From positions 58,092-122,091 of the IMG/VR virus record IMGVR_UViG_3300003690_003155: a stretch of 64,000 nt of DNA. The stretch is one strand, 5' to 3'. Numbering within the stretch: position 1 is the first letter of the stretch; every line of letters begins with the position of its first letter. Source of the stretch: a virus. Position numbers and translations under genes: made by a program. Below the pieces are notes generated by a model, which saw only the letters and a program-made list of their open reading frames with translations, made no database searches and had not been told where the DNA came from. This document shows, one piece after another, positions 1-64,000 of the stretch.

Positions 1-635
1 TCTTTTGTTCTATGATCCCACCAATAATGATGAGCAAAACTATCGCGAATATTTGATTCTGAAGAGTGTACATTAGATACTACTCCTTCATTTAATTCCC
101 CGTCAATATTTTGTCTTATATGTGGATATTCAAAATATAAATGTTTTATCATTTCTTGATCATCAGCATTTGTTTGAGACCGGGGAAGTTCAGATATTGT
201 TGTTGGTTTTAGAAAAGTGCATGTGTTAAAAAATACTCTACTAAATATTGTATTTTTTATAATCATAAACCCAGTACATAGTCCGTGAGTATCTGATGAT
301 ATAGTTATATCTTTATGTATTAAGTTTTTAGATTCATCGAATATATTATAAGTAGGGTCTTTGATAAGAATATCAATATCGGAATATATAATATAATCGT
401 ACTGGGGACCGAGTTTTTGGCCGTGATCATATTGTAGTTGGTTTGTGATAAGACTTAGTTTTCGAAGACGGCATATACTTTTATCTATATCATCGATTAA
501 AATATGTTTATATTCGTAGTTATTAGCTATAGCATACTTTTTAAAATACGGCTCAGTACATTCATATAAATCATTATATATTGATTCTTTTGGTGAATTA
601 TGATAGGTAAGAAGTAAAATACTTTTATCTTTCAT
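1..635 (-). CDS. Partial glycosyltransferase-like protein (GT34/GT-A-like), runs off the window edge
   Basis: Not in ORF track; manual translation from ATG at 635: MKDKSILLLTYHN...FKKYAIANNYEY...YDYIIYSDIDILI...GLCTGFMIIKN...DDQEMI; DxD, NTG-like and DQ motifs. Confidence 0.6.
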   Translation of the reverse strand, partial: MKDKSILLLTYHNSPKESIYNDLYECTEPYFKKYAIANNYEYKHILIDDIDKSICRLRKLSLITNQLQYDHGQKLGPQYDYIIYSDIDILIKDPTYNIFDESKNLIHKDITISSDTHGLCTGFMIIKNTIFSRVFFNTCTFLKPTTISELPRSQTNADDQEMIKHLYFEYPHIRQNIDGELNEGVVSNVHSSESNIRDSFAHHYWWDHRTK

Positions 636-1548
636 CTGCTAGCTCTTTCGTGAGGTAGGTTTCCTTTTCACTCAATATTCTCATTAACGCATCTCGCTCC
701 TGTGGCATATCTAATCCGTATACTTTTAATTTATCTGTTGATAGAATACAATTAGATCTGTTAGATCTGTTAGCAACAATATGTTGTTTTAATTCATCGT
801 AATTAATAAATTTCCAATTTGGATTCCATAGTCCATGTTTATCTAAGATTTCACAAACTTGTTTTGTTGAAAGAGGTGCAGGATTAACACAGTTATATAC
901 ACCTCCTGGCAGGTCATGAATATTAATAATTTTATTAATTACAAGAAGTAGATCCTCAATAACAGTTTTAGAGTTTACTTCATCAAGAATATTATTATAT
1001 TTTAAAATTTTACTTAAGTAATTTTTTTGTGAATTAAAGTCATTGCAAACTGGCATTCTTATTCTCAATGTATAAACATTATCAAAGTTGTGTAAGCATA
1101 ATTCTGCTGCATGCTTTGTTTTACTATACCAACTACTATCAGGATTAGTTAGTCCGAAATTTGGTTCATCTTCTTCTGTGTAATGTTTTTCTCCATCGTA
1201 TATACATCCAGAGCTTACATTAATAATTTTTATATTATGTTGCGCGCAAAATTGAGCTAAAATAATAGGAAACGTTACATTTAAATCCCAGCAAATCTGT
1301 TTATTTTCCTCACAGGCATCTACATTTGGACTTCCAGTATATCCGACACAATTAATTATCCATTTAGCGTCACATCCTCGAATTTCATTTAATATATTAT
1401 TAAATAACGTTTCTTTTAATTTTCCGGGAGTCGTATACGGGTAATGACATAAATGAACTACGTCATGTATATCTCCTGAGGTATCCAAAAAGTATTTGTA
1501 TGCCTTTTTGCCTATATAACCGTTCCCTAAAACAATTATCTTATTCAT
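625..1548 (-). CDS. NAD(P)-dependent sugar reductase/epimerase (RmlD-like SDR)
   Basis: GNGYIG Rossmann motif, INCVGYTGSPNVDACE, SSGCIY, YSKTK catalytic YxxxK. Confidence 0.85.
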   Translation of the reverse strand: MNKIIVLGNGYIGKKAYKYFLDTSGDIHDVVHLCHYPYTTPGKLKETLFNNILNEIRGCDAKWIINCVGYTGSPNVDACEENKQICWDLNVTFPIILAQFCAQHNIKIINVSSGCIYDGEKHYTEEDEPNFGLTNPDSSWYSKTKHAAELCLHNFDNVYTLRIRMPVCNDFNSQKNYLSKILKYNNILDEVNSKTVIEDLLLVINKIINIHDLPGGVYNCVNPAPLSTKQVCEILDKHGLWNPNWKFINYDELKQHIVANRSNRSNCILSTDKLKVYGLDMPQERDALMRILSEKETYLTKELADER

Positions 1549-1834
1549 TTCTAGTATTTGTTTGCTCTTGTATTTCTTTAAAAAAATCTAAACTAGACAC
1601 TCTTCTTAGTAAAGTTTCTATAGCATCATAATCTTGAGGTGTTTTACCTGAAATAAGTAATACACTATCTCCTCTAATATCATATCCTACTAATATAAAT
1701 GATTTTAAATGTTCAATTAAATAATCATTAATAAATGACATGTCTTGTTCATTAATGTCATTTGATTCAATTGCATTAATATTTGATTTTAATAAATTAT
1801 CGAAATTTTTACGTTTAGGTGTTGTTTTCTTCAT
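1541..1834 (-). CDS. Hypothetical protein
   Basis: ORF in tightly packed minus-strand operon; likely start ATG 1834. Confidence 0.6.
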   Translation of the reverse strand: MKKTTPKRKNFDNLLKSNINAIESNDINEQDMSFINDYLIEHLKSFILVGYDIRGDSVLLISGKTPQDYDAIETLLRRVSSLDFFKEIQEQTNTRNE

Positions 1835-2123
1835 TAGATGTAATTTGTTTTTCAATTAATTTAGTTATAATTACCTCCATGCTATCTGTTTTTAATTGAA
1901 AGTTCTTAAAATGATTTCCGTCGTGCAATTCAAATTTAAAATCACCACTCCAATCATAATTAACATAACAAGTTATATATAGAGCTGCCGTTTTAGGGTT
2001 AACCATTAGTGTCCACCTACGTGAATCCTGGTGCGAATAATCAGAAAAAATTCTGTTGACAGTATATCCATTGTCTCTTAAGCGCTTAATAAAATAACCA
2101 CATGTAGTAACTTTATTTTTCAT
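1815..2123 (-). CDS. Hypothetical protein
   Basis: 102 aa ORF, start overlaps the stop of the upstream gene. Confidence 0.65.
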   Translation of the reverse strand: MKNKVTTCGYFIKRLRDNGYTVNRIFSDYSHQDSRRWTLMVNPKTAALYITCYVNYDWSGDFKFELHDGNHFKNFQLKTDSMEVIITKLIEKQITSNEENNT

Positions 2124-2854
2124 TAATTTTTATAACTAGTACTAATGAATGTAAGTTTACTATTTTCAAGCTCCAGTTTCATCATAAGCATTTTATATTC
2201 ATGATTTATATGTATAATAGCTTCAGTAAAACTCAATGTAGATATAAGTCTAAATAATTCTATATCTAAAATTAATTCATAATCCAAGTCGTCTCCGCTA
2301 TATTTATCTGCTAATAAGGTTGTATAACTATCTACGTTTTGTAGTTTTTTATCTGATAGCTCGGCATATACATTTGTATTTTCAGTTTTAATATATACCT
2401 TACTTGATTCAGTTACAAAAGGCAGTGCTTTTAATATTGAATTATTTTTTTCTCTTGTTAATTTAAAATTAGTACCGAATGTGATATTGTCTATTTTATT
2501 AAAATCAAATGCACTGGTATTAGTTAGACTATCATCAAATAAATGATATGTAAATCTGTTAATATTACTATTATATTTTATGCAATTTTCTTTTATTTCA
2601 AGACGTATATCATCTTCATCTAAGCAGGATAGGATTTTAGTTAATTTTATTGTATCTGGTAGACATATTGTACCCTCTTCAGGGTGATCATCCCACCTGA
2701 CTTTATATTCTGCTTTAAGAAAAATATTAGAATTATTATGTACTATAGTAGATATAGTATCACGTATATCTAATGTCGCAGATGAGTTTAATCTCGATAT
2801 TGGATTAAGAAAATTTTGAATAAAATTATCTTTATTCTTTATTGGTAGAATCAT
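2123..2854 (-). CDS. gp45: DNA polymerase sliding clamp (T4 gp45-like)
   Basis: 243 aa, size and repeated beta-alpha pattern (ICLPDTIKLTKILS) typical of clamps; sits in T4-like replication module near gp32. Confidence 0.65.
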   Translation of the reverse strand: MILPIKNKDNFIQNFLNPISRLNSSATLDIRDTISTIVHNNSNIFLKAEYKVRWDDHPEEGTICLPDTIKLTKILSCLDEDDIRLEIKENCIKYNSNINRFTYHLFDDSLTNTSAFDFNKIDNITFGTNFKLTREKNNSILKALPFVTESSKVYIKTENTNVYAELSDKKLQNVDSYTTLLADKYSGDDLDYELILDIELFRLISTLSFTEAIIHINHEYKMLMMKLELENSKLTFISTSYKN

Positions 2855-3209
2855 TGTTTAATTTGATCCGGATATTAATTTCTTTTGCGTTTCTCGCAAC
2901 TTGTCTTTCAATTAAGTTTACAAATTTAGTGATTTGCTTTTCAACAGAAGATACCCGCTCTATTAAGGTATTTAATAGAGCAGGATCTGTGTTAATTTGA
3001 GGCTGTGGTACAGCTCGTACGACGTTGGTCTGTGGCGGTGGCGCAGCTTGTAGTCGCGGGTCAGGTTGTGGTCTTTCCTGTCCATAAATATCCTTAGATA
3101 AAGGTATATCTTGCATAGTAGCGCTTTTTTGTACAATACCTTTATTTAGTTTAAAGGCTTGCGAATTTAATCCATGCACAAACGATTTTATCTCATCATC
3201 TGGGTTCAT
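2832..3209 (-). CDS. Hypothetical protein (Pro/Gln-rich linker, C-terminal coiled coil)
   Basis: 125 aa ORF between gp32 and the clamp. Confidence 0.65.
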   Translation of the reverse strand: MNPDDEIKSFVHGLNSQAFKLNKGIVQKSATMQDIPLSKDIYGQERPQPDPRLQAAPPPQTNVVRAVPQPQINTDPALLNTLIERVSSVEKQITKFVNLIERQVARNAKEINIRIKLNNDSTNKE

Positions 3210-3212
3210 TTA

Positions 3213-4070
3213 TTAGTCCAAACTATCAAGTAATTCCTTTACTTTATTATCATCAACCACGGTTTCGGAATCTTTTTTATCTGATGTGTCCAAATCATCA
3301 AAATTTAAATCATCTTCTTCCTCATCGGAGGAAGCAGTTGTTGATTCTTTTGTCATATCTCCTGTTACAGATTCTTCAGTCTGACCATGAAAATGTTCAT
3401 TGAGCATTGTTTGCAATTCATCGTAACTTTTGACAGGAAATACATTTTCAAGATCAATTGTATTGTCGTAAATATCTTTAATATTATCAGTTTCCACGCC
3501 TGTGATTTTCGAAGGAGTTTGAAACCGAGAGCTAACATATGTTGGATATCCGCCCTGTTCTTCTACTTTGACTCTAAAATTACATCCATCTTTCGAAAGA
3601 TCAAAAATACGTTCACCAAATTCATCAGCGTCATCTCCCTCCATTGCCTCCATTACAATTTTATGTAATTGACGACCAAATCGAAGAATTTTTACCTTAC
3701 CTTCATTTTCAGGATTATCAGGATCCTTTACTACATAAACGTTAACGAGCCAATTTTCCTTACGGTTTAAAGCTTTTGACTTTTCTTTTTCTTCTTCAGA
3801 ACCAGTACGAGAGAGTCTATACCGAGCCTCTGCAATAGGATCTCTTTCTCCCCATGTCTGTGGACTAATCGCACTTTGATATTGCCCGGTCATTTCACTA
3901 ACCCATCCATGTGAGTAATAATGAAAAAACGTCTTACTAGGGTCTTTTACAAAAGGCACTAAACGTAGTGTATATGTATTACCCGGTTTTAGCCGCATAA
4001 TATTACTTGTATTCTGTTGTGCGGTTTGCGCCATCGCACCCTTAATTGATTCAAACATATTCGTTGTCAT
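3213..4070 (-). CDS. gp32: Single-stranded DNA-binding protein (T4 gp32-like)
   Basis: NVYVVKDPDNPENEGKVKILRFG, GCNFRVKV, YPTYVSSRF motifs and acidic C-terminal tail. Confidence 0.9.
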   Translation of the reverse strand: MTTNMFESIKGAMAQTAQQNTSNIMRLKPGNTYTLRLVPFVKDPSKTFFHYYSHGWVSEMTGQYQSAISPQTWGERDPIAEARYRLSRTGSEEEKEKSKALNRKENWLVNVYVVKDPDNPENEGKVKILRFGRQLHKIVMEAMEGDDADEFGERIFDLSKDGCNFRVKVEEQGGYPTYVSSRFQTPSKITGVETDNIKDIYDNTIDLENVFPVKSYDELQTMLNEHFHGQTEESVTGDMTKESTTASSDEEEDDLNFDDLDTSDKKDSETVVDDNKVKELLDSLD

Positions 4071-4708
4071 TTTCTTTTTAATATTTTATTTATAGTTTTA
4101 GTTAATTTTATTCCCAATGGTTTGAGTTTCTCCGAAAATGTATATCGCGATCTCAAACTACTTAACGTATTATAAAAGCTATCACATACAAATTCAACTA
4201 TATTTTTTTCGAGATTAATATTTTTTTCTGATACATCTAGAACCAACAAACAATAATAACTAATATCATCTTTTTTTAGATCTAAAATAAAATCAGGATA
4301 TATGCCTTTTTGGATATTTAAATATTCTCTACAATTTGTTAGTTTATGCTCTACACACTTATCATAGATGAATTTAAAGCTGTTTCTTAGTCTAGTAATA
4401 TTAAATTGATCATCAGGCATAGTTAGTTCTATTTCTTTTATATATTTTTTATATATAGAAATAGCTCGAAATGTATTATAAAATTCAAACGGTACGTATT
4501 TCTCTGAATGTAATTTATAAGGCGCACTAAAAAATAAATTCGGATCTATTTTTTTATTTTTTAATGTTATTGATATTTTTTTAAGTAATACGTATTTTTC
4601 ATCGTCTAAATTGTCGAATTTTTTTCGTGGTGTAAATCCTTTCTTATTTCTCGAAGTCTTAAGATATGTGTTGTATATATCCTGTTCAAACATTGACAAT
4701 TTGATCAT
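4067..4708 (-). CDS. Putative helicase loader (gp59-like)
   Basis: 213 aa basic helical protein directly upstream of gp32, as in T4; sequence support weak. Confidence 0.45.
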   Translation of the reverse strand: MIKLSMFEQDIYNTYLKTSRNKKGFTPRKKFDNLDDEKYVLLKKISITLKNKKIDPNLFFSAPYKLHSEKYVPFEFYNTFRAISIYKKYIKEIELTMPDDQFNITRLRNSFKFIYDKCVEHKLTNCREYLNIQKGIYPDFILDLKKDDISYYCLLVLDVSEKNINLEKNIVEFVCDSFYNTLSSLRSRYTFSEKLKPLGIKLTKTINKILKRK

Positions 4709-4983
4709 AGGTTTATAGAATTTTTCTTGAGGTACTTAGTGATGTATTTACTTTTATATAAATACGGGTCATGTTGTAAGAAAGTTCTTACTAATTGAAA
4801 ATTACAATCTAACAATAATAATTCTTTAAATAATTGTCTATATTTTTTTTCTTTTAATACTAATAAAAATACATTTGCGAGATTAATTTTTCTATTTTCG
4901 CATATAGAGACAAAACTACATAACATTAGAAAAGTATGTACAATATCTTTTTTTTCTAAAATTGTATACGGGGTTTCCATCAT
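4705..4983 (-). CDS. Hypothetical protein
   Basis: 92 aa ORF with 4-nt overlaps on both sides. Confidence 0.6.
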   Translation of the reverse strand: MMETPYTILEKKDIVHTFLMLCSFVSICENRKINLANVFLLVLKEKKYRQLFKELLLLDCNFQLVRTFLQHDPYLYKSKYITKYLKKNSINL

Positions 4984-5876
4984 TTTATATTTAACGGTTC
5001 AAACTGTTTACTTAAAGTGAGTACATTATCATTTAATATTCCGCCGGCCGCATATTCATGACCTCCTCCATTACATATTTTTTTAGCGAATGTGCTTAGA
5101 TTGAAATCTATATTTCTTTTTCTCCGTAAATATACTCTATTATTTTTTAAATTAATCATCATGCAAACATCACATTTATATTCATCAACTATATATTGCC
5201 CTAAATCATTGATATATTCATTTGCAAATGTACTGATAAAATTATAATCTTTACCTGATATGGAAAGTTTTGCTTGAAATAGCTTTATATTTTCTCTCAT
5301 TTTTTTAAACTTATAAAAATGATAACTAATTATTTTATTTTGTTCATTAGTAAATCCGAAAAAACCATTTTCAAAGTCATTAATAAAATTGTGTAATTTA
5401 TCGCCATTCTTATACCAAAGTAAAAAATTTAACTTATTGCTTTCTGGGTATTTTAATTCATAGCAATCATAATCATCTGCAAAGGTGATTAGCTTTTTTT
5501 GTTCATTTGTTAGATTTATATTCGGATAAGCTTTATTAAGCATTTGATAAAGATGCTTACTACATGAAGTTTGATCTGTATTAATAAATGTCTTTGCATA
5601 TGAATAATTATTTTCATGAGATTTATGATGATCAAAAATTACTACATTTTTCTTATCTATTAAATCTTTAATCTCTGTAGTATCTAAATCAAAGAAATAT
5701 ACTTTTTTATAATCTTCGATTTTGTTATAATTCAGCCAACCAAGTATTTTTTCACGTATATTAGAAACCTTTAATGTTACAGCTTTTGGCTTGGTTTGCT
5801 TAAACCAGGTATAAATTAAATAACTACAGCAACCATCAAGATCTAAATCTGTGAAAATTATTTCTTTATTAGACAT
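4980..5876 (-). CDS. DHH/DHHA1 family phosphoesterase
   Basis: DLDLDG, FDHH and GGGHEYAAGG motifs. Confidence 0.9.
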   Translation of the reverse strand: MSNKEIIFTDLDLDGCCSYLIYTWFKQTKPKAVTLKVSNIREKILGWLNYNKIEDYKKVYFFDLDTTEIKDLIDKKNVVIFDHHKSHENNYSYAKTFINTDQTSCSKHLYQMLNKAYPNINLTNEQKKLITFADDYDCYELKYPESNKLNFLLWYKNGDKLHNFINDFENGFFGFTNEQNKIISYHFYKFKKMRENIKLFQAKLSISGKDYNFISTFANEYINDLGQYIVDEYKCDVCMMINLKNNRVYLRRKRNIDFNLSTFAKKICNGGGHEYAAGGILNDNVLTLSKQFEPLNIK

Positions 5877-5885
5877 TGTATATAT

Positions 5886-7223
5886 TTACATTACTCTTCC
5901 GAATTGTACAGCGTCATTTTCCGCGGTATTAACATCTTCATTAATGTTTAAATCATTGCTCTCCATAAGAGTAAGAGTATTGTAATCTATAGAGATTCGA
6001 GTACTACCTGTATTAGAACCAAATCTATTTTTAATAATGCCCATATGTAGCGCATTATCTTCTTCATCTTCTTCTGTCCTCCAAATACTTACAATAACAT
6101 CCGCCGTTGCTCCTAATCCATAACTTTCTCCAATAGATTCTAATCCAGGAGCATTACCATATCCTGTTCTATTTACTTGTGTCGCGGATATGATGGGACA
6201 TTCAAAGGTATATGACATTGCTCTTACTTGTTCAGAAATACTTTTAACGCGTTCATATGAATTATTGCCATATGTACTTGCTAACAGATTTAAATAATCT
6301 AGTACTATAATGTCAGGTTTAAATTTGTTATTAATTAATTTTTTAATAAACCCTTCAAGTTGCGGAGGTGTAATAGAGCCAGGAGCAAATTCTTTAATTA
6401 TTATATTTGCTCTAGGATGTGTCATTTTAAATCTCCCTACTTTCTCTTTTAATGTTTCTATATGTTCATCTAAATGATTTATTGGAAGACCTGTAAGTTT
6501 TGATGTAATTCTCTTACAATAAATCATTTCAGACATTTCAAGAGAAACTACTAAAACATTTTTATCTGCTGCCGCGGCGTTACTTGCTATGTTACTTAAA
6601 AATATAGATTTACCTACATTAGTCGGGCCAGCAAAAATATACATACTACGCCCTAGCTCTAAAAATCCTCCTCCTAATCTAGCATCTAACCAATCCCATC
6701 CGGTTTTGATCTTTTCCTCACGTGTTGTTAAATCAATAACATGTTGCTCAATATCTTTAAAATAATTATGACCTATATTTGTAGTGAGAGAAATATTACA
6801 TGCTTTTGTAAATTTATCATGAATAGTTTTTACGTTTCTTTCTTTATTATCAACAATTTCTAAAAAGGTATTAAATACAGCTTGCTCTTGTAAAAACTTC
6901 TCTGTATAAGAGTATAAAACATCGTTTGATAAATCTATTTCTAAAGTATCAGTAATTTTTTTACTCGATTCATAATGTTGTTTAAGCTGAGGTGTATTTA
7001 AATATATTTCTAACTCTGTATGTGTTGGCCGTCTATTATTTTGTCGGTAAAGAGCTTGTATGATTTTAACTATTTGCTGAAAGTCTTTATTTTTAAAAAA
7101 TTTATAATTAAGATTATCAATAATAGAATTTAAATAAGCTTCGTCTTCAAGACAGTTCTTGAAAACTACCTTTTCTAAATATTCTAAATCGATGTCTAAG
7201 TAATTACTTTCGTTTGTCAGCAT
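5886..7223 (-). CDS. gp41: Replicative DnaB-like helicase (T4 gp41)
   Basis: Walker A GPTNVGKS, SLEMSE, VLDYLNL, SATQVNR, KNRFG. Confidence 0.95.
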   Translation of the reverse strand: MLTNESNYLDIDLEYLEKVVFKNCLEDEAYLNSIIDNLNYKFFKNKDFQQIVKIIQALYRQNNRRPTHTELEIYLNTPQLKQHYESSKKITDTLEIDLSNDVLYSYTEKFLQEQAVFNTFLEIVDNKERNVKTIHDKFTKACNISLTTNIGHNYFKDIEQHVIDLTTREEKIKTGWDWLDARLGGGFLELGRSMYIFAGPTNVGKSIFLSNIASNAAAADKNVLVVSLEMSEMIYCKRITSKLTGLPINHLDEHIETLKEKVGRFKMTHPRANIIIKEFAPGSITPPQLEGFIKKLINNKFKPDIIVLDYLNLLASTYGNNSYERVKSISEQVRAMSYTFECPIISATQVNRTGYGNAPGLESIGESYGLGATADVIVSIWRTEEDEEDNALHMGIIKNRFGSNTGSTRISIDYNTLTLMESNDLNINEDVNTAENDAVQFGRVM

Positions 7224-7905
7224 GTTTAACGAGAGTATTATAGAAGTAATCTTCTGATTTGCTATACTCCTCTGTGTGGTTGAGTAATCCCGGAGATTCG
7301 TGAATAACGTGAATAGGGGCAGTAATTAAGCGCAACCCAGCTAAATGACAGTCTAAACAAAATTTTAAATCATAATGATGAAATCCCTTCATATTAGTAT
7401 CAAATTTTATTTTTTTCTTTGCGATTGATTTAGTTCGGACAGCTAAGAATAGACCATCTAATAATATTACTTCTTTTGGTGTAAGTCCAAATATAGTTGT
7501 CGAATAGTCAGTATTATTTTGATAATGTGATACTACTCCAGATAGAGTTTCTTTTTTACATAAAAAATGCCATAAGCAAGGTCTTGTAACCTGTAATTTA
7601 CTGCCTCCTGCTAGACCGACTACATCAAATCCTTGCTTAAACAAATTACGAATTTCTGTTAAGAAGTTTATACTATCAATAAACACATCATCATGTATAA
7701 ATAAAATACAGTCATATTTCTTAAGGTTTTGTGATGTAAGATACTTATTATAAACAGCACATAAACCGTTAGTGTTGCTATATGTGGGTTCTAGATCAAA
7801 TGTGGTTACAGTATTATTTGCGTGTAAGGTGAGGCTTCTAGATAATCTAGTAGCTTTAAAGCTAGATTTATTACTCTGAGTTGCAACCGCTATTAAAGTT
7901 TTCAT
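7204..7905 (-). CDS. Glycosyltransferase (GT2-like, GT-A fold)
   Basis: FIHDDV motif, VVGLAG, LLDGLFLAV, FHHYDLKFCL, IHESPG. Confidence 0.8.
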   Translation of the reverse strand: MKTLIAVATQSNKSSFKATRLSRSLTLHANNTVTTFDLEPTYSNTNGLCAVYNKYLTSQNLKKYDCILFIHDDVFIDSINFLTEIRNLFKQGFDVVGLAGGSKLQVTRPCLWHFLCKKETLSGVVSHYQNNTDYSTTIFGLTPKEVILLDGLFLAVRTKSIAKKKIKFDTNMKGFHHYDLKFCLDCHLAGLRLITAPIHVIHESPGLLNHTEEYSKSEDYFYNTLVKHADKRK

Positions 7906-8540
7906 ATAAAAAAAGGTGAATTTAGTTTAAATTTTTCTTTTTCGAAAAATTCATTTTTAGTAAAATTAAATTCATATATTGTTCCTTCTTCCGCTACTTT
8001 CCAGCCAGGTATTTGTGCTGAACTAAATGACTTATCATCTGAAAATAATGTAGATCCAGACCTAAAAATACGTAATCTACCCATGTTTGGTTCATACATC
8101 CAGCATCCGAATGTTCCTTCAAGCTCTGATAGTGCATTTTTAATACCAGATATATATATCAATGGTAATATCACACTACTATCGACTTTATTTGTTTTAC
8201 TTTTAAGTTCATATTTTTCTTTTAATTCATTAAAGTTTTGTAATACTCCGTTATGTGCTAAATATGTATCTTTATATGTAAATGGGTGAGAAGTATCAAT
8301 ATTGAATGTTCTAATTTCTGATGTAGGAGATTGTACATGTCCTAGATAATATATACAAAAAGGATTTTCTTGTATAGGCTTATCGAAATCTTGTTCGTGT
8401 TTTGTTGCTACCTGAATGTTATTTTTCATCCCTCCAGGAAACACCTTTGTTATACTGCGTACAAAATTACCCCTTTCGGTATTTTTTGTATATAACTCTC
8501 TAAAAGTTTTAATATCCGTTGATCCAAAAATTCCGCACAT
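7902..8540 (-). CDS. Class II (Ntn) glutamine amidotransferase, stand-alone
   Basis: N-terminal MCGIFG nucleophile Cys, SHPF, LAHNGVL, VDS motifs. Confidence 0.9.
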   Translation of the reverse strand: MCGIFGSTDIKTFRELYTKNTERGNFVRSITKVFPGGMKNNIQVATKHEQDFDKPIQENPFCIYYLGHVQSPTSEIRTFNIDTSHPFTYKDTYLAHNGVLQNFNELKEKYELKSKTNKVDSSVILPLIYISGIKNALSELEGTFGCWMYEPNMGRLRIFRSGSTLFSDDKSFSSAQIPGWKVAEEGTIYEFNFTKNEFFEKEKFKLNSPFFI

Positions 8541-8541
8541 A

Positions 8542-9498
8542 TTATTTTAATTGTATGAACTTTGTGTCTTTAAAGCAAGTTAAATCCTTACCTCCTGCGT
8601 AAGAAATAGAGCTTCTAAGTGCCTGTTGTATTTCCTGTAATCGTACTTCATATTCTGGAGCAAGTTCTAAGTCAACTTGTTTACCTTCAACAAAATGTAA
8701 TCTATCTCCATTTTGTTTATATGAGGTACTGCCGTAATATTCTTTTGCACCACGTACGACTTTAGCAGGCGAATCTGCACACGGTGCAAAAAAAGAACCA
8801 GACATAACACAATCAGCTCCAGCAACTAATGCTTTTGCAATATCACCAAAATGCCTACAACCACCGTCAGCCATAATTTTAGCTGATGTTTTATGTGGAG
8901 CAATTTTAAGTAATGTTGAAAACATGGGTGTTCCGAACCCTGTTTTAAATCTAGTTGTACATATGACACCGGATCCAATTCCAACTTTAACTATATCTGC
9001 TCCTGCGTCTTGCAATTGCTTAAATCCTTCAACCGTACCTACGTTACCAGCAATAACTATTACATCTTCTTGAAGATAGTTCTTAATATATTTTATCATT
9101 GCTATCACTTTAATATGATGACCGTGGGCTACGTCAATTGTAATAATGTCAATTTTATAATTATTATCTATAATTGATTGTAAGTGTTGATATGACTCTT
9201 CATTTACTCCTATACTAGCACTCACACATTTACAATGGTAGTCATTAAGTCTTTGTACTGTTTCAAATACATCTTGAAATCGATGCATGATATAAAAATA
9301 ATTATCTCGATCTAATTGTTGGCATAAATTAGGATTTATTACTGTTTCCATATTAGATGGAACAATTGGTAATTCAAATTTCCATTTACCTAATTTAAAT
9401 GTAGTATCGGCTTGTTTTCTGGAGCCTAAAAGACTATACTTCGGTACTAAGAGTACATCAGAATAATCTAACTCCCCATGGAATGTCTGTTCGCTCAT
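8542..9498 (-). CDS. guaC: GMP reductase (Bacillus-type GuaC)
   Basis: LDYSDVLLVP, PSNMET, TIDVAHGH, KVGIGSGVICTT, ADGG, YYGSTS, VEGK, SSISYAGG; no CBS domains. Confidence 0.85.
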   Translation of the reverse strand: MSEQTFHGELDYSDVLLVPKYSLLGSRKQADTTFKLGKWKFELPIVPSNMETVINPNLCQQLDRDNYFYIMHRFQDVFETVQRLNDYHCKCVSASIGVNEESYQHLQSIIDNNYKIDIITIDVAHGHHIKVIAMIKYIKNYLQEDVIVIAGNVGTVEGFKQLQDAGADIVKVGIGSGVICTTRFKTGFGTPMFSTLLKIAPHKTSAKIMADGGCRHFGDIAKALVAGADCVMSGSFFAPCADSPAKVVRGAKEYYGSTSYKQNGDRLHFVEGKQVDLELAPEYEVRLQEIQQALRSSISYAGGKDLTCFKDTKFIQLK

Positions 9499-10162
9499 AT
9501 TCTATTGGGTCTTTCATTGCGTCATTGTCTAAAAATCCTTGTATACGAGAACTACATGCGGTACAATACCCGCATGCTAATTCTTTTCCTTCGTAACAAG
9601 TCCATGTGTCTTCAAATCTCACACCATTATCTAATCCTATATTAATAATTTCTTTTTTGGATAATTGCAATAATGGTGCTTCTATTTTAATTCTATTTTT
9701 ACGATTTAAAGCAGTTAAATTATTAATTTGTTCTAAAAATTCTATACTTCCGTCCCAATACCCCGCTTGACTATCTACAAGAGCTGATCCATGATATACT
9801 GTTTCTGCTCCAACAGCTTCAGCGTATGAACAGGCAATAGATAACATCATCATATTTCTAAAAGGTACATAATTAACAGTTTGTGCATCTCCTAAAACGT
9901 CTTTTGCGTGAGCGACTTTAATATTGTTGTTTGTTAAAGAGGAAGTATTAGCAATTTTTTTGAAAAATTGTATATCTAATATTTTATGTTGCTCAATATT
10001 ATCATAATTAATTAATTGGAAGCCGGCGAATTGGATTTCTTTGCGATGTTTTTGACCGTAATCAAAAGTTATTGCATATATATCATCATGCTGAGCTGAT
10101 ACCATGCTTAATATTACAGCACTGTCTAATCCTCCTGAAACTGGTATAACTGCTTTACTCAT
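9458..10162 (-). CDS. queC: 7-cyano-7-deazaguanine synthase
   Basis: SGGLDS PP-loop, FDYGQKH, YVPFRN, TWTCY...CGYCTAC zinc site. Confidence 0.95.
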   Translation of the reverse strand: MSKAVIPVSGGLDSAVILSMVSAQHDDIYAITFDYGQKHRKEIQFAGFQLINYDNIEQHKILDIQFFKKIANTSSLTNNNIKVAHAKDVLGDAQTVNYVPFRNMMMLSIACSYAEAVGAETVYHGSALVDSQAGYWDGSIEFLEQINNLTALNRKNRIKIEAPLLQLSKKEIINIGLDNGVRFEDTWTCYEGKELACGYCTACSSRIQGFLDNDAMKDPIEYERTDIPWGVRLF

Positions 10163-10943
10163 TTATTTGTAACTTAATAGTTTTAGGTTGTAATTTTTTA
10201 TATTGCTCATCCCATAAGTACTGGTATTTACCGCAATCTCTTGTCGTATGATAAGGTTTTATATGTTCATTATAATGTAAAATATAATCCTCGTGTTGTT
10301 CCATTAAATGACTATCCCGGCGATGATAAACATTAAATCTTGGCTCGAGATCTATATAATTTCCCTGGCAATATTCATTTATTATCCATTGATCATGCTT
10401 GTCGTCATTTTTCTTATGTAACTCTAAGCATGTTTGAGTAAATTTATTTTTTCGGAGCACCTCTAAATTCATCATTATAATTCCGCAGTTTCCTGACAGT
10501 TTTTTATTTTTATATTGCATAATGCTTATATTATCTACTACTTTATCTGAGGGACATGGTTTCAATGCAATACCGATATCTTTTGTATCCATTTTGTAAA
10601 TTTCTATTAAATCTAAATTTACAATTATATCAATATCTAAGTATAAAATTTTATCTTCATTAATAAGTTCCGGCATAAACAATCTTAACATTGTTGCTTC
10701 AGAGACATGATCTAATCCCGTATACTCACGACTCCATTTTTTAAAATACTCTTGAAATGAGAAATTATCAAAGTGTGAAATCCATTTATTTAAATTATCT
10801 ATTTTGTTTTTATTTTGTATATTATGAATAAGATGAACCGCGATTTCATGTTTTTTGTTTTTGTTTACAATTGAATTTATTACAACTGGTATAAATTCAA
10901 TTAATTTCTTATCACTACAAAAACAGATATTTATTTTACTCAT
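10155..10943 (-). CDS. Glycosyltransferase family 8
   Basis: LRLFMPEL, KILYLDIDII, NCGIIMMNL, HDQWIIN, ILHY..KP motifs. Confidence 0.85.
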   Translation of the reverse strand: MSKINICFCSDKKLIEFIPVVINSIVNKNKKHEIAVHLIHNIQNKNKIDNLNKWISHFDNFSFQEYFKKWSREYTGLDHVSEATMLRLFMPELINEDKILYLDIDIIVNLDLIEIYKMDTKDIGIALKPCPSDKVVDNISIMQYKNKKLSGNCGIIMMNLEVLRKNKFTQTCLELHKKNDDKHDQWIINEYCQGNYIDLEPRFNVYHRRDSHLMEQHEDYILHYNEHIKPYHTTRDCGKYQYLWDEQYKKLQPKTIKLQINE

Positions 10944-12051
10944 CTTGTTGGTCTAATATAGCAGTTTCATCTAATGATTTACCATATCGGTATTTTTCAT
11001 TTATAGATGATTCTATATTAGGTAAGATAGAATTCCACAGTTTTTCATCGTTGCGCCAATTTTTATAATATCCTAATTTTTTATCTCCCATGCTATATGT
11101 AGAACCGTTTTGTTGAATAATGCCATGAGCAACGGCTACCTCTTTTAAACCAGAATATTTTTCTAACCCGGTTTTAAAATTTAAATATGCTTCTGCTTGT
11201 AAAAACGCTGGTATGAATCTATTTTTTATAGTAAGCATTCGAAGAGTAACTCCTGAGTAATTTCTACTTTCTGTTAATGCTTCGTCGCTGTCATTTGAAG
11301 CATCAGTTCTTTCTTTCTTCGCTGCCATTTGGACTAATAAGGAGGCCATGTACATAGGACCCGAACCACCAGCTTGTTGCTTGACTAAGGTAGGATGGAG
11401 TGCACCAGGATCAGCATATGTGTGATTACTACATATAATAGTCGTACCAGTTACGGCAGCTTTAAATGTAATAATGCGCATCATGGATTTAAGCTGCTTA
11501 GCTCGGAGCCCCATGTCCATGGCTCCTTTATTAGCCTCAGCATCAGCAATTTCTTTTGATGATGCTAAATTTCCAAGAGAATCAATCGATATAATAAATT
11601 TTCCGTGAAGTTCTGGTTCTTCTTCAACCCCGTCTAAGAATGCAACGAGTTGATTACGACAGTTTTCAACAGTATCAACCGGAACATATTTTACATTTGA
11701 AACGTCAAGACCTACGTTTTCAGCTCCTTCTTTTTCAATAGCAATTTCAGTATCAAATATTACAGGAACCATTCCTTTTTCTTGAGCTTTAGCAAGAATT
11801 TTATTTAAAATAAAAGTTTTACCACATTGAGGCTCTCCAGCAAAAATTGTTATTCTTCCTTTTGGTACACCGCCATATAGTGAACCGGATAAAATTGAAT
11901 TTAATACTAAGCATCCGGTATCGATCCACTCAGTTACATTACTTAGCGTATTTTCTTCTAGAGTAGTTGCGTTTCTATTAAGCTTCTGTAATTTAGCAAA
12001 TGCTTTATCAACAAGAGTCTTATCGTACGCCTTTTCAGCATATTTTGACAT
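10936..12051 (-). CDS. uvsX: RecA-like recombinase UvsX
   Basis: IDTGCLVLN, GGVPKGRIT, GEPQCGKT Walker A, IDSLGNLAS, DMGLRAK. Confidence 0.92.
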   Translation of the reverse strand: MSKYAEKAYDKTLVDKAFAKLQKLNRNATTLEENTLSNVTEWIDTGCLVLNSILSGSLYGGVPKGRITIFAGEPQCGKTFILNKILAKAQEKGMVPVIFDTEIAIEKEGAENVGLDVSNVKYVPVDTVENCRNQLVAFLDGVEEEPELHGKFIISIDSLGNLASSKEIADAEANKGAMDMGLRAKQLKSMMRIITFKAAVTGTTIICSNHTYADPGALHPTLVKQQAGGSGPMYMASLLVQMAAKKERTDASNDSDEALTESRNYSGVTLRMLTIKNRFIPAFLQAEAYLNFKTGLEKYSGLKEVAVAHGIIQQNGSTYSMGDKKLGYYKNWRNDEKLWNSILPNIESSINEKYRYGKSLDETAILDQQDE

Positions 12052-12052
12052 A

Positions 12053-12412
12053 TTAGTCTTCGAATAATGTTACTTCAGGAATATTTTCTTCTAAGACTTC
12101 TACAGGAGGTTCTGGGTTTGGTTCTGAAACTACATTAACATTAATCTTACCAGTGTAATGCTCTAAGATTTTATCAGAAATGGTAACCTCAAGCTCGGTA
12201 TACTGATCATTAGTATAGTTAAAAATAGCAGGCTTGCCAGAAGAAAATTCAGTAAAGAATAGAGGCATAACATCTACTTTCATGTTTGACGCGTCATTGG
12301 GCGTTACCATGATCATTGCGGGAGATTTTACTCGCATATTTGATTCCGTCTTTTCAATTAATTCTCCGAAGCAAGTCCTACCAATGCTGTCAATATATGT
12401 GATAATATCCAT
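12053..12412 (-). CDS. Hypothetical protein
   Basis: 119 aa ORF with its own promoter-like element, acidic C-terminus. Confidence 0.7.
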   Translation of the reverse strand: MDIITYIDSIGRTCFGELIEKTESNMRVKSPAMIMVTPNDASNMKVDVMPLFFTEFSSGKPAIFNYTNDQYTELEVTISDKILEHYTGKINVNVVSEPNPEPPVEVLEENIPEVTLFED

Positions 12413-12418
12413 ATAAGT

Positions 12419-12446
12419 ATTATATTAACTATATTTTAATTTGCAA
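12419..12446 (-). promoter_or_regulatory. Sigma70-like promoter TTGCAA-N16-TATAAT, 6 nt before ATG
   Basis: Direct reading; same architecture recurs across the window. Confidence 0.6.
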
Positions 12447-15090
12447 GGTCAACTTTAAAGAAATCAAATAAATCTAAATTTACAGCTTGACCTGGTTTAA
12501 ATGTCTTCCAGTCCACGTTTTCATAGAAGCGATCAATAACGCTATAAACAATTTTGTCGAACATTTTTTCGTAGTCTACTTTAAAATCTTTTTCAAATTC
12601 TACTGGTAAGTTATATTTAAAACCCAGCGAGTTTAAACCAAACTTATTGGGCATAGTATAAAAATAACGTATTTTATCACCAGAGCTAATATTTTCATGT
12701 TTACTGGAAATATTATAATATTTTAAAAGGTTATTATAGTATATAGAAGACTTAACATGAATTGGAGTTCCTTTTTTTACTTTCCAATCTTTTGCGTAAA
12801 TACTGTATTTTTCGTAATCTCTTACTCCCATGACAAATGCAATGTCTTTTATGGGTAATGACTTAAAAATTTCATATGTCTCTTCAAAAATTTCATTTGT
12901 AGATTTTTGATTTTCAGTCATGATCATGTGTTCTATGATTTTTTTAACATATGGTTTGATTGCATTAGGCATTGTAGTTCTAACTACCTCAACACCAGTA
13001 TATTTGAATTTATTACATACAATTCCTTCGTCGTCTAATTTATGTAGTACGTATCGTTTTTTTTGTAAAAATACTCCCTTATCACAAATTGACTCTCTTT
13101 TAAAGATAAACCTAGGATCATTAGTTAGTAGTGTTTCTTTTGCCCATTTCTTAATATGCACGTTTAAATCGTCTTCTATATCTTGAACAAGATTATATAC
13201 CTCTTCGTTAATATTATTGTCCTTATGCAAGGATACCCCTATATGATCTAGTAAAGGAGTAATAGTACAATATAAGCTATCTGTATCGTTATATATGATT
13301 GGGTCGTTTTTTTCGAGGTTTTTATCGGTTAATCCGGTTTTCTTTTTAATATAATTTCTTAAAATAATATTACTCTGTTTTATGACATCTCTCCCAGTTA
13401 ATGTAATTGATCTTGCGATATCGCCATCAGCCATCGCCGAGTTTTTGTTACCAAAATACCCATAAATACGGTTGATAAGGATTTTTAACGTAAATTGCCC
13501 AATCCAAAATTGATCGATATTATATTGTGTGTCTGTAATTTCTTTCTCCAGTTTAATCTTATTGTCTTTATTTTTTTCTTTTTTAAGCTTAAGACATAAT
13601 TGGTGTTTTCTTTCACGAGCCATGGTCCATTGCTTCTTTTTCTTTGATCTTATTTTATAGAAGTGTTCTGTAATGCGTGGAAAAATTCCTTTGACTTTTT
13701 GTGAAAAAAGCTTTTTTGCTCTTGTGACTGCTATTTCATTTTTAGTACACCACGTGTTAAAATCCCCGTAAGACATCTCAATATCTTTGTTATTTACTGT
13801 CTTTATATATACTTTACCGTTATCAGTACCAATAATGCTTCCTACTTTAGTTTCCGGGCTTAAGTTAAGAGTTATCATGACACTAGGGTATAGGGAATTA
13901 GCATCAAATGATATAATATTCTTCTGAAACCCACGTTTTGGTTCACTTACATATGCACCTTCGTATTTCCCAGTACGGTCGTCATCTTTTATAAAAGTTG
14001 GAATAACACGAGGTGGGTTTGATTTTCTTGCTTCAACAATCGCACGACCGTTAACTGTACTAATAGTACCGAGAGCAGCGTTAAATGGTGTTAACCCTAT
14101 GTATGACAGCATTCTTGCTAGATCCATATACATAAGCTTAGCTTCAAGCTTTACTAACAGTCTCACATCTTGGATGTTATAGTCTACAAATTTGTCCCAG
14201 TTATCAATAGACAGTACCGCAAGGTTAGTTTCTCCTATATCTACCTTGTTCTCTCCTAGTTCTATGTGAGCTATGTTATCTAGCTTATAACTGTCTCTCA
14301 TGCCCAGACTGAAGGTTTTATACACATCGAGATAATCTAACATTGTTACACCTTCGACCACATATTTCGATGTTTGCTTACCAAAATTACCACGATACAC
14401 TCGTTGATAAATTGGCTTCATAATTTCATCATGAACAGGCGAAAACCGGCGCGTAGTATCTTCTCCTAGTACATTTCTAACTCGATTAATTACATACGGA
14501 ATATCAAAAACCTCACTAGCCCACCCAGATAAAATATCAGGCCGAACCTCACAATAAAAGTCTAAAAATTTCTGTAATAACTCGGTTTCGGTCTTACAAT
14601 AAACATATTTTACGTCGTTAGATTTTGGTTTATATTTGTTAATACCCCATGTAAAGTACATTTTTTCTACAGTATCGTAAACTGTAATTACGTTAATAGG
14701 ATGGCTTGCTTCATCTGGTTTTGGAAACTCATCAGGGGAATATGTTTCAATATCAAAGAACCAAATTTTTAGCGGAAATTTACTAAAATTATCATTTTCA
14801 TGAACCTCCCAAAACCTGTCAACTAAAAATTGTTGATACGGGGAAATATTCTCATAAATTTTATGATCACTAAGATCTTCAATTTTTCTTCTTCTATCTA
14901 ATTCACTATTAGAATTGATTCTGCGTAATTTTGTACCATATAATGATATTGCATCATGACGATTTGAATTTGTTTCACAATAGAAATATGGCTGATACGG
15001 GCAATCAGTTTCAATTCTGTTTCCGTCTTCATCCCATGTGTAAAGCCGCATTACACGCTGGTTTGGTATGTATGCTAAATTTCTATACAC
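12436..15090 (-). CDS. gp43: Family B DNA polymerase (T4 gp43-like)
   Basis: ExoI DIET, ExoIII YNIQD, DANSLYPS, KILINRIYG, YNDTDS, KKRY. Confidence 0.97.
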   Translation of the reverse strand: MYRNLAYIPNQRVMRLYTWDEDGNRIETDCPYQPYFYCETNSNRHDAISLYGTKLRRINSNSELDRRRKIEDLSDHKIYENISPYQQFLVDRFWEVHENDNFSKFPLKIWFFDIETYSPDEFPKPDEASHPINVITVYDTVEKMYFTWGINKYKPKSNDVKYVYCKTETELLQKFLDFYCEVRPDILSGWASEVFDIPYVINRVRNVLGEDTTRRFSPVHDEIMKPIYQRVYRGNFGKQTSKYVVEGVTMLDYLDVYKTFSLGMRDSYKLDNIAHIELGENKVDIGETNLAVLSIDNWDKFVDYNIQDVRLLVKLEAKLMYMDLARMLSYIGLTPFNAALGTISTVNGRAIVEARKSNPPRVIPTFIKDDDRTGKYEGAYVSEPKRGFQKNIISFDANSLYPSVMITLNLSPETKVGSIIGTDNGKVYIKTVNNKDIEMSYGDFNTWCTKNEIAVTRAKKLFSQKVKGIFPRITEHFYKIRSKKKKQWTMARERKHQLCLKLKKEKNKDNKIKLEKEITDTQYNIDQFWIGQFTLKILINRIYGYFGNKNSAMADGDIARSITLTGRDVIKQSNIILRNYIKKKTGLTDKNLEKNDPIIYNDTDSLYCTITPLLDHIGVSLHKDNNINEEVYNLVQDIEDDLNVHIKKWAKETLLTNDPRFIFKRESICDKGVFLQKKRYVLHKLDDEGIVCNKFKYTGVEVVRTTMPNAIKPYVKKIIEHMIMTENQKSTNEIFEETYEIFKSLPIKDIAFVMGVRDYEKYSIYAKDWKVKKGTPIHVKSSIYYNNLLKYYNISSKHENISSGDKIRYFYTMPNKFGLNSLGFKYNLPVEFEKDFKVDYEKMFDKIVYSVIDRFYENVDWKTFKPGQAVNLDLFDFFKVDLAN

Positions 15091-15096
15091 GCGCTT

Positions 15097-15125
15097 AGTA
15101 TAATGAAAATTAAGAAAAAAATCAA
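15097..15125 (-). promoter_or_regulatory. Sigma70-like promoter TTGATT-N17-TATACT, 6 nt before the polymerase GTG
   Basis: Direct reading of the reverse strand. Confidence 0.65.
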
Positions 15126-16354
15126 CTGATTTCGTTTTTTAGATTAATTAATTTTCGGCGTTTATCTCCATATGGGAATGAGTAAAGCTCAGTATAAAAA
15201 TCAATATTATCTTCCATCCATCTATTGTTCATATATCCACGAGCTCTCTTAACTTCTTTTATATATTTCTTATAATCCTTAGTTAAATATTCTATTTTAT
15301 TCACCAAATCATCTCCAGTTTTAAATTTATGAAATGCGGAATCATATGTACATAAATCCTGACAAATGCACGGAATTCCAAAGGCACAAGATTCAATAAA
15401 TTTTAAATTACTCTTAGCTTTATTAAAATTACTATCTTCTAACGGTGCATAAAAAATAGTCGGATTAAATTTAGTAATATATTCTGGATAATCGACAAGA
15501 CTTGTCCATGTCCAATATTCGATTTTTTTTGTCTGAACTAAATCTCTAAGAGATAGAGGGAATCCTCCTACAAAAACCCATGTAAATTTATCTACAGTTT
15601 TTCTTATTGTATCAATAATGTGATGGAAATCATCTCGTTGTCCGACTTTGTTATCAACGTCAAAATGCGCACCACTTCCGCAATAAACAATACGAGGCTT
15701 ACTTTTATATTTTTGATAATTTTCGCGTATAGTATTAAAATTAAAAAATCGGTCCATCCAAAATTTAGGAATAAAATTAGGTATTATTGTAACGTTTTTA
15801 TTACCAGTTTTCTCAATATAATATTCTTTCATGAATTTATTTGTAACAGTAATTTCGTCGCACATTTGCATAATCTCCATACTTGTTTTTCTGATGTTTG
15901 GATCATCAAAAGCAAATTTAAATTTATTATAATCAGGAATATCTTCTTTAAAAATTATATCGTCAATTTCATATATAATTTTAAAGTTAAGTTCTTTGGA
16001 TAATTCTTTTAACCATTTTATATAACTAAATTGAGCGTCTGTAGCTTGTCTCTGTATGCGAACTGTCTTGACCCCTCTATAAAAGTTTTTATCTCCTATC
16101 ATTACAGTACCGCCTTGTACATTTACCTTGTTACCATAACAATTAAGTAGTAATTCAGGCCATATCATCCTCCAATGACCACACCCAGAATAATCAGCAT
16201 AAAAATTTAAACCACGCGGTAAATCTGGCGCCTTATGACCAATCTCGCTCGTCGCTATTTGAGGCGGAGTAGGTAGAGCATTTACAAGAGGGTTACTTAT
16301 TGACACCGGTGAAAACGGTAATCGGTTTGTTGTATACTGAAACGGTGTAATCAT
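15122..16354 (-). CDS. Glycosyltransferase (GT-B/GT4-like)
   Basis: SGCGHWRMIWP, IYEIDD, APLEDSNFNKAKSNLKFIE motifs. Confidence 0.8.
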   Translation of the reverse strand: MITPFQYTTNRLPFSPVSISNPLVNALPTPPQIATSEIGHKAPDLPRGLNFYADYSGCGHWRMIWPELLLNCYGNKVNVQGGTVMIGDKNFYRGVKTVRIQRQATDAQFSYIKWLKELSKELNFKIIYEIDDIIFKEDIPDYNKFKFAFDDPNIRKTSMEIMQMCDEITVTNKFMKEYYIEKTGNKNVTIIPNFIPKFWMDRFFNFNTIRENYQKYKSKPRIVYCGSGAHFDVDNKVGQRDDFHHIIDTIRKTVDKFTWVFVGGFPLSLRDLVQTKKIEYWTWTSLVDYPEYITKFNPTIFYAPLEDSNFNKAKSNLKFIESCAFGIPCICQDLCTYDSAFHKFKTGDDLVNKIEYLTKDYKKYIKEVKRARGYMNNRWMEDNIDFYTELYSFPYGDKRRKLINLKNEIS

Positions 16355-16363
16355 TATAAAAAT

Positions 16364-18190
16364 TTATATTAAATTATTAGATAAGTCCACTCTATTAGTG
16401 ATACTATTCTTTTTTTCTAGAACTATAACTTCACCAGTTGCTGCTTTTACTGATTCCTTTCTATGTGAAATAATATATATACTTTCCTTATGTTGCTCGA
16501 CTCGCTCTTTAATTATATTCAATATTAACTCTACTCCCTTTTCATCTAAAGAAGTATCTAGTAGTTCATCAAATATTACCAAATTATACGCTATATCTCC
16601 CTGGAGCCTCCTCATATCCATAAATGTAAATAACATAGCGAGGTCTATACTTTTTCTCTCAGCACCAGAAAAGTTAAAATAAGAACATTCTTGATTTTTT
16701 TCATTTACTATTTCTTCTTCAAAATATTCATTAAACCTACAAATACAGTTAGCATCCATTTTTTGTAAATAATAAAGCAATTGATTATTTAGTACATCTA
16801 AAATCTTTTTTACTATAAAGGATTTAACGCCTTCTTCTGATAAAATATATTTTACTATTTCTAATATTTCTAAATCTGAATATATATTATTTGACAATTC
16901 CTCTAATTCATTGACTTCTTTTATTTTCGTTTTTATTTTAAAGTCTAAATCTGTTATTTCTATATTGGTTTCTTTTTTTTGCACTTCACATAGTTCTTTT
17001 TTATTTTTTTTAAGATCTTTTGTAAGGGTGCTAATATATGTTATTGTTAATTTATTATTATTGTGTACGGTTTTAATATTAGAAATATATTCATTAAGTT
17101 GACCTTCTGCTAATAAATTGATATTTCTTAAATCTAAAATACTTTTTTGCTGGTGATTAATACTTTCAATATCTTGATCACAGTTATTAATATCTTTTTT
17201 AATTTTATTTTTTTCTTTTTTAATATGTGTTCTATCATTATTAGTAATTTGATGTAGGCATGTAGGACAAACATTTTCATCAGTGCCAATATCAATAAGC
17301 TGTTTATTATAGAACTTTACTTCTGTTTGATGTTGAGTGATTTTAGTAGAATTAGAATCTAATTGTTTCTGTATTTCATTTAATTTAATTTTAATATGTT
17401 GTAGTTTATTTTTACTTTTACTGTACAGGTCCTTATTTATATCTTTTATTTTTTGTTTATTTCTTGTTATATCGTCATTGATAATTTCAAGTCGCTCTTT
17501 AATTTTATTTTTCTGTTCAGTAATATTACTTATAATTTTATTTTTTTGTTCTTCAAGAAGTTTATAGATATTACTTGCATGGTCAAAATCTTTCGTAATA
17601 TGTTCGTATTTTTTCTGGACATCGTTATATTCTGATCTAGCTTTTAAAAGCATATCAGAGAATATTTCTAAATTTAAAATACCCTCGATGAACTTTCTTT
17701 TTTCTACTTTCTTTTGTGCCATGAACGGTAAAGTAGAATTAAGAGACATTATTACACAGTTCTGAAAGACTTCTGGAGAGCTGTTAAGTATTAATTTTAT
17801 TTTTTTATTTGTATTAGGAATAGTACTCTCAGTAACATCAATATCATCAATAAATAAATAACACTTTGTTGGTTTTAGTTTACGTACTATTCTATAGTTT
17901 TTAATTTTATTATTTTCATTTATTGAAAATTGTAAATCAACATATGTATTTTTTTTATTTATATAATTTACGATGAACTCTTTTGATAATTCCCTTATTG
18001 TTTCTCCGAATATAGCAAAATGTATAGCATCAGCTATTGTAGATTTACCGACACCATTTCTTCTATCTTCTTTATCTCTGTTTATACCAGTAATAATATT
18101 TAAACCGGTTCGGAAATTAATTTCAATCGGTTCATTTCCGATAGAGAGAAAATTACAAATTTTTACACATTTAAAATTTACGTATTTCAT
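16364..18190 (-). CDS. gp46: Recombination endonuclease ATPase subunit (gp46, Rad50/SbcC-like)
   Basis: NFLSIGN, NGVGKST, CPTC zinc hook, FSGAE signature, FDELLD. Confidence 0.95.
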   Translation of the reverse strand: MKYVNFKCVKICNFLSIGNEPIEINFRTGLNIITGINRDKEDRRNGVGKSTIADAIHFAIFGETIRELSKEFIVNYINKKNTYVDLQFSINENNKIKNYRIVRKLKPTKCYLFIDDIDVTESTIPNTNKKIKLILNSSPEVFQNCVIMSLNSTLPFMAQKKVEKRKFIEGILNLEIFSDMLLKARSEYNDVQKKYEHITKDFDHASNIYKLLEEQKNKIISNITEQKNKIKERLEIINDDITRNKQKIKDINKDLYSKSKNKLQHIKIKLNEIQKQLDSNSTKITQHQTEVKFYNKQLIDIGTDENVCPTCLHQITNNDRTHIKKEKNKIKKDINNCDQDIESINHQQKSILDLRNINLLAEGQLNEYISNIKTVHNNNKLTITYISTLTKDLKKNKKELCEVQKKETNIEITDLDFKIKTKIKEVNELEELSNNIYSDLEILEIVKYILSEEGVKSFIVKKILDVLNNQLLYYLQKMDANCICRFNEYFEEEIVNEKNQECSYFNFSGAERKSIDLAMLFTFMDMRRLQGDIAYNLVIFDELLDTSLDEKGVELILNIIKERVEQHKESIYIISHRKESVKAATGEVIVLEKKNSITNRVDLSNNLI

Positions 18191-19230
18191 GTAAACTGAT
18201 TATATAAGCTTACTGTTTTCATTATTACCTTTTCTTTATTATCTATATCTAAAGATTCAACGTATTCTATAATACATTGCTTTATGTTTAAATCGCCAAG
18301 TTCATTTGTTAGCTGAATATTGTCTCCTATATTAAATTTATTTAAATAATCCGTCGTTAAGGAGAACGGAGATTCAAAATTTATTGATGCGATTATTTTA
18401 TCAAGCAAATTCGTTTTAATATCCTTATCTATAACGATTTTTATAGCGAGATTCGACCATCCTTTATGTTTCGCTATGTCTTTTAGCTTTTGAAGTTCGC
18501 TTAAATTAACTTTTACATGCATTGGAGATACATTATTTTCAATAAATTCATATTTTATATTTTTACCACTAAAATCCAATATATAATATCCTTTTTGATC
18601 TCCGATATCGTGAAAATCCATTTGAAACGGGTTGCCTGCATAAACTATTTCTCCGTTTGAATATTTTCGTCGTTGTCTTTTGTGAAAATGCCCCGAAAAA
18701 ATAAGCTTAGACTTTAAAAGTAGGTCGCAAGACTCGAATCCGAACTCACAAATCTTAAAACTATTAAAATTAAAATTTTGAACTTCAAAATGTCCTATTA
18801 ATAGGTCACAAGTTGGTATATTTTTAACAGGTGTTCCCCATGGACAAAAGCCAACCTCTTTATTATAGATTGTCTGTATGGTAGGTTTATCGATAATTGT
18901 AATATTTTTTCTGTTGTTTAATATTGACAACGAATGTACAGTAGAGTTATCTTTATAATAAGCATCATGATTACCAGGAATCATGGTTATTTCAAAATCT
19001 TTAAATAAGTCTAATAAGTTATTTGCAAAATGAAGAGATTTTACGTTTATTTCGTCTCGATAGTGAAAAAAGTCTCCCCCAAAAATTAATTCTGTAATTT
19101 TTTGTGATTTTAATTGGCTCGTAAACCACTTGGCCCATGAAAGAGTAACATCGTGCCATTTTTCACTATTTTGATGTATACCTATATGTAGATCGGAAAA
19201 AAATCCGATTCTTTTGCTATTTAAAGACAT
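18187..19230 (-). CDS. gp47: Recombination nuclease subunit (gp47, Mre11/SbcD-like)
   Basis: SDLHIG, GGDFFH, PGNHD, SGHFH. Confidence 0.95.
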   Translation of the reverse strand: MSLNSKRIGFFSDLHIGIHQNSEKWHDVTLSWAKWFTSQLKSQKITELIFGGDFFHYRDEINVKSLHFANNLLDLFKDFEITMIPGNHDAYYKDNSTVHSLSILNNRKNITIIDKPTIQTIYNKEVGFCPWGTPVKNIPTCDLLIGHFEVQNFNFNSFKICEFGFESCDLLLKSKLIFSGHFHKRQRRKYSNGEIVYAGNPFQMDFHDIGDQKGYYILDFSGKNIKYEFIENNVSPMHVKVNLSELQKLKDIAKHKGWSNLAIKIVIDKDIKTNLLDKIIASINFESPFSLTTDYLNKFNIGDNIQLTNELGDLNIKQCIIEYVESLDIDNKEKVIMKTVSLYNQFT

Positions 19231-19683
19231 TTATGTATATAATTCTTGGTCGTAGTCCTTATTAGGAGCCTTATTAGAAGCATCCTCCTGACTTACTAGT
19301 TCTCCATAAACTTGTTGTTGATAGTCGGTAATTGTTTGTCGATATTTTTTTTCTTTTTTTATTCTATTAATAAATGCATGATAGGCAATTGTCGTAAAAT
19401 AAGAAAATGGGTTTGAAGGAGAGTCAATTCTAAATTTTTTATTCTTTACGGCCGCAACCATTTTTACTACTGCGTCGCCAATCATGTCATCTTTATAGCT
19501 ATAATTTATAAAGTTCGGCGAATAGCTTAATCCAACTGCAATTTTATAAACTGATGTAGCTAGATCATCTATTAAATCGTCTGTTACATAATAGTCTTTT
19601 AAGTGTTGTAAGAAATCTTTTGGATTAACGTAGTAAGTTTTTTTATTAGGTTTTTTTGATTTTTTTATTATTCTGGGCTTCAT
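19231..19683 (-). CDS. gp55: Late transcription sigma factor (gp55)
   Basis: YYVN, PNFINYSYKDDMIGDA, NPFSYFTTIAYHAFINRIKKEKK. Confidence 0.92.
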   Translation of the reverse strand: MKPRIIKKSKKPNKKTYYVNPKDFLQHLKDYYVTDDLIDDLATSVYKIAVGLSYSPNFINYSYKDDMIGDAVVKMVAAVKNKKFRIDSPSNPFSYFTTIAYHAFINRIKKEKKYRQTITDYQQQVYGELVSQEDASNKAPNKDYDQELYT

Positions 19684-21106
19684 TGTATTGTGTAAAATTA
19701 TAATTTATATGCTCGCTGTCATATAATGCTAAGCGTTGTTCTATATGGCGGCGACCATATCGTAAATTATCAGCGATATCAAAGATTATAAGTTCTTTTT
19801 TATCAATATGCAACCGCAACCCGCGGCCTATACTTTGTATTATTTTGATTTTTGCCTTACCACCGCTAGCAAATACTATATAATGTAAATTTTTTATATT
19901 AATGCCTGTAGAGAATATTTTTGATATAGCGACAACTACTATGTTACTTTGTTCTTCCATCAGGGCTTGTATTTTCTTACGTTCATCTACGTCTACTTCT
20001 CCCCTAATAAAATATATTTGTTTAGTCTTACAGGAATTCTGTAATGTATTCATTAATATTTCACCATGCTCTATATATTCAATTAATATTAATACGTTGT
20101 TATCTAGCTTATTTGAAAGCTTTGCTAATAAATTATTTCTAAAGCAATTTTTACGTATAAATTCATTTTCTTGTAAATAATAAGCGTTAGAATTATTACC
20201 GTGATATATTTCTGCCGAAGATGTATCGTAATTTAATTCTAAGACATGAACCTTAGCTGGAACAACATATTTTTCTTCTCTTAGTTCGTAAGCTTTTTTT
20301 TCAAATAATTGAGGTCCTATTTTACCAAATATATTCCATTTATCTAATAACTCGTCTGGTAAGGTCCCGGTGAAGCCGAATCGATGGGATGTATCTATTC
20401 TCTTAAGAATATTATTTATTTTATTTCCTCTTCTTACTTTATGTACTTCATCTACGATAAGAAAGTCTATATGCTTTATCCATGATATATCTTGCTTTGA
20501 ACTTTGTAAAATACCTAAATTAGCAATAATAACATTATTAGATAAATTTAATTTGTTTTTTCCTGTATATATAGTAGTAGAAAAGGAAACATTGTATTGC
20601 TTAAAATCAGACATAGTTTGATCGACTAATCCTAAGTCTGGAACTATAACTAATCCTTTAAAATTTTTACTATAATTTTTGTAATAAAATTCTAACAATC
20701 CCGCCATTGTAAGAGTCTTACCACCTGCAGTCGCGAGGATTACAGTACCTCTCCCTATGTCGATGCATTTGTTGATTATATCCTGTTGATATTCTCTATA
20801 TTCTAAACTTAAATTATACTTAATAATATTATCTTTACGTAATGTAGGTACCAGTACGTTTTTTATTTCTTTTGTAAAATCAATTGTTATATCTTTTGTT
20901 TTACAGAATTTTGTAATTTCTATTAATAATCCAACATCAGTTTTTCCTTGTTTAGTAATTACATAAGTTCGCTGTGGTACGAACCTACCAAACCTTCTTT
21001 GGAAATGTGCCGCTTCATTTTTTACACTAAAATGTTCTCTAATAATATCTAACTCAGGTCCCTCTATTACTGCTTGAGAGTTTGAATTTAATGTTATATT
21101 AATCAT
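19646..21106 (-). CDS. uvsW: SF2 helicase UvsW
   Basis: ATAGGKT, VDEVH, GFTGT, FSTGINIKNLH, QSIGRGLR. Confidence 0.93.
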   Translation of the reverse strand: MINITLNSNSQAVIEGPELDIIREHFSVKNEAAHFQRRFGRFVPQRTYVITKQGKTDVGLLIEITKFCKTKDITIDFTKEIKNVLVPTLRKDNIIKYNLSLEYREYQQDIINKCIDIGRGTVILATAGGKTLTMAGLLEFYYKNYSKNFKGLVIVPDLGLVDQTMSDFKQYNVSFSTTIYTGKNKLNLSNNVIIANLGILQSSKQDISWIKHIDFLIVDEVHKVRRGNKINNILKRIDTSHRFGFTGTLPDELLDKWNIFGKIGPQLFEKKAYELREEKYVVPAKVHVLELNYDTSSAEIYHGNNSNAYYLQENEFIRKNCFRNNLLAKLSNKLDNNVLILIEYIEHGEILMNTLQNSCKTKQIYFIRGEVDVDERKKIQALMEEQSNIVVVAISKIFSTGINIKNLHYIVFASGGKAKIKIIQSIGRGLRLHIDKKELIIFDIADNLRYGRRHIEQRLALYDSEHINYNFTQYNEAQNNKKIKKT

Positions 21107-21507
21107 TGAGTCTCAAGCTTTATTAACTCTACTAAGTTTCTTATATCATTCGTAGCGAAGCTTATATTTTTATATATATTTTCTAAGAAATTAATAACAA
21201 GTGCTTCATTTTCAATGCTTTGATCTATAATTTTTATTTCTTTTTTATTTTGTACTGCTCTTTCTGCTATAGATCTATTTACTCGAATAGGTTCTTTATC
21301 TTGATAAGCGGTTATATATTCATCAATAGTAGAAGAGCGCTTAAACTTTAAATTATTTAATTTAATTTTATGATTAATTAATCTAGCAGCCCATTTATGT
21401 TTATTAGAGATTAATTGCTCTTGAGTAGAAGTTACGTCTAATCTAGAAAGATTCGTATCTACTCTTGCTTCATCTAAATACTGATTGATAATATCACCAA
21501 TCTCCAT
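21103..21507 (-). CDS. uvsY: Recombination mediator UvsY
   Basis: 134 aa helical protein next to uvsW; HKW and DIRNLVELIKLE C-terminus. Confidence 0.75.
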   Translation of the reverse strand: MEIGDIINQYLDEARVDTNLSRLDVTSTQEQLISNKHKWAARLINHKIKLNNLKFKRSSTIDEYITAYQDKEPIRVNRSIAERAVQNKKEIKIIDQSIENEALVINFLENIYKNISFATNDIRNLVELIKLETQ

Positions 21508-21513
21508 TTATTT

Positions 21514-21547
21514 ATTATAGTCTTTTATTTGGAAAATCAACTAAATA
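21514..21547. promoter_or_regulatory. Back-to-back promoters: TTGATT-N15-TATAAT (minus, uvsY) and late TAAATA (plus, oxygenase)
   Basis: Direct reading; each element 5-6 nt from a start codon. Confidence 0.55.
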
Positions 21548-21552
21548 TATAT

Positions 21553-22395
21553 ATGAGTAACGCTCTAGAGCACATATTAAATAAAATTAACGAAGCTCAA
21601 TTAATTCAAGATCCATGGCCATATTTGTTCATCGAGGAGTATGTACCGGAGTCATTTTATAAAAAACTCATTAACGAAACCACTAGTATCCATTTCCAAA
21701 TTGGAGCGAGTCGTCGTCAAATACAAGAAGTATTAAATACCTGGTACGATATTTCCCCTATATCGAGTAATTATGGTGGTGAGACATTACAGGAGTATTG
21801 TGATATTGTTTCTAGTAAAGACTTGCAGGATGCTATTTACCTTAAATTTGCTGATTTTCTAAAAAAATATGGGCATGTTAATTATGTTAATAAGTCACAA
21901 GATATAGTTGGTGTTGTAACTGAATATGATGTTATAACTAGAGGGTGGAAATATCCAATACACTCAGATATAAAGAAAAAACTTTTTACTCATTTGCATT
22001 ACTTAGCGGTTGAAGGTGATGATAAATCTATAGGAACACGATTGTATCCTAATACAGGAAAAGGAAACTCATTAGATTTTGATAAAGATTGTTTGATGAC
22101 GCTACCTTATCTTCCTAATAGTGTATTAATATTTTGCCCGAGTAATGTGAACGAACATAGAACTAATCATGCAGTATGTCATAGATCTAAACAAACAAAC
22201 TATAGAAGATCTCTTCACACATTTTATCACTGTGAGTTCCCGGCACCACCATTAGATCAAATAGATAAATGGGCATTAGTACCTGAAAATAAAAATTTAG
22301 GATATTATTATACTGTTGAGAAGGAATATATGTACAATCGCTCTCGTCTCGCAAAAGAGCAAGTAAGTATATTTGGATCTGTTAAATTATTTTAA
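21553..22395 (+). CDS. 2OG-Fe(II) oxygenase family protein
   Basis: DPWPYL, HSD (HxD), GTRLY, distal NHAV and RRS; start moved to ATG 21553. Confidence 0.75.
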   Translation: MSNALEHILNKINEAQLIQDPWPYLFIEEYVPESFYKKLINETTSIHFQIGASRRQIQEVLNTWYDISPISSNYGGETLQEYCDIVSSKDLQDAIYLKFADFLKKYGHVNYVNKSQDIVGVVTEYDVITRGWKYPIHSDIKKKLFTHLHYLAVEGDDKSIGTRLYPNTGKGNSLDFDKDCLMTLPYLPNSVLIFCPSNVNEHRTNHAVCHRSKQTNYRRSLHTFYHCEFPAPPLDQIDKWALVPENKNLGYYYTVEKEYMYNRSRLAKEQVSIFGSVKLF

Positions 22396-23025
22396 GTCTC
22401 TTACAAAATCATAGAACTCTTGTCTCGTAAGATCTCCTTTATCTAAAAATGCACCTGACATTCTAGCAGTTTTCATTGTACTATTGTGCTTAACTCCTCT
22501 AACACACGCACACATATGATCTGCTTCTACTAGAACCGCAACTCCTTTATTTTGTTCAGCCACAAGATCAATGTGTTTATGAATTTGCATAGTTAAATTC
22601 TCTTGTACTTGTGGCCTACGCGCAAACCATTCAACGATTCTATTCAACTTACTGAGTCCGATAACCTTTCCTTCTTTACCAGGTATATAAGATACATGAG
22701 CAAAACCGACAAATGGTAAGTGATGATGAGAGCAAAAAGAATGTACTGTAATATTACCTTGAAAAACTAAACCATCGTACTTATCGACGTTATCAAACGC
22801 TGTTATTTTAGGAGGCTCGTTATAACACCCTTCCGCTAGGTCATTGACAAATGCTTTTGCCACCCGTCTCGGTGTGTCTGCGCTATTAGGATCGTTTCTC
22901 CAGTCGAACCCTAAGGCATCCATATATCCCTCGTACGCCTTTGCAGCGCTATTAATAATATTTTCTTTTTCTTCTCGAGTTCTAGGTCGATTTTGATTGG
23001 CGTATTGAAGTAAAACCTCATTCAT
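22387..23025 (-). CDS. folE: GTP cyclohydrolase I
   Basis: TPRRVAK, SFCSHHHLPF, GLSKLNRIV, RRPQVQE, HMCACVRGV. Confidence 0.95.
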   Translation of the reverse strand: MNEVLLQYANQNRPRTREEKENIINSAAKAYEGYMDALGFDWRNDPNSADTPRRVAKAFVNDLAEGCYNEPPKITAFDNVDKYDGLVFQGNITVHSFCSHHHLPFVGFAHVSYIPGKEGKVIGLSKLNRIVEWFARRPQVQENLTMQIHKHIDLVAEQNKGVAVLVEADHMCACVRGVKHNSTMKTARMSGAFLDKGDLTRQEFYDFVRDLK

Positions 23026-23032
23026 ATGAATC

Positions 23033-23071
23033 ATTATAATATAATTGAATTATAAATCAACTAATTAAATA
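23033..23071. promoter_or_regulatory. Back-to-back promoters: TTGATT-N16-TATAAT (minus, folE) and late TAAATA (plus)
   Basis: Direct reading. Confidence 0.6.
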
Positions 23072-23076
23072 ATTAT

Positions 23077-23985
23077 GTGGATTATGTTATTTTAAATAAT
23101 GGTTGTTCTTTTTCTGCAGATTGGTCTTCGCATCGATATGGCGATAAAATCGGTGAGGACCATATATTAAGTGAACGTGACCAATTTGGCCGACGTAATC
23201 GGCCCCCAAAAGTCGTGGCACGCTCAAAATCATGGAATTGGACTACGTATTGTAAATACTTATCTGGAAAAATATATAATATTGCGATGGGTGGTACAGG
23301 TATTGAATCAGATAGATTAGCTAGTTTTATTAATGACGTTGATACTGGGCGCACCCACCGTAAGAACCTATATACATTTCAGGACAATTTTGAACCGACG
23401 GTACCATCACCGGGTCCAGGTCAGCGTAACTCGATCCCAGCAGATCTTAAGTTAACACATTTTATTTATCAGCTGCCGTCATTATGTCGGCAAGTCATCC
23501 ATACAACATTAAATTATGAAGATTTTTTAAAGGCGCCTATAGGTTTACGTGAGGCGTGGGAGGATTATAGAAAATCTTTATCAGAGCCGTATGATCATGC
23601 AGCAGAAAAACATAAATTTAAAAACAAAGAAGATTTATGGCGCAATGTTGCAGCACAATCATCTAATTTAGAAAAATACGTAACAAAGGCATTAAGTTCA
23701 ATCCATGAAAGCGTAACCATGGTCCGGGAGAAATGGCCGGATATAAAAATTATACTATTAAAATATACACATTCACATGAAAATAATGGAGTAATAATGG
23801 AATTTAGTAAAGATTTTTATAAAAATGATGTACGTAAGTACTGTGATGATAATAATGTTACGTATATATATGAACATACCTTTAATACCAATTGGTTTGC
23901 CGAGCATGGGTTAGCAAATGACCGTCGCCACCCTAATGAAGCCGGAGCGAGACTTATAGCGAGTAAAGTTAAAGAATATTTATGA
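23077..23985 (+). CDS. SGNH-hydrolase-like hypothetical protein
   Basis: NNGCSFS (GDS-like block), NIAMGG, DRRHPNEAG (DxxH block). Confidence 0.55.
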   Translation: MDYVILNNGCSFSADWSSHRYGDKIGEDHILSERDQFGRRNRPPKVVARSKSWNWTTYCKYLSGKIYNIAMGGTGIESDRLASFINDVDTGRTHRKNLYTFQDNFEPTVPSPGPGQRNSIPADLKLTHFIYQLPSLCRQVIHTTLNYEDFLKAPIGLREAWEDYRKSLSEPYDHAAEKHKFKNKEDLWRNVAAQSSNLEKYVTKALSSIHESVTMVREKWPDIKIILLKYTHSHENNGVIMEFSKDFYKNDVRKYCDDNNVTYIYEHTFNTNWFAEHGLANDRRHPNEAGARLIASKVKEYL

Positions 23986-24101
23986 GAAAGATATGGTTTA
24001 AAATTAGAATTAGATATGCGCAATTAAAGCAGTGGCTTTATTGTAAAATTAAAAAAGTAAAAAACAAGCCTGATGATCCTAATATATATCCTTTTTGGTA
24101 G
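23982..24101 (+). CDS. Small basic protein, 39 aa
   Basis: Not in ORF track; ATGA overlap with upstream stop; MRKIWFKIRIRYAQLKQWLYCKIKKVKNKPDDPNIYPFW fills the gap. Confidence 0.55.
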   Translation: MRKIWFKIRIRYAQLKQWLYCKIKKVKNKPDDPNIYPFW

Positions 24102-24106
24102 TTAGC

Positions 24107-24802
24107 GTGAAATATTGTATATTAAATAATGGGTGCTCTCATTCAGCAAAGACTATATCTACTCGAACTTCTTATTGTGATTTTTTACCTGGAGATGTAT
24201 ATAATATCGCATCACCAAATTCTGCGATTGAATGTCTTACATTAAAAGATTTTTTATATGAAAACAACGATATAATGTTAACACATTATATATATCAAAT
24301 ACCATCTCCGATTAGACAGTTACAATATGCAGGATTAAGCGACGATGGATTTTCGAAAACACCTATGGATGTAGTAGGTGATGTACAAAAACATATTAAT
24401 ATAATTTGTAATCATTACCGCAGCCAAGCAAAGTCTCATGGGACTTGGAATTCCCGGAGTCCAACCCCGATAACTAAAATTATACTTTTACGGTATGAAG
24501 AAACTAAATACCCTCTCATTTATGAATTTGGTAATAGTGATATTACGGATATTGAAAAAAATGATCCACTTGAGTATTGGTTTTATATTTGCGTTAGATT
24601 TTTTACGTCAGCTTTTTATAGAGACTTATTAGATTTAAGACGTGGTTTCCATAGAACAAATTTTTATAATGTTAGATATATATATGAAAATGATTTTAAT
24701 ACAGAACAGTTTAAGACTAACGGGTGGGCTAATGATGAATATGGTCATCCAAACGAAATAGGCGCTAAAATAATAGCTGATAAAATTAAGGAGTATATAT
24801 AA
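24107..24802 (+). CDS. SGNH-hydrolase-like hypothetical protein, paralog of 23077..23985
   Basis: Shared ILNNGCS, YNIA, LTHYIYQIPS..RQ, YIYE..FNT, HPNE.GA..IA.K.KEY; likely GTG start 24107. Confidence 0.55.
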   Translation: MKYCILNNGCSHSAKTISTRTSYCDFLPGDVYNIASPNSAIECLTLKDFLYENNDIMLTHYIYQIPSPIRQLQYAGLSDDGFSKTPMDVVGDVQKHINIICNHYRSQAKSHGTWNSRSPTPITKIILLRYEETKYPLIYEFGNSDITDIEKNDPLEYWFYICVRFFTSAFYRDLLDLRRGFHRTNFYNVRYIYENDFNTEQFKTNGWANDEYGHPNEIGAKIIADKIKEYI

Positions 24803-24817
24803 AGAGTAAAATATAAC

Positions 24818-24845
24818 TTGATAAAGAGAGTTTTTAATATATAAT
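24818..24845 (+). promoter_or_regulatory. Sigma70-like promoter TTGATA-N16-TATAAT, 6 nt before queD ATG
   Basis: Direct reading. Confidence 0.65.
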
Positions 24846-24851
24846 AAATAT

Positions 24852-25352
24852 ATGAGTTTTATTAGTACGAAAATTCTTGAACTTGGTAGCTGTGCTTTTC
24901 GGCAACCTAATGCAGAATCTCACTGTAGATATCTACACGGTTATAGACTAACAGCTAAGTTTTGGTTTAAAGCTAACCAGTTAGATGAGAACAATTGGGT
25001 AGTAGATTTCGGCAGTCTCGGTCACTTAAAAAAGCTTCTTAAGGATCAATTTGATCACATTACAGTTATAGATAAAAATGATCCTTATATTGATAGTTTT
25101 AAAGGCCTCGCTGATGCCGGAGTATTAGATTTACGAGTAATGGATGGAGTTGGTATCGAAAAATTTGCTCAATATTGCTTTAAAGTAAGCAATGACTTTA
25201 TTTCAGAACAATCTGAAGGGAGATGTTGGGTGGATAAAGTTGAAGTTTTTGAACATGAAAACAATTCTGCTATATATACAGAGAATATTACTACTACGAT
25301 GAGATTTGCTGCTGATCCAGAAGCTGGATACCAAAACGCATGCGTTTGTTAA
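24852..25352 (+). CDS. queD: 6-carboxy-5,6,7,8-tetrahydropterin synthase
   Basis: HCRYLHGY, WVVDFG, FDH, VEVFEHENNSA. Confidence 0.9.
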   Translation: MSFISTKILELGSCAFRQPNAESHCRYLHGYRLTAKFWFKANQLDENNWVVDFGSLGHLKKLLKDQFDHITVIDKNDPYIDSFKGLADAGVLDLRVMDGVGIEKFAQYCFKVSNDFISEQSEGRCWVDKVEVFEHENNSAIYTENITTTMRFAADPEAGYQNACVC

Positions 25353-25356
25353 TGAA

Positions 25357-25521
25357 ATGGGTAAAGGAAGCAAAAGAAGACGCAAAGAGGATATAGGAGA
25401 AATTGTTTCCAATTGGGATGAAATCGATTGGGGATATATAATGTTTACTAAAGACGAAGAAGCCGAAAAAGAAAAAAATGAGCGAAAAGGAATCAGAGAT
25501 ACTAAACGTCGACGGAAATGA
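25357..25521 (+). CDS. Small hypothetical protein (MGKGSKRR...)
   Basis: ATG just after queD stop; highly charged 54 aa. Confidence 0.5.
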   Translation: MGKGSKRRRKEDIGEIVSNWDEIDWGYIMFTKDEEAEKEKNERKGIRDTKRRRK

Positions 25522-26248
25522 TACAATTTATCTATCAGATGATAAGATATTTTATACAGTAGAAGGAGAAGGCGAACTTATAGGCTACCCTTCTGTGTTT
25601 ATGCGACTTTCGATGTGTAACTTAACATGTCAAGGATTTGCGTCAGAAGCCTCACCTCATGGATGTGATAGTTTTATTTCTTGGAGGGTAAAAAACAAAC
25701 TTACATTAAAAGAGGTACTTGATTTTCTCGAGAGTAGTGGCTATAAAGATCATTTATACAACGGTGCTATATTAAAGATTACTGGAGGTGAGCCCTTAGT
25801 ACAGCAAAAGGCATTATTACGCTTTTTAAGTTATATGGAAGTTGAATGGGGATGGGTTCCTCGTATAGATTTTGAAACTAATGCAACTATTTTACCTGAT
25901 AAAGAATGGACGAGAGTAGCTGCTACGTTTACCACATCCCCTAAAATGAGTAATAATGGTGACCCTGTAGATAGACGATATAAACCTACAGTATTAGAGT
26001 GGCATGCTCTAATGGGATCTGGTTTTAAGTTTGTTATTAATCAAGAATCAGATATAGATGAAGTTTTTGGTAAATATGTTGTACCGTTTGATATACCTAC
26101 AGGCAGGGTATGGTTAATGCCTTGTTGCGGTAGTAGAGAAGAGCATATAGAAAAGGCTCCTATGGTTGCTGAACTAGCTAAGAGGTATAGATTTAACTTT
26201 AGCCCACGACTTCATTTATTAGTATGGGATATGGCTTTAAAAGTTTAA
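25478..26248 (+). CDS. queE: 7-carboxy-7-deazaguanine synthase (radical SAM)
   Basis: IFYTVEGEG, FMRLSMCNLTC...GCDS, ITGGEP, ETN, SPK, SPRLH. Confidence 0.92.
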   Translation: MSEKESEILNVDGNDTIYLSDDKIFYTVEGEGELIGYPSVFMRLSMCNLTCQGFASEASPHGCDSFISWRVKNKLTLKEVLDFLESSGYKDHLYNGAILKITGGEPLVQQKALLRFLSYMEVEWGWVPRIDFETNATILPDKEWTRVAATFTTSPKMSNNGDPVDRRYKPTVLEWHALMGSGFKFVINQESDIDEVFGKYVVPFDIPTGRVWLMPCCGSREEHIEKAPMVAELAKRYRFNFSPRLHLLVWDMALKV

Positions 26249-26265
26249 TTAAATAAATATTAAAT

Positions 26266-26949
26266 ATGAGAATTGCAATTAGCGGGACTGGGTGTCAAGG
26301 TAAAACTACTCTTATAAGAGATTTTCTTGATCAATGGCCTTCTTATACTACATCAAAAAAAACTTATAGAGATGTTATTAAAGACACCAACCTCTCTCAT
26401 TCATCAAAAACAAATGAAGACACACAATGGGATATTCTTAATTTTATGATTGATGAATTACAAAAAACTAAAAAAGGAGATAAAGTTATTTTCGATAGAT
26501 GTCCTTTAGATAATTTAGTTTATAGTATCTGGTCAAATGAAAAGAAGAATTCTGATATTACACAGAAATTTATTAAAAAGTGTATACCATTAGTTAGAGA
26601 AACCTTAAGATTTATTGATATTATATTTTTTACTCCCATTACTAAAGTAGCTCCCGTAGAAATAGAAGAAGATGAGTTAAGAGACTCTGATTTAGAGTTT
26701 ATAGAAGAAGTTGATCATTTATTTAAAGCAATTCATAGAGACCATCAGACTAATTCTAACAGTAATTTCTTTGTTGATGATGATAAGCCTGCTATGCTTG
26801 AAGTATTTGGAAATAGAAGAGAGCGTATAGAAATAATTAAATTATATCTTGACGAAGATGGTGACTTGATACAGCCAGGTAATATTATTGATGAAGAAAC
26901 ATTACATGAAATGGAAAAGATGAAGAAAGCCTTTAATGTAAAAGATTAA
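26266..26949 (+). CDS. P-loop kinase (AAA_28/NadR/dNMP kinase-like)
   Basis: GTGCQGKTT Walker A and FDRCPLD. Confidence 0.75.
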   Translation: MRIAISGTGCQGKTTLIRDFLDQWPSYTTSKKTYRDVIKDTNLSHSSKTNEDTQWDILNFMIDELQKTKKGDKVIFDRCPLDNLVYSIWSNEKKNSDITQKFIKKCIPLVRETLRFIDIIFFTPITKVAPVEIEEDELRDSDLEFIEEVDHLFKAIHRDHQTNSNSNFFVDDDKPAMLEVFGNRRERIEIIKLYLDEDGDLIQPGNIIDEETLHEMEKMKKAFNVKD

Positions 26950-26957
26950 ATAATTAT

Positions 26958-27149
26958 ATGACTGATTATGATAACTTATGTGAGAGGTATATGACGAGAC
27001 AAGTTCGGTCTTTTTATCCTCGTAAATTTGAACTTTCACAAGAATTTATTGAAGCATTTAAATTAGAATATTCAAGATTATCTGAATCGGGTCAAAATAG
27101 AAGAACTCTCTTAGAGAGAATACGTAAAGCATTATCCTTTCATCTTTAA
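26958..27149 (+). CDS. Hypothetical protein
   Basis: 63 aa ORF with TAAATA 5 nt upstream. Confidence 0.55.
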   Translation: MTDYDNLCERYMTRQVRSFYPRKFELSQEFIEAFKLEYSRLSESGQNRRTLLERIRKALSFHL

Positions 27150-27932
27150 TTTCTGTAAAACTCTAACAATATATTTTAATATTTCAGATCTTACAATATC
27201 TACTTCATCAAATTTAAACGTATATATACCGTGGTCATAAGATTCCTTTTTATTAAACCCACGTATAATTGACTCAAAACCAGATTTAGTTCCTATATCG
27301 CTCTGTTGGGTATCACCAGTAACTATATATTTTGTACCTTCACCAAACCTTGTTAATATTGTAGTTAACTCTACTTGTGTTAAATTTTGAGCTTCATCTA
27401 CAATAACACATGCATTATTAAATGTTAATCCCCGTACATAATTAACAGGTACGCACTTGATATACTCTTCTGCTATTAAGCTGGATGCTATCGATTTATC
27501 GATAAATTCAGTTAATTTCTCAAATAAAGGAAAACACCAGGGTAAAAATTTTTCATCGATTTCTCCTGGAAGAGACCCCATACTTTTTGATGCAGACTCT
27601 ACAATACTCCTAATATAAACAATTTCTTGTACTTTATGTGTACGTAATAATTGTAATGCTATATATACTGAAAGATATGTTTTTGCTGAACCCGCAGGTC
27701 CGTCAACAACCGCCATTTTACAATTATCCTTAAAGCAAGTTTCGAGAAACTGGTCGTGAATAGGAGTTATTTCGTATTTTTGCTTAACATCAAAATCTAA
27801 GAATCTATTTTTTTGTATACTTTCTTCAATTTCGTTATTTTTTATTACTGTTTTTATACTAACTCGTCGCCCGCTGAGCGTAGTCCTTTTAGTTGAGTTA
27901 GAAGCCGCCGGAACACGTCCCTTTCTAGCCAT
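27132..27932 (-). CDS. phoH: PhoH-like ATPase
   Basis: GPAGSAKT, GSLPG, RGLTF, IVDEAQN, TRFG, GDTQQSD, DIVRS. Confidence 0.93.
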   Translation of the reverse strand: MARKGRVPAASNSTKRTTLSGRRVSIKTVIKNNEIEESIQKNRFLDFDVKQKYEITPIHDQFLETCFKDNCKMAVVDGPAGSAKTYLSVYIALQLLRTHKVQEIVYIRSIVESASKSMGSLPGEIDEKFLPWCFPLFEKLTEFIDKSIASSLIAEEYIKCVPVNYVRGLTFNNACVIVDEAQNLTQVELTTILTRFGEGTKYIVTGDTQQSDIGTKSGFESIIRGFNKKESYDHGIYTFKFDEVDIVRSEILKYIVRVLQKLKMKG

Positions 27933-27941
27933 ATCTTTAAT

Positions 27942-27976
27942 TATTTAATTGATTTATACCGATTATAAACTAAAAT
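27942..27976. promoter_or_regulatory. Back-to-back promoters: late TAAATA (minus, phoH) and TTGATT-N16-TAAAAT (plus, glycan island)
   Basis: Direct reading. Confidence 0.55.
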
Positions 27977-27979
27977 ATT

Positions 27980-28813
27980 ATGGTGGATATACTGTTATCA
28001 TGTTTATCGTTTAAGGAATATACAGGTTCAGAGATTTATTTTTATGAAATAGCTACCGCACTACATAAAGCGGGTCATAATGTACGTCTTTTTTCACCTA
28101 TTCACGGCTCACCGCTCGTTGATAAAGTAGACAATGTATTTTTCGCAGATAGATATAACGTAGATAACGTCCAGTATGATGTAGTTATATTTTCACACGG
28201 AAATGTTATATGGGACTATATAAAAAACGTTAAGGCAAAAAAATTTATAAATGTTGTTCATTCAGAAGTTCTAGAATTAGAAGAACCACTTATTAATTCA
28301 AAAGTAAATCTATACGTAGGGATAAGACCATCAATTGTTGAATTTATTAAAAATAAAATAACTAACGGTGAAGTTAAATTAATATATAATCCATTTGATT
28401 TTGATAGATTTAATTCTAAAAAATGTAAGAAGAATAATAAAAAAGATAAAACAGTCCTCTTTCCAGGAAGCTTGGATTATTTACGATATAAACCGTTAAA
28501 ATATTTACTTGATCTCTCTGAAAAACAAAATTTTAAAGTTATGCACGTCGGTAGAAACGACTATTCTATAGACCACCCTAATTTTATCACCTATGAGCCT
28601 ACTTGGAAGGTGGAAAAATATTATAAAAAATGCGATATTGTATCAGGTATATTTTTAGGCCGAACTTCTATAGAGGGACTATTATGTGGTAAAAAGATAT
28701 TACAATTTGATGTTGATAATAAAGGTAATATAAAACAAGTATATTGGCATACTGAAGATAATTTACAAAAATTTAATAAACATACAATAGCAAAACAACT
28801 TCTCTGTGAATAA
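27980..28813 (+). CDS. Glycosyltransferase (GT4-like)
   Basis: TGSEIY, GHNV, IYNPFD, GRTSIEGLLCG. Confidence 0.75.
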   Translation: MVDILLSCLSFKEYTGSEIYFYEIATALHKAGHNVRLFSPIHGSPLVDKVDNVFFADRYNVDNVQYDVVIFSHGNVIWDYIKNVKAKKFINVVHSEVLELEEPLINSKVNLYVGIRPSIVEFIKNKITNGEVKLIYNPFDFDRFNSKKCKKNNKKDKTVLFPGSLDYLRYKPLKYLLDLSEKQNFKVMHVGRNDYSIDHPNFITYEPTWKVEKYYKKCDIVSGIFLGRTSIEGLLCGKKILQFDVDNKGNIKQVYWHTEDNLQKFNKHTIAKQLLCE

Positions 28814-30557
28814 GAAAATACATATAGTTTTAAGTTACAAAAATAGAAAGACTCAATTTCTTTATACATTAAAAAAATTAGATGAATTTAATTTTTTAGA
28901 TTCTAATCCAAACCGATTAACAGTCATAGTTGTTGACGACGGTAGTGATGATGATAATAGATTAGAGGATATTATAGATAATTATAATTTTAAAATAACT
29001 TTATTTAGAATAGAACCTGAACAAAAAACTTGGGAAAATTATACTTGTGTACAATATAATATAGGATTTCGCTTAATTGACGGTAATGACGATGATCTTG
29101 TAATTTTACAAAACCCTGAATGTGTACATAAAGGTAATATTTTAAAATATTCTTTAGATAATGTAACTCATAAAGATTATCTTGTATATAGTTGTATTAA
29201 CTTATTTGAAAAGCAAACTCAAAGTATACTGACAACAGATACTTGTCAGCTCGGCCCGGACCACGTCGGTCCCGAAGGATCGCGCGGATTTCTAGTAGGC
29301 GGTATTGACTGGTATGTTCATCCAAAGTGGAATCCTAGATATTTTCATTTTTGCAGTTGTATGACGTATAAAAATTTAAAAAAACTTAACGGTTTTGATA
29401 TGAGATTTATATACGGACATGCATTTGATGATGATGAATTTGCTTTAAGAATTAAGAAGTTAGGTTTAAATAGAAAAATTATTTTAGAGCCGTATGTTTG
29501 TCATTTATATCATGAAAGGAACGATCCATCACCGGATAATAAAAAACGGTGGTCTAGTCTGTTTTATAATCGAGACTTATTTGAAGGTATAAAAAAATCA
29601 GATACTGAAACTTATGCAGTTAATAAAAATACTTTATTTGGCCTACCTGACGACATTACTACTTTATTTTCTCAAGATTGGGGGTTTGATAAGATTCCTA
29701 ATTTTGAATTAGCTACAACAAAAATACCAAAAATTGCTAATTTTTATTGGGGTGGAGATAAGATGTCTTTTTTGCGCTATTTGACTCTTTTTTCTTTTGT
29801 GAAATATAATCCAGAATGGGAAGTTCGGTTATATGTACCACGTAAACCTTCGAATAGTACGGGTGATGATGGTATTCATTCTTGGAAAGATCAAGTTAAC
29901 GGTAAGGATTATTTTAAACTTTTACCGAAAGAAGTAAAAATAATTAAAGCTGATTTTGCAAACAGTTTCATAGGAGATGACGCACCTGAAGCACATAGAT
30001 CTGATCTTTTAGGGTGGCAAATATTATCTACCACAGGAGGTCTTTGGTGTGATATGGATATTTTATTTTGTAAACCAGTCATTCCAATTGATGAATCTCA
30101 GGTACTTTATTCTCACGATACATTTATATGTTTTGACGACAGAACTCAGTCAATACCTATAGGGTTCTTTTTCTCTAGTCCAAAAAACGAAGCTTTTAAA
30201 AAGGTATTACAGGCAAGTAAGAGACTTTATGATAAAAATGATTATCAATGTATAGGCACTAAAGCTATAGCTTCTGTATTTGATAGTATTGATAACTGTA
30301 AGAGTAAATTTCCTGGTTTAAACGTTGTAAATATACACTACAACACAGTATATAAGTATGATTTTTTAAATTTAGATAAATTATATAAAGAAAATAATTT
30401 CTCTCACATACTTCATAGTGGGGAGAGTGTAGGAATTCATTGGTATGGAGGTCATCCATTAAGCCAGGAATTTAATAATAAAATTAATATAGATAATTAT
30501 GATAAATTAGAACTTAATACTATTACTGCAGCAATAAAATATTTGAATATAAAATGA
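28806..30557 (+). CDS. Two-domain glycosyltransferase (GT2-like + GT32/DXD-like)
   Basis: VVDDGS, NGFD..F, DDDEF in the N-half; IPKIANFYW, HRSD, GGLWCDMD in the C-half. Confidence 0.8.
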   Translation: MNKKIHIVLSYKNRKTQFLYTLKKLDEFNFLDSNPNRLTVIVVDDGSDDDNRLEDIIDNYNFKITLFRIEPEQKTWENYTCVQYNIGFRLIDGNDDDLVILQNPECVHKGNILKYSLDNVTHKDYLVYSCINLFEKQTQSILTTDTCQLGPDHVGPEGSRGFLVGGIDWYVHPKWNPRYFHFCSCMTYKNLKKLNGFDMRFIYGHAFDDDEFALRIKKLGLNRKIILEPYVCHLYHERNDPSPDNKKRWSSLFYNRDLFEGIKKSDTETYAVNKNTLFGLPDDITTLFSQDWGFDKIPNFELATTKIPKIANFYWGGDKMSFLRYLTLFSFVKYNPEWEVRLYVPRKPSNSTGDDGIHSWKDQVNGKDYFKLLPKEVKIIKADFANSFIGDDAPEAHRSDLLGWQILSTTGGLWCDMDILFCKPVIPIDESQVLYSHDTFICFDDRTQSIPIGFFFSSPKNEAFKKVLQASKRLYDKNDYQCIGTKAIASVFDSIDNCKSKFPGLNVVNIHYNTVYKYDFLNLDKLYKENNFSHILHSGESVGIHWYGGHPLSQEFNNKINIDNYDKLELNTITAAIKYLNIK

Positions 30558-31624
30558 GTAAAAAAAATATTATAACAGTTACTGGCATTAGACCAGATTT
30601 TATACGAATGTCTGAGATATTTAGACTTTTAGATAAAGATAAAGATATCAATCATATCTTAATACATACTGGTCAACATTATGATAAATTACTATCAGAT
30701 GTTTTTTTTGATGATCTAGATATAAGACAACCGGATTATAATTTAGAAGTAGGCTCCTCCGATAAAAAGCATTATCATCAACAAGCTGAGCTCGGCCCAA
30801 AAATGATTGAAACTATAGAAAAAAATAACTTAAACCCAGATATAATATTATTCTTAGGTGATAGTAATTCCATTCTCGCATCAGTACCTCTTAAAAAAGA
30901 AGGTTATAAAATTGGTCATATCGAAGCCGCGATGAGAAGTTATGATGAAAGGATGTTAGAAGAGATTAATCGTAAAGTTTGTGACCATGTCAGTGATATA
31001 TTATTTGTATATCATGATAATTATAAGCAAAAAGCTTTAAGAGAAGGAATTCCTGAGGATAGAATACATGTAATAGGAAATACAATAGTTGAGCCTCTGC
31101 TTAAATTAGCAGAAAATACTCCTAAGAGTAACAAGCATATTCTTCTTGATATTCATCGCCCGGAGAATTTTAAATATAGAGATAGAATGGAAAAAATATT
31201 AAATTATGCTAATTCTTGTATACGTAAATTTCAAATACCAGTTAAAATGCTTTTATTTAATAGAACAATAAAAGCAATTGAGGATTATAAGTTAAATTTA
31301 GAAGATATAGAGTTAATACCGCTTATGGGATATAAGGATTTTATTAAATTTCAACAAGAATGTAAATTTATAATAAGTGATAGTGGTACTGCACAAGAAG
31401 AGCCAGCTTTATTACATATTCCCGTAATTGTACCCAGAGATGTTACTGAACGACCTGAATCGGTAGAAAATAATTGTAGTTTTATGCTATCGCTAGAGGC
31501 ACAAGATCATTTAACTACTTCTCTTAAATGGCTTGCTTCAAAAAAACCGAATTCAATAGAATGGTTAGGAGACGGTACTACTAGTCATCGTGTATTAGCG
31601 CTATTAAAGACATTTTTAAGATGA
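30554..31624 (+). CDS. wecB: UDP-N-acetylhexosamine 2-epimerase (non-hydrolysing, WecB/FnlC-like)
   Basis: GIRPDFIR, HTGQHYD, GDSNS, HIEAAMRS, EEINR, SDSGTAQEE, TERPE. Confidence 0.9.
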   Translation: MSKKNIITVTGIRPDFIRMSEIFRLLDKDKDINHILIHTGQHYDKLLSDVFFDDLDIRQPDYNLEVGSSDKKHYHQQAELGPKMIETIEKNNLNPDIILFLGDSNSILASVPLKKEGYKIGHIEAAMRSYDERMLEEINRKVCDHVSDILFVYHDNYKQKALREGIPEDRIHVIGNTIVEPLLKLAENTPKSNKHILLDIHRPENFKYRDRMEKILNYANSCIRKFQIPVKMLLFNRTIKAIEDYKLNLEDIELIPLMGYKDFIKFQQECKFIISDSGTAQEEPALLHIPVIVPRDVTERPESVENNCSFMLSLEAQDHLTTSLKWLASKKPNSIEWLGDGTTSHRVLALLKTFLR

Positions 31625-32376
31625 TAGATATTAAAGTAATAGTCCCAGGGTATAATTGTGAGCCCTGGATTCATAAAACAATTAATTCTATAAAAAATCA
31701 GACTTTTACAAATTTTAAATGTGTAATTATTGACGACACATCAACTGATAATACTCTTGAAGTAGCTGAGCAAATTATTAATAGTGATAATCGATTTAAA
31801 CTTGTACGTAATACAGAGAATAATGGTGCATTAAAAAATATTTACGACGGCATAAAAATAATTAGCGACGATGATGAAGATGTTATTATTACAGTTGATG
31901 GAGATGACTGGCTTTACGATGAAAATGTTTTTGAAAAAGTTAATGATACGTATTTAGAAAATAATTGTCTTATTACATATGGAAGCTTTATTGAATATCC
32001 TTCTAATACTACACACCCGTATTATCTAGCATCATATGATGAAAATGTAATTGAAAATAATTTATTTAGAGATGCCGACTGGAAGGCCTCTCATTTAAGA
32101 ACATTTAAAGCAAAATTATGGAATAGTATTAAGTATGAAGATTTTATTGATCCAGAAACCGGTAAATTTTACGAAACGGCATGGGATTTAGCCTTTATGA
32201 TACCGATGTTAGAAATGGCAGGAGATAGAAGTAGGCATATAAATGATATACTCTATGTATATAATAAGGAAAATCCCACAAGTGATATGTATATAAAAAC
32301 ACAATTGCAATTAAGCACTGCAGACAGGATTAGAAAAAAACCAAGATATAAAAAACAGCTATTTATTACCCCGTAG
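31621..32376 (+). CDS. Glycosyltransferase family 2
   Basis: VPGYN, IIDDTSTD, VDGDDWL, SHLRTF. Confidence 0.88.
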   Translation: MIDIKVIVPGYNCEPWIHKTINSIKNQTFTNFKCVIIDDTSTDNTLEVAEQIINSDNRFKLVRNTENNGALKNIYDGIKIISDDDEDVIITVDGDDWLYDENVFEKVNDTYLENNCLITYGSFIEYPSNTTHPYYLASYDENVIENNLFRDADWKASHLRTFKAKLWNSIKYEDFIDPETGKFYETAWDLAFMIPMLEMAGDRSRHINDILYVYNKENPTSDMYIKTQLQLSTADRIRKKPRYKKQLFITP

Positions 32377-32407
32377 TTTTTTTGAAGAGTTAATATAAAA
32401 TATTAAT

Positions 32408-33328
32408 ATGGAGAAGATATTTATAACAGGCGGCGCAGGGTACTTAGGTCGTCATTTAGTTGAACATTATTATAACGATAATGAAATTACAGTTTTCTCA
32501 AGAGATGAGGCAAAACACGTTTACTTAAAAAAGAAATTTCCTAAGATAAATTGTATTATAGGAGATATTCGTAATTTTGATTTATTAAAAAGAGCATCTA
32601 GAGATCATACTATAGGCATTTTTCCGGCGTCGATCAAACATATTGAATCTGTTGATCAAAACGTAGAAGAAGGTGTTAATATTTTGGTGAATGGAGCTAT
32701 TAATTCAAGGAGAATTGCTGAAGAAAATGAATTTAAAGCTGCTTGTTTTATTTCATCAGATAAATCACGAGCAGCGACTACGTTGTACGGTGCAATGAAA
32801 TTTATAGCAGGAGAATCATTTATCATTGACGCAGAACAGTCGAAAGTTAAATTATCTACTGCTATCTATGGTAATGTTTTAAATTCGACTGGTAGTATCA
32901 TTCCGTTAATATGGGATTCTATAAAAAATAAGTATTCATTAACTTTATATTCTGAACAAATGACCCGGTATATGATTGATATACAGCAAGCTGTTACTTT
33001 AGTAACATTAGGACTTAAAACAACTGGATATAATGTAATACCAAATTTACAAGCATTTAAAGTAAAGGATTTATTTGAAATATATGCTGATAGATTTGGA
33101 CTAAAATACACATTAGGCAGTCCACGTATATCAGAAAAGTTACATGAAATGATGGTCGCTAACGAAGAGGTATCTCGAACTTATTATAATCCTGAGGAAG
33201 ATACTTTTTATATGCATTATAAAGATATAACTAAATCCCCAATAAAGGACGAAATGACGAGTGATAAAGTAACAGTATCAAAAGAAAATTTATTAAAACG
33301 TCTAGAAAATTATGATTACTTTAAATAA
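32408..33328 (+). CDS. UDP-GlcNAc 4,6-dehydratase (FnlA/PseB/CapD-like)
   Basis: ITGGAGYLG, FSRDEAK, GDIR, SSDK, YGAMK, YGNVLNSTGSIIP, EKLHE. Confidence 0.88.
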   Translation: MEKIFITGGAGYLGRHLVEHYYNDNEITVFSRDEAKHVYLKKKFPKINCIIGDIRNFDLLKRASRDHTIGIFPASIKHIESVDQNVEEGVNILVNGAINSRRIAEENEFKAACFISSDKSRAATTLYGAMKFIAGESFIIDAEQSKVKLSTAIYGNVLNSTGSIIPLIWDSIKNKYSLTLYSEQMTRYMIDIQQAVTLVTLGLKTTGYNVIPNLQAFKVKDLFEIYADRFGLKYTLGSPRISEKLHEMMVANEEVSRTYYNPEEDTFYMHYKDITKSPIKDEMTSDKVTVSKENLLKRLENYDYFK

Positions 33329-33331
33329 ACT

Positions 33332-34177
33332 ATGAAAGTATATGTTTTAGGCTCTAATGGAATGTTAGGTAAATATGTTTCTACATATCTATCTAAACTA
33401 TATTCGGTTATTAATGTTACTCGAGATAAGTTGGATATCGAATCTGCAATGGAAGGTGACATTAAGACTTTTTTTAAAAGGCATTGGTGGGATGAGCAGG
33501 AATTCCCAGGAATTAGTATTGAAAAGGGAGATGTTATTGTAAACTGTATCGGTTTAATAAAACCTTTAATCGATAGTTCAAATACAGTAGCAGCTATTAA
33601 AATTAATTCTTTATTTCCTTATATACTCTCTGAAATTGGCGAACGTCATTCTGCTAATGTTATACATATTACCACTGATTGTGTGTGGTCAGGTAAAGAA
33701 GGAAATTATAACGAAGACTCTCCTCACGATGCTCTTGATGTATATGGTAAAACAAAGTCATTGGGTGAACCCACTAATTGTACAGTTATTCGAACTTCAA
33801 TTATAGGAGAAGAAATCAATAATAATCGATCTTTAGTAGAATGGATAAGATCTAGAAAAGACAAAGATGCAAATGGTTTCTTAAATCATATATGGAATGG
33901 TGTTACATGCTTAGAGCTTGCTAAATGTATAGAGCATATTATTAGAAATAATAGTTACTGGAAAGGCGTTAGACATATTTTTTCTCCCGCTAGTGTAACT
34001 AAAGCTATATTATTAAAATTAATTAACGACATTTATAATTTTAATATTACTATTAATAATATAGATGCTGCGATTGCTTGTGATAGGAGTTTAAGTACTA
34101 AGTTTGCTGGAACAATCGACTATGATATATTAGAGTTAGAGGATCAAATAAAAGAAATGAAAGAATTTAAATTATGA
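33332..34177 (+). CDS. RmlD-like NDP-4-keto-6-deoxyhexose reductase
   Basis: GSNGMLG, NCIG, HITTDCV, YGKTKSLGE, RTSIIG. Confidence 0.88.
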   Translation: MKVYVLGSNGMLGKYVSTYLSKLYSVINVTRDKLDIESAMEGDIKTFFKRHWWDEQEFPGISIEKGDVIVNCIGLIKPLIDSSNTVAAIKINSLFPYILSEIGERHSANVIHITTDCVWSGKEGNYNEDSPHDALDVYGKTKSLGEPTNCTVIRTSIIGEEINNNRSLVEWIRSRKDKDANGFLNHIWNGVTCLELAKCIEHIIRNNSYWKGVRHIFSPASVTKAILLKLINDIYNFNITINNIDAAIACDRSLSTKFAGTIDYDILELEDQIKEMKEFKL

Positions 34178-34587
34178 GGCAAATATTTTCTAAAGTAGAA
34201 AAGGGTAAATTGTTACATCGCATAACTTGTAAAGATGATGTAACTCCGGGTAGAACTGATCTAGCTAGTGAAAAAGAATTTTTACAATGTGCTGCATTAA
34301 ATCTACCAAAAGGTAAAACGTTTAGACCTCATAAGCATCTTTATAAAGATGGTGAAGATAAAGCTATTGCTCAAGAGTCTTGGGTAATTATAAAAGGAAA
34401 AGCTAAATTTGTTATGTATGACTTAGATGATCAAGTTATTGCAGAAGAAACATTAAATGAAGGAGATATGTCTATGACATTTTACGGTGGTCATACATAT
34501 GAAGTCTTAGAGGAAGGTACTATAGTGTACGAATTTAAAACTGGTCCTTATTACGGTCAAAAAATAGATAAAGTTTTTTTAGATTAA
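34174..34587 (+). CDS. Cupin-fold protein (WbuC-like)
   Basis: PHKH...QE...GGH...EFKTGPY cupin motifs. Confidence 0.75.
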   Translation: MRQIFSKVEKGKLLHRITCKDDVTPGRTDLASEKEFLQCAALNLPKGKTFRPHKHLYKDGEDKAIAQESWVIIKGKAKFVMYDLDDQVIAEETLNEGDMSMTFYGGHTYEVLEEGTIVYEFKTGPYYGQKIDKVFLD

Positions 34588-34590
34588 TTA

Positions 34591-35205
34591 ATGAAGCGAC
34601 AATTTCCAAAAGAGTGGGTTGATATTGTAAGTGAACGATATTTTAAATATATTGCTGAGAATCGTCCTGTTAATTATAATTATTTTCGATCTCCTGGTGC
34701 ATATGAACTTCGATATGCAAGAGATGGTTTTACTGAAAAAGAAATAGCGTATTATAATGAAATATTACATCCACCTAATATTGCTATTTTAGAGCATATT
34801 GTTGATCACTATGAACAATATGAAGGTTTGCAGTTTTTAGACAATGGTTGTGGGTTCGGTGTGTTATCGATTTTTTTAAAAAAAATAGGAATTAGTTGCT
34901 ACAATTATGATACTTTAGATCAAATTGGATTTCTACCTACTTTTGAACCAGTAATAACAGAGAATGTACCACTGGATGTTAATGTTATTGTATCTAGCGG
35001 TATGTATATTAATAATTTAGACTATCTTAAATTATCTGATTTAAAATATTTAATGATCGATAAAGATTGGAAAGCTCGATCCACAACTTTCTCAGCCACT
35101 GGGAATAAAATTGCTTTTATAAACATTGTACCTAATTTAATTGAAAAATTTAATTTAAAACGACTTGAAAAAGTAAGAGACACAGTTATAATTTATGGAA
35201 AATGA
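34591..35205 (+). CDS. Putative class I SAM-dependent methyltransferase
   Basis: FLDNGCGFG motif I. Confidence 0.6.
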   Translation: MKRQFPKEWVDIVSERYFKYIAENRPVNYNYFRSPGAYELRYARDGFTEKEIAYYNEILHPPNIAILEHIVDHYEQYEGLQFLDNGCGFGVLSIFLKKIGISCYNYDTLDQIGFLPTFEPVITENVPLDVNVIVSSGMYINNLDYLKLSDLKYLMIDKDWKARSTTFSATGNKIAFINIVPNLIEKFNLKRLEKVRDTVIIYGK

Positions 35206-35792
35206 ATTTTGATGTAGTTAAACGGTTTGAAGATCGAGTGGCTGATTTCTTTGGTGCGCCATATGGAGTTTCTATAGACTGCTGTACACATGGACTTGAG
35301 TTATGTCTTAGACATACAAAGGCTACACTAATAACAGTCCCAAAACGTACGTATATATCAATACCTTTTTTAGCTGATAAGCTTAATATACAGTTAAAAT
35401 GGAAGGATGAGAAATGGAGTGATTTTTATTATTTAACTAATAATATTATAGATGCAGCAGTACTATGGAAGCGTAATAGTTATATTGCTGGTACATATAT
35501 GTGTATTAGTTTTCAATTTCAAAAGCATTTAAGCCTGGGAAGAGGTGGTATTATTTTAACAGATAATAAAGTAGCGTCTGAACAACTTAAAAAAATGTCA
35601 TATGATGGTAGAGTATCTGATATTCCGTGGCGACAACAAAATATTAGTACAATAGGGTATCATTATTATATGACACCAGAAATTGCATTGAAAGGGGTAG
35701 ATAAGTTACCTTATGCTATTAATACTACACCCAGGAAATGGGTAATATCTGATTATCCAGATTTAACGGAACTGGATATTTTTAAAAAATGA
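35202..35792 (+). CDS. Short DegT/DnrJ/EryC1/StrS-family PLP aminotransferase
   Basis: CCTHGLEL, IDAA, SFQFQKHL (PLP lysine), GRGG, GYHYYM; only 196 aa. Confidence 0.8.
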   Translation: MNFDVVKRFEDRVADFFGAPYGVSIDCCTHGLELCLRHTKATLITVPKRTYISIPFLADKLNIQLKWKDEKWSDFYYLTNNIIDAAVLWKRNSYIAGTYMCISFQFQKHLSLGRGGIILTDNKVASEQLKKMSYDGRVSDIPWRQQNISTIGYHYYMTPEIALKGVDKLPYAINTTPRKWVISDYPDLTELDIFKK

Positions 35793-36772
35793 AAAAGAAA
35801 GCATTTATAACAGGAATCAATGGACAGGATGGCAGTTATCTCGCGGAATATTTACTTGAGAATGATTATAAAGTATATGGTATAGTGAGAAGGAATTCAG
35901 TCCCGGAGCATCAAGAATCTAGAGTTGATGATTTATATAAAAATGGATTAATTGATACTGAATATGGAGATTTGCTTGATGTGTGTTCACTAGAAAGAGT
36001 TATTAAATCGGTTCAACCAGATGAAATTTATAATCTCGGAGCCCAGAGTCATGTAAGAATTAGTTTTGATGTTCCTCAATTTACAGTTAGTACAAATGCG
36101 TTAGGGGTTTTAAATTTATTAGAAGTATATAGACAGAATTGCCCTACCGCTAAATTTTATCAAGCTAGTTCATCTGAAATGTTCGGTACAAGTGTTGATG
36201 AAGATAATTTTCAAAGAGAGAATACTCCTATGAACCCAACCAGCCCGTATGGTTGTGCTAAAGTATTCGGTTATAACATAGTGCGTAATTACCGTAGAGG
36301 GTATAAATTGTTTGCTACCAATGGTATTTTGTTTAACCATGAGTCACCTCGTCGTGGATCCAATTTTGTAACGAATAAAGTAGTAAAGGCTGCTGTTAGA
36401 ATCAAAGCCGGGTTACAAGAAGGATTAGAATTAGGTAATATGGATTCATATAGAGATTGGGGTCATTCTAAAGATTATGTAAGAGCAATGCACATGATAT
36501 TGCAGCACTCTGAGCCAGATGATTTTGTAATATCTACAGGTAAGACACATTCTATTAGAGAGTTATGTGAATATGTGTTTAGTAATCTTGATCTTGACTA
36601 TAAAAAATACGTAAAACAAAATCCTAAATATATGCGCCCAGAAGAATTAAAATATTTGCGGGGCGATTCCTCTAAAGCACGCTCAGTATTAAAATGGGAA
36701 CCAAAATATACGTTTGAAACGTTATTAGATGATATGATCCAGCATTGGAAATCTATATACAATGTGGACTAA
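35789..36772 (+). CDS. gmd: GDP-mannose 4,6-dehydratase
   Basis: ITGINGQDGSYLAE, AQSHV, YQASSSEMFG, SPYGCAK, FNHESPRRG, RDWGH. Confidence 0.96.
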   Translation: MKKKAFITGINGQDGSYLAEYLLENDYKVYGIVRRNSVPEHQESRVDDLYKNGLIDTEYGDLLDVCSLERVIKSVQPDEIYNLGAQSHVRISFDVPQFTVSTNALGVLNLLEVYRQNCPTAKFYQASSSEMFGTSVDEDNFQRENTPMNPTSPYGCAKVFGYNIVRNYRRGYKLFATNGILFNHESPRRGSNFVTNKVVKAAVRIKAGLQEGLELGNMDSYRDWGHSKDYVRAMHMILQHSEPDDFVISTGKTHSIRELCEYVFSNLDLDYKKYVKQNPKYMRPEELKYLRGDSSKARSVLKWEPKYTFETLLDDMIQHWKSIYNVD

Positions 36773-37623
36773 TGAATAACGATGTCGTAAGTATAAATTT
36801 CTTCAATAAGCATGTAGGTAGGTTTAAATATGTAAATGATCATTGGCCGCAACCAAGTATTAATTATATTAACCCACCGGTATTAGAGTGGGAAGGGGTT
36901 AGTGTTTTTTCTGATGAGCAATGTTTTACAGATCTACCTATTAAAGTAAAAAGTAAATATAAAGTAGCATGGGCGCTGGAGAGCCCGGTTGTTAGGCCAC
37001 AAATATATAATAATTGTACGGAATTAATTGATATATTTGATAAAATTTATATTTGTAATCCTGAATTTTATGAAAATCATTCAAAAATTGAGAAACTGGA
37101 ATTTGGTGCGTGTTTTATTTGGGAATCTCATTGCCGTGTTTACCCTAAAAATAAATTATTATCAATAGTTGCTTCAAAAAAGAAATATGCACCTGGACAC
37201 AAACTTAGACATAAAATTATAAATGACAAAATACACCCAGAATTAGAGTTATGGGGGTCAGGGTATAGGCCGTATGATGAAGAGCCCGATAGTACGGTAT
37301 TACCATTTAAAGATTATATGTATACAATTGCTATTGAGAATTGTGTATATCCTGGCTATTTTACAGATAAAATAATCGATTGTTTTGCAACCGGCTGTAT
37401 TCCAATATACCAGGGATGTCCTTTAATGGATCAACGGTTTGATAAAAGAGGATTTTATACATTTAACACTATCTCTGAATTAAAAAACATATTAGATAAA
37501 ATTAGCTCCGAAGATTATTATAGTAAATTGGAGTACGTAAAAGAAAATTATAAATTATTTAAGAAGTATGCTTCTCCTGATTTAAATTTAGTTAATGTAT
37601 TAAAAAAAGATGGCTTCCTATGA
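36772..37623 (+). CDS. GT10-like (fucosyltransferase-like) glycosyltransferase
   Basis: YTIAIEN...YFTDKIIDCFATGCIPIY.G. Confidence 0.75.
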   Translation: MNNDVVSINFFNKHVGRFKYVNDHWPQPSINYINPPVLEWEGVSVFSDEQCFTDLPIKVKSKYKVAWALESPVVRPQIYNNCTELIDIFDKIYICNPEFYENHSKIEKLEFGACFIWESHCRVYPKNKLLSIVASKKKYAPGHKLRHKIINDKIHPELELWGSGYRPYDEEPDSTVLPFKDYMYTIAIENCVYPGYFTDKIIDCFATGCIPIYQGCPLMDQRFDKRGFYTFNTISELKNILDKISSEDYYSKLEYVKENYKLFKKYASPDLNLVNVLKKDGFL

Positions 37624-38759
37624 GAAAAAAAGTTTTAGCGGCGGGATTTTTTGATTTATTTCATAGCGGTCATGTTAGATATTTTGAAAGTTGTTCGAAA
37701 TACGGAGATGTATATGTTTCTATAGGTACAGACGAAAATAGTATTTTTATTAAAAATAAAAAACCTATTTATATAGAAGATGAAAGGTTATATTTAGTAA
37801 AGAGCTGTAAGTTTGTAAAGGAAGCAAAGCTTAGCTATAATAGTATAGGTAAATGTTCGTTTAAAAGTTATTTACAAGAATTAAAACCAGATTATTTTAT
37901 AATTAATGAAGACAGTCATACTATAGAGAAGGAAAATCTATGCCGAGATTATAATGCTGAATATATAGTTTTAAAGAGAGAGCCTAGGGATGGATTACCA
38001 GCACGGTCTAGTACATTAATTAGAGATATAGATCGTATACCATTAAGATTAGATCTTGTTGGTTTTTATGATCAGTTATTTTTCAATTCTGTAGTACCGG
38101 GATCCGTTATATTAGCTAATATACAACCATTTCATGTAGAGGATAGAAGTGGTATGTCATCTTCTACAAGAAAAGTAATACATAAATTTTTTGGAAGTAC
38201 CCTACCAAGTAATATTGATAAATTAGATTTAGCAAGAGGTATATTTGCAATTGAGAACCCGCCAGGATCGCAATATATTTCAGGAGTTGTTGATCAACTT
38301 GGCATATGTTTACCGGGTATAAATAGATTATTTTTTGATAATAATTATTGGCCATATAAAATAGAATCTATTATTGATGAAGATATAATTCGCTGGCTTC
38401 AATCGCATGTTTTTTTAAAGAAAACTAAACCAAGACCTAAGAATTATGAAGTAATTACAGGTGTAGAAAATTTTAATAGAAAAACTATACAAGTTCAAGC
38501 TAATTTAGGAGATATAATATGGAATAGTATACAAAATAAAGATTTAAATTCCTTAGGTATTGGAATTAACTCTGTTCATGAAAACCAAAAGTCGATTATA
38601 CCTGGGTATGAAAGTAAATATATTAGAGATATTATAATGGATACTTTAAAACATCATATCGGATGTAAAATTATGGGTGCTGGAGGTTATGGTTACGTGA
38701 TGGTAGTAACAGATAGTCCTACTCCAGACTTAATGCCTGTTATTTTAAATGAAAAATAA
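37620..38759 (+). CDS. Cytidylyl/adenylyltransferase fused to GHMP-kinase-like domain
   Basis: FDLFHSGH (HxGH), RSST; then IPLRLDL, SGMSSST, GCKIMGAGGYGY. Confidence 0.8.
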   Translation: MRKKVLAAGFFDLFHSGHVRYFESCSKYGDVYVSIGTDENSIFIKNKKPIYIEDERLYLVKSCKFVKEAKLSYNSIGKCSFKSYLQELKPDYFIINEDSHTIEKENLCRDYNAEYIVLKREPRDGLPARSSTLIRDIDRIPLRLDLVGFYDQLFFNSVVPGSVILANIQPFHVEDRSGMSSSTRKVIHKFFGSTLPSNIDKLDLARGIFAIENPPGSQYISGVVDQLGICLPGINRLFFDNNYWPYKIESIIDEDIIRWLQSHVFLKKTKPRPKNYEVITGVENFNRKTIQVQANLGDIIWNSIQNKDLNSLGIGINSVHENQKSIIPGYESKYIRDIIMDTLKHHIGCKIMGAGGYGYVMVVTDSPTPDLMPVILNEK

Positions 38760-38762
38760 TAT

Positions 38763-39446
38763 ATGAAAATTTGTGCAACAATACCAATTAAAAGTAATTC
38801 TACTAGAGTAAAGGATAAAAATTTTAAGCTATTAGGCGGCAAGCCTCTTTATCAATATATTATAGATCATTGTATAGACGCAGGATGTTTTGATAGTATA
38901 TATGTTGACACAGATAGCGAAGCTATAAAGCATTATTGTTTTAATAATAAAGTAAAATGGATAGAAAGAGAACCAAAACTTACTTTAGACACAGCAAACG
39001 GGAATGATGTATTTCACTATGATATAAAAACAATAAATTCTTATGATTTTTACTTTCAATTATACGCAACTGCACCGTTTCTTAAGTCAGAGACTATTAA
39101 ATCGTGTGTAGATAAGCTAACTCATACAACAAAGTATGATTCTATATTAACAGCTACAGAAGAATATGGGTGGCATTGGTTTCAAAATCAGCCAGTTAAT
39201 TATCAACCTAATATTTTACCTAGATCACAAGATGCTCCGCCAGTGATTAAAGAAACAACAGGATTGTATGGTATTTCTAAAAGCGCCTATGATAGATTTA
39301 GATGTAGGGTCGGTGCCACTCCATATTTTTATATAATAAACGATAGAATGGAGTGTATTGATTTAGATACATATGAGGATTTTGTTATTGCTGAGCGATA
39401 TGCTAATCAATTAAAGCCTAACGCATATATTCATGACGATGAATGA
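38763..39446 (+). CDS. Acylneuraminate/KDO cytidylyltransferase family protein
   Basis: IPIKSNSTRVKDKN, VDTDS, TAPF, PRSQD, IDLDTYEDF. Confidence 0.85.
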   Translation: MKICATIPIKSNSTRVKDKNFKLLGGKPLYQYIIDHCIDAGCFDSIYVDTDSEAIKHYCFNNKVKWIEREPKLTLDTANGNDVFHYDIKTINSYDFYFQLYATAPFLKSETIKSCVDKLTHTTKYDSILTATEEYGWHWFQNQPVNYQPNILPRSQDAPPVIKETTGLYGISKSAYDRFRCRVGATPYFYIINDRMECIDLDTYEDFVIAERYANQLKPNAYIHDDE

Positions 39447-40210
39447 GAGAAATATTTGAAAAAACATTCGATAAAATATATTGTATAAATTTAGATGTAA
39501 GACCTGACAGATGGGAGTTCTGTCAAAAAGAATTTGAACAATATAATATATTAGATCTCGTAGAGAGGTTACCAGCTTTTCATTTTCCGGATGCTCCTGA
39601 AGCTGGATGCTCTACAAGTCATATGCAGTGTATTAGAAATGCAAAAAAACATAACTATAAAAATGTATTTGTTTTTGAGGATGATTTTCAATTCTTAACC
39701 AAGGCCTGGAATGGAAAACAGTTTATTGATTCAGATCCTACAGTTTATATAAACAGAGCTCTTAAGCAATTAGAGAATATTAGTTGGGATGTGTTGATGT
39801 TTTCTTATAATATAAGACTACATGAAGATTTTATAAACTATAAAGACATAAGTGATAATGTCTTTCAAAGTACTATGCAACTTATAGCGGCTGGCTATGC
39901 TGTTAACAGTAGTGTGTATGATTTTATCCTAGATAACGACCCTTCATATAGAATATGCTATGATCAATTAATTGCTAATTGCTTGTCTTATAGATTTAAA
40001 GTTTTTAACATAAGGCCAATGGTGATAGGACAAAGAGAAAATGTTTACAGTGATTTACGCGGTGAAGATCGGCACCAAAAGTGGGTAGAAAAAATGCTTC
40101 AAAAGTTTCCTGATAGGAGTTTAGGGTCTGGTGGACAATCGATTCAATTGGATAATATAATTATGAATGATGACGAACTTTGTCGTCAATGGTATCAGGC
40201 ACGAAAATGA
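39443..40210 (+). CDS. Glycosyltransferase family 25-like
   Basis: YCINLD.RPDRW, GCSTSH, VFEDD. Confidence 0.8.
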   Translation: MREIFEKTFDKIYCINLDVRPDRWEFCQKEFEQYNILDLVERLPAFHFPDAPEAGCSTSHMQCIRNAKKHNYKNVFVFEDDFQFLTKAWNGKQFIDSDPTVYINRALKQLENISWDVLMFSYNIRLHEDFINYKDISDNVFQSTMQLIAAGYAVNSSVYDFILDNDPSYRICYDQLIANCLSYRFKVFNIRPMVIGQRENVYSDLRGEDRHQKWVEKMLQKFPDRSLGSGGQSIQLDNIIMNDDELCRQWYQARK

Positions 40211-41064
40211 AAAAAATAGTCTTTTTAAATAACTGGAATTCTGATACAACCGGTATCCGTTATCTAGGACAAACAAAGGATAATTTCGGGACGTGGGGTG
40301 ATATAAAAGTAGTAACTGATTTAAAAGAAGCGGATTATTATATAATCATGGATGGATTAAACCATGATTATGATTTAGATTGGAATAAAGTTATTTATTT
40401 TCAAAGAGAGCCTGAAGTAATAAAACCCCCTTATTTAAATCATAATTTCCCGGATGAAATTCTTTTTAATGGGGTATATAAGAATTTTTATAATGTTGTA
40501 ACTTGGTGGCTACATTCGAAGAGTTTTAACGAATTAGTAGATTTACCTTATCCAACTAAAAGTAAAAAAATAAGTACTATAACTAGTGGTAAACAATATA
40601 ACCCCGAGCACGTAAATAGATTAAACTTTTTAAACAAGTTTATAGAAAAATATCCAAGCATCGATGTTTATGGCCGCGGAATTAAAAATTATCTTCATAA
40701 TAAAGATTGTTATAAAGGTGTTGTAAAGGGAGATAAGAAATTTTGTAAATTTACGGGTATAATAGATTATGAATATTCTGTAGCTATGGAAAATACTTTA
40801 GAAAAGAATTCTTGGACAGAAAAAGCATGTGATGTATTTTTATGTTGGGCGATTCCTATCTATTCTGGTGCTTTAAATTTCGGAGAATACTTTCCAGAGG
40901 ACTCTTTCTTTCAAATAGATACAATTAATCCTGATATAGACTCTATTATCGATTTTATATCTGAACCTCCTAATAAAAAACAGATAGAGGCTGTTAGAGA
41001 AGCTAGAAATTTAATTTTATACAAATATAATATATGGGCTGTTATAGATAATATTCTTAAATAA
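40207..41064 (+). CDS. GT10-like glycosyltransferase
   Basis: QREP, IDVYGRG, YSVAMEN, WTEK..D.FL..AIPIY.G. Confidence 0.75.
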   Translation: MKKIVFLNNWNSDTTGIRYLGQTKDNFGTWGDIKVVTDLKEADYYIIMDGLNHDYDLDWNKVIYFQREPEVIKPPYLNHNFPDEILFNGVYKNFYNVVTWWLHSKSFNELVDLPYPTKSKKISTITSGKQYNPEHVNRLNFLNKFIEKYPSIDVYGRGIKNYLHNKDCYKGVVKGDKKFCKFTGIIDYEYSVAMENTLEKNSWTEKACDVFLCWAIPIYSGALNFGEYFPEDSFFQIDTINPDIDSIIDFISEPPNKKQIEAVREARNLILYKYNIWAVIDNILK

Positions 41065-41100
41065 TGGTTTCCAGAAAATATGCAGTAAATACTATTGACG

Positions 41101-42027
41101 ATGACGTTTAGAGAATATGTAAAAAATAATTTTGAGAGAATATATTATATAAATTTAGATTCTCGGAAGGATCGTCGAGATCGGTGCATAGAGATATTTA
41201 AACAATATGATGTATATGATATTGTTGAGAGAATCCCCGGTAAGGTTTTTACTGAAAAAGAAATACGAGAAGATTTTGTAAAATTCACTGGTCATGTAAA
41301 TCATATAAACCCAGCCAAGTATGATTATACACCAAAAACTTTAGGTAGGTGGGGCTGTACAACCGGTCATTTACGTGCCTTACAACATGCAAAAGATAAT
41401 AATATAGAAAATATACTTATATTCGAAGATGATCTAGAAATATACAACGGAAAAGACGACACAGTACAGGATTATGAAGAAATATTAGAAAACGCAAATA
41501 AAACTTTACAAAACATTAAGTGGGATTTGCATTATTTAGGGTATTATCCTTGCCCGGGTCGCGGGCTATGGTCTAATCCTAAAGTACTAGGGCCTAATAT
41601 TTTCACAGCAGCGTATCTACAAGCTACTCATGCAGTCGGATATAACAAAAGAGCATATAGTAAGATTTTAGAAGACCTATTACCTAGTTTTACTAGTTTT
41701 AAATGGAGAGAATTACTCGGTACAATAGATGAATATCTTGGTTTCGTATTTCAAAATTATCCGGATTATACAACTACTGCCATAGCACCTATATTGGTAT
41801 ATCAGCGAGCAGATTGGAGTGACATTCAATGTGAGTCGAAAGATTACACTCCAGCATATTTAAAAAATAGTATTTTAATGCTTAGAGATAGAGTACCAGA
41901 CGATTTTATTCGCTTTCCAATAAGACCGGGTAAAAAATCAAATGCATTTTTAAAAATGAATAAAAAATGTGAATGGGATAGAATTTCTGAAGAAGAATAT
42001 GAGAGATTTGCTTCAAACAACTTTTGA
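41101..42027 (+). CDS. Glycosyltransferase family 25-like
   Basis: YYINLDSRKDR, GCTTGH, IFEDD, THA; TAAATA at 41086-41091. Confidence 0.8.
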   Translation: MTFREYVKNNFERIYYINLDSRKDRRDRCIEIFKQYDVYDIVERIPGKVFTEKEIREDFVKFTGHVNHINPAKYDYTPKTLGRWGCTTGHLRALQHAKDNNIENILIFEDDLEIYNGKDDTVQDYEEILENANKTLQNIKWDLHYLGYYPCPGRGLWSNPKVLGPNIFTAAYLQATHAVGYNKRAYSKILEDLLPSFTSFKWRELLGTIDEYLGFVFQNYPDYTTTAIAPILVYQRADWSDIQCESKDYTPAYLKNSILMLRDRVPDDFIRFPIRPGKKSNAFLKMNKKCEWDRISEEEYERFASNNF

Positions 42028-42766
42028 GAAAATATATTGTATGAATTTGGATTCTAGACCTGATAAATGGGAGCTATGTCAAAAGGAATTTGAAAAATAT
42101 AATATATTAGATATTGTAGAGCGTTTTCCAGCAATAGCTGTATATAATTCTGCTGGATTGACGACTGCTCATGGTTGTGCTAAATCTCATTTGAGTATTA
42201 TCAAAAACGCAAAAAAAGATAAATTACATAATGTATTAATATTGGAAGATGATATAAACTTTTTAGACTTTTGTATAGATTACAAAAACAAAAACAAAAA
42301 AGAAATTATTCAAAGTCATCCACGAGAAATTTTAGCGTTAGGTCTACCAGAAGCAAATAAAATTGATTGGGATTTTTTTTATTTAGGTTATAATATAAAA
42401 TTACCTCAATTTTGCAATAAAAAAATACTTTCTGATCATTTATTTCAGAGTACATTACAGCTTACAACTCATGCGTATGCTATACGTAATACAGCGTATG
42501 ATCATGTGCTTGACGATTGGGATAATTTAGCGGCCAAGCCTTGTTTAAAAAGCTCAGATCGAAAAGTCGGTATTGATGCTTATTATGCTTTTTATTTAAG
42601 TCATAAAATTAATGCAATTAATTTATTTCCTATGGTCGTTGGTCAGAGAGAGGATGTAAAGAGTGATATTACTCATAGACAAACACCTAAGCCGCGTGCA
42701 AGTGCGTATAGCGGGTTCGCTTGGGTAAAACAAAATGCTACTGAAAATTGGATGGAATATAAATGA
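41999..42766 (+). CDS. Glycosyltransferase family 25-like
   Basis: YCMNLDSRPDKW, GCAKSH, ILEDD, TTHAY; close paralog of 39443..40210. Confidence 0.8.
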   Translation: MRDLLQTTFEKIYCMNLDSRPDKWELCQKEFEKYNILDIVERFPAIAVYNSAGLTTAHGCAKSHLSIIKNAKKDKLHNVLILEDDINFLDFCIDYKNKNKKEIIQSHPREILALGLPEANKIDWDFFYLGYNIKLPQFCNKKILSDHLFQSTLQLTTHAYAIRNTAYDHVLDDWDNLAAKPCLKSSDRKVGIDAYYAFYLSHKINAINLFPMVVGQREDVKSDITHRQTPKPRASAYSGFAWVKQNATENWMEYK

Positions 42767-43917
42767 GAATAGGTATATTATTTTACGGCCAGCCACGCTT
42801 TTTCAGTCTTACAAAAAAGTATATTAAGCAGGAGTTTGACTTCCCAGGTCATGAAACTGATTATTTTGCTCATTTCTGGGAACAAGTTGGCTTCACACCG
42901 ATTGGAGAAGAACATGACACGAATATTCCCGATGTAAGAAAGATACTCAGTAGAGAGTTTGACGCTAAATCATATAAAATACAGAATTATGATAAACTAG
43001 ATGAAATAATACAAGCTTATAAAGTTATTTTTCAACAAGTAAAGGAAGAAACTAATAATAACGTTGCAGTACCTGATGACGATATAGAATTAAGATATAA
43101 ATTTGGTCAACACTATAGTTTATCTAAGTGTTATGAGTATTTAGAAGAATATGAACAAAAGAATAATTTTAAATATGATATAATTATAAAAGCGAGAACT
43201 GATATAGTGTATTCATTACCGTCGTTATATCCTGACGAAGAAGAATATAAGTTATTTAAAATTCATGCTTATTTAAATATTAATAAAGATGTACCTACTA
43301 TACATTGTAATGGTATAAGAATTACTACTTTAGAGGTACCAGATGATAATTCACCTCTTATATGGGAACAACAAGGTATATATAGTTATTATAATCAAGA
43401 AGTATCGTTTCAATATGAACATTCTGTAAAAATGCCATTTACATATAATTATAATAGAAGATTGGCGATAAATGATTGGTGTTTAATCGCTAATAGGGAA
43501 GCAGCATCTCTTATGTATAATGGTTGGTTTACTACATATCTTAATGCTCTAGGTAATGACATACGTATATGTAATTGCTTACGTTTAAAAAATAAGCCTA
43601 TTAGTCCGGTACGGGGTATCGAGGAAGATGAATTAAAACATAAATTGAAATTTATTTCTCAATCAGAGCATAGTATGCAAGGATATTTAGCTTATGTAAA
43701 TAATATAAATGCGGTTAAGTTGAAACATAGAAGAGATTATAGATTATTAAAACAGGATGAAATAAAACAGGAGGTGTCTGTTGATGGTAAGTTTTGGGCA
43801 GTCAATGACTCTGAAATGGTTGACGGAATAACTAAAGTATTTAATCTACGAAATCCCTCATTTTATGATCTCAGAAAAACAGAAAGATATAAGAAATTTT
43901 TAGACATTAAAACATGA
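42763..43917 (+). CDS. Hypothetical protein, GQPR/RxD family (putative glycosyltransferase-like)
   Basis: ILFYGQPR, DYFAHFW, GQHYS, YDIIIKARTD. Confidence 0.6.
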   Translation: MRIGILFYGQPRFFSLTKKYIKQEFDFPGHETDYFAHFWEQVGFTPIGEEHDTNIPDVRKILSREFDAKSYKIQNYDKLDEIIQAYKVIFQQVKEETNNNVAVPDDDIELRYKFGQHYSLSKCYEYLEEYEQKNNFKYDIIIKARTDIVYSLPSLYPDEEEYKLFKIHAYLNINKDVPTIHCNGIRITTLEVPDDNSPLIWEQQGIYSYYNQEVSFQYEHSVKMPFTYNYNRRLAINDWCLIANREAASLMYNGWFTTYLNALGNDIRICNCLRLKNKPISPVRGIEEDELKHKLKFISQSEHSMQGYLAYVNNINAVKLKHRRDYRLLKQDEIKQEVSVDGKFWAVNDSEMVDGITKVFNLRNPSFYDLRKTERYKKFLDIKT

Positions 43918-44984
43918 AAAAGATACGCGTTGCTTTATGTATATCAGGTGAAATGAGAAGATGGCCTAATTGCCATAATTCAGTAATGAATCTATCTACT
44001 CCGTATAGTATTAAATTTTTGAACAGGCATAATAATGCCCCGCCCAATGAGCCACCGCCGGAGGAAATAGATTATGAGCTACATACATTTATACACACTT
44101 GGGATCAAATTACATATTCAAAAAAACAGACAACGTGGGAGCTTAATCTAAGAAAAGATAAATTAGATCATAAAGAAATGATCGATAAGATAAAACCTAA
44201 AGCTATTCAAATAGAAAGTAAAGACGCATTAGATGTATATATAGAGTTATTTAAAAAAAATAAAGACTTTAAAGAATGTGAAGATATTGAAAAGAAAATT
44301 AAATTTACAAATTATACTTGCTTATCTCAATTTTATAGTATGAGGAAATGTCATGATTTACGTCGAAAATATCAAGAAGAACATAATGTAGAATATGACA
44401 TTGTTATTAGAACGAGGTCTGACATATTAATTAAAGAATATAAGAAACAGTCCGTATTTCATGTTTTACATAAATTAGCTGTTTTTGATGATAACAAAAA
44501 AAAGCATGTATGTTCCGGTAAAACACCGCTTCTATATTGTCCTTGGATTTATGGAGATCATAGATTACATACAATAATGGAATACGCATTAATGTTAGGA
44601 CGCCCGGCAACATTCGATAAAATTTTTAAGGGTTTCCCGGAAAAATTACCAAAAACAGCTGGGTTTGGTAATACGTCTCACGGTGTACTTTATGATCATA
44701 TACATAATGACCGTACATATATAAGAGCTCCTATACCATTGCATTATTCCTTAGATCATCATCCTGTTGAAATGGTAGAGGAGCCTTGTAGTCAAGATAT
44801 TGTCACAGGCCAACCAATTGAGGAGGGAGTAAAAGCTGCTAAGCTTGAGGTTGTTGCTGAGGGAGATGAAACCGACATATCCATAGGAGAGGAGAATATT
44901 ATTAAAGATACTATTAGCGAAAAGGATATACCTACTCCTAAGAAGGGGGTAGCAGTTAAGGGTATGACCGACGGAGGTTCTTAA
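43914..44984 (+). CDS. Hypothetical protein, GQPR/RxD family
   Basis: ALCISGEMR, FIHTW, SQFYS, YDIVIRTRSD. Confidence 0.6.
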   Translation: MKKIRVALCISGEMRRWPNCHNSVMNLSTPYSIKFLNRHNNAPPNEPPPEEIDYELHTFIHTWDQITYSKKQTTWELNLRKDKLDHKEMIDKIKPKAIQIESKDALDVYIELFKKNKDFKECEDIEKKIKFTNYTCLSQFYSMRKCHDLRRKYQEEHNVEYDIVIRTRSDILIKEYKKQSVFHVLHKLAVFDDNKKKHVCSGKTPLLYCPWIYGDHRLHTIMEYALMLGRPATFDKIFKGFPEKLPKTAGFGNTSHGVLYDHIHNDRTYIRAPIPLHYSLDHHPVEMVEEPCSQDIVTGQPIEEGVKAAKLEVVAEGDETDISIGEENIIKDTISEKDIPTPKKGVAVKGMTDGGS

Positions 44985-45595
44985 TCAACCTCAACCGGCT
45001 CTTCACCAAGCGCGAGTGGATCGACAGAGAAAATAACTAAAATACCGCCATTTACTATCGATACACTATCACTAACTCTATTAAATATTTTTTTTATCCA
45101 AAAATGTTTTTTATGCTCTTGAATTAAATGTAGTTCGCCGACCTCAACTCCTGGTCGAATTTCATGATGTCTTCTTGAGTGACTCGGACCACCGTGAGTT
45201 GTATGAAACATGCATTTACGAGTTACTCTGACCATTTCATCTATGGTTCTATCTAAAAAATCAGGATGTACATGTTCTAAAAAATCAAATGAAGTTGTTA
45301 AATCTACAGATTTATCCTCTAGTGGTATGTCATGACTACAACCTTTTAGAAAATCAATATTTTTGTTTAAAAACTCTAAATTAGGATCAATAGATATATC
45401 TAAACCATGTACTTCGCTACATAATTCTTCTATTGCCCAATTACAAAATTGACCTTGACCAGTACCAACATCTAATACAGAATTAATATTTAATAATTTT
45501 AAAAAAGGGGTATGTTTCCTGCCATGAAAGCTACCACCATATCCTTGAGTATTCAAGTAATCATATGTTTCTTTAATTTGCTCTAAATTCTTCAT
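44981..45595 (-). CDS. Class I SAM-dependent methyltransferase
   Basis: VLDVGTGQG, GLDIS, IPLEDKSVD, FDFLEHV, EMVRV. Confidence 0.88.
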   Translation of the reverse strand: MKNLEQIKETYDYLNTQGYGGSFHGRKHTPFLKLLNINSVLDVGTGQGQFCNWAIEELCSEVHGLDISIDPNLEFLNKNIDFLKGCSHDIPLEDKSVDLTTSFDFLEHVHPDFLDRTIDEMVRVTRKCMFHTTHGGPSHSRRHHEIRPGVEVGELHLIQEHKKHFWIKKIFNRVSDSVSIVNGGILVIFSVDPLALGEEPVEVD

Positions 45596-46292
45596 GGATA
45601 TATTCTTTTTTAACACTATCACACCCTATATGTATTAACGGAAAATTAATATATGTAGTAGGGACCTGTTCGTTATGTATAATATACGTCATGGCTGTTT
45701 CTTCTCTTATAAAATGATCGTCCTTTTGCCATAAATTATATATTTTATCGTATGCAAATACATCAGTTAAATTTGTTTGCAAATCCTTACATATAAAAAT
45801 CAACCCAGCGGCAAACCTTCCAGGTATTTCTCTGTTTAAATATTTTTCAGGTATAACTATTGGATCGGCTGTTTTTATTTCCTCTCGCCGCAGATACATA
45901 TAAAACGCTTTATTATAATCTTCAAATTTAAACCTATCCTTGTGCCTTACAATAACATCACAATCAAAATATAACATTTTATCATAGTTACTTTTATAAA
46001 ATTCATGAATGAGATAAAATTTTGTATTCCATGCCTTTAATCTTTGTAATTCCGATGCATATTCCTCGTATTTAATACATTTATATTTGCTTATTTCTTT
46101 ATCACTATAAAATTGCTTAATAGATATAAACATATCTTCTATTTTATCAGGAATTTTGGTTATTAACTTGAAATCAGCATTCTTATATTCAGCCCATTTT
46201 TTTAAATCTTCTATTACCGGGGTTAAATTTTTTTGTATTATATCATCTTGCGGTAGATACGAACATAGACAATAAATTATATTCTTCTTCAC
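45573..46292 (-). CDS. Nucleotide-diphospho-sugar transferase-like protein
   Basis: AWNTKF, YDKMLYFDCD (DxD), FAAG, EE; likely GTG start 46292. Confidence 0.6.
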   Translation of the reverse strand: MKKNIIYCLCSYLPQDDIIQKNLTPVIEDLKKWAEYKNADFKLITKIPDKIEDMFISIKQFYSDKEISKYKCIKYEEYASELQRLKAWNTKFYLIHEFYKSNYDKMLYFDCDVIVRHKDRFKFEDYNKAFYMYLRREEIKTADPIVIPEKYLNREIPGRFAAGLIFICKDLQTNLTDVFAYDKIYNLWQKDDHFIREETAMTYIIHNEQVPTTYINFPLIHIGCDSVKKEYIHEEFRAN

Positions 46293-46293
46293 G

Positions 46294-47628
46294 TTATTCG
46301 GCGACCTCCACAGCACGCGATCCAATTATGTTTGAATATTGTTTTTTTAAACTTTTGTCAGTATCAGTTAGTACTCTAATATGGGGTCTATTTAATATAA
46401 ATTTCTTTGTAAATTTATTAGCAATTTTCATTAATCTCTCTGGTATAACCATTGTCTCTAACGAGTCACATCCTAATTCCTCTGCATTTATACCATTTAA
46501 TCCCAAGGTCTCCCCGCAGATAATTTCTCCAGCGGCCCAGTTTATATCTATACCATCTTTTTTGAGAAATATTCTAGATTTATCAATCAAAGCTTTTATA
46601 GTTTCAAGATATTGATCTATAGATAATAACATATCCTCACCTGATCCTACTATATACCAATCCTTCATGTGTAAATATTGAGTTTTGGGATTATAGATAT
46701 GAGTGTCATTGGCTTTAAAGAGATTGTTTTCATAATTATTATTTTCATCAGCACCTGTATACTCAAAGACACCTTCTTTTTTTGCATATATTTTATTTTC
46801 TACACATAACCAACTTTGGTAATTTTTTACATCTATAGGTTGATGATCCGGCTCGGCGCAGTCCTGTTTTTTTTCAATTGATCCATCAGGGAACGTACGA
46901 GCCATGTTGTTTGTAAGATTAATTTCATCAGCGACATTTCTGGCACCTTCCCAAATTTGAAGATCTCCAAATTTACAAAAAATTCCTTTTCGTTTTTCAT
47001 ATAATTTGCTATAGAATAATTTTTTATCATATTCATAAAGTCTATTATCTGTATACAAATCAGGAGTAATAAATAACAAATCAGTTCTAATTCTAAAAAT
47101 ATAGTCATAATCCTCTTCTATTAACTCTGCTCCTAGCTGTAATGATACAAATTGACCTAAATAGTATCTTAAATTCTCTGGCCTAGTAATTTCAAAAATA
47201 CTCTTTGCAAAGAACCTGGTATATTTATCTTCAGCTAAAAGAGGTATATCAGCAATAGAACTAATATGTTGTGGGGTTTTAGAGTAAGCATGATTCATCA
47301 ATGGCCCGGAAAATTTTGCGGTTCTATCATAATAGAGCTTTAATTTGTCTTTATTATTTTGAACAATTTTATATATCTCTTCACAGGCCTGGGTTAAAGG
47401 TTCATAATTAGTAAAGGAATGTTTTTTTGGTTTATAGATAGAAACTATTTTTTCTTTATCTTCATTTGTTAGGCTATATTCTGGATCATTGCTATTATAT
47501 GCTATTTTATCCCAAAAGTGAAAATAGTAATCTGTTGTACTATTTTTAAAAGTAGTTTCCTGTATGATGCTCTTCCAGCCTAATTCCCAAAACCGAGGTT
47601 GACCGTATAATAATACTGCTAATTTCAT
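46294..47628 (-). CDS. Hypothetical protein, GQPR/RxD family
   Basis: AVLLYGQPR, DYYFHFW, GQFVS, YDYIFRIRTD. Confidence 0.6.
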   Translation of the reverse strand: MKLAVLLYGQPRFWELGWKSIIQETTFKNSTTDYYFHFWDKIAYNSNDPEYSLTNEDKEKIVSIYKPKKHSFTNYEPLTQACEEIYKIVQNNKDKLKLYYDRTAKFSGPLMNHAYSKTPQHISSIADIPLLAEDKYTRFFAKSIFEITRPENLRYYLGQFVSLQLGAELIEEDYDYIFRIRTDLLFITPDLYTDNRLYEYDKKLFYSKLYEKRKGIFCKFGDLQIWEGARNVADEINLTNNMARTFPDGSIEKKQDCAEPDHQPIDVKNYQSWLCVENKIYAKKEGVFEYTGADENNNYENNLFKANDTHIYNPKTQYLHMKDWYIVGSGEDMLLSIDQYLETIKALIDKSRIFLKKDGIDINWAAGEIICGETLGLNGINAEELGCDSLETMVIPERLMKIANKFTKKFILNRPHIRVLTDTDKSLKKQYSNIIGSRAVEVAE

Positions 47629-48680
47629 TAATCAGTTATAAAGTCAGTTAAGTTACCCCAATCATGCTTGGTGTAGTGATAATCGTCATTTAATATTTTT
47701 AAGAAGTCTTTATGCTCGGGATGTCTGGTGTCAAAAATATTATGTTCATTATATTGTTGCTCTGAAAATGTTCCCCAATTGAATATTCTTGAAGTGTAAG
47801 ATCTAAAATTATGGGCTTGTGCTATTTGAATAAATTCAGGTATACTTTTATAATTATTTCTTTGTACACACATATCTAATCTTATATTAGTTAAACCTAA
47901 AGAACCAATAAAGTGAAGATTTTTTAGTAAACGATCCCAATTTCCTCCAACCCTTACTTTATCATAATGCTCTCTTATACCAGCATCAAGACTAATAATA
48001 GCACTTATAGAAAGTTTATGTATATTCTTTAATTGACTCCAACGCGCCTCGTCCCATAATACACCGTTTGTTTGGAGATTAATTGTAATGAGAGGATTTT
48101 TCTTAGGGTCAATTTTTTTAAGTAGTTCAAAGAATGATGGTGAACCGAACGGATCGCCTGATCCAGTTATATTAAGGTTTACTGGATGAGGTTTACTATG
48201 AATCATGCGAAGCAGTCGCTTATTGATCATCAGTGTTGTTTTGTATTTTTCAGGATTACTTTTACCGGTATATTGAATTAAGTTTCCTCTACAGCTAGGA
48301 CATCTCAGATTACAAGATTTATCATAACACAAATTAATAGTTTCAGGCGGGTCTGCTATCTCCATTTCAAATTCAAGAATAAATTTTAATTTGTCTCCAT
48401 GCTTACCATCCAGTATATCTTTGCGGAGTGGTAATTGTTTATTTTGTATCATAGGACATTCTGTTTTATTACACATAGAAAAACTTCCATCTAAGATACT
48501 TCTGCGAAATGCTCTACTTCTCTTACTATTCCACTCTTTATAGAAATCTAGAGTAGGAGTTAGATCTCCTATTCTGTTATGGTTAACCCACCTCGGGCAG
48601 CAATTATATAATCCTTTTTCTTGTATTTCCAAAAAAGTCCACGGGTGGTCACAAAACCTAGTTGCAAGATCATTAGACAT
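47628..48680 (-). CDS. Radical SAM protein with N-terminal Cys-rich (SPASM/twitch-like) domain
   Basis: CDHPW...CC...C...C N-domain; CNLRCPSC; GSGDPF, TNG. Confidence 0.88.
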   Translation of the reverse strand: MSNDLATRFCDHPWTFLEIQEKGLYNCCPRWVNHNRIGDLTPTLDFYKEWNSKRSRAFRRSILDGSFSMCNKTECPMIQNKQLPLRKDILDGKHGDKLKFILEFEMEIADPPETINLCYDKSCNLRCPSCRGNLIQYTGKSNPEKYKTTLMINKRLLRMIHSKPHPVNLNITGSGDPFGSPSFFELLKKIDPKKNPLITINLQTNGVLWDEARWSQLKNIHKLSISAIISLDAGIREHYDKVRVGGNWDRLLKNLHFIGSLGLTNIRLDMCVQRNNYKSIPEFIQIAQAHNFRSYTSRIFNWGTFSEQQYNEHNIFDTRHPEHKDFLKILNDDYHYTKHDWGNLTDFITD

Positions 48681-48698
48681 GTATAATTATTTACAGCT

Positions 48699-49067
48699 AT
48701 GGATATTTATTTCAATGGAGTTGAGTATAAACCAACCGAAAAAGAAGTAGAAGAGATTACCTTTTTAGGTACTAAAACGTTGCAAGCTAAGGTAAAGCCC
48801 CAATTAACAATATTTTGGAACCCGTTAACATGGGATTGGACTAAAGTAGGCGATAAGGAAGCTTATGAAACAAAGTATAAGCGTAAGACTCGTGCTGTGT
48901 ATTTTAAGGATAAGGTCTTTCTTGTTGAAAACTCAAAATTTAAAAAGGGTATTGTAGATGATGATTTTGTCGATACTGCCGAGCTTCCAATTGGTATTGT
49001 TGTGTATTGGGAAGCTGATACTGAGCAATGGCAAATGTTAGGCTATAAAGAAAATCTTTTACGATAA
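48699..49067 (+). CDS. Hypothetical protein
   Basis: 122 aa ORF divergent from the radical SAM gene. Confidence 0.65.
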   Translation: MDIYFNGVEYKPTEKEVEEITFLGTKTLQAKVKPQLTIFWNPLTWDWTKVGDKEAYETKYKRKTRAVYFKDKVFLVENSKFKKGIVDDDFVDTAELPIGIVVYWEADTEQWQMLGYKENLLR

Positions 49068-49089
49068 TATTTTCATATAATATTTTCAT
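49064..49089 (+). repeat. Perfect 13-bp tandem duplication (ATAATATTTTCAT x2)
   Basis: Direct reading; fills the intergenic gap before 49093. Confidence 0.85.
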
Positions 49090-49092
49090 ATA

Positions 49093-49893
49093 ATGCTAGA
49101 TACATTATTTGATAAAATATATGTAGTCTGGGGTCGAGACCCTCTCCGAAAAAAGCATATACAAGATCATTTTAGACAGTGTAATATTGAAAATTATGAA
49201 ATTGTTCGCAGTATTGCTCCGCATAATTTGTTTATTAGAGGGAAGAGTAATCGAAAAAAAATTAGATTTAAAAAATTATGGGATGTAGAAACGTTAGCGC
49301 CACCTGATGTACTTAAACCTAATGTAAAAGGTTCACCTTATCCGATGTCTTTAGCTGAGATATGTTGTACGTACGGACATCTTAAAGCGTATAAAACTGC
49401 AGTTAAAGATAAAGTAAATAATTTTCTTGTTATAGAAGATGATGCTGTATTAAATGTTGATTTGTGTAATAATGCTTTAGAGTGGAAAGAGTACATTCCA
49501 CCTGACTGGGACGTTCTTCATTTTCATTCCTGGCGACCGTTTGACAGTAAACGAGAACCTGAATTAGCTGAGAAGAGAATTCAGGTTAATGATTATTTTT
49601 ATACTGGGTTTAAAGAATATAGTGGTGCAGTTTGTTACTCTCTTACTACTAACATTGCTAAACAATTATTAGCTCGATTTTATCCTATTATACTTATTTC
49701 CGATGGCATCATTGGTACTTTAAGTAGAACAGTTTTTGCTAGAAAATATTATAGAGCATATGTTTTTCATCCGTTTTTATCTGAGGGTACTTTATTTGAA
49801 AGTCAAATAGATTCTGAAAAGCCAATTACTAAAAAATTTATGACAAGAAGACAACGTTATAAAATAGGTAATTTTAATCCTAATGTATTATAA
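49093..49893 (+). CDS. Glycosyltransferase family 25-like
   Basis: FDKIYV, EICCTYGH, VIEDDA, PPDWDVL. Confidence 0.78.
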   Translation: MLDTLFDKIYVVWGRDPLRKKHIQDHFRQCNIENYEIVRSIAPHNLFIRGKSNRKKIRFKKLWDVETLAPPDVLKPNVKGSPYPMSLAEICCTYGHLKAYKTAVKDKVNNFLVIEDDAVLNVDLCNNALEWKEYIPPDWDVLHFHSWRPFDSKREPELAEKRIQVNDYFYTGFKEYSGAVCYSLTTNIAKQLLARFYPIILISDGIIGTLSRTVFARKYYRAYVFHPFLSEGTLFESQIDSEKPITKKFMTRRQRYKIGNFNPNVL

Positions 49894-50791
49894 TATTAAA
49901 TTTGTTATCAGTAATTATTCCTTTAGTCACTCTTCTGTCTTTGTTAAATACACTATATAATTTTTTATGGTTGTTCGGGTTCTTTAATCTATGTATTAAA
50001 GCATCAGTCCACTTAAAATGACGAACTTTAAAGCGACGATGATCAATATCGTCTGGATCATAAACTCCTGGAGTCGGCTTAGGTGCATAAAAATATTTCC
50101 AATAGTCCTCATCGCCGCGAGTTATATTTACTTTTTTACGCTCTGCAGAGTTTACTTCAGGTACCCATACTACATCATGATGCCCAATCCCTACTTCTAT
50201 TTTAGCTTTAAATAATAAAATTTTTGTCCAAGTAGCTCCAATTACGTATCTCGTAATACTCGCTGTCTTTGGAAATTGTTCAAATAAATCTTCCGGGTAA
50301 CCCACTTTACGTAAAATAAGATCCTCAGCAACTCGGTCCTCAAAACTGCCACGCAGGGCATAATAATTATTTTTTTCTAAAAAATCAGCACACTCAGGTA
50401 TAGTATTAAAAGGACCGTAATCATTAAATTCATCTGCGTCCGGTAAAATAATCCAATCTTCATCATCTATTGTCCATTGCCACTTTATTAGTACGTCGTG
50501 TGCATTCTGTATGTCGTATTTTTTTGAGATCAACTCAAGATTTGGTATATTATTTTCATTGTTTATCTCTCTGAATTCATTTAAATTTTTATGATATGTA
50601 TTATAACAGAGATCAGGAGAGTATATCTTATCAGGGCGTGATCCGGTTTTTTTGCGACCACATGGTATAATATTAAAATTATTAGGATCAACACCTAACC
50701 CTATGTAGTAATCAATAAAATGTCTATATAAATTTAAATCTGGATATTCATTCTCATCTAGAGATATCATTGAAAATAAATGTATATTCAC
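49880..50791 (-). CDS. GT2-like glycosyltransferase
   Basis: HFIDYY..LGV, WIILPDADEF, GHH, HFKW; TAAATA 7 nt upstream. Confidence 0.65.
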   Translation of the reverse strand: MNIHLFSMISLDENEYPDLNLYRHFIDYYIGLGVDPNNFNIIPCGRKKTGSRPDKIYSPDLCYNTYHKNLNEFREINNENNIPNLELISKKYDIQNAHDVLIKWQWTIDDEDWIILPDADEFNDYGPFNTIPECADFLEKNNYYALRGSFEDRVAEDLILRKVGYPEDLFEQFPKTASITRYVIGATWTKILLFKAKIEVGIGHHDVVWVPEVNSAERKKVNITRGDEDYWKYFYAPKPTPGVYDPDDIDHRRFKVRHFKWTDALIHRLKNPNNHKKLYSVFNKDRRVTKGIITDNKFNIIIH

Positions 50792-50851
50792 TTTAAGTTA
50801 TTTAAAATTTTTATTGATTTAATCAATTAGTAATGTAAATTTTTATATACT

Positions 50852-51514
50852 ATGCCCAAATCTTTCTTAGATAGCTTGATAGGTGCAAACGGAAAACATA
50901 AATGTATCTTTATACATATACCTAAGTGTGCGGGAACAACAATAAAGGAAAATTTTAGGTTACATGGAGCACCATGGACTCATAATAACGTGACTCATAT
51001 TATAGATGGTGATATTAAAAGATTTAATTCTGTTGAGAAATTTTTAAAATATAATCCGTTCACTATTGTTCGCAATCCATTTGACAGAATAGTCTCCTGG
51101 TTTTTTTATCATAAAAATCTTTCGGCCGAGGAACTGGGCTCGGGTCCCGGTCTCCCACTCTCGTCTCTTTATGCTACTTCTTTTGAAGATTGGGTTATGA
51201 ATAACTGCCCACACCACTGGGATTATTCTGGTCGTAATAAACCAACATACCTTTGGAGACAATTAAATTGGATTGAATATAATTGGCCATATCCGAATCA
51301 ATGGAGAATTGAAATTGTAATTCCGGAAGCTAATATTATTAGGTATGAAGAATTAGAAACTGCAATCCCACAATTAAAAAATTCTGATCACCGGTTTGAA
51401 AGAAAAAGCAAGAGAGGTGACTATAAACAATATTATACTAGCTCTAAAATTATAGATATTGTTACTGAATTATGTAAGGATGATTTAGAATATTTTAATT
51501 ATTCATTTGATTGA
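50852..51514 (+). CDS. Sulfotransferase family 2 protein
   Basis: FIHIPKCAGTT (5'-PSB) and VRNPFDRIVS (3'-PB) motifs, DLEYFNYSF end. Confidence 0.88.
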   Translation: MPKSFLDSLIGANGKHKCIFIHIPKCAGTTIKENFRLHGAPWTHNNVTHIIDGDIKRFNSVEKFLKYNPFTIVRNPFDRIVSWFFYHKNLSAEELGSGPGLPLSSLYATSFEDWVMNNCPHHWDYSGRNKPTYLWRQLNWIEYNWPYPNQWRIEIVIPEANIIRYEELETAIPQLKNSDHRFERKSKRGDYKQYYTSSKIIDIVTELCKDDLEYFNYSFD

Positions 51515-51538
51515 TTTTCTTTGTAGCTATGTTATAAT
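51511..51538 (+). promoter_or_regulatory. Sigma70-like promoter TTGATT-N16-TATAAT, 6 nt before DUF366 ATG
   Basis: Direct reading. Confidence 0.65.
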
Positions 51539-51544
51539 AATCAT

Positions 51545-52132
51545 ATGATTTTAAAAGATATTGACGTCTATGATGGAAGTTTGATTCATGGACGGTTTGC
51601 TTATAAATATTTTCGAAGAAAAACTCTCCCGATTGGTAATATCGTTGCGTTTCGAGCCCCGATGAAGGTAGAAGCAGAGGGAATGATTGACAATGAAGAC
51701 CTTCTTAACAATGATTTTATTTATTCTGACGACGCTGTTAATTTTTGTTGGGAGCTTCCTAATTTATGCCCTCTGGGCGCTGTCTTCTTTCAGCGATTAT
51801 TCAATACACAAATTGCAAATGTTTTATCGACGCTATATCTTAAAGCTCCGGTCGAAGTGGATGGTGACGACTTAATTGTACATAGAGAATTTGAACAACA
51901 CGGCATTATTCAACCAAAAGGTAAGTGTAGTGTAAGTATAACCTATTCAAAAGACAATGTTGCGATTGGTCACACTGCAATTAACGTGTCGGCAGGGAAT
52001 AAAGCACCAGCCTTTGCGTTTTCCACCGATTTAACCGACAATCAGGTGGAAGAATTCATGAAAATCATCATAGATACCTACTATTCCATGGTGGATGACG
52101 CATTTATCGCAACTACAAAGCTGACATTATGA
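51545..52132 (+). CDS. DUF366 family protein
   Basis: YDGS, IVAFRAPM.V, MIDNED, IYSDD, QRL, GDDL, K.SVSI, H.AINV match the DUF366 pattern as recalled. Confidence 0.8.
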   Translation: MILKDIDVYDGSLIHGRFAYKYFRRKTLPIGNIVAFRAPMKVEAEGMIDNEDLLNNDFIYSDDAVNFCWELPNLCPLGAVFFQRLFNTQIANVLSTLYLKAPVEVDGDDLIVHREFEQHGIIQPKGKCSVSITYSKDNVAIGHTAINVSAGNKAPAFAFSTDLTDNQVEEFMKIIIDTYYSMVDDAFIATTKLTL

Positions 52133-52148
52133 GTTCTGTAGTGTGTCT

Positions 52149-52330
52149 CAATTTTTTTTTCAAAAACCCGGGTGAAATCCTTATTTGGCTGTTTTATCAA
52201 TTAACTTTTAAAGGCATAAACCTAGATCCAAATTTTTTTGCAGAAACCGGGTGATTTTCCGATTAAGAAAGTTATCGTATGAAGTTGAAATTGTACCCCA
52301 ATTTTTTTTGCAAACTCTTGATGGAATTGT
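52149..52330 (+). repeat. Three imperfect ~32-bp direct repeats with T-tracts (periods 80 and 70 bp)
   Basis: caatttttttttcaaaaacccgggtgaaatcc (52149), caaatttttttgcagaaaccgggtgattttcc (52229), caattttttttgcaaactcttg... (52299). Confidence 0.7.
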
Positions 52331-52356
52331 ATTAAAGAACTCAAACTGTCTATATT

Positions 52357-52737
52357 ATGAAGCAAGCAAATAACTTTTTTGATTTTGTTACTAACATTTT
52401 ATTTGAAAAAGATAAAATCGATGTAGATATTATGTCATCACAATTATATTCTCCATATATAGTGAATAGGTATGTGACATTTGCTGATACTCGGTTTGTT
52501 CCAGTAATAAACAATAGTGTTAATATGTATGGATCAGTTTTTAGTATAAATGTTGATCATTATAATTTCTTACATGCTTTAATTCCAAAGACAAAAACAA
52601 AATATATTAATTATACTAAAAAAATAAAAAAAGATAAAACAATATATGAAAAGGTTTGTAAACAGTATGAATTGTCTCAACGTGAGGTCGATTTGTATTC
52701 GGAAACTTTTAACATAAATATTAAAAAATATGAATAA
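52357..52737 (+). CDS. gp62: Clamp loader small subunit (gp62-like)
   Basis: FFDFV..I, YSPYIVNRY, HYNFL..LIPK.K...Y.KK, YELSQRE. Confidence 0.75.
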   Translation: MKQANNFFDFVTNILFEKDKIDVDIMSSQLYSPYIVNRYVTFADTRFVPVINNSVNMYGSVFSINVDHYNFLHALIPKTKTKYINYTKKIKKDKTIYEKVCKQYELSQREVDLYSETFNINIKKYE

Positions 52738-53209
52738 GAAGCAAAAGCAGCATTATGAAAATCAGCTCGATAAAATGAAGCTAACTGACCAGCAAAGAGA
52801 AGCTTTTGATCATGATCCTAAAACAAGTTTAATTGATTTAGAGAGGTATGATGGAGGTACCTTTAGTTTACAAGGCTATAAACTAAGTAAAGTTTTGGAT
52901 GATATTGTCTTAGCTCAATTTGTGGATTTATCTAATGACGGTAAATCTGTTATGCGAAATGGCATTCATATTCCTTTATCGCAAGTTCAACGTACATGGC
53001 GCTTAGCAAAGGTTATATTAATTGGACCTAAAGTTCAGTATACTACTGTCGGAGATATTATTTGCTTCCCAGATGATAAAGGAATAAAGGTTGATAATAT
53101 GTCCATTACAGGGTATGATGAGTCTCTTAGAGATTGTATCTTTATAAATGAAGAGCGGTTTTTTGGTATTTGTGAAGAATTAGAAGACCATGATAACAAG
53201 CTTAGCTAG
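52730..53209 (+). CDS. GroES-like co-chaperonin
   Basis: DDIVL, NGIHIP, AKVILIGP, VGDII, INEERFFGI. Confidence 0.7.
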   Translation: MNKKQKQHYENQLDKMKLTDQQREAFDHDPKTSLIDLERYDGGTFSLQGYKLSKVLDDIVLAQFVDLSNDGKSVMRNGIHIPLSQVQRTWRLAKVILIGPKVQYTTVGDIICFPDDKGIKVDNMSITGYDESLRDCIFINEERFFGICEELEDHDNKLS

Positions 53210-53567
53210 TCTTAAAGCTACATTATTAGATAAAGTATGTGAGGTTAAGTTTGCTAGACGGAGCCTTAAGCCCGGTCGGCCAGCGACCCGACGAATGCTA
53301 TGTACAAATAATGTACAACTTTTGAACTCAGTCGAAGGTCGTGTTGTTTTAAATTATGCTCCACCTCGACAAGGTCTTAAATATAATCCTAATCAAGAAA
53401 ATTTAATTATAACCTGGGATATATTAATGCAAGATTATAGAACTATAAATTGCGATACTGTAGATTTAATTAGTACATTAGAAGCTGATCAAACGTTTTG
53501 GGCATATTTGAATGAAAAGATTGTTCCTATGACAGCAGGACAGAAACTGGATTTTATGAACACATGA
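53190..53567 (+). CDS. Hypothetical protein (SH3/Sm-like, WYL_2-like)
   Basis: VCEVKF.R, RRMLCT, WDI....RT pattern. Confidence 0.55.
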   Translation: MITSLASLKATLLDKVCEVKFARRSLKPGRPATRRMLCTNNVQLLNSVEGRVVLNYAPPRQGLKYNPNQENLIITWDILMQDYRTINCDTVDLISTLEADQTFWAYLNEKIVPMTAGQKLDFMNT

Positions 53568-53890
53568 CATATGAGTTAATAGAAGATACGTTAAAAACAT
53601 TATTACTTAATAATATTAAAATTACTTCTAAAAAGAGAATATTAGGAGCCGGTCAATTAATGCTATATGATATTAAAGATTTTAATATTCGATTAATTTT
53701 TTATAACAACAAAAAAACTGAATTACTTTATCCGTTTAATATTATTAGAAAAGATAACATAATATATTTTGATTACACACTCCCCCATATTCATCAAAAT
53801 GATCCTCTATGGAAAGGTCGATTAAATCGCTTAGTTAAAAATAAACGTAATAAGTATTATGACTTGCTTCTCTCTATAGAGATACTATAA
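53564..53890 (+). CDS. Hypothetical protein
   Basis: 108 aa ORF with ATGA overlap. Confidence 0.6.
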   Translation: MTYELIEDTLKTLLLNNIKITSKKRILGAGQLMLYDIKDFNIRLIFYNNKKTELLYPFNIIRKDNIIYFDYTLPHIHQNDPLWKGRLNRLVKNKRNKYYDLLLSIEIL

Positions 53891-53891
53891 T
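53864..53891 (+). promoter_or_regulatory. Sigma70-like promoter TTGCTT-N16-TATAAT, 6 nt before helicase ATG
   Basis: Direct reading. Confidence 0.6.
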
Positions 53892-53897
53892 AGGTAT

Positions 53898-55535
53898 ATG
53901 GGTCTTAAGAACTTTCCAAAAGGATATGCTCCCTCCTCAAGCCAACAATATGCTATACCTAATATCATTAAAGGGCTTGAAGAGTGTAAGTTTGTTGCCT
54001 TGCAAGGCCCAACTGGTTGCGGAAAAAGTTTTATTGCAAAAACAATTGCTAATGACCTAAAAAAGCTCCCATCAAGATTATCGAAATTAGTTTCTGATTA
54101 TAGGGCGTTTGAAATTACTCGAGATAAAAGTAAATTAACTTATGAATATGCAGATGATTTTGAAAATAAAAATTATGGAACATCCATATTAACAACAACA
54201 AAAGCATTACAAGATCAATACACTCGAGACTTCGAAGACATAAAACCTTTAAAAGGTAAGAGTTCTTATATTTGTAATTTTGATGGTCGGAGTCTTGCCG
54301 ACGTTGCCCCGTGTATTTTTAGTAGTAAATTAAAAAAAGAATGCTGGGACTGTAATAGGTGCGATTATTATGAAGCAAGAAATAAATCAATTATAGCAAA
54401 AATTAGTGTAGAAAATTATTCTAGTTTTTTTCACAAACCAGATCATTTAAAGTATAGACGGCTTATCGTATGTGATGAAGCTTCTGAATTAGAAAATATA
54501 ATCGTTAGTCGGTTTAGCTGTAGTATTGAACTGGGTAAGTTAAATAGGTATGGTTTTGGTTTATTATATTCATCTAATAGGAAACGGTTTCGTAGTAATT
54601 TAATTGAATTACAAATTGAATTAGAAGGTCGGTATATTGTGTTGCTTCGAATGCTTGAAAAGCATTCTGATACAATAAGTGACTCGGTGAAGAAAGAATT
54701 TAAATTTATCGCAGACTTAAAAAGAGATTTATCTCTTGTTGTTGATACTTGGCAACAATCAGAATATATTATTAATAAATCTTTTATTCATAATAAAAAA
54801 TATATACAATTAATACCTAAAAAGATTGACGTACTAGCACAGCATTTATTTAAATATGCTGATAAAGTTCTTTTTATGTCTGCTACGCTTGTTGATTATA
54901 AACGCTTCATGAGAAATATTGGAGTGCCTGAACAAGATTATAAGTATATAGATTTACCTTCATCGTTTGATCCGAACCTTTCCCCAATTATATTCGGTAA
55001 ATTTCAACTTTCAAAAAAGAACATCGATAGATATTTTCCTAAAGTTGTTAAGTGCGTAGAGGAAATTTTAGAAGAGCACAAAAATGAAAAAGGACTTATT
55101 CATACACAATCAAATGTTTTAACTTTAAAATTAAAAGAACAACTTAAAACTGACCGAGTATTATATCGTGTGAGAGGTGATAAGGATAATGTCGACATCC
55201 TCACAGAGCATTCTAATAGTCCCTTACCAACAGTATTAGCTAGCCCTTCATTAAATTTTGGAGTTGATCTAAAAGGTGATGCATCAAGATTTTGTATTAT
55301 TATAAAGTGTCCATGGCCAGATTTAGGTGACATAAGAATAAAAGAGATGTCGAAGAATGATTATAGATGGTATACTAATAAAATGTTTACAACTTTTGTA
55401 CAACAGTGTGGTCGATGTACTCGAGATGAAAATGACTATAGTACAACGTATGTAATTGATGCTGGTAGCATAAGAAAATTAATACCAGAGTATTCAAATT
55501 TGTTACCAAAATATTTTATAGACCGTTTTATCTAA
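53898..55535 (+). CDS. DinG/XPD-like SF2 helicase
   Basis: GPTGCGKS, LQDQY, KGKSSYIC + Cys cluster, CDEA, MSAT, GVDL, QQCGRCTR. Confidence 0.88.
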   Translation: MGLKNFPKGYAPSSSQQYAIPNIIKGLEECKFVALQGPTGCGKSFIAKTIANDLKKLPSRLSKLVSDYRAFEITRDKSKLTYEYADDFENKNYGTSILTTTKALQDQYTRDFEDIKPLKGKSSYICNFDGRSLADVAPCIFSSKLKKECWDCNRCDYYEARNKSIIAKISVENYSSFFHKPDHLKYRRLIVCDEASELENIIVSRFSCSIELGKLNRYGFGLLYSSNRKRFRSNLIELQIELEGRYIVLLRMLEKHSDTISDSVKKEFKFIADLKRDLSLVVDTWQQSEYIINKSFIHNKKYIQLIPKKIDVLAQHLFKYADKVLFMSATLVDYKRFMRNIGVPEQDYKYIDLPSSFDPNLSPIIFGKFQLSKKNIDRYFPKVVKCVEEILEEHKNEKGLIHTQSNVLTLKLKEQLKTDRVLYRVRGDKDNVDILTEHSNSPLPTVLASPSLNFGVDLKGDASRFCIIIKCPWPDLGDIRIKEMSKNDYRWYTNKMFTTFVQQCGRCTRDENDYSTTYVIDAGSIRKLIPEYSNLLPKYFIDRFI

Positions 55536-55547
55536 TAAATATTTATA

Positions 55548-56231
55548 ATGAAAAACCAATATTATGGTTTTGAGCTAAAAGATATGATCAGGCAGTTTAT
55601 TACTGCCTTTAATGAAATTATCATTAATAGATATAATAGAAGTAAAGCCGTTGTCGATCAAATTAAAGTAGGTTTTTATTATGGCCCTAAAGAGAGAGCT
55701 CTTCAAGATATAGTTAATAAAGCTCAGAGTTTAAAGTTACCGACAATTGCAGTTCATTATACTTCAATATCTAGAGACCCTGGGAGAGTTTTTAATAAGG
55801 TTCCTGGTTTTTATTACAGTAAAGCTCCATCAGTTAGTGGTGGGGCGTTTGATTCAGATCATTTGAAAACACCTATCCCAGTTAATATAGGTATTAGTAT
55901 GTCTATAATGACAAAGTTTCAAACTGATATGGATCAGATTTTAAGTAATTTTGTTCCATATAATAACCCATATATTATTATAAGCTGGATAGTTCCTACA
56001 ACTCAAAACTTAGTTAATGATCTTGAAATAAGAACTGAGATATTATGGGATGGTACTTTAAGCTTAGACTATCCAGTTGAGGTGTCTGGAACTCAACCAG
56101 CTAGAATTATCGCTAATACAAGTTTTACAATGAAGGGATGGTTATTTAAAGGTCCTCGTACAGAAGATACTAAGAACATATTTACTATTGATCAGGATTT
56201 TGTACCTGTAAATACATTTGGTTATGAGTAA
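55548..56231 (+). CDS. gp15: Tail terminator / sheath stabiliser (gp15-like)
   Basis: F...FN.I.I.R, V...YGPKER, P+PVNI, DQIL..F.PY, FTMKGWLF. Confidence 0.8.
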   Translation: MKNQYYGFELKDMIRQFITAFNEIIINRYNRSKAVVDQIKVGFYYGPKERALQDIVNKAQSLKLPTIAVHYTSISRDPGRVFNKVPGFYYSKAPSVSGGAFDSDHLKTPIPVNIGISMSIMTKFQTDMDQILSNFVPYNNPYIIISWIVPTTQNLVNDLEIRTEILWDGTLSLDYPVEVSGTQPARIIANTSFTMKGWLFKGPRTEDTKNIFTIDQDFVPVNTFGYE

Positions 56232-56760
56232 GTTTATAAAATACGATTCAAGTTTGACTGATGTCCTAACAGGCGGTACTTTTGATCACAGAGAGCTTTC
56301 TGGACGTCCGGAGTTTACAGGTGATAGCTCTATTTTTTCTGGAACAGCCGGTGAGAATACTTTTAATACCGGAACTATTTACGGAGGTGCTACTAATGCT
56401 CTTTCTGGTCAAATAACATTTGAAGGGTATAATTTTGCAACATTAACAGCAGTAATGTTAAGCTGTACTGACGGTCTTCCGCTATTTACCGACAGTCCAT
56501 CATTAACTAATTTTAATTTTTATAATTCAATTACTGCTGTTCCCACAAATAGTACACCATTTTCCGGCCTGTCGGCATATTATCCCGAAGTAAGTGGCTT
56601 TTTTACGAGCAATTATGTGCTAAATAACTATAATAGTATGTCTATTACATTTCCAACGGCTACAGCAACAGGTATAGTTGATATAATAGCAATTAATCCT
56701 GCAGGGTATGGAAAACTTAGTACGGACCTAGGGTCAATCGACGGTATAACAATTAATTAA
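56224..56760 (+). CDS. Putative virion structural protein (Ser/Thr/Gly-rich, Ig-like)
   Basis: Between gp15 and portal; beta-rich, ends DIIAINPAGY. Confidence 0.55.
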   Translation: MSKFIKYDSSLTDVLTGGTFDHRELSGRPEFTGDSSIFSGTAGENTFNTGTIYGGATNALSGQITFEGYNFATLTAVMLSCTDGLPLFTDSPSLTNFNFYNSITAVPTNSTPFSGLSAYYPEVSGFFTSNYVLNNYNSMSITFPTATATGIVDIIAINPAGYGKLSTDLGSIDGITIN

Positions 56761-56765
56761 TTAAA

Positions 56766-58559
56766 ATGGCAAAAGATCAAGGTACATTTGGTAGAGGGTT
56801 ACAGAAGTTTATTCAAAATAATTTGCCCTATAGGTCTCCTGCGGCAATTATAGATGATGTCACTTTACAGAACCCTAAGTTTAGAGATTTCTATAAAGCA
56901 GGATCATTACGCAAAGAATTGTTAGCGCAACATTCTATTCTTGCCCCTAAAGTACCAGACTCTGCTCATCCAATTGGTGCGTTTTTAGCTGATAGAGCAT
57001 ACAACGAATTAATGTATGCTACTCTTGATGTTGACAAGTATAGAAGGATCCGGGATTATAGGACAATGTCTCAGTTTGCTGAAGTTGCTGACGCATTAGA
57101 TGAAATCTGTGATGAGTTTTTAAATGAAGATGAGCACGGTAATATTATTAATTTAAAATTTAGAAGTGTAGTTGATTTTGATGCGTTAGTTACAAGACAG
57201 ATTAATGAAGAATTTGAAAAATTTATTAATCTGTTTGACCTTAAGGAAAACGGATGGGAATATGTTAGATCGATGCTTGTTGACGGTGAACTTTATTTTG
57301 AAAATATTATACATGAGGATCATGTTAAAGAAGGAATTCTAGGTGTTCTAAATGTACCTGTACAAGCTATTGATCCGGTGTATGATAATTTTCAAAATAT
57401 GCACATTAAAGCATATTTACTTAGAAAAGCTAAACATCATAAAGAAGCTGAAGAAGAATTTAACTCTATGCAAGATAAAGATTTTATTCCATTGGAAAAG
57501 AATCAGGTTACATATGTAAATTCTGGTACGTGGAATGAAAATAAAACTTTTAGAATACCTTTTATTGAAAATGCTCGTAGAGCTTATAGACAGTTATCTT
57601 TAGTTGAAGACTCTATTATAATATATCGGTTGGTGCGAGCTCCAGAGCGGTTAGTATTTAATGTCGATGTTGGTAATATGAGTACTCCCAAAGCAGAAGC
57701 TTACATTCGCAAATTAATGCAAAATTATTGGAGTAAGAAAACATTTAGTTTAGATGAAAATAAAAGAGTTGATTCATTTAACCCACAATCAATGTTAGAT
57801 GCTTATTGGTTTCCAAAGAGAGAAGGCAGTACCGGTACAGAGGTTAATACTTTACCTGGTGGTCAAAATTTAGGTGAGTTACAAGATTTAAATTATTTTA
57901 TTAAGAAATTATATAAGGCACTTAAAGTACCTACTAATAGAATTGAGACTGATACATCTCAATATAGTGCAGATGCAAATGTTTTACGAGAAGAATTAAA
58001 GTTCGCGAATTTTATTGTCAGACTTCAGCATCAATTTTCTGTTGGCTTAAAGGAAGCTTTTATTACACATCTCAAATTAAGAGGTATGTGGAAGAACTTT
58101 GAGTTAAGAGAAAATATATTTGATTTAACTTTTACACCACCACGGAATTATTTTGAGTTACGTAGGCAGCAAATAATGGATCTTAAGCTTAATAATTTTA
58201 CTAATGTTACTAGTAATGAATCTATATCTCAAGGCTATGGTCAAAAGGAATGGTTAGGGTGGACGGATGAAATGGTTAAAGCTAATAGACAATGGCTTAG
58301 AAAAGATGCTGCATTACAGTTTGAATTAGATCAAATTCGACAGGGCGGATCTGATTGGGCGGCAGGTACTGGCGCACCCGAGCCTGGAGTTGGTGACGTG
58401 AGTGTGCCGCCTCCTGCAGGTACTCCAGACGAAACACCTCCTCCGATGGGTCCTATGACACCTCCAACTACGACCCAGCCGCCACCCGCGCCCGGCGGCC
58501 CTGGCACACCGACCCCGGCACCGACTCCAGGTGGTGAGCCGTCCGCGTTACCAGCATAA
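56766..58559 (+). CDS. gp20: Portal protein (gp20)
   Basis: YRTMS..AEV..ALDEI, VDGELY, EDSIIIYRLVRAPERLVFNVDVGNM, WFPKREG, TLPGGQNLG, KLYKALKVP. Confidence 0.96.
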   Translation: MAKDQGTFGRGLQKFIQNNLPYRSPAAIIDDVTLQNPKFRDFYKAGSLRKELLAQHSILAPKVPDSAHPIGAFLADRAYNELMYATLDVDKYRRIRDYRTMSQFAEVADALDEICDEFLNEDEHGNIINLKFRSVVDFDALVTRQINEEFEKFINLFDLKENGWEYVRSMLVDGELYFENIIHEDHVKEGILGVLNVPVQAIDPVYDNFQNMHIKAYLLRKAKHHKEAEEEFNSMQDKDFIPLEKNQVTYVNSGTWNENKTFRIPFIENARRAYRQLSLVEDSIIIYRLVRAPERLVFNVDVGNMSTPKAEAYIRKLMQNYWSKKTFSLDENKRVDSFNPQSMLDAYWFPKREGSTGTEVNTLPGGQNLGELQDLNYFIKKLYKALKVPTNRIETDTSQYSADANVLREELKFANFIVRLQHQFSVGLKEAFITHLKLRGMWKNFELRENIFDLTFTPPRNYFELRRQQIMDLKLNNFTNVTSNESISQGYGQKEWLGWTDEMVKANRQWLRKDAALQFELDQIRQGGSDWAAGTGAPEPGVGDVSVPPPAGTPDETPPPMGPMTPPTTTQPPPAPGGPGTPTPAPTPGGEPSALPA

Positions 58560-58598
58560 GCGTAAAGAAACTACAAGCCTACTACCATAAATAGTTAT

Positions 58599-59912
58599 GT
58601 GGCCACTAGTACATGGACAAATGATTATTTAAATGCAGGGAGTCATTTATATTCTACATACCTTGCCAATTCAGTTGATACTTATCAAGAGTTAGCTGAT
58701 AGAATTACATATGGATTAGGATATCCTACTATTAATTTAGAATTACATGGTAACCAAATCTTTACTCATATAGCTCAATCGATAGAAATGTTTTCTAAGT
58801 TTGCTGGATATACTTTAGAGCATTTAGTTGTTGATAGTAAAAAATATACACTCGGTAAAGGGTTGGATCTCAGAGAATTATTTCTTATTACCAGTGAACT
58901 GTCTGGTACATACGCAAAAGATGTGTTTACCTCTTCTGGAGAAACTACTTTAATACCAACAACTTCAAGCGCAGCGGTAACTGGAAATGGTTTTCACCCT
59001 ATCTATATATTTGACTGTAGCACAATTCCAACTTATCCGTCTGAATATACGTTTGTAGTAACGTTAGACGCTGATCGAGTCCATGTGGTAAAGTCTCTTG
59101 TTACATGTACATCAGCTTCCGGCGGCACAGCTACTGTTAGTATAATTCAATACGGTGATGTATATACGACTGCATCATCGATAGTTTCTGCTGTAAGCTC
59201 AACCGTAGCCTCTAGTACTAATATTGTAAAGATTGGTGTTACAATAACTGGTAATGAATACACAACTGCAACAATTGCTGGTACACGAACTAGTACAGAA
59301 AATGATAGTACTACTATAGATGCTCTTACAGCAAGAGGTTGTAATATAGGATATTTTGACGGGCTTACTAGACAGGGTAGAAAGGTAATAGACGTTTTTA
59401 GTTATGATGAGTCGACAAGTAGCAGTCTAAACACATTATTTACAATTGAGCAAACTTTAGCGCAACAAACTTATTTTAGTTACGCAATGGGTAACTATGG
59501 GTTTGATTTAATTAGTTGGTATATATTAAAGCAGTGGTTAGAAACACGAGAGAAAATGCTCTCAACAAAACGTTATTTCAAATTTGATGATGCTAAGCAG
59601 CGCTTACTTATGACACCTGAGCCTAAAGAAGGTGAACAGTTCTATGGAGTGGTAAGCTGTTATGTTGAAAAGTCTATTAAGGATCTAATTAAAGAGCCGT
59701 GGGTGTATCAATATGCTGCTGCACTAACTAAAATTACATTAGGGAGGGTAAGAGGTAAATTTGGTAATGCTCAATTATTTGGTGGTACAGGATTAGATAC
59801 TTCTATTCTACAGGAAGGTCTAATAGAGAAGAAAGAATTAGAAGAAAGACTATATAGTGGTGCCACGGCTGGGTTTGGAGATTCTGACCCTCCTATGTTC
59901 TTTATAGGCTAA
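58599..59912 (+). CDS. gp13: Neck protein (gp13-like) with inserted domain
   Basis: LGYPTINLEL, WVYQYAAALTKITLG.VRGKF, EKKELEE, PPMFFIG. Confidence 0.82.
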   Translation: MATSTWTNDYLNAGSHLYSTYLANSVDTYQELADRITYGLGYPTINLELHGNQIFTHIAQSIEMFSKFAGYTLEHLVVDSKKYTLGKGLDLRELFLITSELSGTYAKDVFTSSGETTLIPTTSSAAVTGNGFHPIYIFDCSTIPTYPSEYTFVVTLDADRVHVVKSLVTCTSASGGTATVSIIQYGDVYTTASSIVSAVSSTVASSTNIVKIGVTITGNEYTTATIAGTRTSTENDSTTIDALTARGCNIGYFDGLTRQGRKVIDVFSYDESTSSSLNTLFTIEQTLAQQTYFSYAMGNYGFDLISWYILKQWLETREKMLSTKRYFKFDDAKQRLLMTPEPKEGEQFYGVVSCYVEKSIKDLIKEPWVYQYAAALTKITLGRVRGKFGNAQLFGGTGLDTSILQEGLIEKKELEERLYSGATAGFGDSDPPMFFIG

Positions 59913-60373
59913 TGGCAATATATAAAAGAGGCGATTTTAAAAAAGGTATATATAGGCCCGTCCATAGTCAAAAATTTTTAGGTAAGAAATATCCTCAATA
60001 TAGAAGTTCGTGGGAGTTACATTTTTTTAAGTGGTGTGACTGTAACCCAAATGTACTCGAATGGACAAGTGAGGGTGTAGTTGTACCTTATACCAGTCCT
60101 ATAGATTCTCGAACACATAAGTATTATGTCGACAATACTTTAGTGTTAAAAGAAAGGGATCAAAAGGTAAAATATTTAGTAGAAATAAAACCTTACAGTC
60201 AAACTCAACGTCCGGTGATGAGAGGGAGAAAAAAACAAAGTACATTATTACATGAACAAGCTACGTATGATATTAATCAAGCTAAGTGGAAATCGGCAAA
60301 ACAATGGGCTGATGATCATGATTATAAATTTTTAATTCTCACTGAAAGAGAATTATTTAACGGAAAAAGGTAA
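59912..60373 (+). CDS. gp4: Head completion nuclease (gp4-like)
   Basis: YRSSWE, CD.NPNVLEW.SE, PY.SPID, YYVD, VEIKP, NQAKW, ILTE. Confidence 0.9.
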   Translation: MAIYKRGDFKKGIYRPVHSQKFLGKKYPQYRSSWELHFFKWCDCNPNVLEWTSEGVVVPYTSPIDSRTHKYYVDNTLVLKERDQKVKYLVEIKPYSQTQRPVMRGRKKQSTLLHEQATYDINQAKWKSAKQWADDHDYKFLILTERELFNGKR

Positions 60374-60400
60374 TATAAACAATAAATATTTTATAGCGCG

Positions 60401-61063
60401 ATGGCTTATAAATTACTAGTAGAAAAAACTGACCCTTCAGAGTTCGAATATATTATAGAGGAGAAGAATAATAAGTCTGAATCTAGATTATATATTAAGG
60501 GGCCTTATATGATGGCCTCAGATGTTAATAAAAATAAACGTGTATATGATTTAGATAATATGGTTCAAGAAGTATCTCGGTACTCCAAAGAAATGATTAA
60601 CACAGATCGAGCTATGGGAGAGTTGAATCATCCTACTACTGCTGAAGTTGATCTAGAAAGAGCATGTCATATAGTTACCGAAATGAAGCAAGACGGTAAC
60701 ATTTTTTATGGTAAGAGTAAAGTATTACAAACACCGTGTGGTGTTATAGTTAAGCAGTTAGTGACTGATGGTGTGCGAGTTGGTATGTCGTCTAGAGCAT
60801 TAGGTAAAATTGATCAAGACACTGATAGTGAAATTGGTCATGTTACTGAAATGAAATTAGTTGCTATTGATTGTGTTGCTGATCCATCTTATTCAGAAGC
60901 ATTTGTTAATGGTATTTTAGAGTCAAAACAATGGATTTTAAACAACAATGGAGAATTTGAAGAGTATTTTGATAGGTTTGAAGAGAGTTTAAAGAATTTA
61001 CCTCGTAGAGATGTTGATGAATATTTTAGAAATAAGTTCATTGAACTCATACAAACCTTTTAA
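60401..61063 (+). CDS. gp21: Prohead protease (gp21)
   Basis: NKNKRVY, AMGELNHP, TPCG, GMSSRALG, DCVADPS, AFVNGILE. Confidence 0.95.
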   Translation: MAYKLLVEKTDPSEFEYIIEEKNNKSESRLYIKGPYMMASDVNKNKRVYDLDNMVQEVSRYSKEMINTDRAMGELNHPTTAEVDLERACHIVTEMKQDGNIFYGKSKVLQTPCGVIVKQLVTDGVRVGMSSRALGKIDQDTDSEIGHVTEMKLVAIDCVADPSYSEAFVNGILESKQWILNNNGEFEEYFDRFEESLKNLPRRDVDEYFRNKFIELIQTF

Positions 61064-61093
61064 AAAATGTTATATTTTAATTAAATAATTACG

Positions 61094-61237
61094 ATGGATC
61101 AAAAACAACAGATCAAATCATTTATCGGTCATATTGTCGATAAAAATTATGCCGCAGCTAATACAGATTTAAGATCGGTAGTTGAAGGTAAAATTAAACA
61201 AAAAATCGCTATAGCGGCAAAAAAACAATTATTTTAA
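61094..61237 (+). CDS. Small prohead core protein candidate (47 aa)
   Basis: Not in ORF track; MDQKQQIKSFIGHIVDKNYAAAN...KKQLF; TAAATA 6 nt upstream; between gp21 and gp22. Confidence 0.7.
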   Translation: MDQKQQIKSFIGHIVDKNYAAANTDLRSVVEGKIKQKIAIAAKKQLF

Positions 61238-61240
61238 ATT

Positions 61241-62125
61241 ATGAGCAAAATATCTGATTTATTAAAAGAAGTAGGTAAAGACGTCCTTACAAAAGAGAGT
61301 TTGGAGCAAATTGAAACTACCTTTAACGAGGCAGTCGATAAAAAGGTCAACGATCGTACTACAATAGCGACAGAGGCTGCTTTAACAACTCAAGATGAAG
61401 AACACTCTAAAAAGTTAGAAGAGCTCTTAGAAGCTATTGATAAAGATCATACAAACAAGCTTAATAAAGTTGTAGAGGCAGTTGATCTAGACCGTGCTCG
61501 TAAGTTAAAAAATGTTATTCATCGTTATCGTCAATCTATTACTGAAGAGGCGACTAATTTAAAAGATACTGTTGTTGGTTCTGTTTCTGATTATCTTGAC
61601 TCATATATTGAAGAGGCTATCCCAGCTAAGACAATTGAAGAAGCTACTTCAAATAAGAGAGCGTTTAGTTTGTTAAACGATCTTCGTAAGATGCTTTCAG
61701 TTGATATGGCATTATCTACTGAGACTATTAGAGAGGCTGTTAAAGACGGCAAAGAAACTATTATAGCATCTCAGAAACAGGTTGAAGAGCTAACAACTTC
61801 TCATAATACTATGGCTGAAGAATTAGAGAGTACTAAGAAAGATCTTTATTTTGAAAAGAAGCTTACTGGTTTAGATGAGAAGAAAACAAATTTCATAAGA
61901 AAGACTTTTAAAGATAGAGACCTAGCTTTTATTAAAGAGAATTTTGAATATACAGTTCAGCTTTTTGATAAGAAAGCTCAGGAATCACTTGATCTTTTAA
62001 AGGAAGAGGCATTAAAAGACAATAAGACTAAAGATGCCAAAGTGGAAACAATTGAGGAGGAGGTTAAAAAGCCTAACACTCCTGTTGAGTTTTATGCTCA
62101 AGAGTTAAAGAGCATGAGATTATAA
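61241..62125 (+). CDS. gp22: Prohead scaffold (gp22-like)
   Basis: Coiled-coil Glu/Lys-rich protein between gp21 and gp23; F.EAV, VSDYLD. Confidence 0.82.
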   Translation: MSKISDLLKEVGKDVLTKESLEQIETTFNEAVDKKVNDRTTIATEAALTTQDEEHSKKLEELLEAIDKDHTNKLNKVVEAVDLDRARKLKNVIHRYRQSITEEATNLKDTVVGSVSDYLDSYIEEAIPAKTIEEATSNKRAFSLLNDLRKMLSVDMALSTETIREAVKDGKETIIASQKQVEELTTSHNTMAEELESTKKDLYFEKKLTGLDEKKTNFIRKTFKDRDLAFIKENFEYTVQLFDKKAQESLDLLKEEALKDNKTKDAKVETIEEEVKKPNTPVEFYAQELKSMRL

Positions 62126-62211
62126 GTTTTTAGAATGTTGAGGTATATATTATTACCTGATTCTCCAATGCAACGGAAAAATTATTATTAAAAAGGAAAT
62201 TGATTAATATT

Positions 62212-63825
62212 ATGAACGAAACTAAAATACGTCCTAATACGGATTATATAGATAATAATAGAGCGGAGCGATTGTTGGAGAAGTGGAGTCCAGTTTTGGA
62301 CTATACCTCTGACAAAGTTTCACCTATTGAGAACCCGCATACGCGGGTGAACACCGCCATTCTTCTTGAGAACCAAGAACAATGGTGTATAAGGGAAGGT
62401 AACCAAGCAGGTGGCACTGCAACAAGTGCGTTTGGTACCGGAGTGGATAATATCGCGCAGGGTGGTAGCGGAAGCTACGGCTCTGGTGATACATATGCTC
62501 AGAACGATGCACGTTTGCCGAAGATTCTTATTCCGATGATTCGCCGTACATTCCCCGAGTTGATTACTAACGAGATCGTTGGTGTTCAGCCGATGAGTGG
62601 ACCGGTTGGTCTGGCGTTTGCTCTTCGCTACAAGTATTCTGACACTGGCATTGACGGTGTTGTGCATACTGTTGGTGAAAACGGTGTTGGTCAAGGCCAT
62701 CATGTTGAGGCTTCTTTGACCGCTGGTACGAAAGCTAAAGGTTCGTCCGGCGCACCTACTGGTGAGTTAGGTCACAACGTTGTCGAAACTGAGTATACCG
62801 GTATTTCTGGTACTTCCGGGGAAAATACGGTTGAAGGTGTGTCGAAAGACTTCGGTCCAGATGGTACTGATACATCTACGATATCGACATTATTTGCTGA
62901 TGAAGGTGTTGCTACAGACGGCGTCACCAGTGCTGGTTCAAGTGGCCGCTGGGTCACAGGTGGTTACTCCGATGAAGATACTGGTTTTGCTGCAGCTTTG
63001 GCAAGTTTTGAACTTGACAATGCTAAGAATGCTGGTACTGTTGAGTTGAGCTTCGAGAAGACAGCTGTTGAGGCTGGTACTCGCAGGCTGAACGCTCGCT
63101 GGTCAGTCGAGTTAGAGCAGGATCTTAAGAATATGAATGGTATTGATGTTGACGCTGAGTTGACAAATGCTATGTCATATGAGATTCAAGCTGAAATCGA
63201 TCGTGAGATGATCATTCGCATGGTCCAGGCTGCGTTGCAGGCTGGCGGCGGAGTTGGTTATTCGGTTTGGCAGTCTGCGAAGGCAGATGCTCGTTGGTTA
63301 GCTGAGAGAAATCGTGATTTCTATCAGAAGTTGATCGTCGAGGCTAACAGGATGGCTGTTCGCAATCGTCGGGGTTCTGCTAACTTTGTTGTTGCTACAC
63401 CTCGTGTCTGTGCTCTTCTTGAGATGCTCCCTGAGTTCTCTTGGATGACAGTTGACGGAAACGTTAACTCGCAACCGGTTGGTGTTGCTAAGGTTGGTAA
63501 CGTTGGTGGACGTTTTAACATCTACCGCGATACCCGCACCGAGGCGCAGAACTTAGGTACTGCGGATGAGTATTCGAAGATTGAGTATGCGTTACTTGGT
63601 TATAAAGGTCCTGAGTATTATGATACTGGTATCATTTACTGTCCTTATATCCCGGTGATGGTGCAGAGGTCTATTGATCCTAATTCCTTCTATCCGAAGG
63701 TCGGTATGTTAACACGTTACGGCGTTGTTGATCACCTCTTTGGTGCTTCAAACTACTACCATGTAGTGTTTGTGAAGGGACTTGGTCAAGATATAGCCAA
63801 TGCATCCACACATGTCTATTCGTAA
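62212..63825 (+). CDS. gp23: Major capsid protein (gp23)
   Basis: LLEKWSPVL, AILLENQ, IRRTFP, GVQPMSGPVGLAFALR, ELEQDLK, EIQAEIDRE, YCPYIP, TRYG. Confidence 0.97.
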   Translation: MNETKIRPNTDYIDNNRAERLLEKWSPVLDYTSDKVSPIENPHTRVNTAILLENQEQWCIREGNQAGGTATSAFGTGVDNIAQGGSGSYGSGDTYAQNDARLPKILIPMIRRTFPELITNEIVGVQPMSGPVGLAFALRYKYSDTGIDGVVHTVGENGVGQGHHVEASLTAGTKAKGSSGAPTGELGHNVVETEYTGISGTSGENTVEGVSKDFGPDGTDTSTISTLFADEGVATDGVTSAGSSGRWVTGGYSDEDTGFAAALASFELDNAKNAGTVELSFEKTAVEAGTRRLNARWSVELEQDLKNMNGIDVDAELTNAMSYEIQAEIDREMIIRMVQAALQAGGGVGYSVWQSAKADARWLAERNRDFYQKLIVEANRMAVRNRRGSANFVVATPRVCALLEMLPEFSWMTVDGNVNSQPVGVAKVGNVGGRFNIYRDTRTEAQNLGTADEYSKIEYALLGYKGPEYYDTGIIYCPYIPVMVQRSIDPNSFYPKVGMLTRYGVVDHLFGASNYYHVVFVKGLGQDIANASTHVYS

Positions 63826-63844
63826 TCTTTAACAGATTATATGC

Positions 63845-63874
63845 AAAGAGCGTCCGAAAGGGCGCTCTTTTTTT
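63845..63874 (+). terminator. Rho-independent terminator after gp23 (possibly bidirectional)
   Basis: AAAGAGCGTCC-GAAA-GGGCGCTCTTT stem-loop followed by T-run, between convergent gp23 and queF. Confidence 0.9.
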
Positions 63875-64000
63875 ATTGTCTAATGGTCTTAATCCACGGG
63901 ATAGTTTCATCCCACATCATATCATCAATTAGGTCTATTTTATTAGCTCTAACTGGATTAATATCCCATCCACCTCTCCTTGTATACAAACATGCAACCA
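63873..64000 (-). CDS. queF: PreQ0 reductase QueF, C-terminal fragment (gene enters from beyond the window)
   Basis: Manual translation: VACLYTRRGGWDINPVRANKIDLIDDMMWDETIPWIKTIRQ*, matching the YTRRGGLDINP...RQ C-terminus of E. coli-type QueF. Confidence 0.85.
   Translation of the reverse strand, partial: VACLYTRRGGWDINPVRANKIDLIDDMMWDETIPWIKTIRQ

What the first reader, a model, noticed from the sequence alone, without database searches (positions are those of the whole stretch)
7204..10943. Candidate new hypermodified 7-deazaguanine system: GT8-queC-guaC-Gat-GT2 cassette wedged between uvsX and the gp41 helicase
Seen: five co-oriented, overlapping or abutting genes inside the core replication operon: a GT8, QueC, GMP reductase, a stand-alone Ntn glutamine amidotransferase and a GT2-like enzyme. 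Known: QueC makes preQ0; Gat-QueC fusions are linked to archaeosine (G+) synthesis; T-even phages put their DNA glucosyltransferases among replication genes. Inference: this is a split Gat/QueC flanked by glycosyltransferases and co-expressed with replication, which suggests a 7-deazaguanine DNA base that is further decorated, possibly glycosylated. I do not know of such a base in phage DNA. The main glycan island is 17 kb away, so the placement of these two GTs looks deliberate.
Basis: partly seen in the sequence, partly recalled or inferred. Interest (0 to 1): 0.82.

Follow-up and report, generated by a model that had tools for sequence, protein, structure and literature searches.

The report
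Deazaguanine DNA genes beside unrelated sugar transferases
An uncultured marine T4-like phage carries a complete, already described kind of pathway for swapping the guanine in its DNA for a modified 7-deazaguanine, and the two sugar-transferase genes next to part of it are most likely bystanders.

Summary
The five genes are real: GT8, QueC, GMP-reductase-like, a stand-alone Ntn amidotransferase (Gat) and a GT2-like gene (GT2L) sit overlapping or abutting between uvsX and the gp41-type helicase.

They are only part of the system. The window also holds FolE, QueD and QueE. [quoted passage not shown] That phage's DNA is reported to carry formyl-preQ1 in place of G. The best reading is a DpdA3/fdPreQ1-type system whose QueC has a split glutaminase partner, as in Vibrio phages.

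- **GT8:** a strain-level insert, found in 1 of 56 distinct assessable relatives and absent from a complete genome of the same group.
- **GuaC:** lineage-variable, between QueC and Gat in 16 of 56.
- **GT2L:** follows Gat in 78 of 82 relatives. In one related 64-kb fragment it keeps its slot although every pathway gene searched is missing. It also belongs to a large family whose fused forms carry TPR or GT41 domains.

A sugar-bearing deazaguanine is therefore unlikely, about 10%. This scan flagged the same block three times before on other DNA.

The parts
10155..10943 (-). GT8-family glycosyltransferase. A strain-level insert at the uvsX|queC junction, not a conserved part of the system.
   Evidence: PF01501 3.5e-28. 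Present in 1 of 56 distinct assessable relatives. No homologue in the complete relative G011, nor at that site in G006, G007 or G008.
9458..10162 (-). QueC (7-cyano-7-deazaguanine synthase, a PP-loop ATPase).
   Evidence: PF06508 3e-58. TIGR00364 173.6 bits, above the cut-off of 150.3. Nearest cultured-phage homologues are Vibrio T4-like phages at 36-39% identity. Found upstream of GT2L in 53 of 56 relatives.
8542..9498 (-). GMP-reductase-like enzyme (GuaC). It is lineage-variable. Inferred role: purine-pool balancing.
   Evidence: PF00478 2.6e-60. NF003966 309.6 bits, below the cut-off of 344. Lies between QueC and Gat in 16 of 56 relatives. In G006 it sits inside the DpdA3-QueF cluster, and G007 has none. 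Homologues occur in many large phages; of these only Stenotrophomonas RAS14 was inspected, and it shows no annotated que gene nearby.
7902..8540 (-). Stand-alone class II (Ntn) glutamine amidotransferase, inferred to be the glutaminase partner of QueC.
   Evidence: PF13522 2.4e-10. phrog_12378, the family of nt-1 ORF392. The N-terminal MCGI motif and the R-G, H-N-G and D columns are invariant in 16 sequences. The same QueC-Gat pairing occurs in Vibrio phage records: 59 records match Gat, and QueC adjacency was inspected in nt-1, 2.275.O and 6E35.1a.
7204..7905 (-). GT2-like (PF13712) GT-A-type glycosyltransferase, called GT2L here. It usually follows Gat but is probably functionally independent.
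   Evidence: PF13712 1.4e-14. An H-x-D motif is invariant. Gat lies upstream in 78 of 82 distinct relatives. GT2L is retained before gp41 in G021, where no pathway gene is found. The family has 3147 representatives at E<=1e-3, and fused forms carry TPR or GT41 domains. No homologue in 50,697 phage records.
22387..23034 (-). FolE (GTP cyclohydrolase I), the first step of preQ0 synthesis.
   Evidence: PF01227 1.6e-47. phrog_2197 1.8e-59.
24852..25352 (+). QueD (6-carboxytetrahydropterin synthase).
   Evidence: PF01242 3.1e-17. phrog_2389 2.7e-35.
25478..26248 (+). QueE (7-carboxy-7-deazaguanine synthase, radical SAM).
   Evidence: phrog_2076 2.8e-41. Weak hits to five NCBIfam QueE models.
26266..26949 (+). 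AAA_28 / nucleotide-kinase-like gene next to QueE. Its role is unknown, and it also persists where the pathway is absent.
   Evidence: PF13521 1.6e-13. phrog_2107 'thymidylate kinase' 1.7e-15. Conserved next to QueE in G006, G007 and G011. Present in G021, which lacks FolE, QueD and QueE.
10936..12051 (-). UvsX-like recombinase (upstream flank).
   Evidence: phrog_97 1.6e-58.
5886..7223 (-). DnaB/gp41-like replicative helicase (downstream flank).
   Evidence: phrog_19 6.8e-78.
62612..64000 (+). Window end (3' part of the gp23 capsid gene) that overlaps contig L031. L031 carries QueF, a kinase, a 116-aa ORF, a DpdN-like formyltransferase and DpdA3, all outside the window.
   Evidence: 0 mismatches in the 1,389-nt overlap. 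QueF: PF14819 1.9e-32. Formyltransferase: PF00551 1.4e-10. DpdA3-like protein is 45% identical to the immuto_2-6A 'DNA guanine transglycosylase', E 3e-54.

Best explanation
QueC and Gat are one step of a complete DpdA3-type 7-deazaguanine DNA-modification system that is spread over three places in a roughly 200-kb T4-like phage genome.

Inferred pathway:
1. FolE, QueD and QueE turn GTP into 7-carboxy-7-deazaguanine.
2. QueC converts that to preQ0, with ammonia supplied by the stand-alone glutaminase Gat.
3. QueF reduces preQ0 to preQ1.
4. DpdA3 exchanges guanine in the phage DNA for the deazaguanine base.
5. The DpdN-like formyltransferase caps the amine, giving formyl-preQ1 (fdPreQ1), probably at most or all G positions. 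This would protect the DNA from restriction.

The other three genes:
- GuaC is a lineage-variable purine-pool enzyme. It may drain the guanine released by base exchange; this is inference.
- GT8 is a strain-level insert.
- The GT2-like gene usually lies upstream of the helicase and probably acts on a non-DNA acceptor.

Shown here: gene identities, gene order, homology and distribution. Inferred: every chemical step and the final base.
For: [quoted passage not shown]

**The rest of the pathway lies just past the window.** Contig L031 matches the window's last 1,389 nt with 0 mismatches. It continues with bimodular QueF, an AAA_28 kinase, a 116-aa ORF, a PF00551 formyltransferase and a 279-aa DpdA3-like protein.

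**DpdA3 identity.** That protein hits the immuto_2-6A 'DNA guanine transglycosylase' (45% identity, E 3e-54), Campylobacter phage CP220-group proteins (about 38%, E about 1e-38) and phiST CGPG_00065 (E 1e-11).

**Same gene order as the characterised phage.** immuto_2-6A has DpdA, a formyltransferase, a thymidylate-kinase-like gene and QueF in the same order. Its DNA is reported as fully fdPreQ1-substituted (PMC10516641, section 18 read).

**Complete relatives carry the full set.** G011 (200,819 bp, terminal repeats), G006 and G007 each hold all of these genes.

**Gat looks like an active partner of QueC.** Its catalytic-type residues are invariant. QueC-Gat pairs occur in Vibrio phages. One of them, 6E35.1a, also has QueF and is reported to carry dPreQ1, not G+ (PMC12028318, passage read).

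**GT8 and GuaC are variable**.

**GT2L looks independent.**
- It is retained in G021, which has no hit for any pathway gene.
- It sits at three other unlinked sites.
- Unlinked copies are nested among linked ones in the tree.
- It has no homologue in immuto_2-6A or in any of 50,697 phage records.
- Fused family members carry TPR or GT41 domains.
Against: - No chemistry was measured, so the final base is inferred from gene content only.
- QueF, DpdN and DpdA3 are not on the record that holds the window. Their presence in this phage rests on an identical 1,389-nt overlap with another contig and on relatives.
- immuto_2-6A makes fdPreQ1 without any Gat, so Gat's role here is not established. In phage 9g a fused Gat-QueC is linked to dG+ (PMC6884629).
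- GT2L abuts or follows Gat in 78 of 82 distinct relatives.
- In the G016/G017 lineage GT2L left the helicase together with QueC-Gat and now sits beside QueD-QueE and DUF366, while uvsX abuts gp41. That is what a functional link would predict.
- G021 is only 31% complete, so its pathway genes could lie elsewhere.
- GuaC sits among deazaguanine genes in at least two different arrangements. A purely general role does not require this.
Confidence: 0.68

Rival explanations
1. One reading: the GT2-like enzyme (with or without GT8) adds a sugar to the 7-deazaguanine base in DNA, giving a new glycosylated hypermodified base.
For: - GT2L follows Gat in 78 of 82 distinct relatives, and abuts it within 30 nt in 59 of them.
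- The QueC-Gat-GT2L trio moved together to a different genomic site in the G016/G017 lineage.
- GT2L overlaps Gat by 4 nt and is co-oriented with the replication genes.
- G020, which has an unlinked GT2L, still has DpdA3.
- No paper describing such a base was found: 4 papers hold all four search terms, seen as a listing only.
Against: - G021 keeps GT2L before gp41 while FolE, QueD, QueE, QueC, Gat, QueF, DpdN and DpdA3 give no hit.
- Four unlinked placements exist among 82.
- The system encodes a formyltransferase that would cap the only obvious acceptor amine.
- Cultured phages with the same pathways lack GT2L.
- The family is very large, and its fused members carry TPR or GT41 modules. From recalled knowledge these are typical of protein glycosylation.
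- GT8 is present in 1 of 56 relatives.
Confidence: 0.1
2. QueC plus Gat act as a split archaeosine synthase, so the DNA base is dG+ as in phage 9g.
For: - Fused Gat-QueC with DpdA gives dG+ in E. coli (PMC6884629, passages read).
- The QueC here is 33% identical to the QueC domain of the PSTCR4 Gat-QueC (E 5e-28).
- Gat aligns colinearly with its N-domain (E 0.012).
Against: - QueF and a DpdN-like formyltransferase are conserved in the same genomes. They point to a preQ1-derived base.
- Vibrio phage 6E35.1a has the same QueC + Gat + QueF set and is reported to carry dPreQ1 (PMC12028318).
- nt-1, with QueC + Gat, has only about 0.02% dG+ (PMC6884629).
- The transglycosylase here is DpdA3, not the 9g type.
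Confidence: 0.1
3. The genes only boost host queuosine or purine metabolism (auxiliary metabolic genes) and the phage DNA is unmodified.
For: - Hutinet et al. 2019 raise this possibility for phages that have preQ0 genes but no DpdA (PMC6884629, section 8 read).
- No DpdA lies on the 122-kb record that holds the window.
Against: - A DpdA3 homologue lies on the contig that continues the window, and in the three complete relatives G006, G007 and G011.
- The PF01702 negatives are uninformative. The same search also misses DpdA2 in nt-1 and DpdA3 in phiST.
Confidence: 0.04

Closest known systems
[quoted passage not shown] 2023, PMC10516641)
   Same: All seven functions have homologues here: DpdA3 45%, DpdN 42%, QueF 46% and FolE 55% identity. 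The sub-cluster order DpdA3, formyltransferase, kinase-like, QueF is the same.
   Different: - The genes here are split over three loci inside a distantly related T4-like genome.
- QueC is of the Vibrio-phage type and has a separate Gat partner.
- immuto_2-6A has no homologue of Gat, GT2L, GuaC, GT8, the second kinase or DUF366 (the first 160,000 of 160,410 nt were searched).
- The base is measured there and only predicted here.
QueC + stand-alone Ntn amidotransferase pair of Vibrio T4-like phages (nt-1, KVP40, 6E35.1a)
   Same: These are the nearest cultured-phage homologues of both QueC (36-39% identity) and Gat (about 25-35%). The two genes are adjacent in the same order in the three records inspected: nt-1, 2.275.O and 6E35.1a.
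   Different: The Vibrio phages use DpdA2 and show partial modification: 0.1% dPreQ0 in nt-1 (PMC6884629) and 15% dPreQ1 in 6E351A (PMC12028318). No match to GT2L was found in any phage record. The small protein is annotated 'hypothetical' in those records.
Gat-QueC / DpdA1 deoxyarchaeosine system of Enterobacteria phage 9g
   Same: It combines a class II amidotransferase with QueC chemistry, the preQ0 genes and a DNA transglycosylase.
   Different: There the two domains are fused and the product is dG+. Here they are separate genes, QueF and a formyltransferase are present, and the transglycosylase is DpdA3.
T-even DNA glucosyltransferases (T4 alpha- and beta-GT)
   Same: Glycosyltransferase genes sit among early/replication genes of a T4-like phage.
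   Different: No ThyA or hydroxymethylase-like protein was found with the immuto ThyA as query in the window's record, G006, G007 or G011. GT2L and GT8 belong to Pfam families PF13712 and PF01501. From recall, the T4 enzymes are GT-B fold proteins acting on hydroxymethylcytosine.

Membership tests
DpdA3-type 7-deazaguanine DNA modification (fdPreQ1 kind) | A DpdA3-family DNA guanine transglycosylase | tested here: met
   It is not in the window or on its record. It is on contig L031, which is identical over the 1,389-nt overlap. That protein is 45% identical to immuto_2-6A DpdA (E 3e-54) and hits phiST CGPG_00065 at E 1e-11. It is also present in G006, G007 and G011.
DpdA3-type 7-deazaguanine DNA modification (fdPreQ1 kind) | Complete preQ0 synthesis set (FolE, QueD, QueE, QueC) | tested here: met
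   All four are in the window.
DpdA3-type 7-deazaguanine DNA modification (fdPreQ1 kind) | QueF (preQ0 reductase) and a DpdN-type formyltransferase | tested here: met
   L031 QueF: PF14819 1.9e-32 and PF14489 2.6e-18. L031 formyltransferase: PF00551 1.4e-10. They are 46% and 42% identical to the immuto proteins.
DpdA3-type 7-deazaguanine DNA modification (fdPreQ1 kind) | The modified nucleoside is present in virion DNA | not testable with these tools
   This needs LC-MS/MS or raw-signal sequencing data. The phage is uncultured.
Gat-QueC archaeosine (dG+) synthase | Class II amidotransferase domain fused N-terminally to QueC in one protein | tested here: not met
   These are two separate genes in the order QueC then Gat. 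GuaC lies between them in this phage.
Gat-QueC archaeosine (dG+) synthase | Gat homologous to the Gat domain of the fused enzymes | tested here: inconclusive
   BLASTP against PSTCR4 Gat-QueC gives E 0.012 and 20% identity, colinear over residues 1-148. PHROG hits to the N-terminal parts of longer 'aminotransferase' families reach 5.9e-09.
Class II (Ntn) glutamine amidotransferase | N-terminal catalytic Cys after Met, plus conserved Arg, Asn-Gly and Asp (the motif is recalled) | tested here: met
   M1, C2, R23, G24, H96, N97, G98 and D120 are invariant in 16 sequences. PF13522 2.4e-10.
GMP reductase (GuaC) | Score above the curated equivalog cut-off | tested here: inconclusive
   NF003966 gives 309.6 bits against 344, and TIGR01306 gives 279.8 against 465.65. 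The protein is 318 aa and the match spans the full length of the model. The substrate was not tested.
GT8 (PF01501) and Glyco_tranf_2_5 (PF13712) glycosyltransferases | Pfam score above the gathering cut-off | tested here: met
   GT8 scores 99.3 bits against 24.3. GT2L scores 54.8 bits against 27.
T-even-type DNA glucosyltransferase system | A hydroxymethyl-pyrimidine pathway that provides the acceptor base | tested here: not met
   phmmer with immuto ThyA found nothing better than E 0.7 in the window's record, G006, G007 or G011. This is a limited test; ThyX-type enzymes were not searched.

The most novel reading that the evidence does not exclude
The GT2-like enzyme, which follows Gat in 78 of 82 relatives and moved with QueC-Gat in one rearranged lineage, adds a sugar to a preQ1-type base, or to a precursor of it. 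In that case the DNA of these marine T4-like phages would carry a glycosylated 7-deazaguanine that has not been described.
Probability: 0.1. Interest if true: 0.85.

Novelty: new variant of a known kind. Interest (0 to 1): 0.35.

Why it matters
**Reach of the system.** The finding places the DpdA3/formyl-preQ1 kind of DNA modification in a widespread, uncultured clade of roughly 200-kb marine T4-like phages. In the papers read here it was described in one Flavobacterium phage. Hundreds of related contigs were found.

**Role of the small amidotransferase.** The gene next to QueC is annotated 'hypothetical' in cultured Vibrio phages. Here it appears as a conserved partner of QueC that is compatible with preQ1-type products, not only with archaeosine.

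**Lessons for later scans.**
- The standard TGT model (PF01702) misses phage DpdA2 and DpdA3, so its absence in a search should not be read as absence of DNA modification.
- Tight gene linkage (78 of 82) can coexist with a relative that keeps the linked gene after losing the pathway.

**Practical consequence.** If G is fully replaced, these phages' DNA would resist many restriction enzymes. It could also bias sequencing-based surveys.

Tried and rejected
**DpdA searches on the window's record and five related fragments.**
- PF01702, the nt-1 DpdA2 protein and the phiST DpdA3 protein all came back negative.
- I rejected these as evidence of absence. The same PF01702 search finds nothing in the nt-1 and phiST records themselves.
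- phmmer with DpdA2 and DpdA3 against all ORFs of three genomes gave only noise.

**Candidate DpdA among unknown ORFs near FolE/QueD.** Window ORFs 21529-22395 and 24095-24802 showed no similarity to phiST DpdA3. Their phage hits were none or irrelevant. Pfam and PHROG scans of the variable ORFs in G006 and G007 were uninformative.

**Similarity searches that found little.**
- blastn of the cassette against phage records found no match.
- tblastn of GT2L against phage records found no match.
- The PDB profile search for GT2L returned only an uncharacterised Rhodobacter 'ORF 6' protein.
- The ESM Atlas returned only PF13712 viral clusters.

**GuaC link to que genes in other large phages.** The Stenotrophomonas phage RAS14 neighbourhood shows nothing.

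**DUF366.** The literature search matched other DUF numbers. The only PDB hit is a hypothetical protein.

**Tools and papers not available.**
- Structure prediction was not accepted three times.
- Complex prediction of QueC with Gat was not available.
- The 2024 MMBR review is not held.
- Supplementary tables of the two deazaguanine papers were not seen. They may already list the Vibrio-phage Gat or related marine contigs.

Full report
**1. Observation**

The window is part of a 122,091-bp IMG/VR virus record that CheckV estimates to be 61% complete. The phage is T4-like, with gp32, gp41, UvsX, gp43, gp46/47, gp20 and gp23 homologues, and has about 30% G+C.

They overlap or abut each other and their flanks. 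Family assignments are confirmed:
- GT8: PF01501, 3.5e-28.
- QueC: PF06508, 3e-58, and it passes TIGR00364.
- A GMP-reductase-like protein whose best model is NF003966, at 309.6 bits, below the cut-off of 344.
- A class II amidotransferase: PF13522, 2.4e-10.
- A PF13712 glycosyltransferase-like protein, called GT2L here, at 1.4e-14.

No minus-strand terminator-like site lies between 3000 and 16500.

**2. The rest of the pathway**

The window also encodes FolE (22387-23034), QueD (24852-25352) and QueE (25478-26248). An AAA_28 kinase-like gene follows QueE. This is the whole preQ0 pathway.

No transglycosylase was found on the record with PF01702, nt-1 DpdA2 or phiST DpdA3. That negative is worthless for PF01702. 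The same six-frame search finds nothing in the nt-1 and phiST records, which are the type records for DpdA2 and DpdA3.

Earlier notes of this scan on other DNA suggested an fdPreQ1-type system, and I tested that:
- A Pfam QueF search found bimodular QueF in two complete relatives, G006 (229,717 bp) and G007 (224,703 bp, terminal repeats).
- In both, QueF lies in a cluster with a kinase-like gene, a formyltransferase and a 268-274-aa protein.
- Contig L031 overlaps the last 1,389 nt of the window with 0 mismatches. Directly after the capsid gene it continues with QueF, an AAA_28 kinase, a 116-aa ORF, a PF00551 formyltransferase and a 279-aa protein.
- G011, a complete 200,819-bp genome with terminal repeats and 79% GT2L identity, carries the entire set.

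immuto_2-6A has the same local order: DpdA, formyltransferase, thymidylate-kinase-like, QueF. Its DNA is reported to have dG fully replaced by formyl-preQ1 (PMC10516641, section 18 read). The same paper calls DpdA3 the subfamily that gives complete replacement (passages read).

**3. QueC and Gat**

The closest cultured-phage homologues of both QueC (36-39% identity) and Gat (about 25-35%) are in Vibrio T4-like phages. In the three records inspected (nt-1, 2.275.O and 6E35.1a) the two genes are adjacent in the same order, and there the small protein is labelled 'hypothetical' or 'nucleophile aminohydrolase'.

Gat keeps its N-terminal Met-Cys. The Arg-Gly, His-Asn-Gly and Asp columns are invariant in 16 diverse sequences. 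I recall these as the class II glutaminase hallmarks.

QueC aligns with the QueC domain of a fused Gat-QueC from Providencia phage PSTCR4 (E 5e-28). Gat aligns colinearly with its N-domain, but weakly (E 0.012). 'Split Gat/QueC' is therefore a fair description.

It does not follow that the product is archaeosine:
- Vibrio phage 6E35.1a has QueD, FolE, a tgt-like gene, QueF, QueC and a Gat homologue in a row (Gat BLASTP E 2e-12). Mass spectrometry there is reported to show 15% dPreQ1 (PMC12028318, passage read).
- nt-1 carries mostly dPreQ0 and only traces of dG+ (PMC6884629, passages read).

I infer that Gat feeds ammonia from glutamine to QueC. This is the same domain logic as asparagine synthetase (recalled). 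The complex predictor was not available to test contact.

**4. Which of the five genes are conserved**

I collected relatives with Gat, with a GT2L alignment, with an alignment of more distant GT2L representatives and with one outlier GT2L. These searches keep only the best 80 of 484 and 557 hits, so they lean towards close relatives.

In the loci of the first three searches, 150 hold GT2L and 99 GT2L nucleotide sequences are distinct. Of these, 82 have at least 700 nt upstream and can be assessed:

| Feature | Count |
|---|---|
| Gat upstream of GT2L | 78 of 82 |
| Gat within 30 nt of GT2L | 59 of 82 |
| QueC further upstream | 53 of 56 with enough flank |
| GuaC between QueC and Gat | 16 of 56 |
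| GT8 present | 1 of 56 |
| gp41 next after GT2L | 63 of 73 |

- **GT8:** absent from G011 and from the corresponding site in G006, G007 and G008. It is a strain-level insert.
- **GuaC:** absent from that site in G006, G007 and G008. In G006 it lies inside the DpdA3-QueF cluster instead, and G007 has none. GMP-reductase homologues occur in many large phages. The one neighbourhood I looked at shows no link to que genes. A role in rebalancing purines after massive guanine release by DpdA3 is my inference, not a result.

**5. The GT2-like gene**

*For a link with the pathway:*
- The adjacency counts above.
- The G016/G017 lineage, where the polymerase is followed by DpdA3, the formyltransferase, the kinase and QueF, and then UvsX directly abuts gp41. 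There QueC, Gat, two small ORFs and GT2L sit together beside QueD-QueE, the other kinase and a DUF366 gene. GT2L therefore moved with QueC-Gat and did not stay with the helicase.
- G020, one of the lineages with an unlinked GT2L, still has DpdA3.

*Against a link:*
- GT2L sits without Gat or QueC nearby at four kinds of site: next to a baseplate hub gene (L254), between gp47- and gp46-like genes (L279/L282), between dUTPase and the clamp loader (L288/L292), and before gp41 behind two unrelated small ORFs (L259).
- In a maximum-likelihood tree these copies are scattered among linked ones. L254 is nested with the window's own clade at 97/92 support.
- G021 is a 63,968-bp fragment that is 31% complete. 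It has the GT1-like gene, polymerase, UvsX, an opposite-strand ORF, GT2L, a 197-aa ORF, gp41, DHH and gp32, and also the kinase-PhoH pair.
- In G021, tblastn at E<=1e-3 finds no FolE, QueD, QueE, QueC, Gat, QueF, formyltransferase, DpdA3, GuaC or DUF366. Both slots that hold pathway genes in G000, G006, G007 and G011 are empty there, yet GT2L is in place. This confirms what two earlier notes of the scan reported on other DNA.
- GT2L has no homologue in 50,697 phage records. These include the Vibrio phages with QueC-Gat and immuto_2-6A, whose base is known.
- The family is large: 3147 representatives at E<=1e-3 in 1.84 billion proteins. Of 21 longer members scanned, four carry TPR repeats and one a GT41 domain. 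I recall these modules as typical of protein glycosyltransferases.
- The only solved relative by sequence is an uncharacterised Rhodobacter protein.
- The formyltransferase would occupy the obvious acceptor amine.
- No thymidylate-synthase/hydroxymethylase-like gene was found that could supply a T-even-type acceptor (a limited test).

On balance I put a DNA-base role for GT2L at about 10%.

**6. Comparison with what is known, and novelty**

The system is a member of the DpdA3 kind, closest to the fdPreQ1 system. It differs in being split over three loci of a T4-like genome, in using a Vibrio-phage-type QueC with a separate glutaminase, and in lineage-specific additions (GuaC).

In the passages I read, neither PMC6884629 nor PMC10516641 discusses a stand-alone Gat. 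A full-text search for deazaguanine, glycosyltransferase, phage and DpdA gave four papers, none of which by title describes a glycosylated deazaguanine (listing only).

This scan flagged the same block three times before on other genomes. My results agree with the two notes that judged the transferase independent. They also reproduce the rearranged-lineage linkage stressed by the third.

**7. Limits**
- No chemistry was measured.
- QueF, DpdN and DpdA3 are assigned to this phage through an identical overlap with another contig and through relatives.
- G021 is a fragment.
- The relative sets were chosen by similarity and are biased towards close kin.

Noticed in passing
window 15122-16354 (-): A 410-aa glycosyltransferase-like gene (phrog_7162 3.7e-22; weak GT1/GT4 Pfam hits) sits between the gp46-like gene and the DNA polymerase. 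It holds that place in every lineage examined, including G021, which shows no deazaguanine genes. Its only cultured-phage homologues are distant actinophage glycosyltransferases (8 records).
   Followed up: partly
window 26266-26949 (+) and L031:2187-2765 (-): Two AAA_28 / nucleotide-kinase-like paralogues (about 24-27% identical) sit inside the two deazaguanine clusters. One of them has a counterpart annotated 'thymidylate kinase' at the same position in immuto_2-6A. Their substrate is unknown. The QueE-side copy persists in G021 without FolE, QueD or QueE.
   Followed up: partly
window 51545-52132 (+): A DUF366 (PF04017, 4.6e-21) protein. In the G016/G017 lineage its homologue lies directly after GT2L in the consolidated QueD-QueE-QueC-Gat-GT2L cluster. 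It is present in G006 and G011 and absent from G007, G021 and immuto_2-6A. The only PDB relative is a hypothetical Pyrococcus protein (2ddz).
   Followed up: partly
window 27980-50791: A very large glycan island of about 23 kb. It holds UDP-GlcNAc 2-epimerase, GDP-mannose 4,6-dehydratase, several epimerase/reductase genes, cytidylyltransferases, GT2, GT10-like and GT25-like transferases, a methyltransferase and a radical SAM/SPASM protein. A sulfotransferase lies just beyond it, at 50852-51514. More sugar genes lie on the other half of the record (NTP transferase, dehydratase).
   Followed up: no
window 59912-60373 (+): A TnsA-endonuclease-N-like protein (PF08722, 3.8e-16) is inserted among the head-morphogenesis genes, between the portal-side genes and the prohead protease. 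Homologues lie at other positions in G006 and G007, as expected of a mobile nuclease.
   Followed up: no
window 23077-23985 (+) and 24095-24802 (+): Two paralogous ORFs of unknown function (25% identical to each other; one has a weak GDSL-hydrolase-like C-terminus) fill the gap between FolE and QueD. G006 and G007 hold unrelated ORFs (441 and 336 aa) at that spot, so it is a variable slot inside the preQ0 cluster.
   Followed up: partly
L114:8364-9242 (+), L116:7748-8620 (+), L115:10509-11519 (-), L115:12274-12798 (-): In the more distant relatives G006, G007 and G008, opposite-strand ORFs of unknown function (290-336 aa; one is a DUF5856 protein) are inserted between QueC, Gat and GT2L.
   Followed up: partly
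method note (records NC_021529.2 and NC_020842.1): A six-frame search with the Pfam TGT model PF01702 at E<=10 finds neither DpdA2 of Vibrio phage nt-1 nor DpdA3 of Cellulophaga phage phiST. 'No tgt/dpdA' calls based on that model are therefore unreliable for phages.
   Followed up: yes
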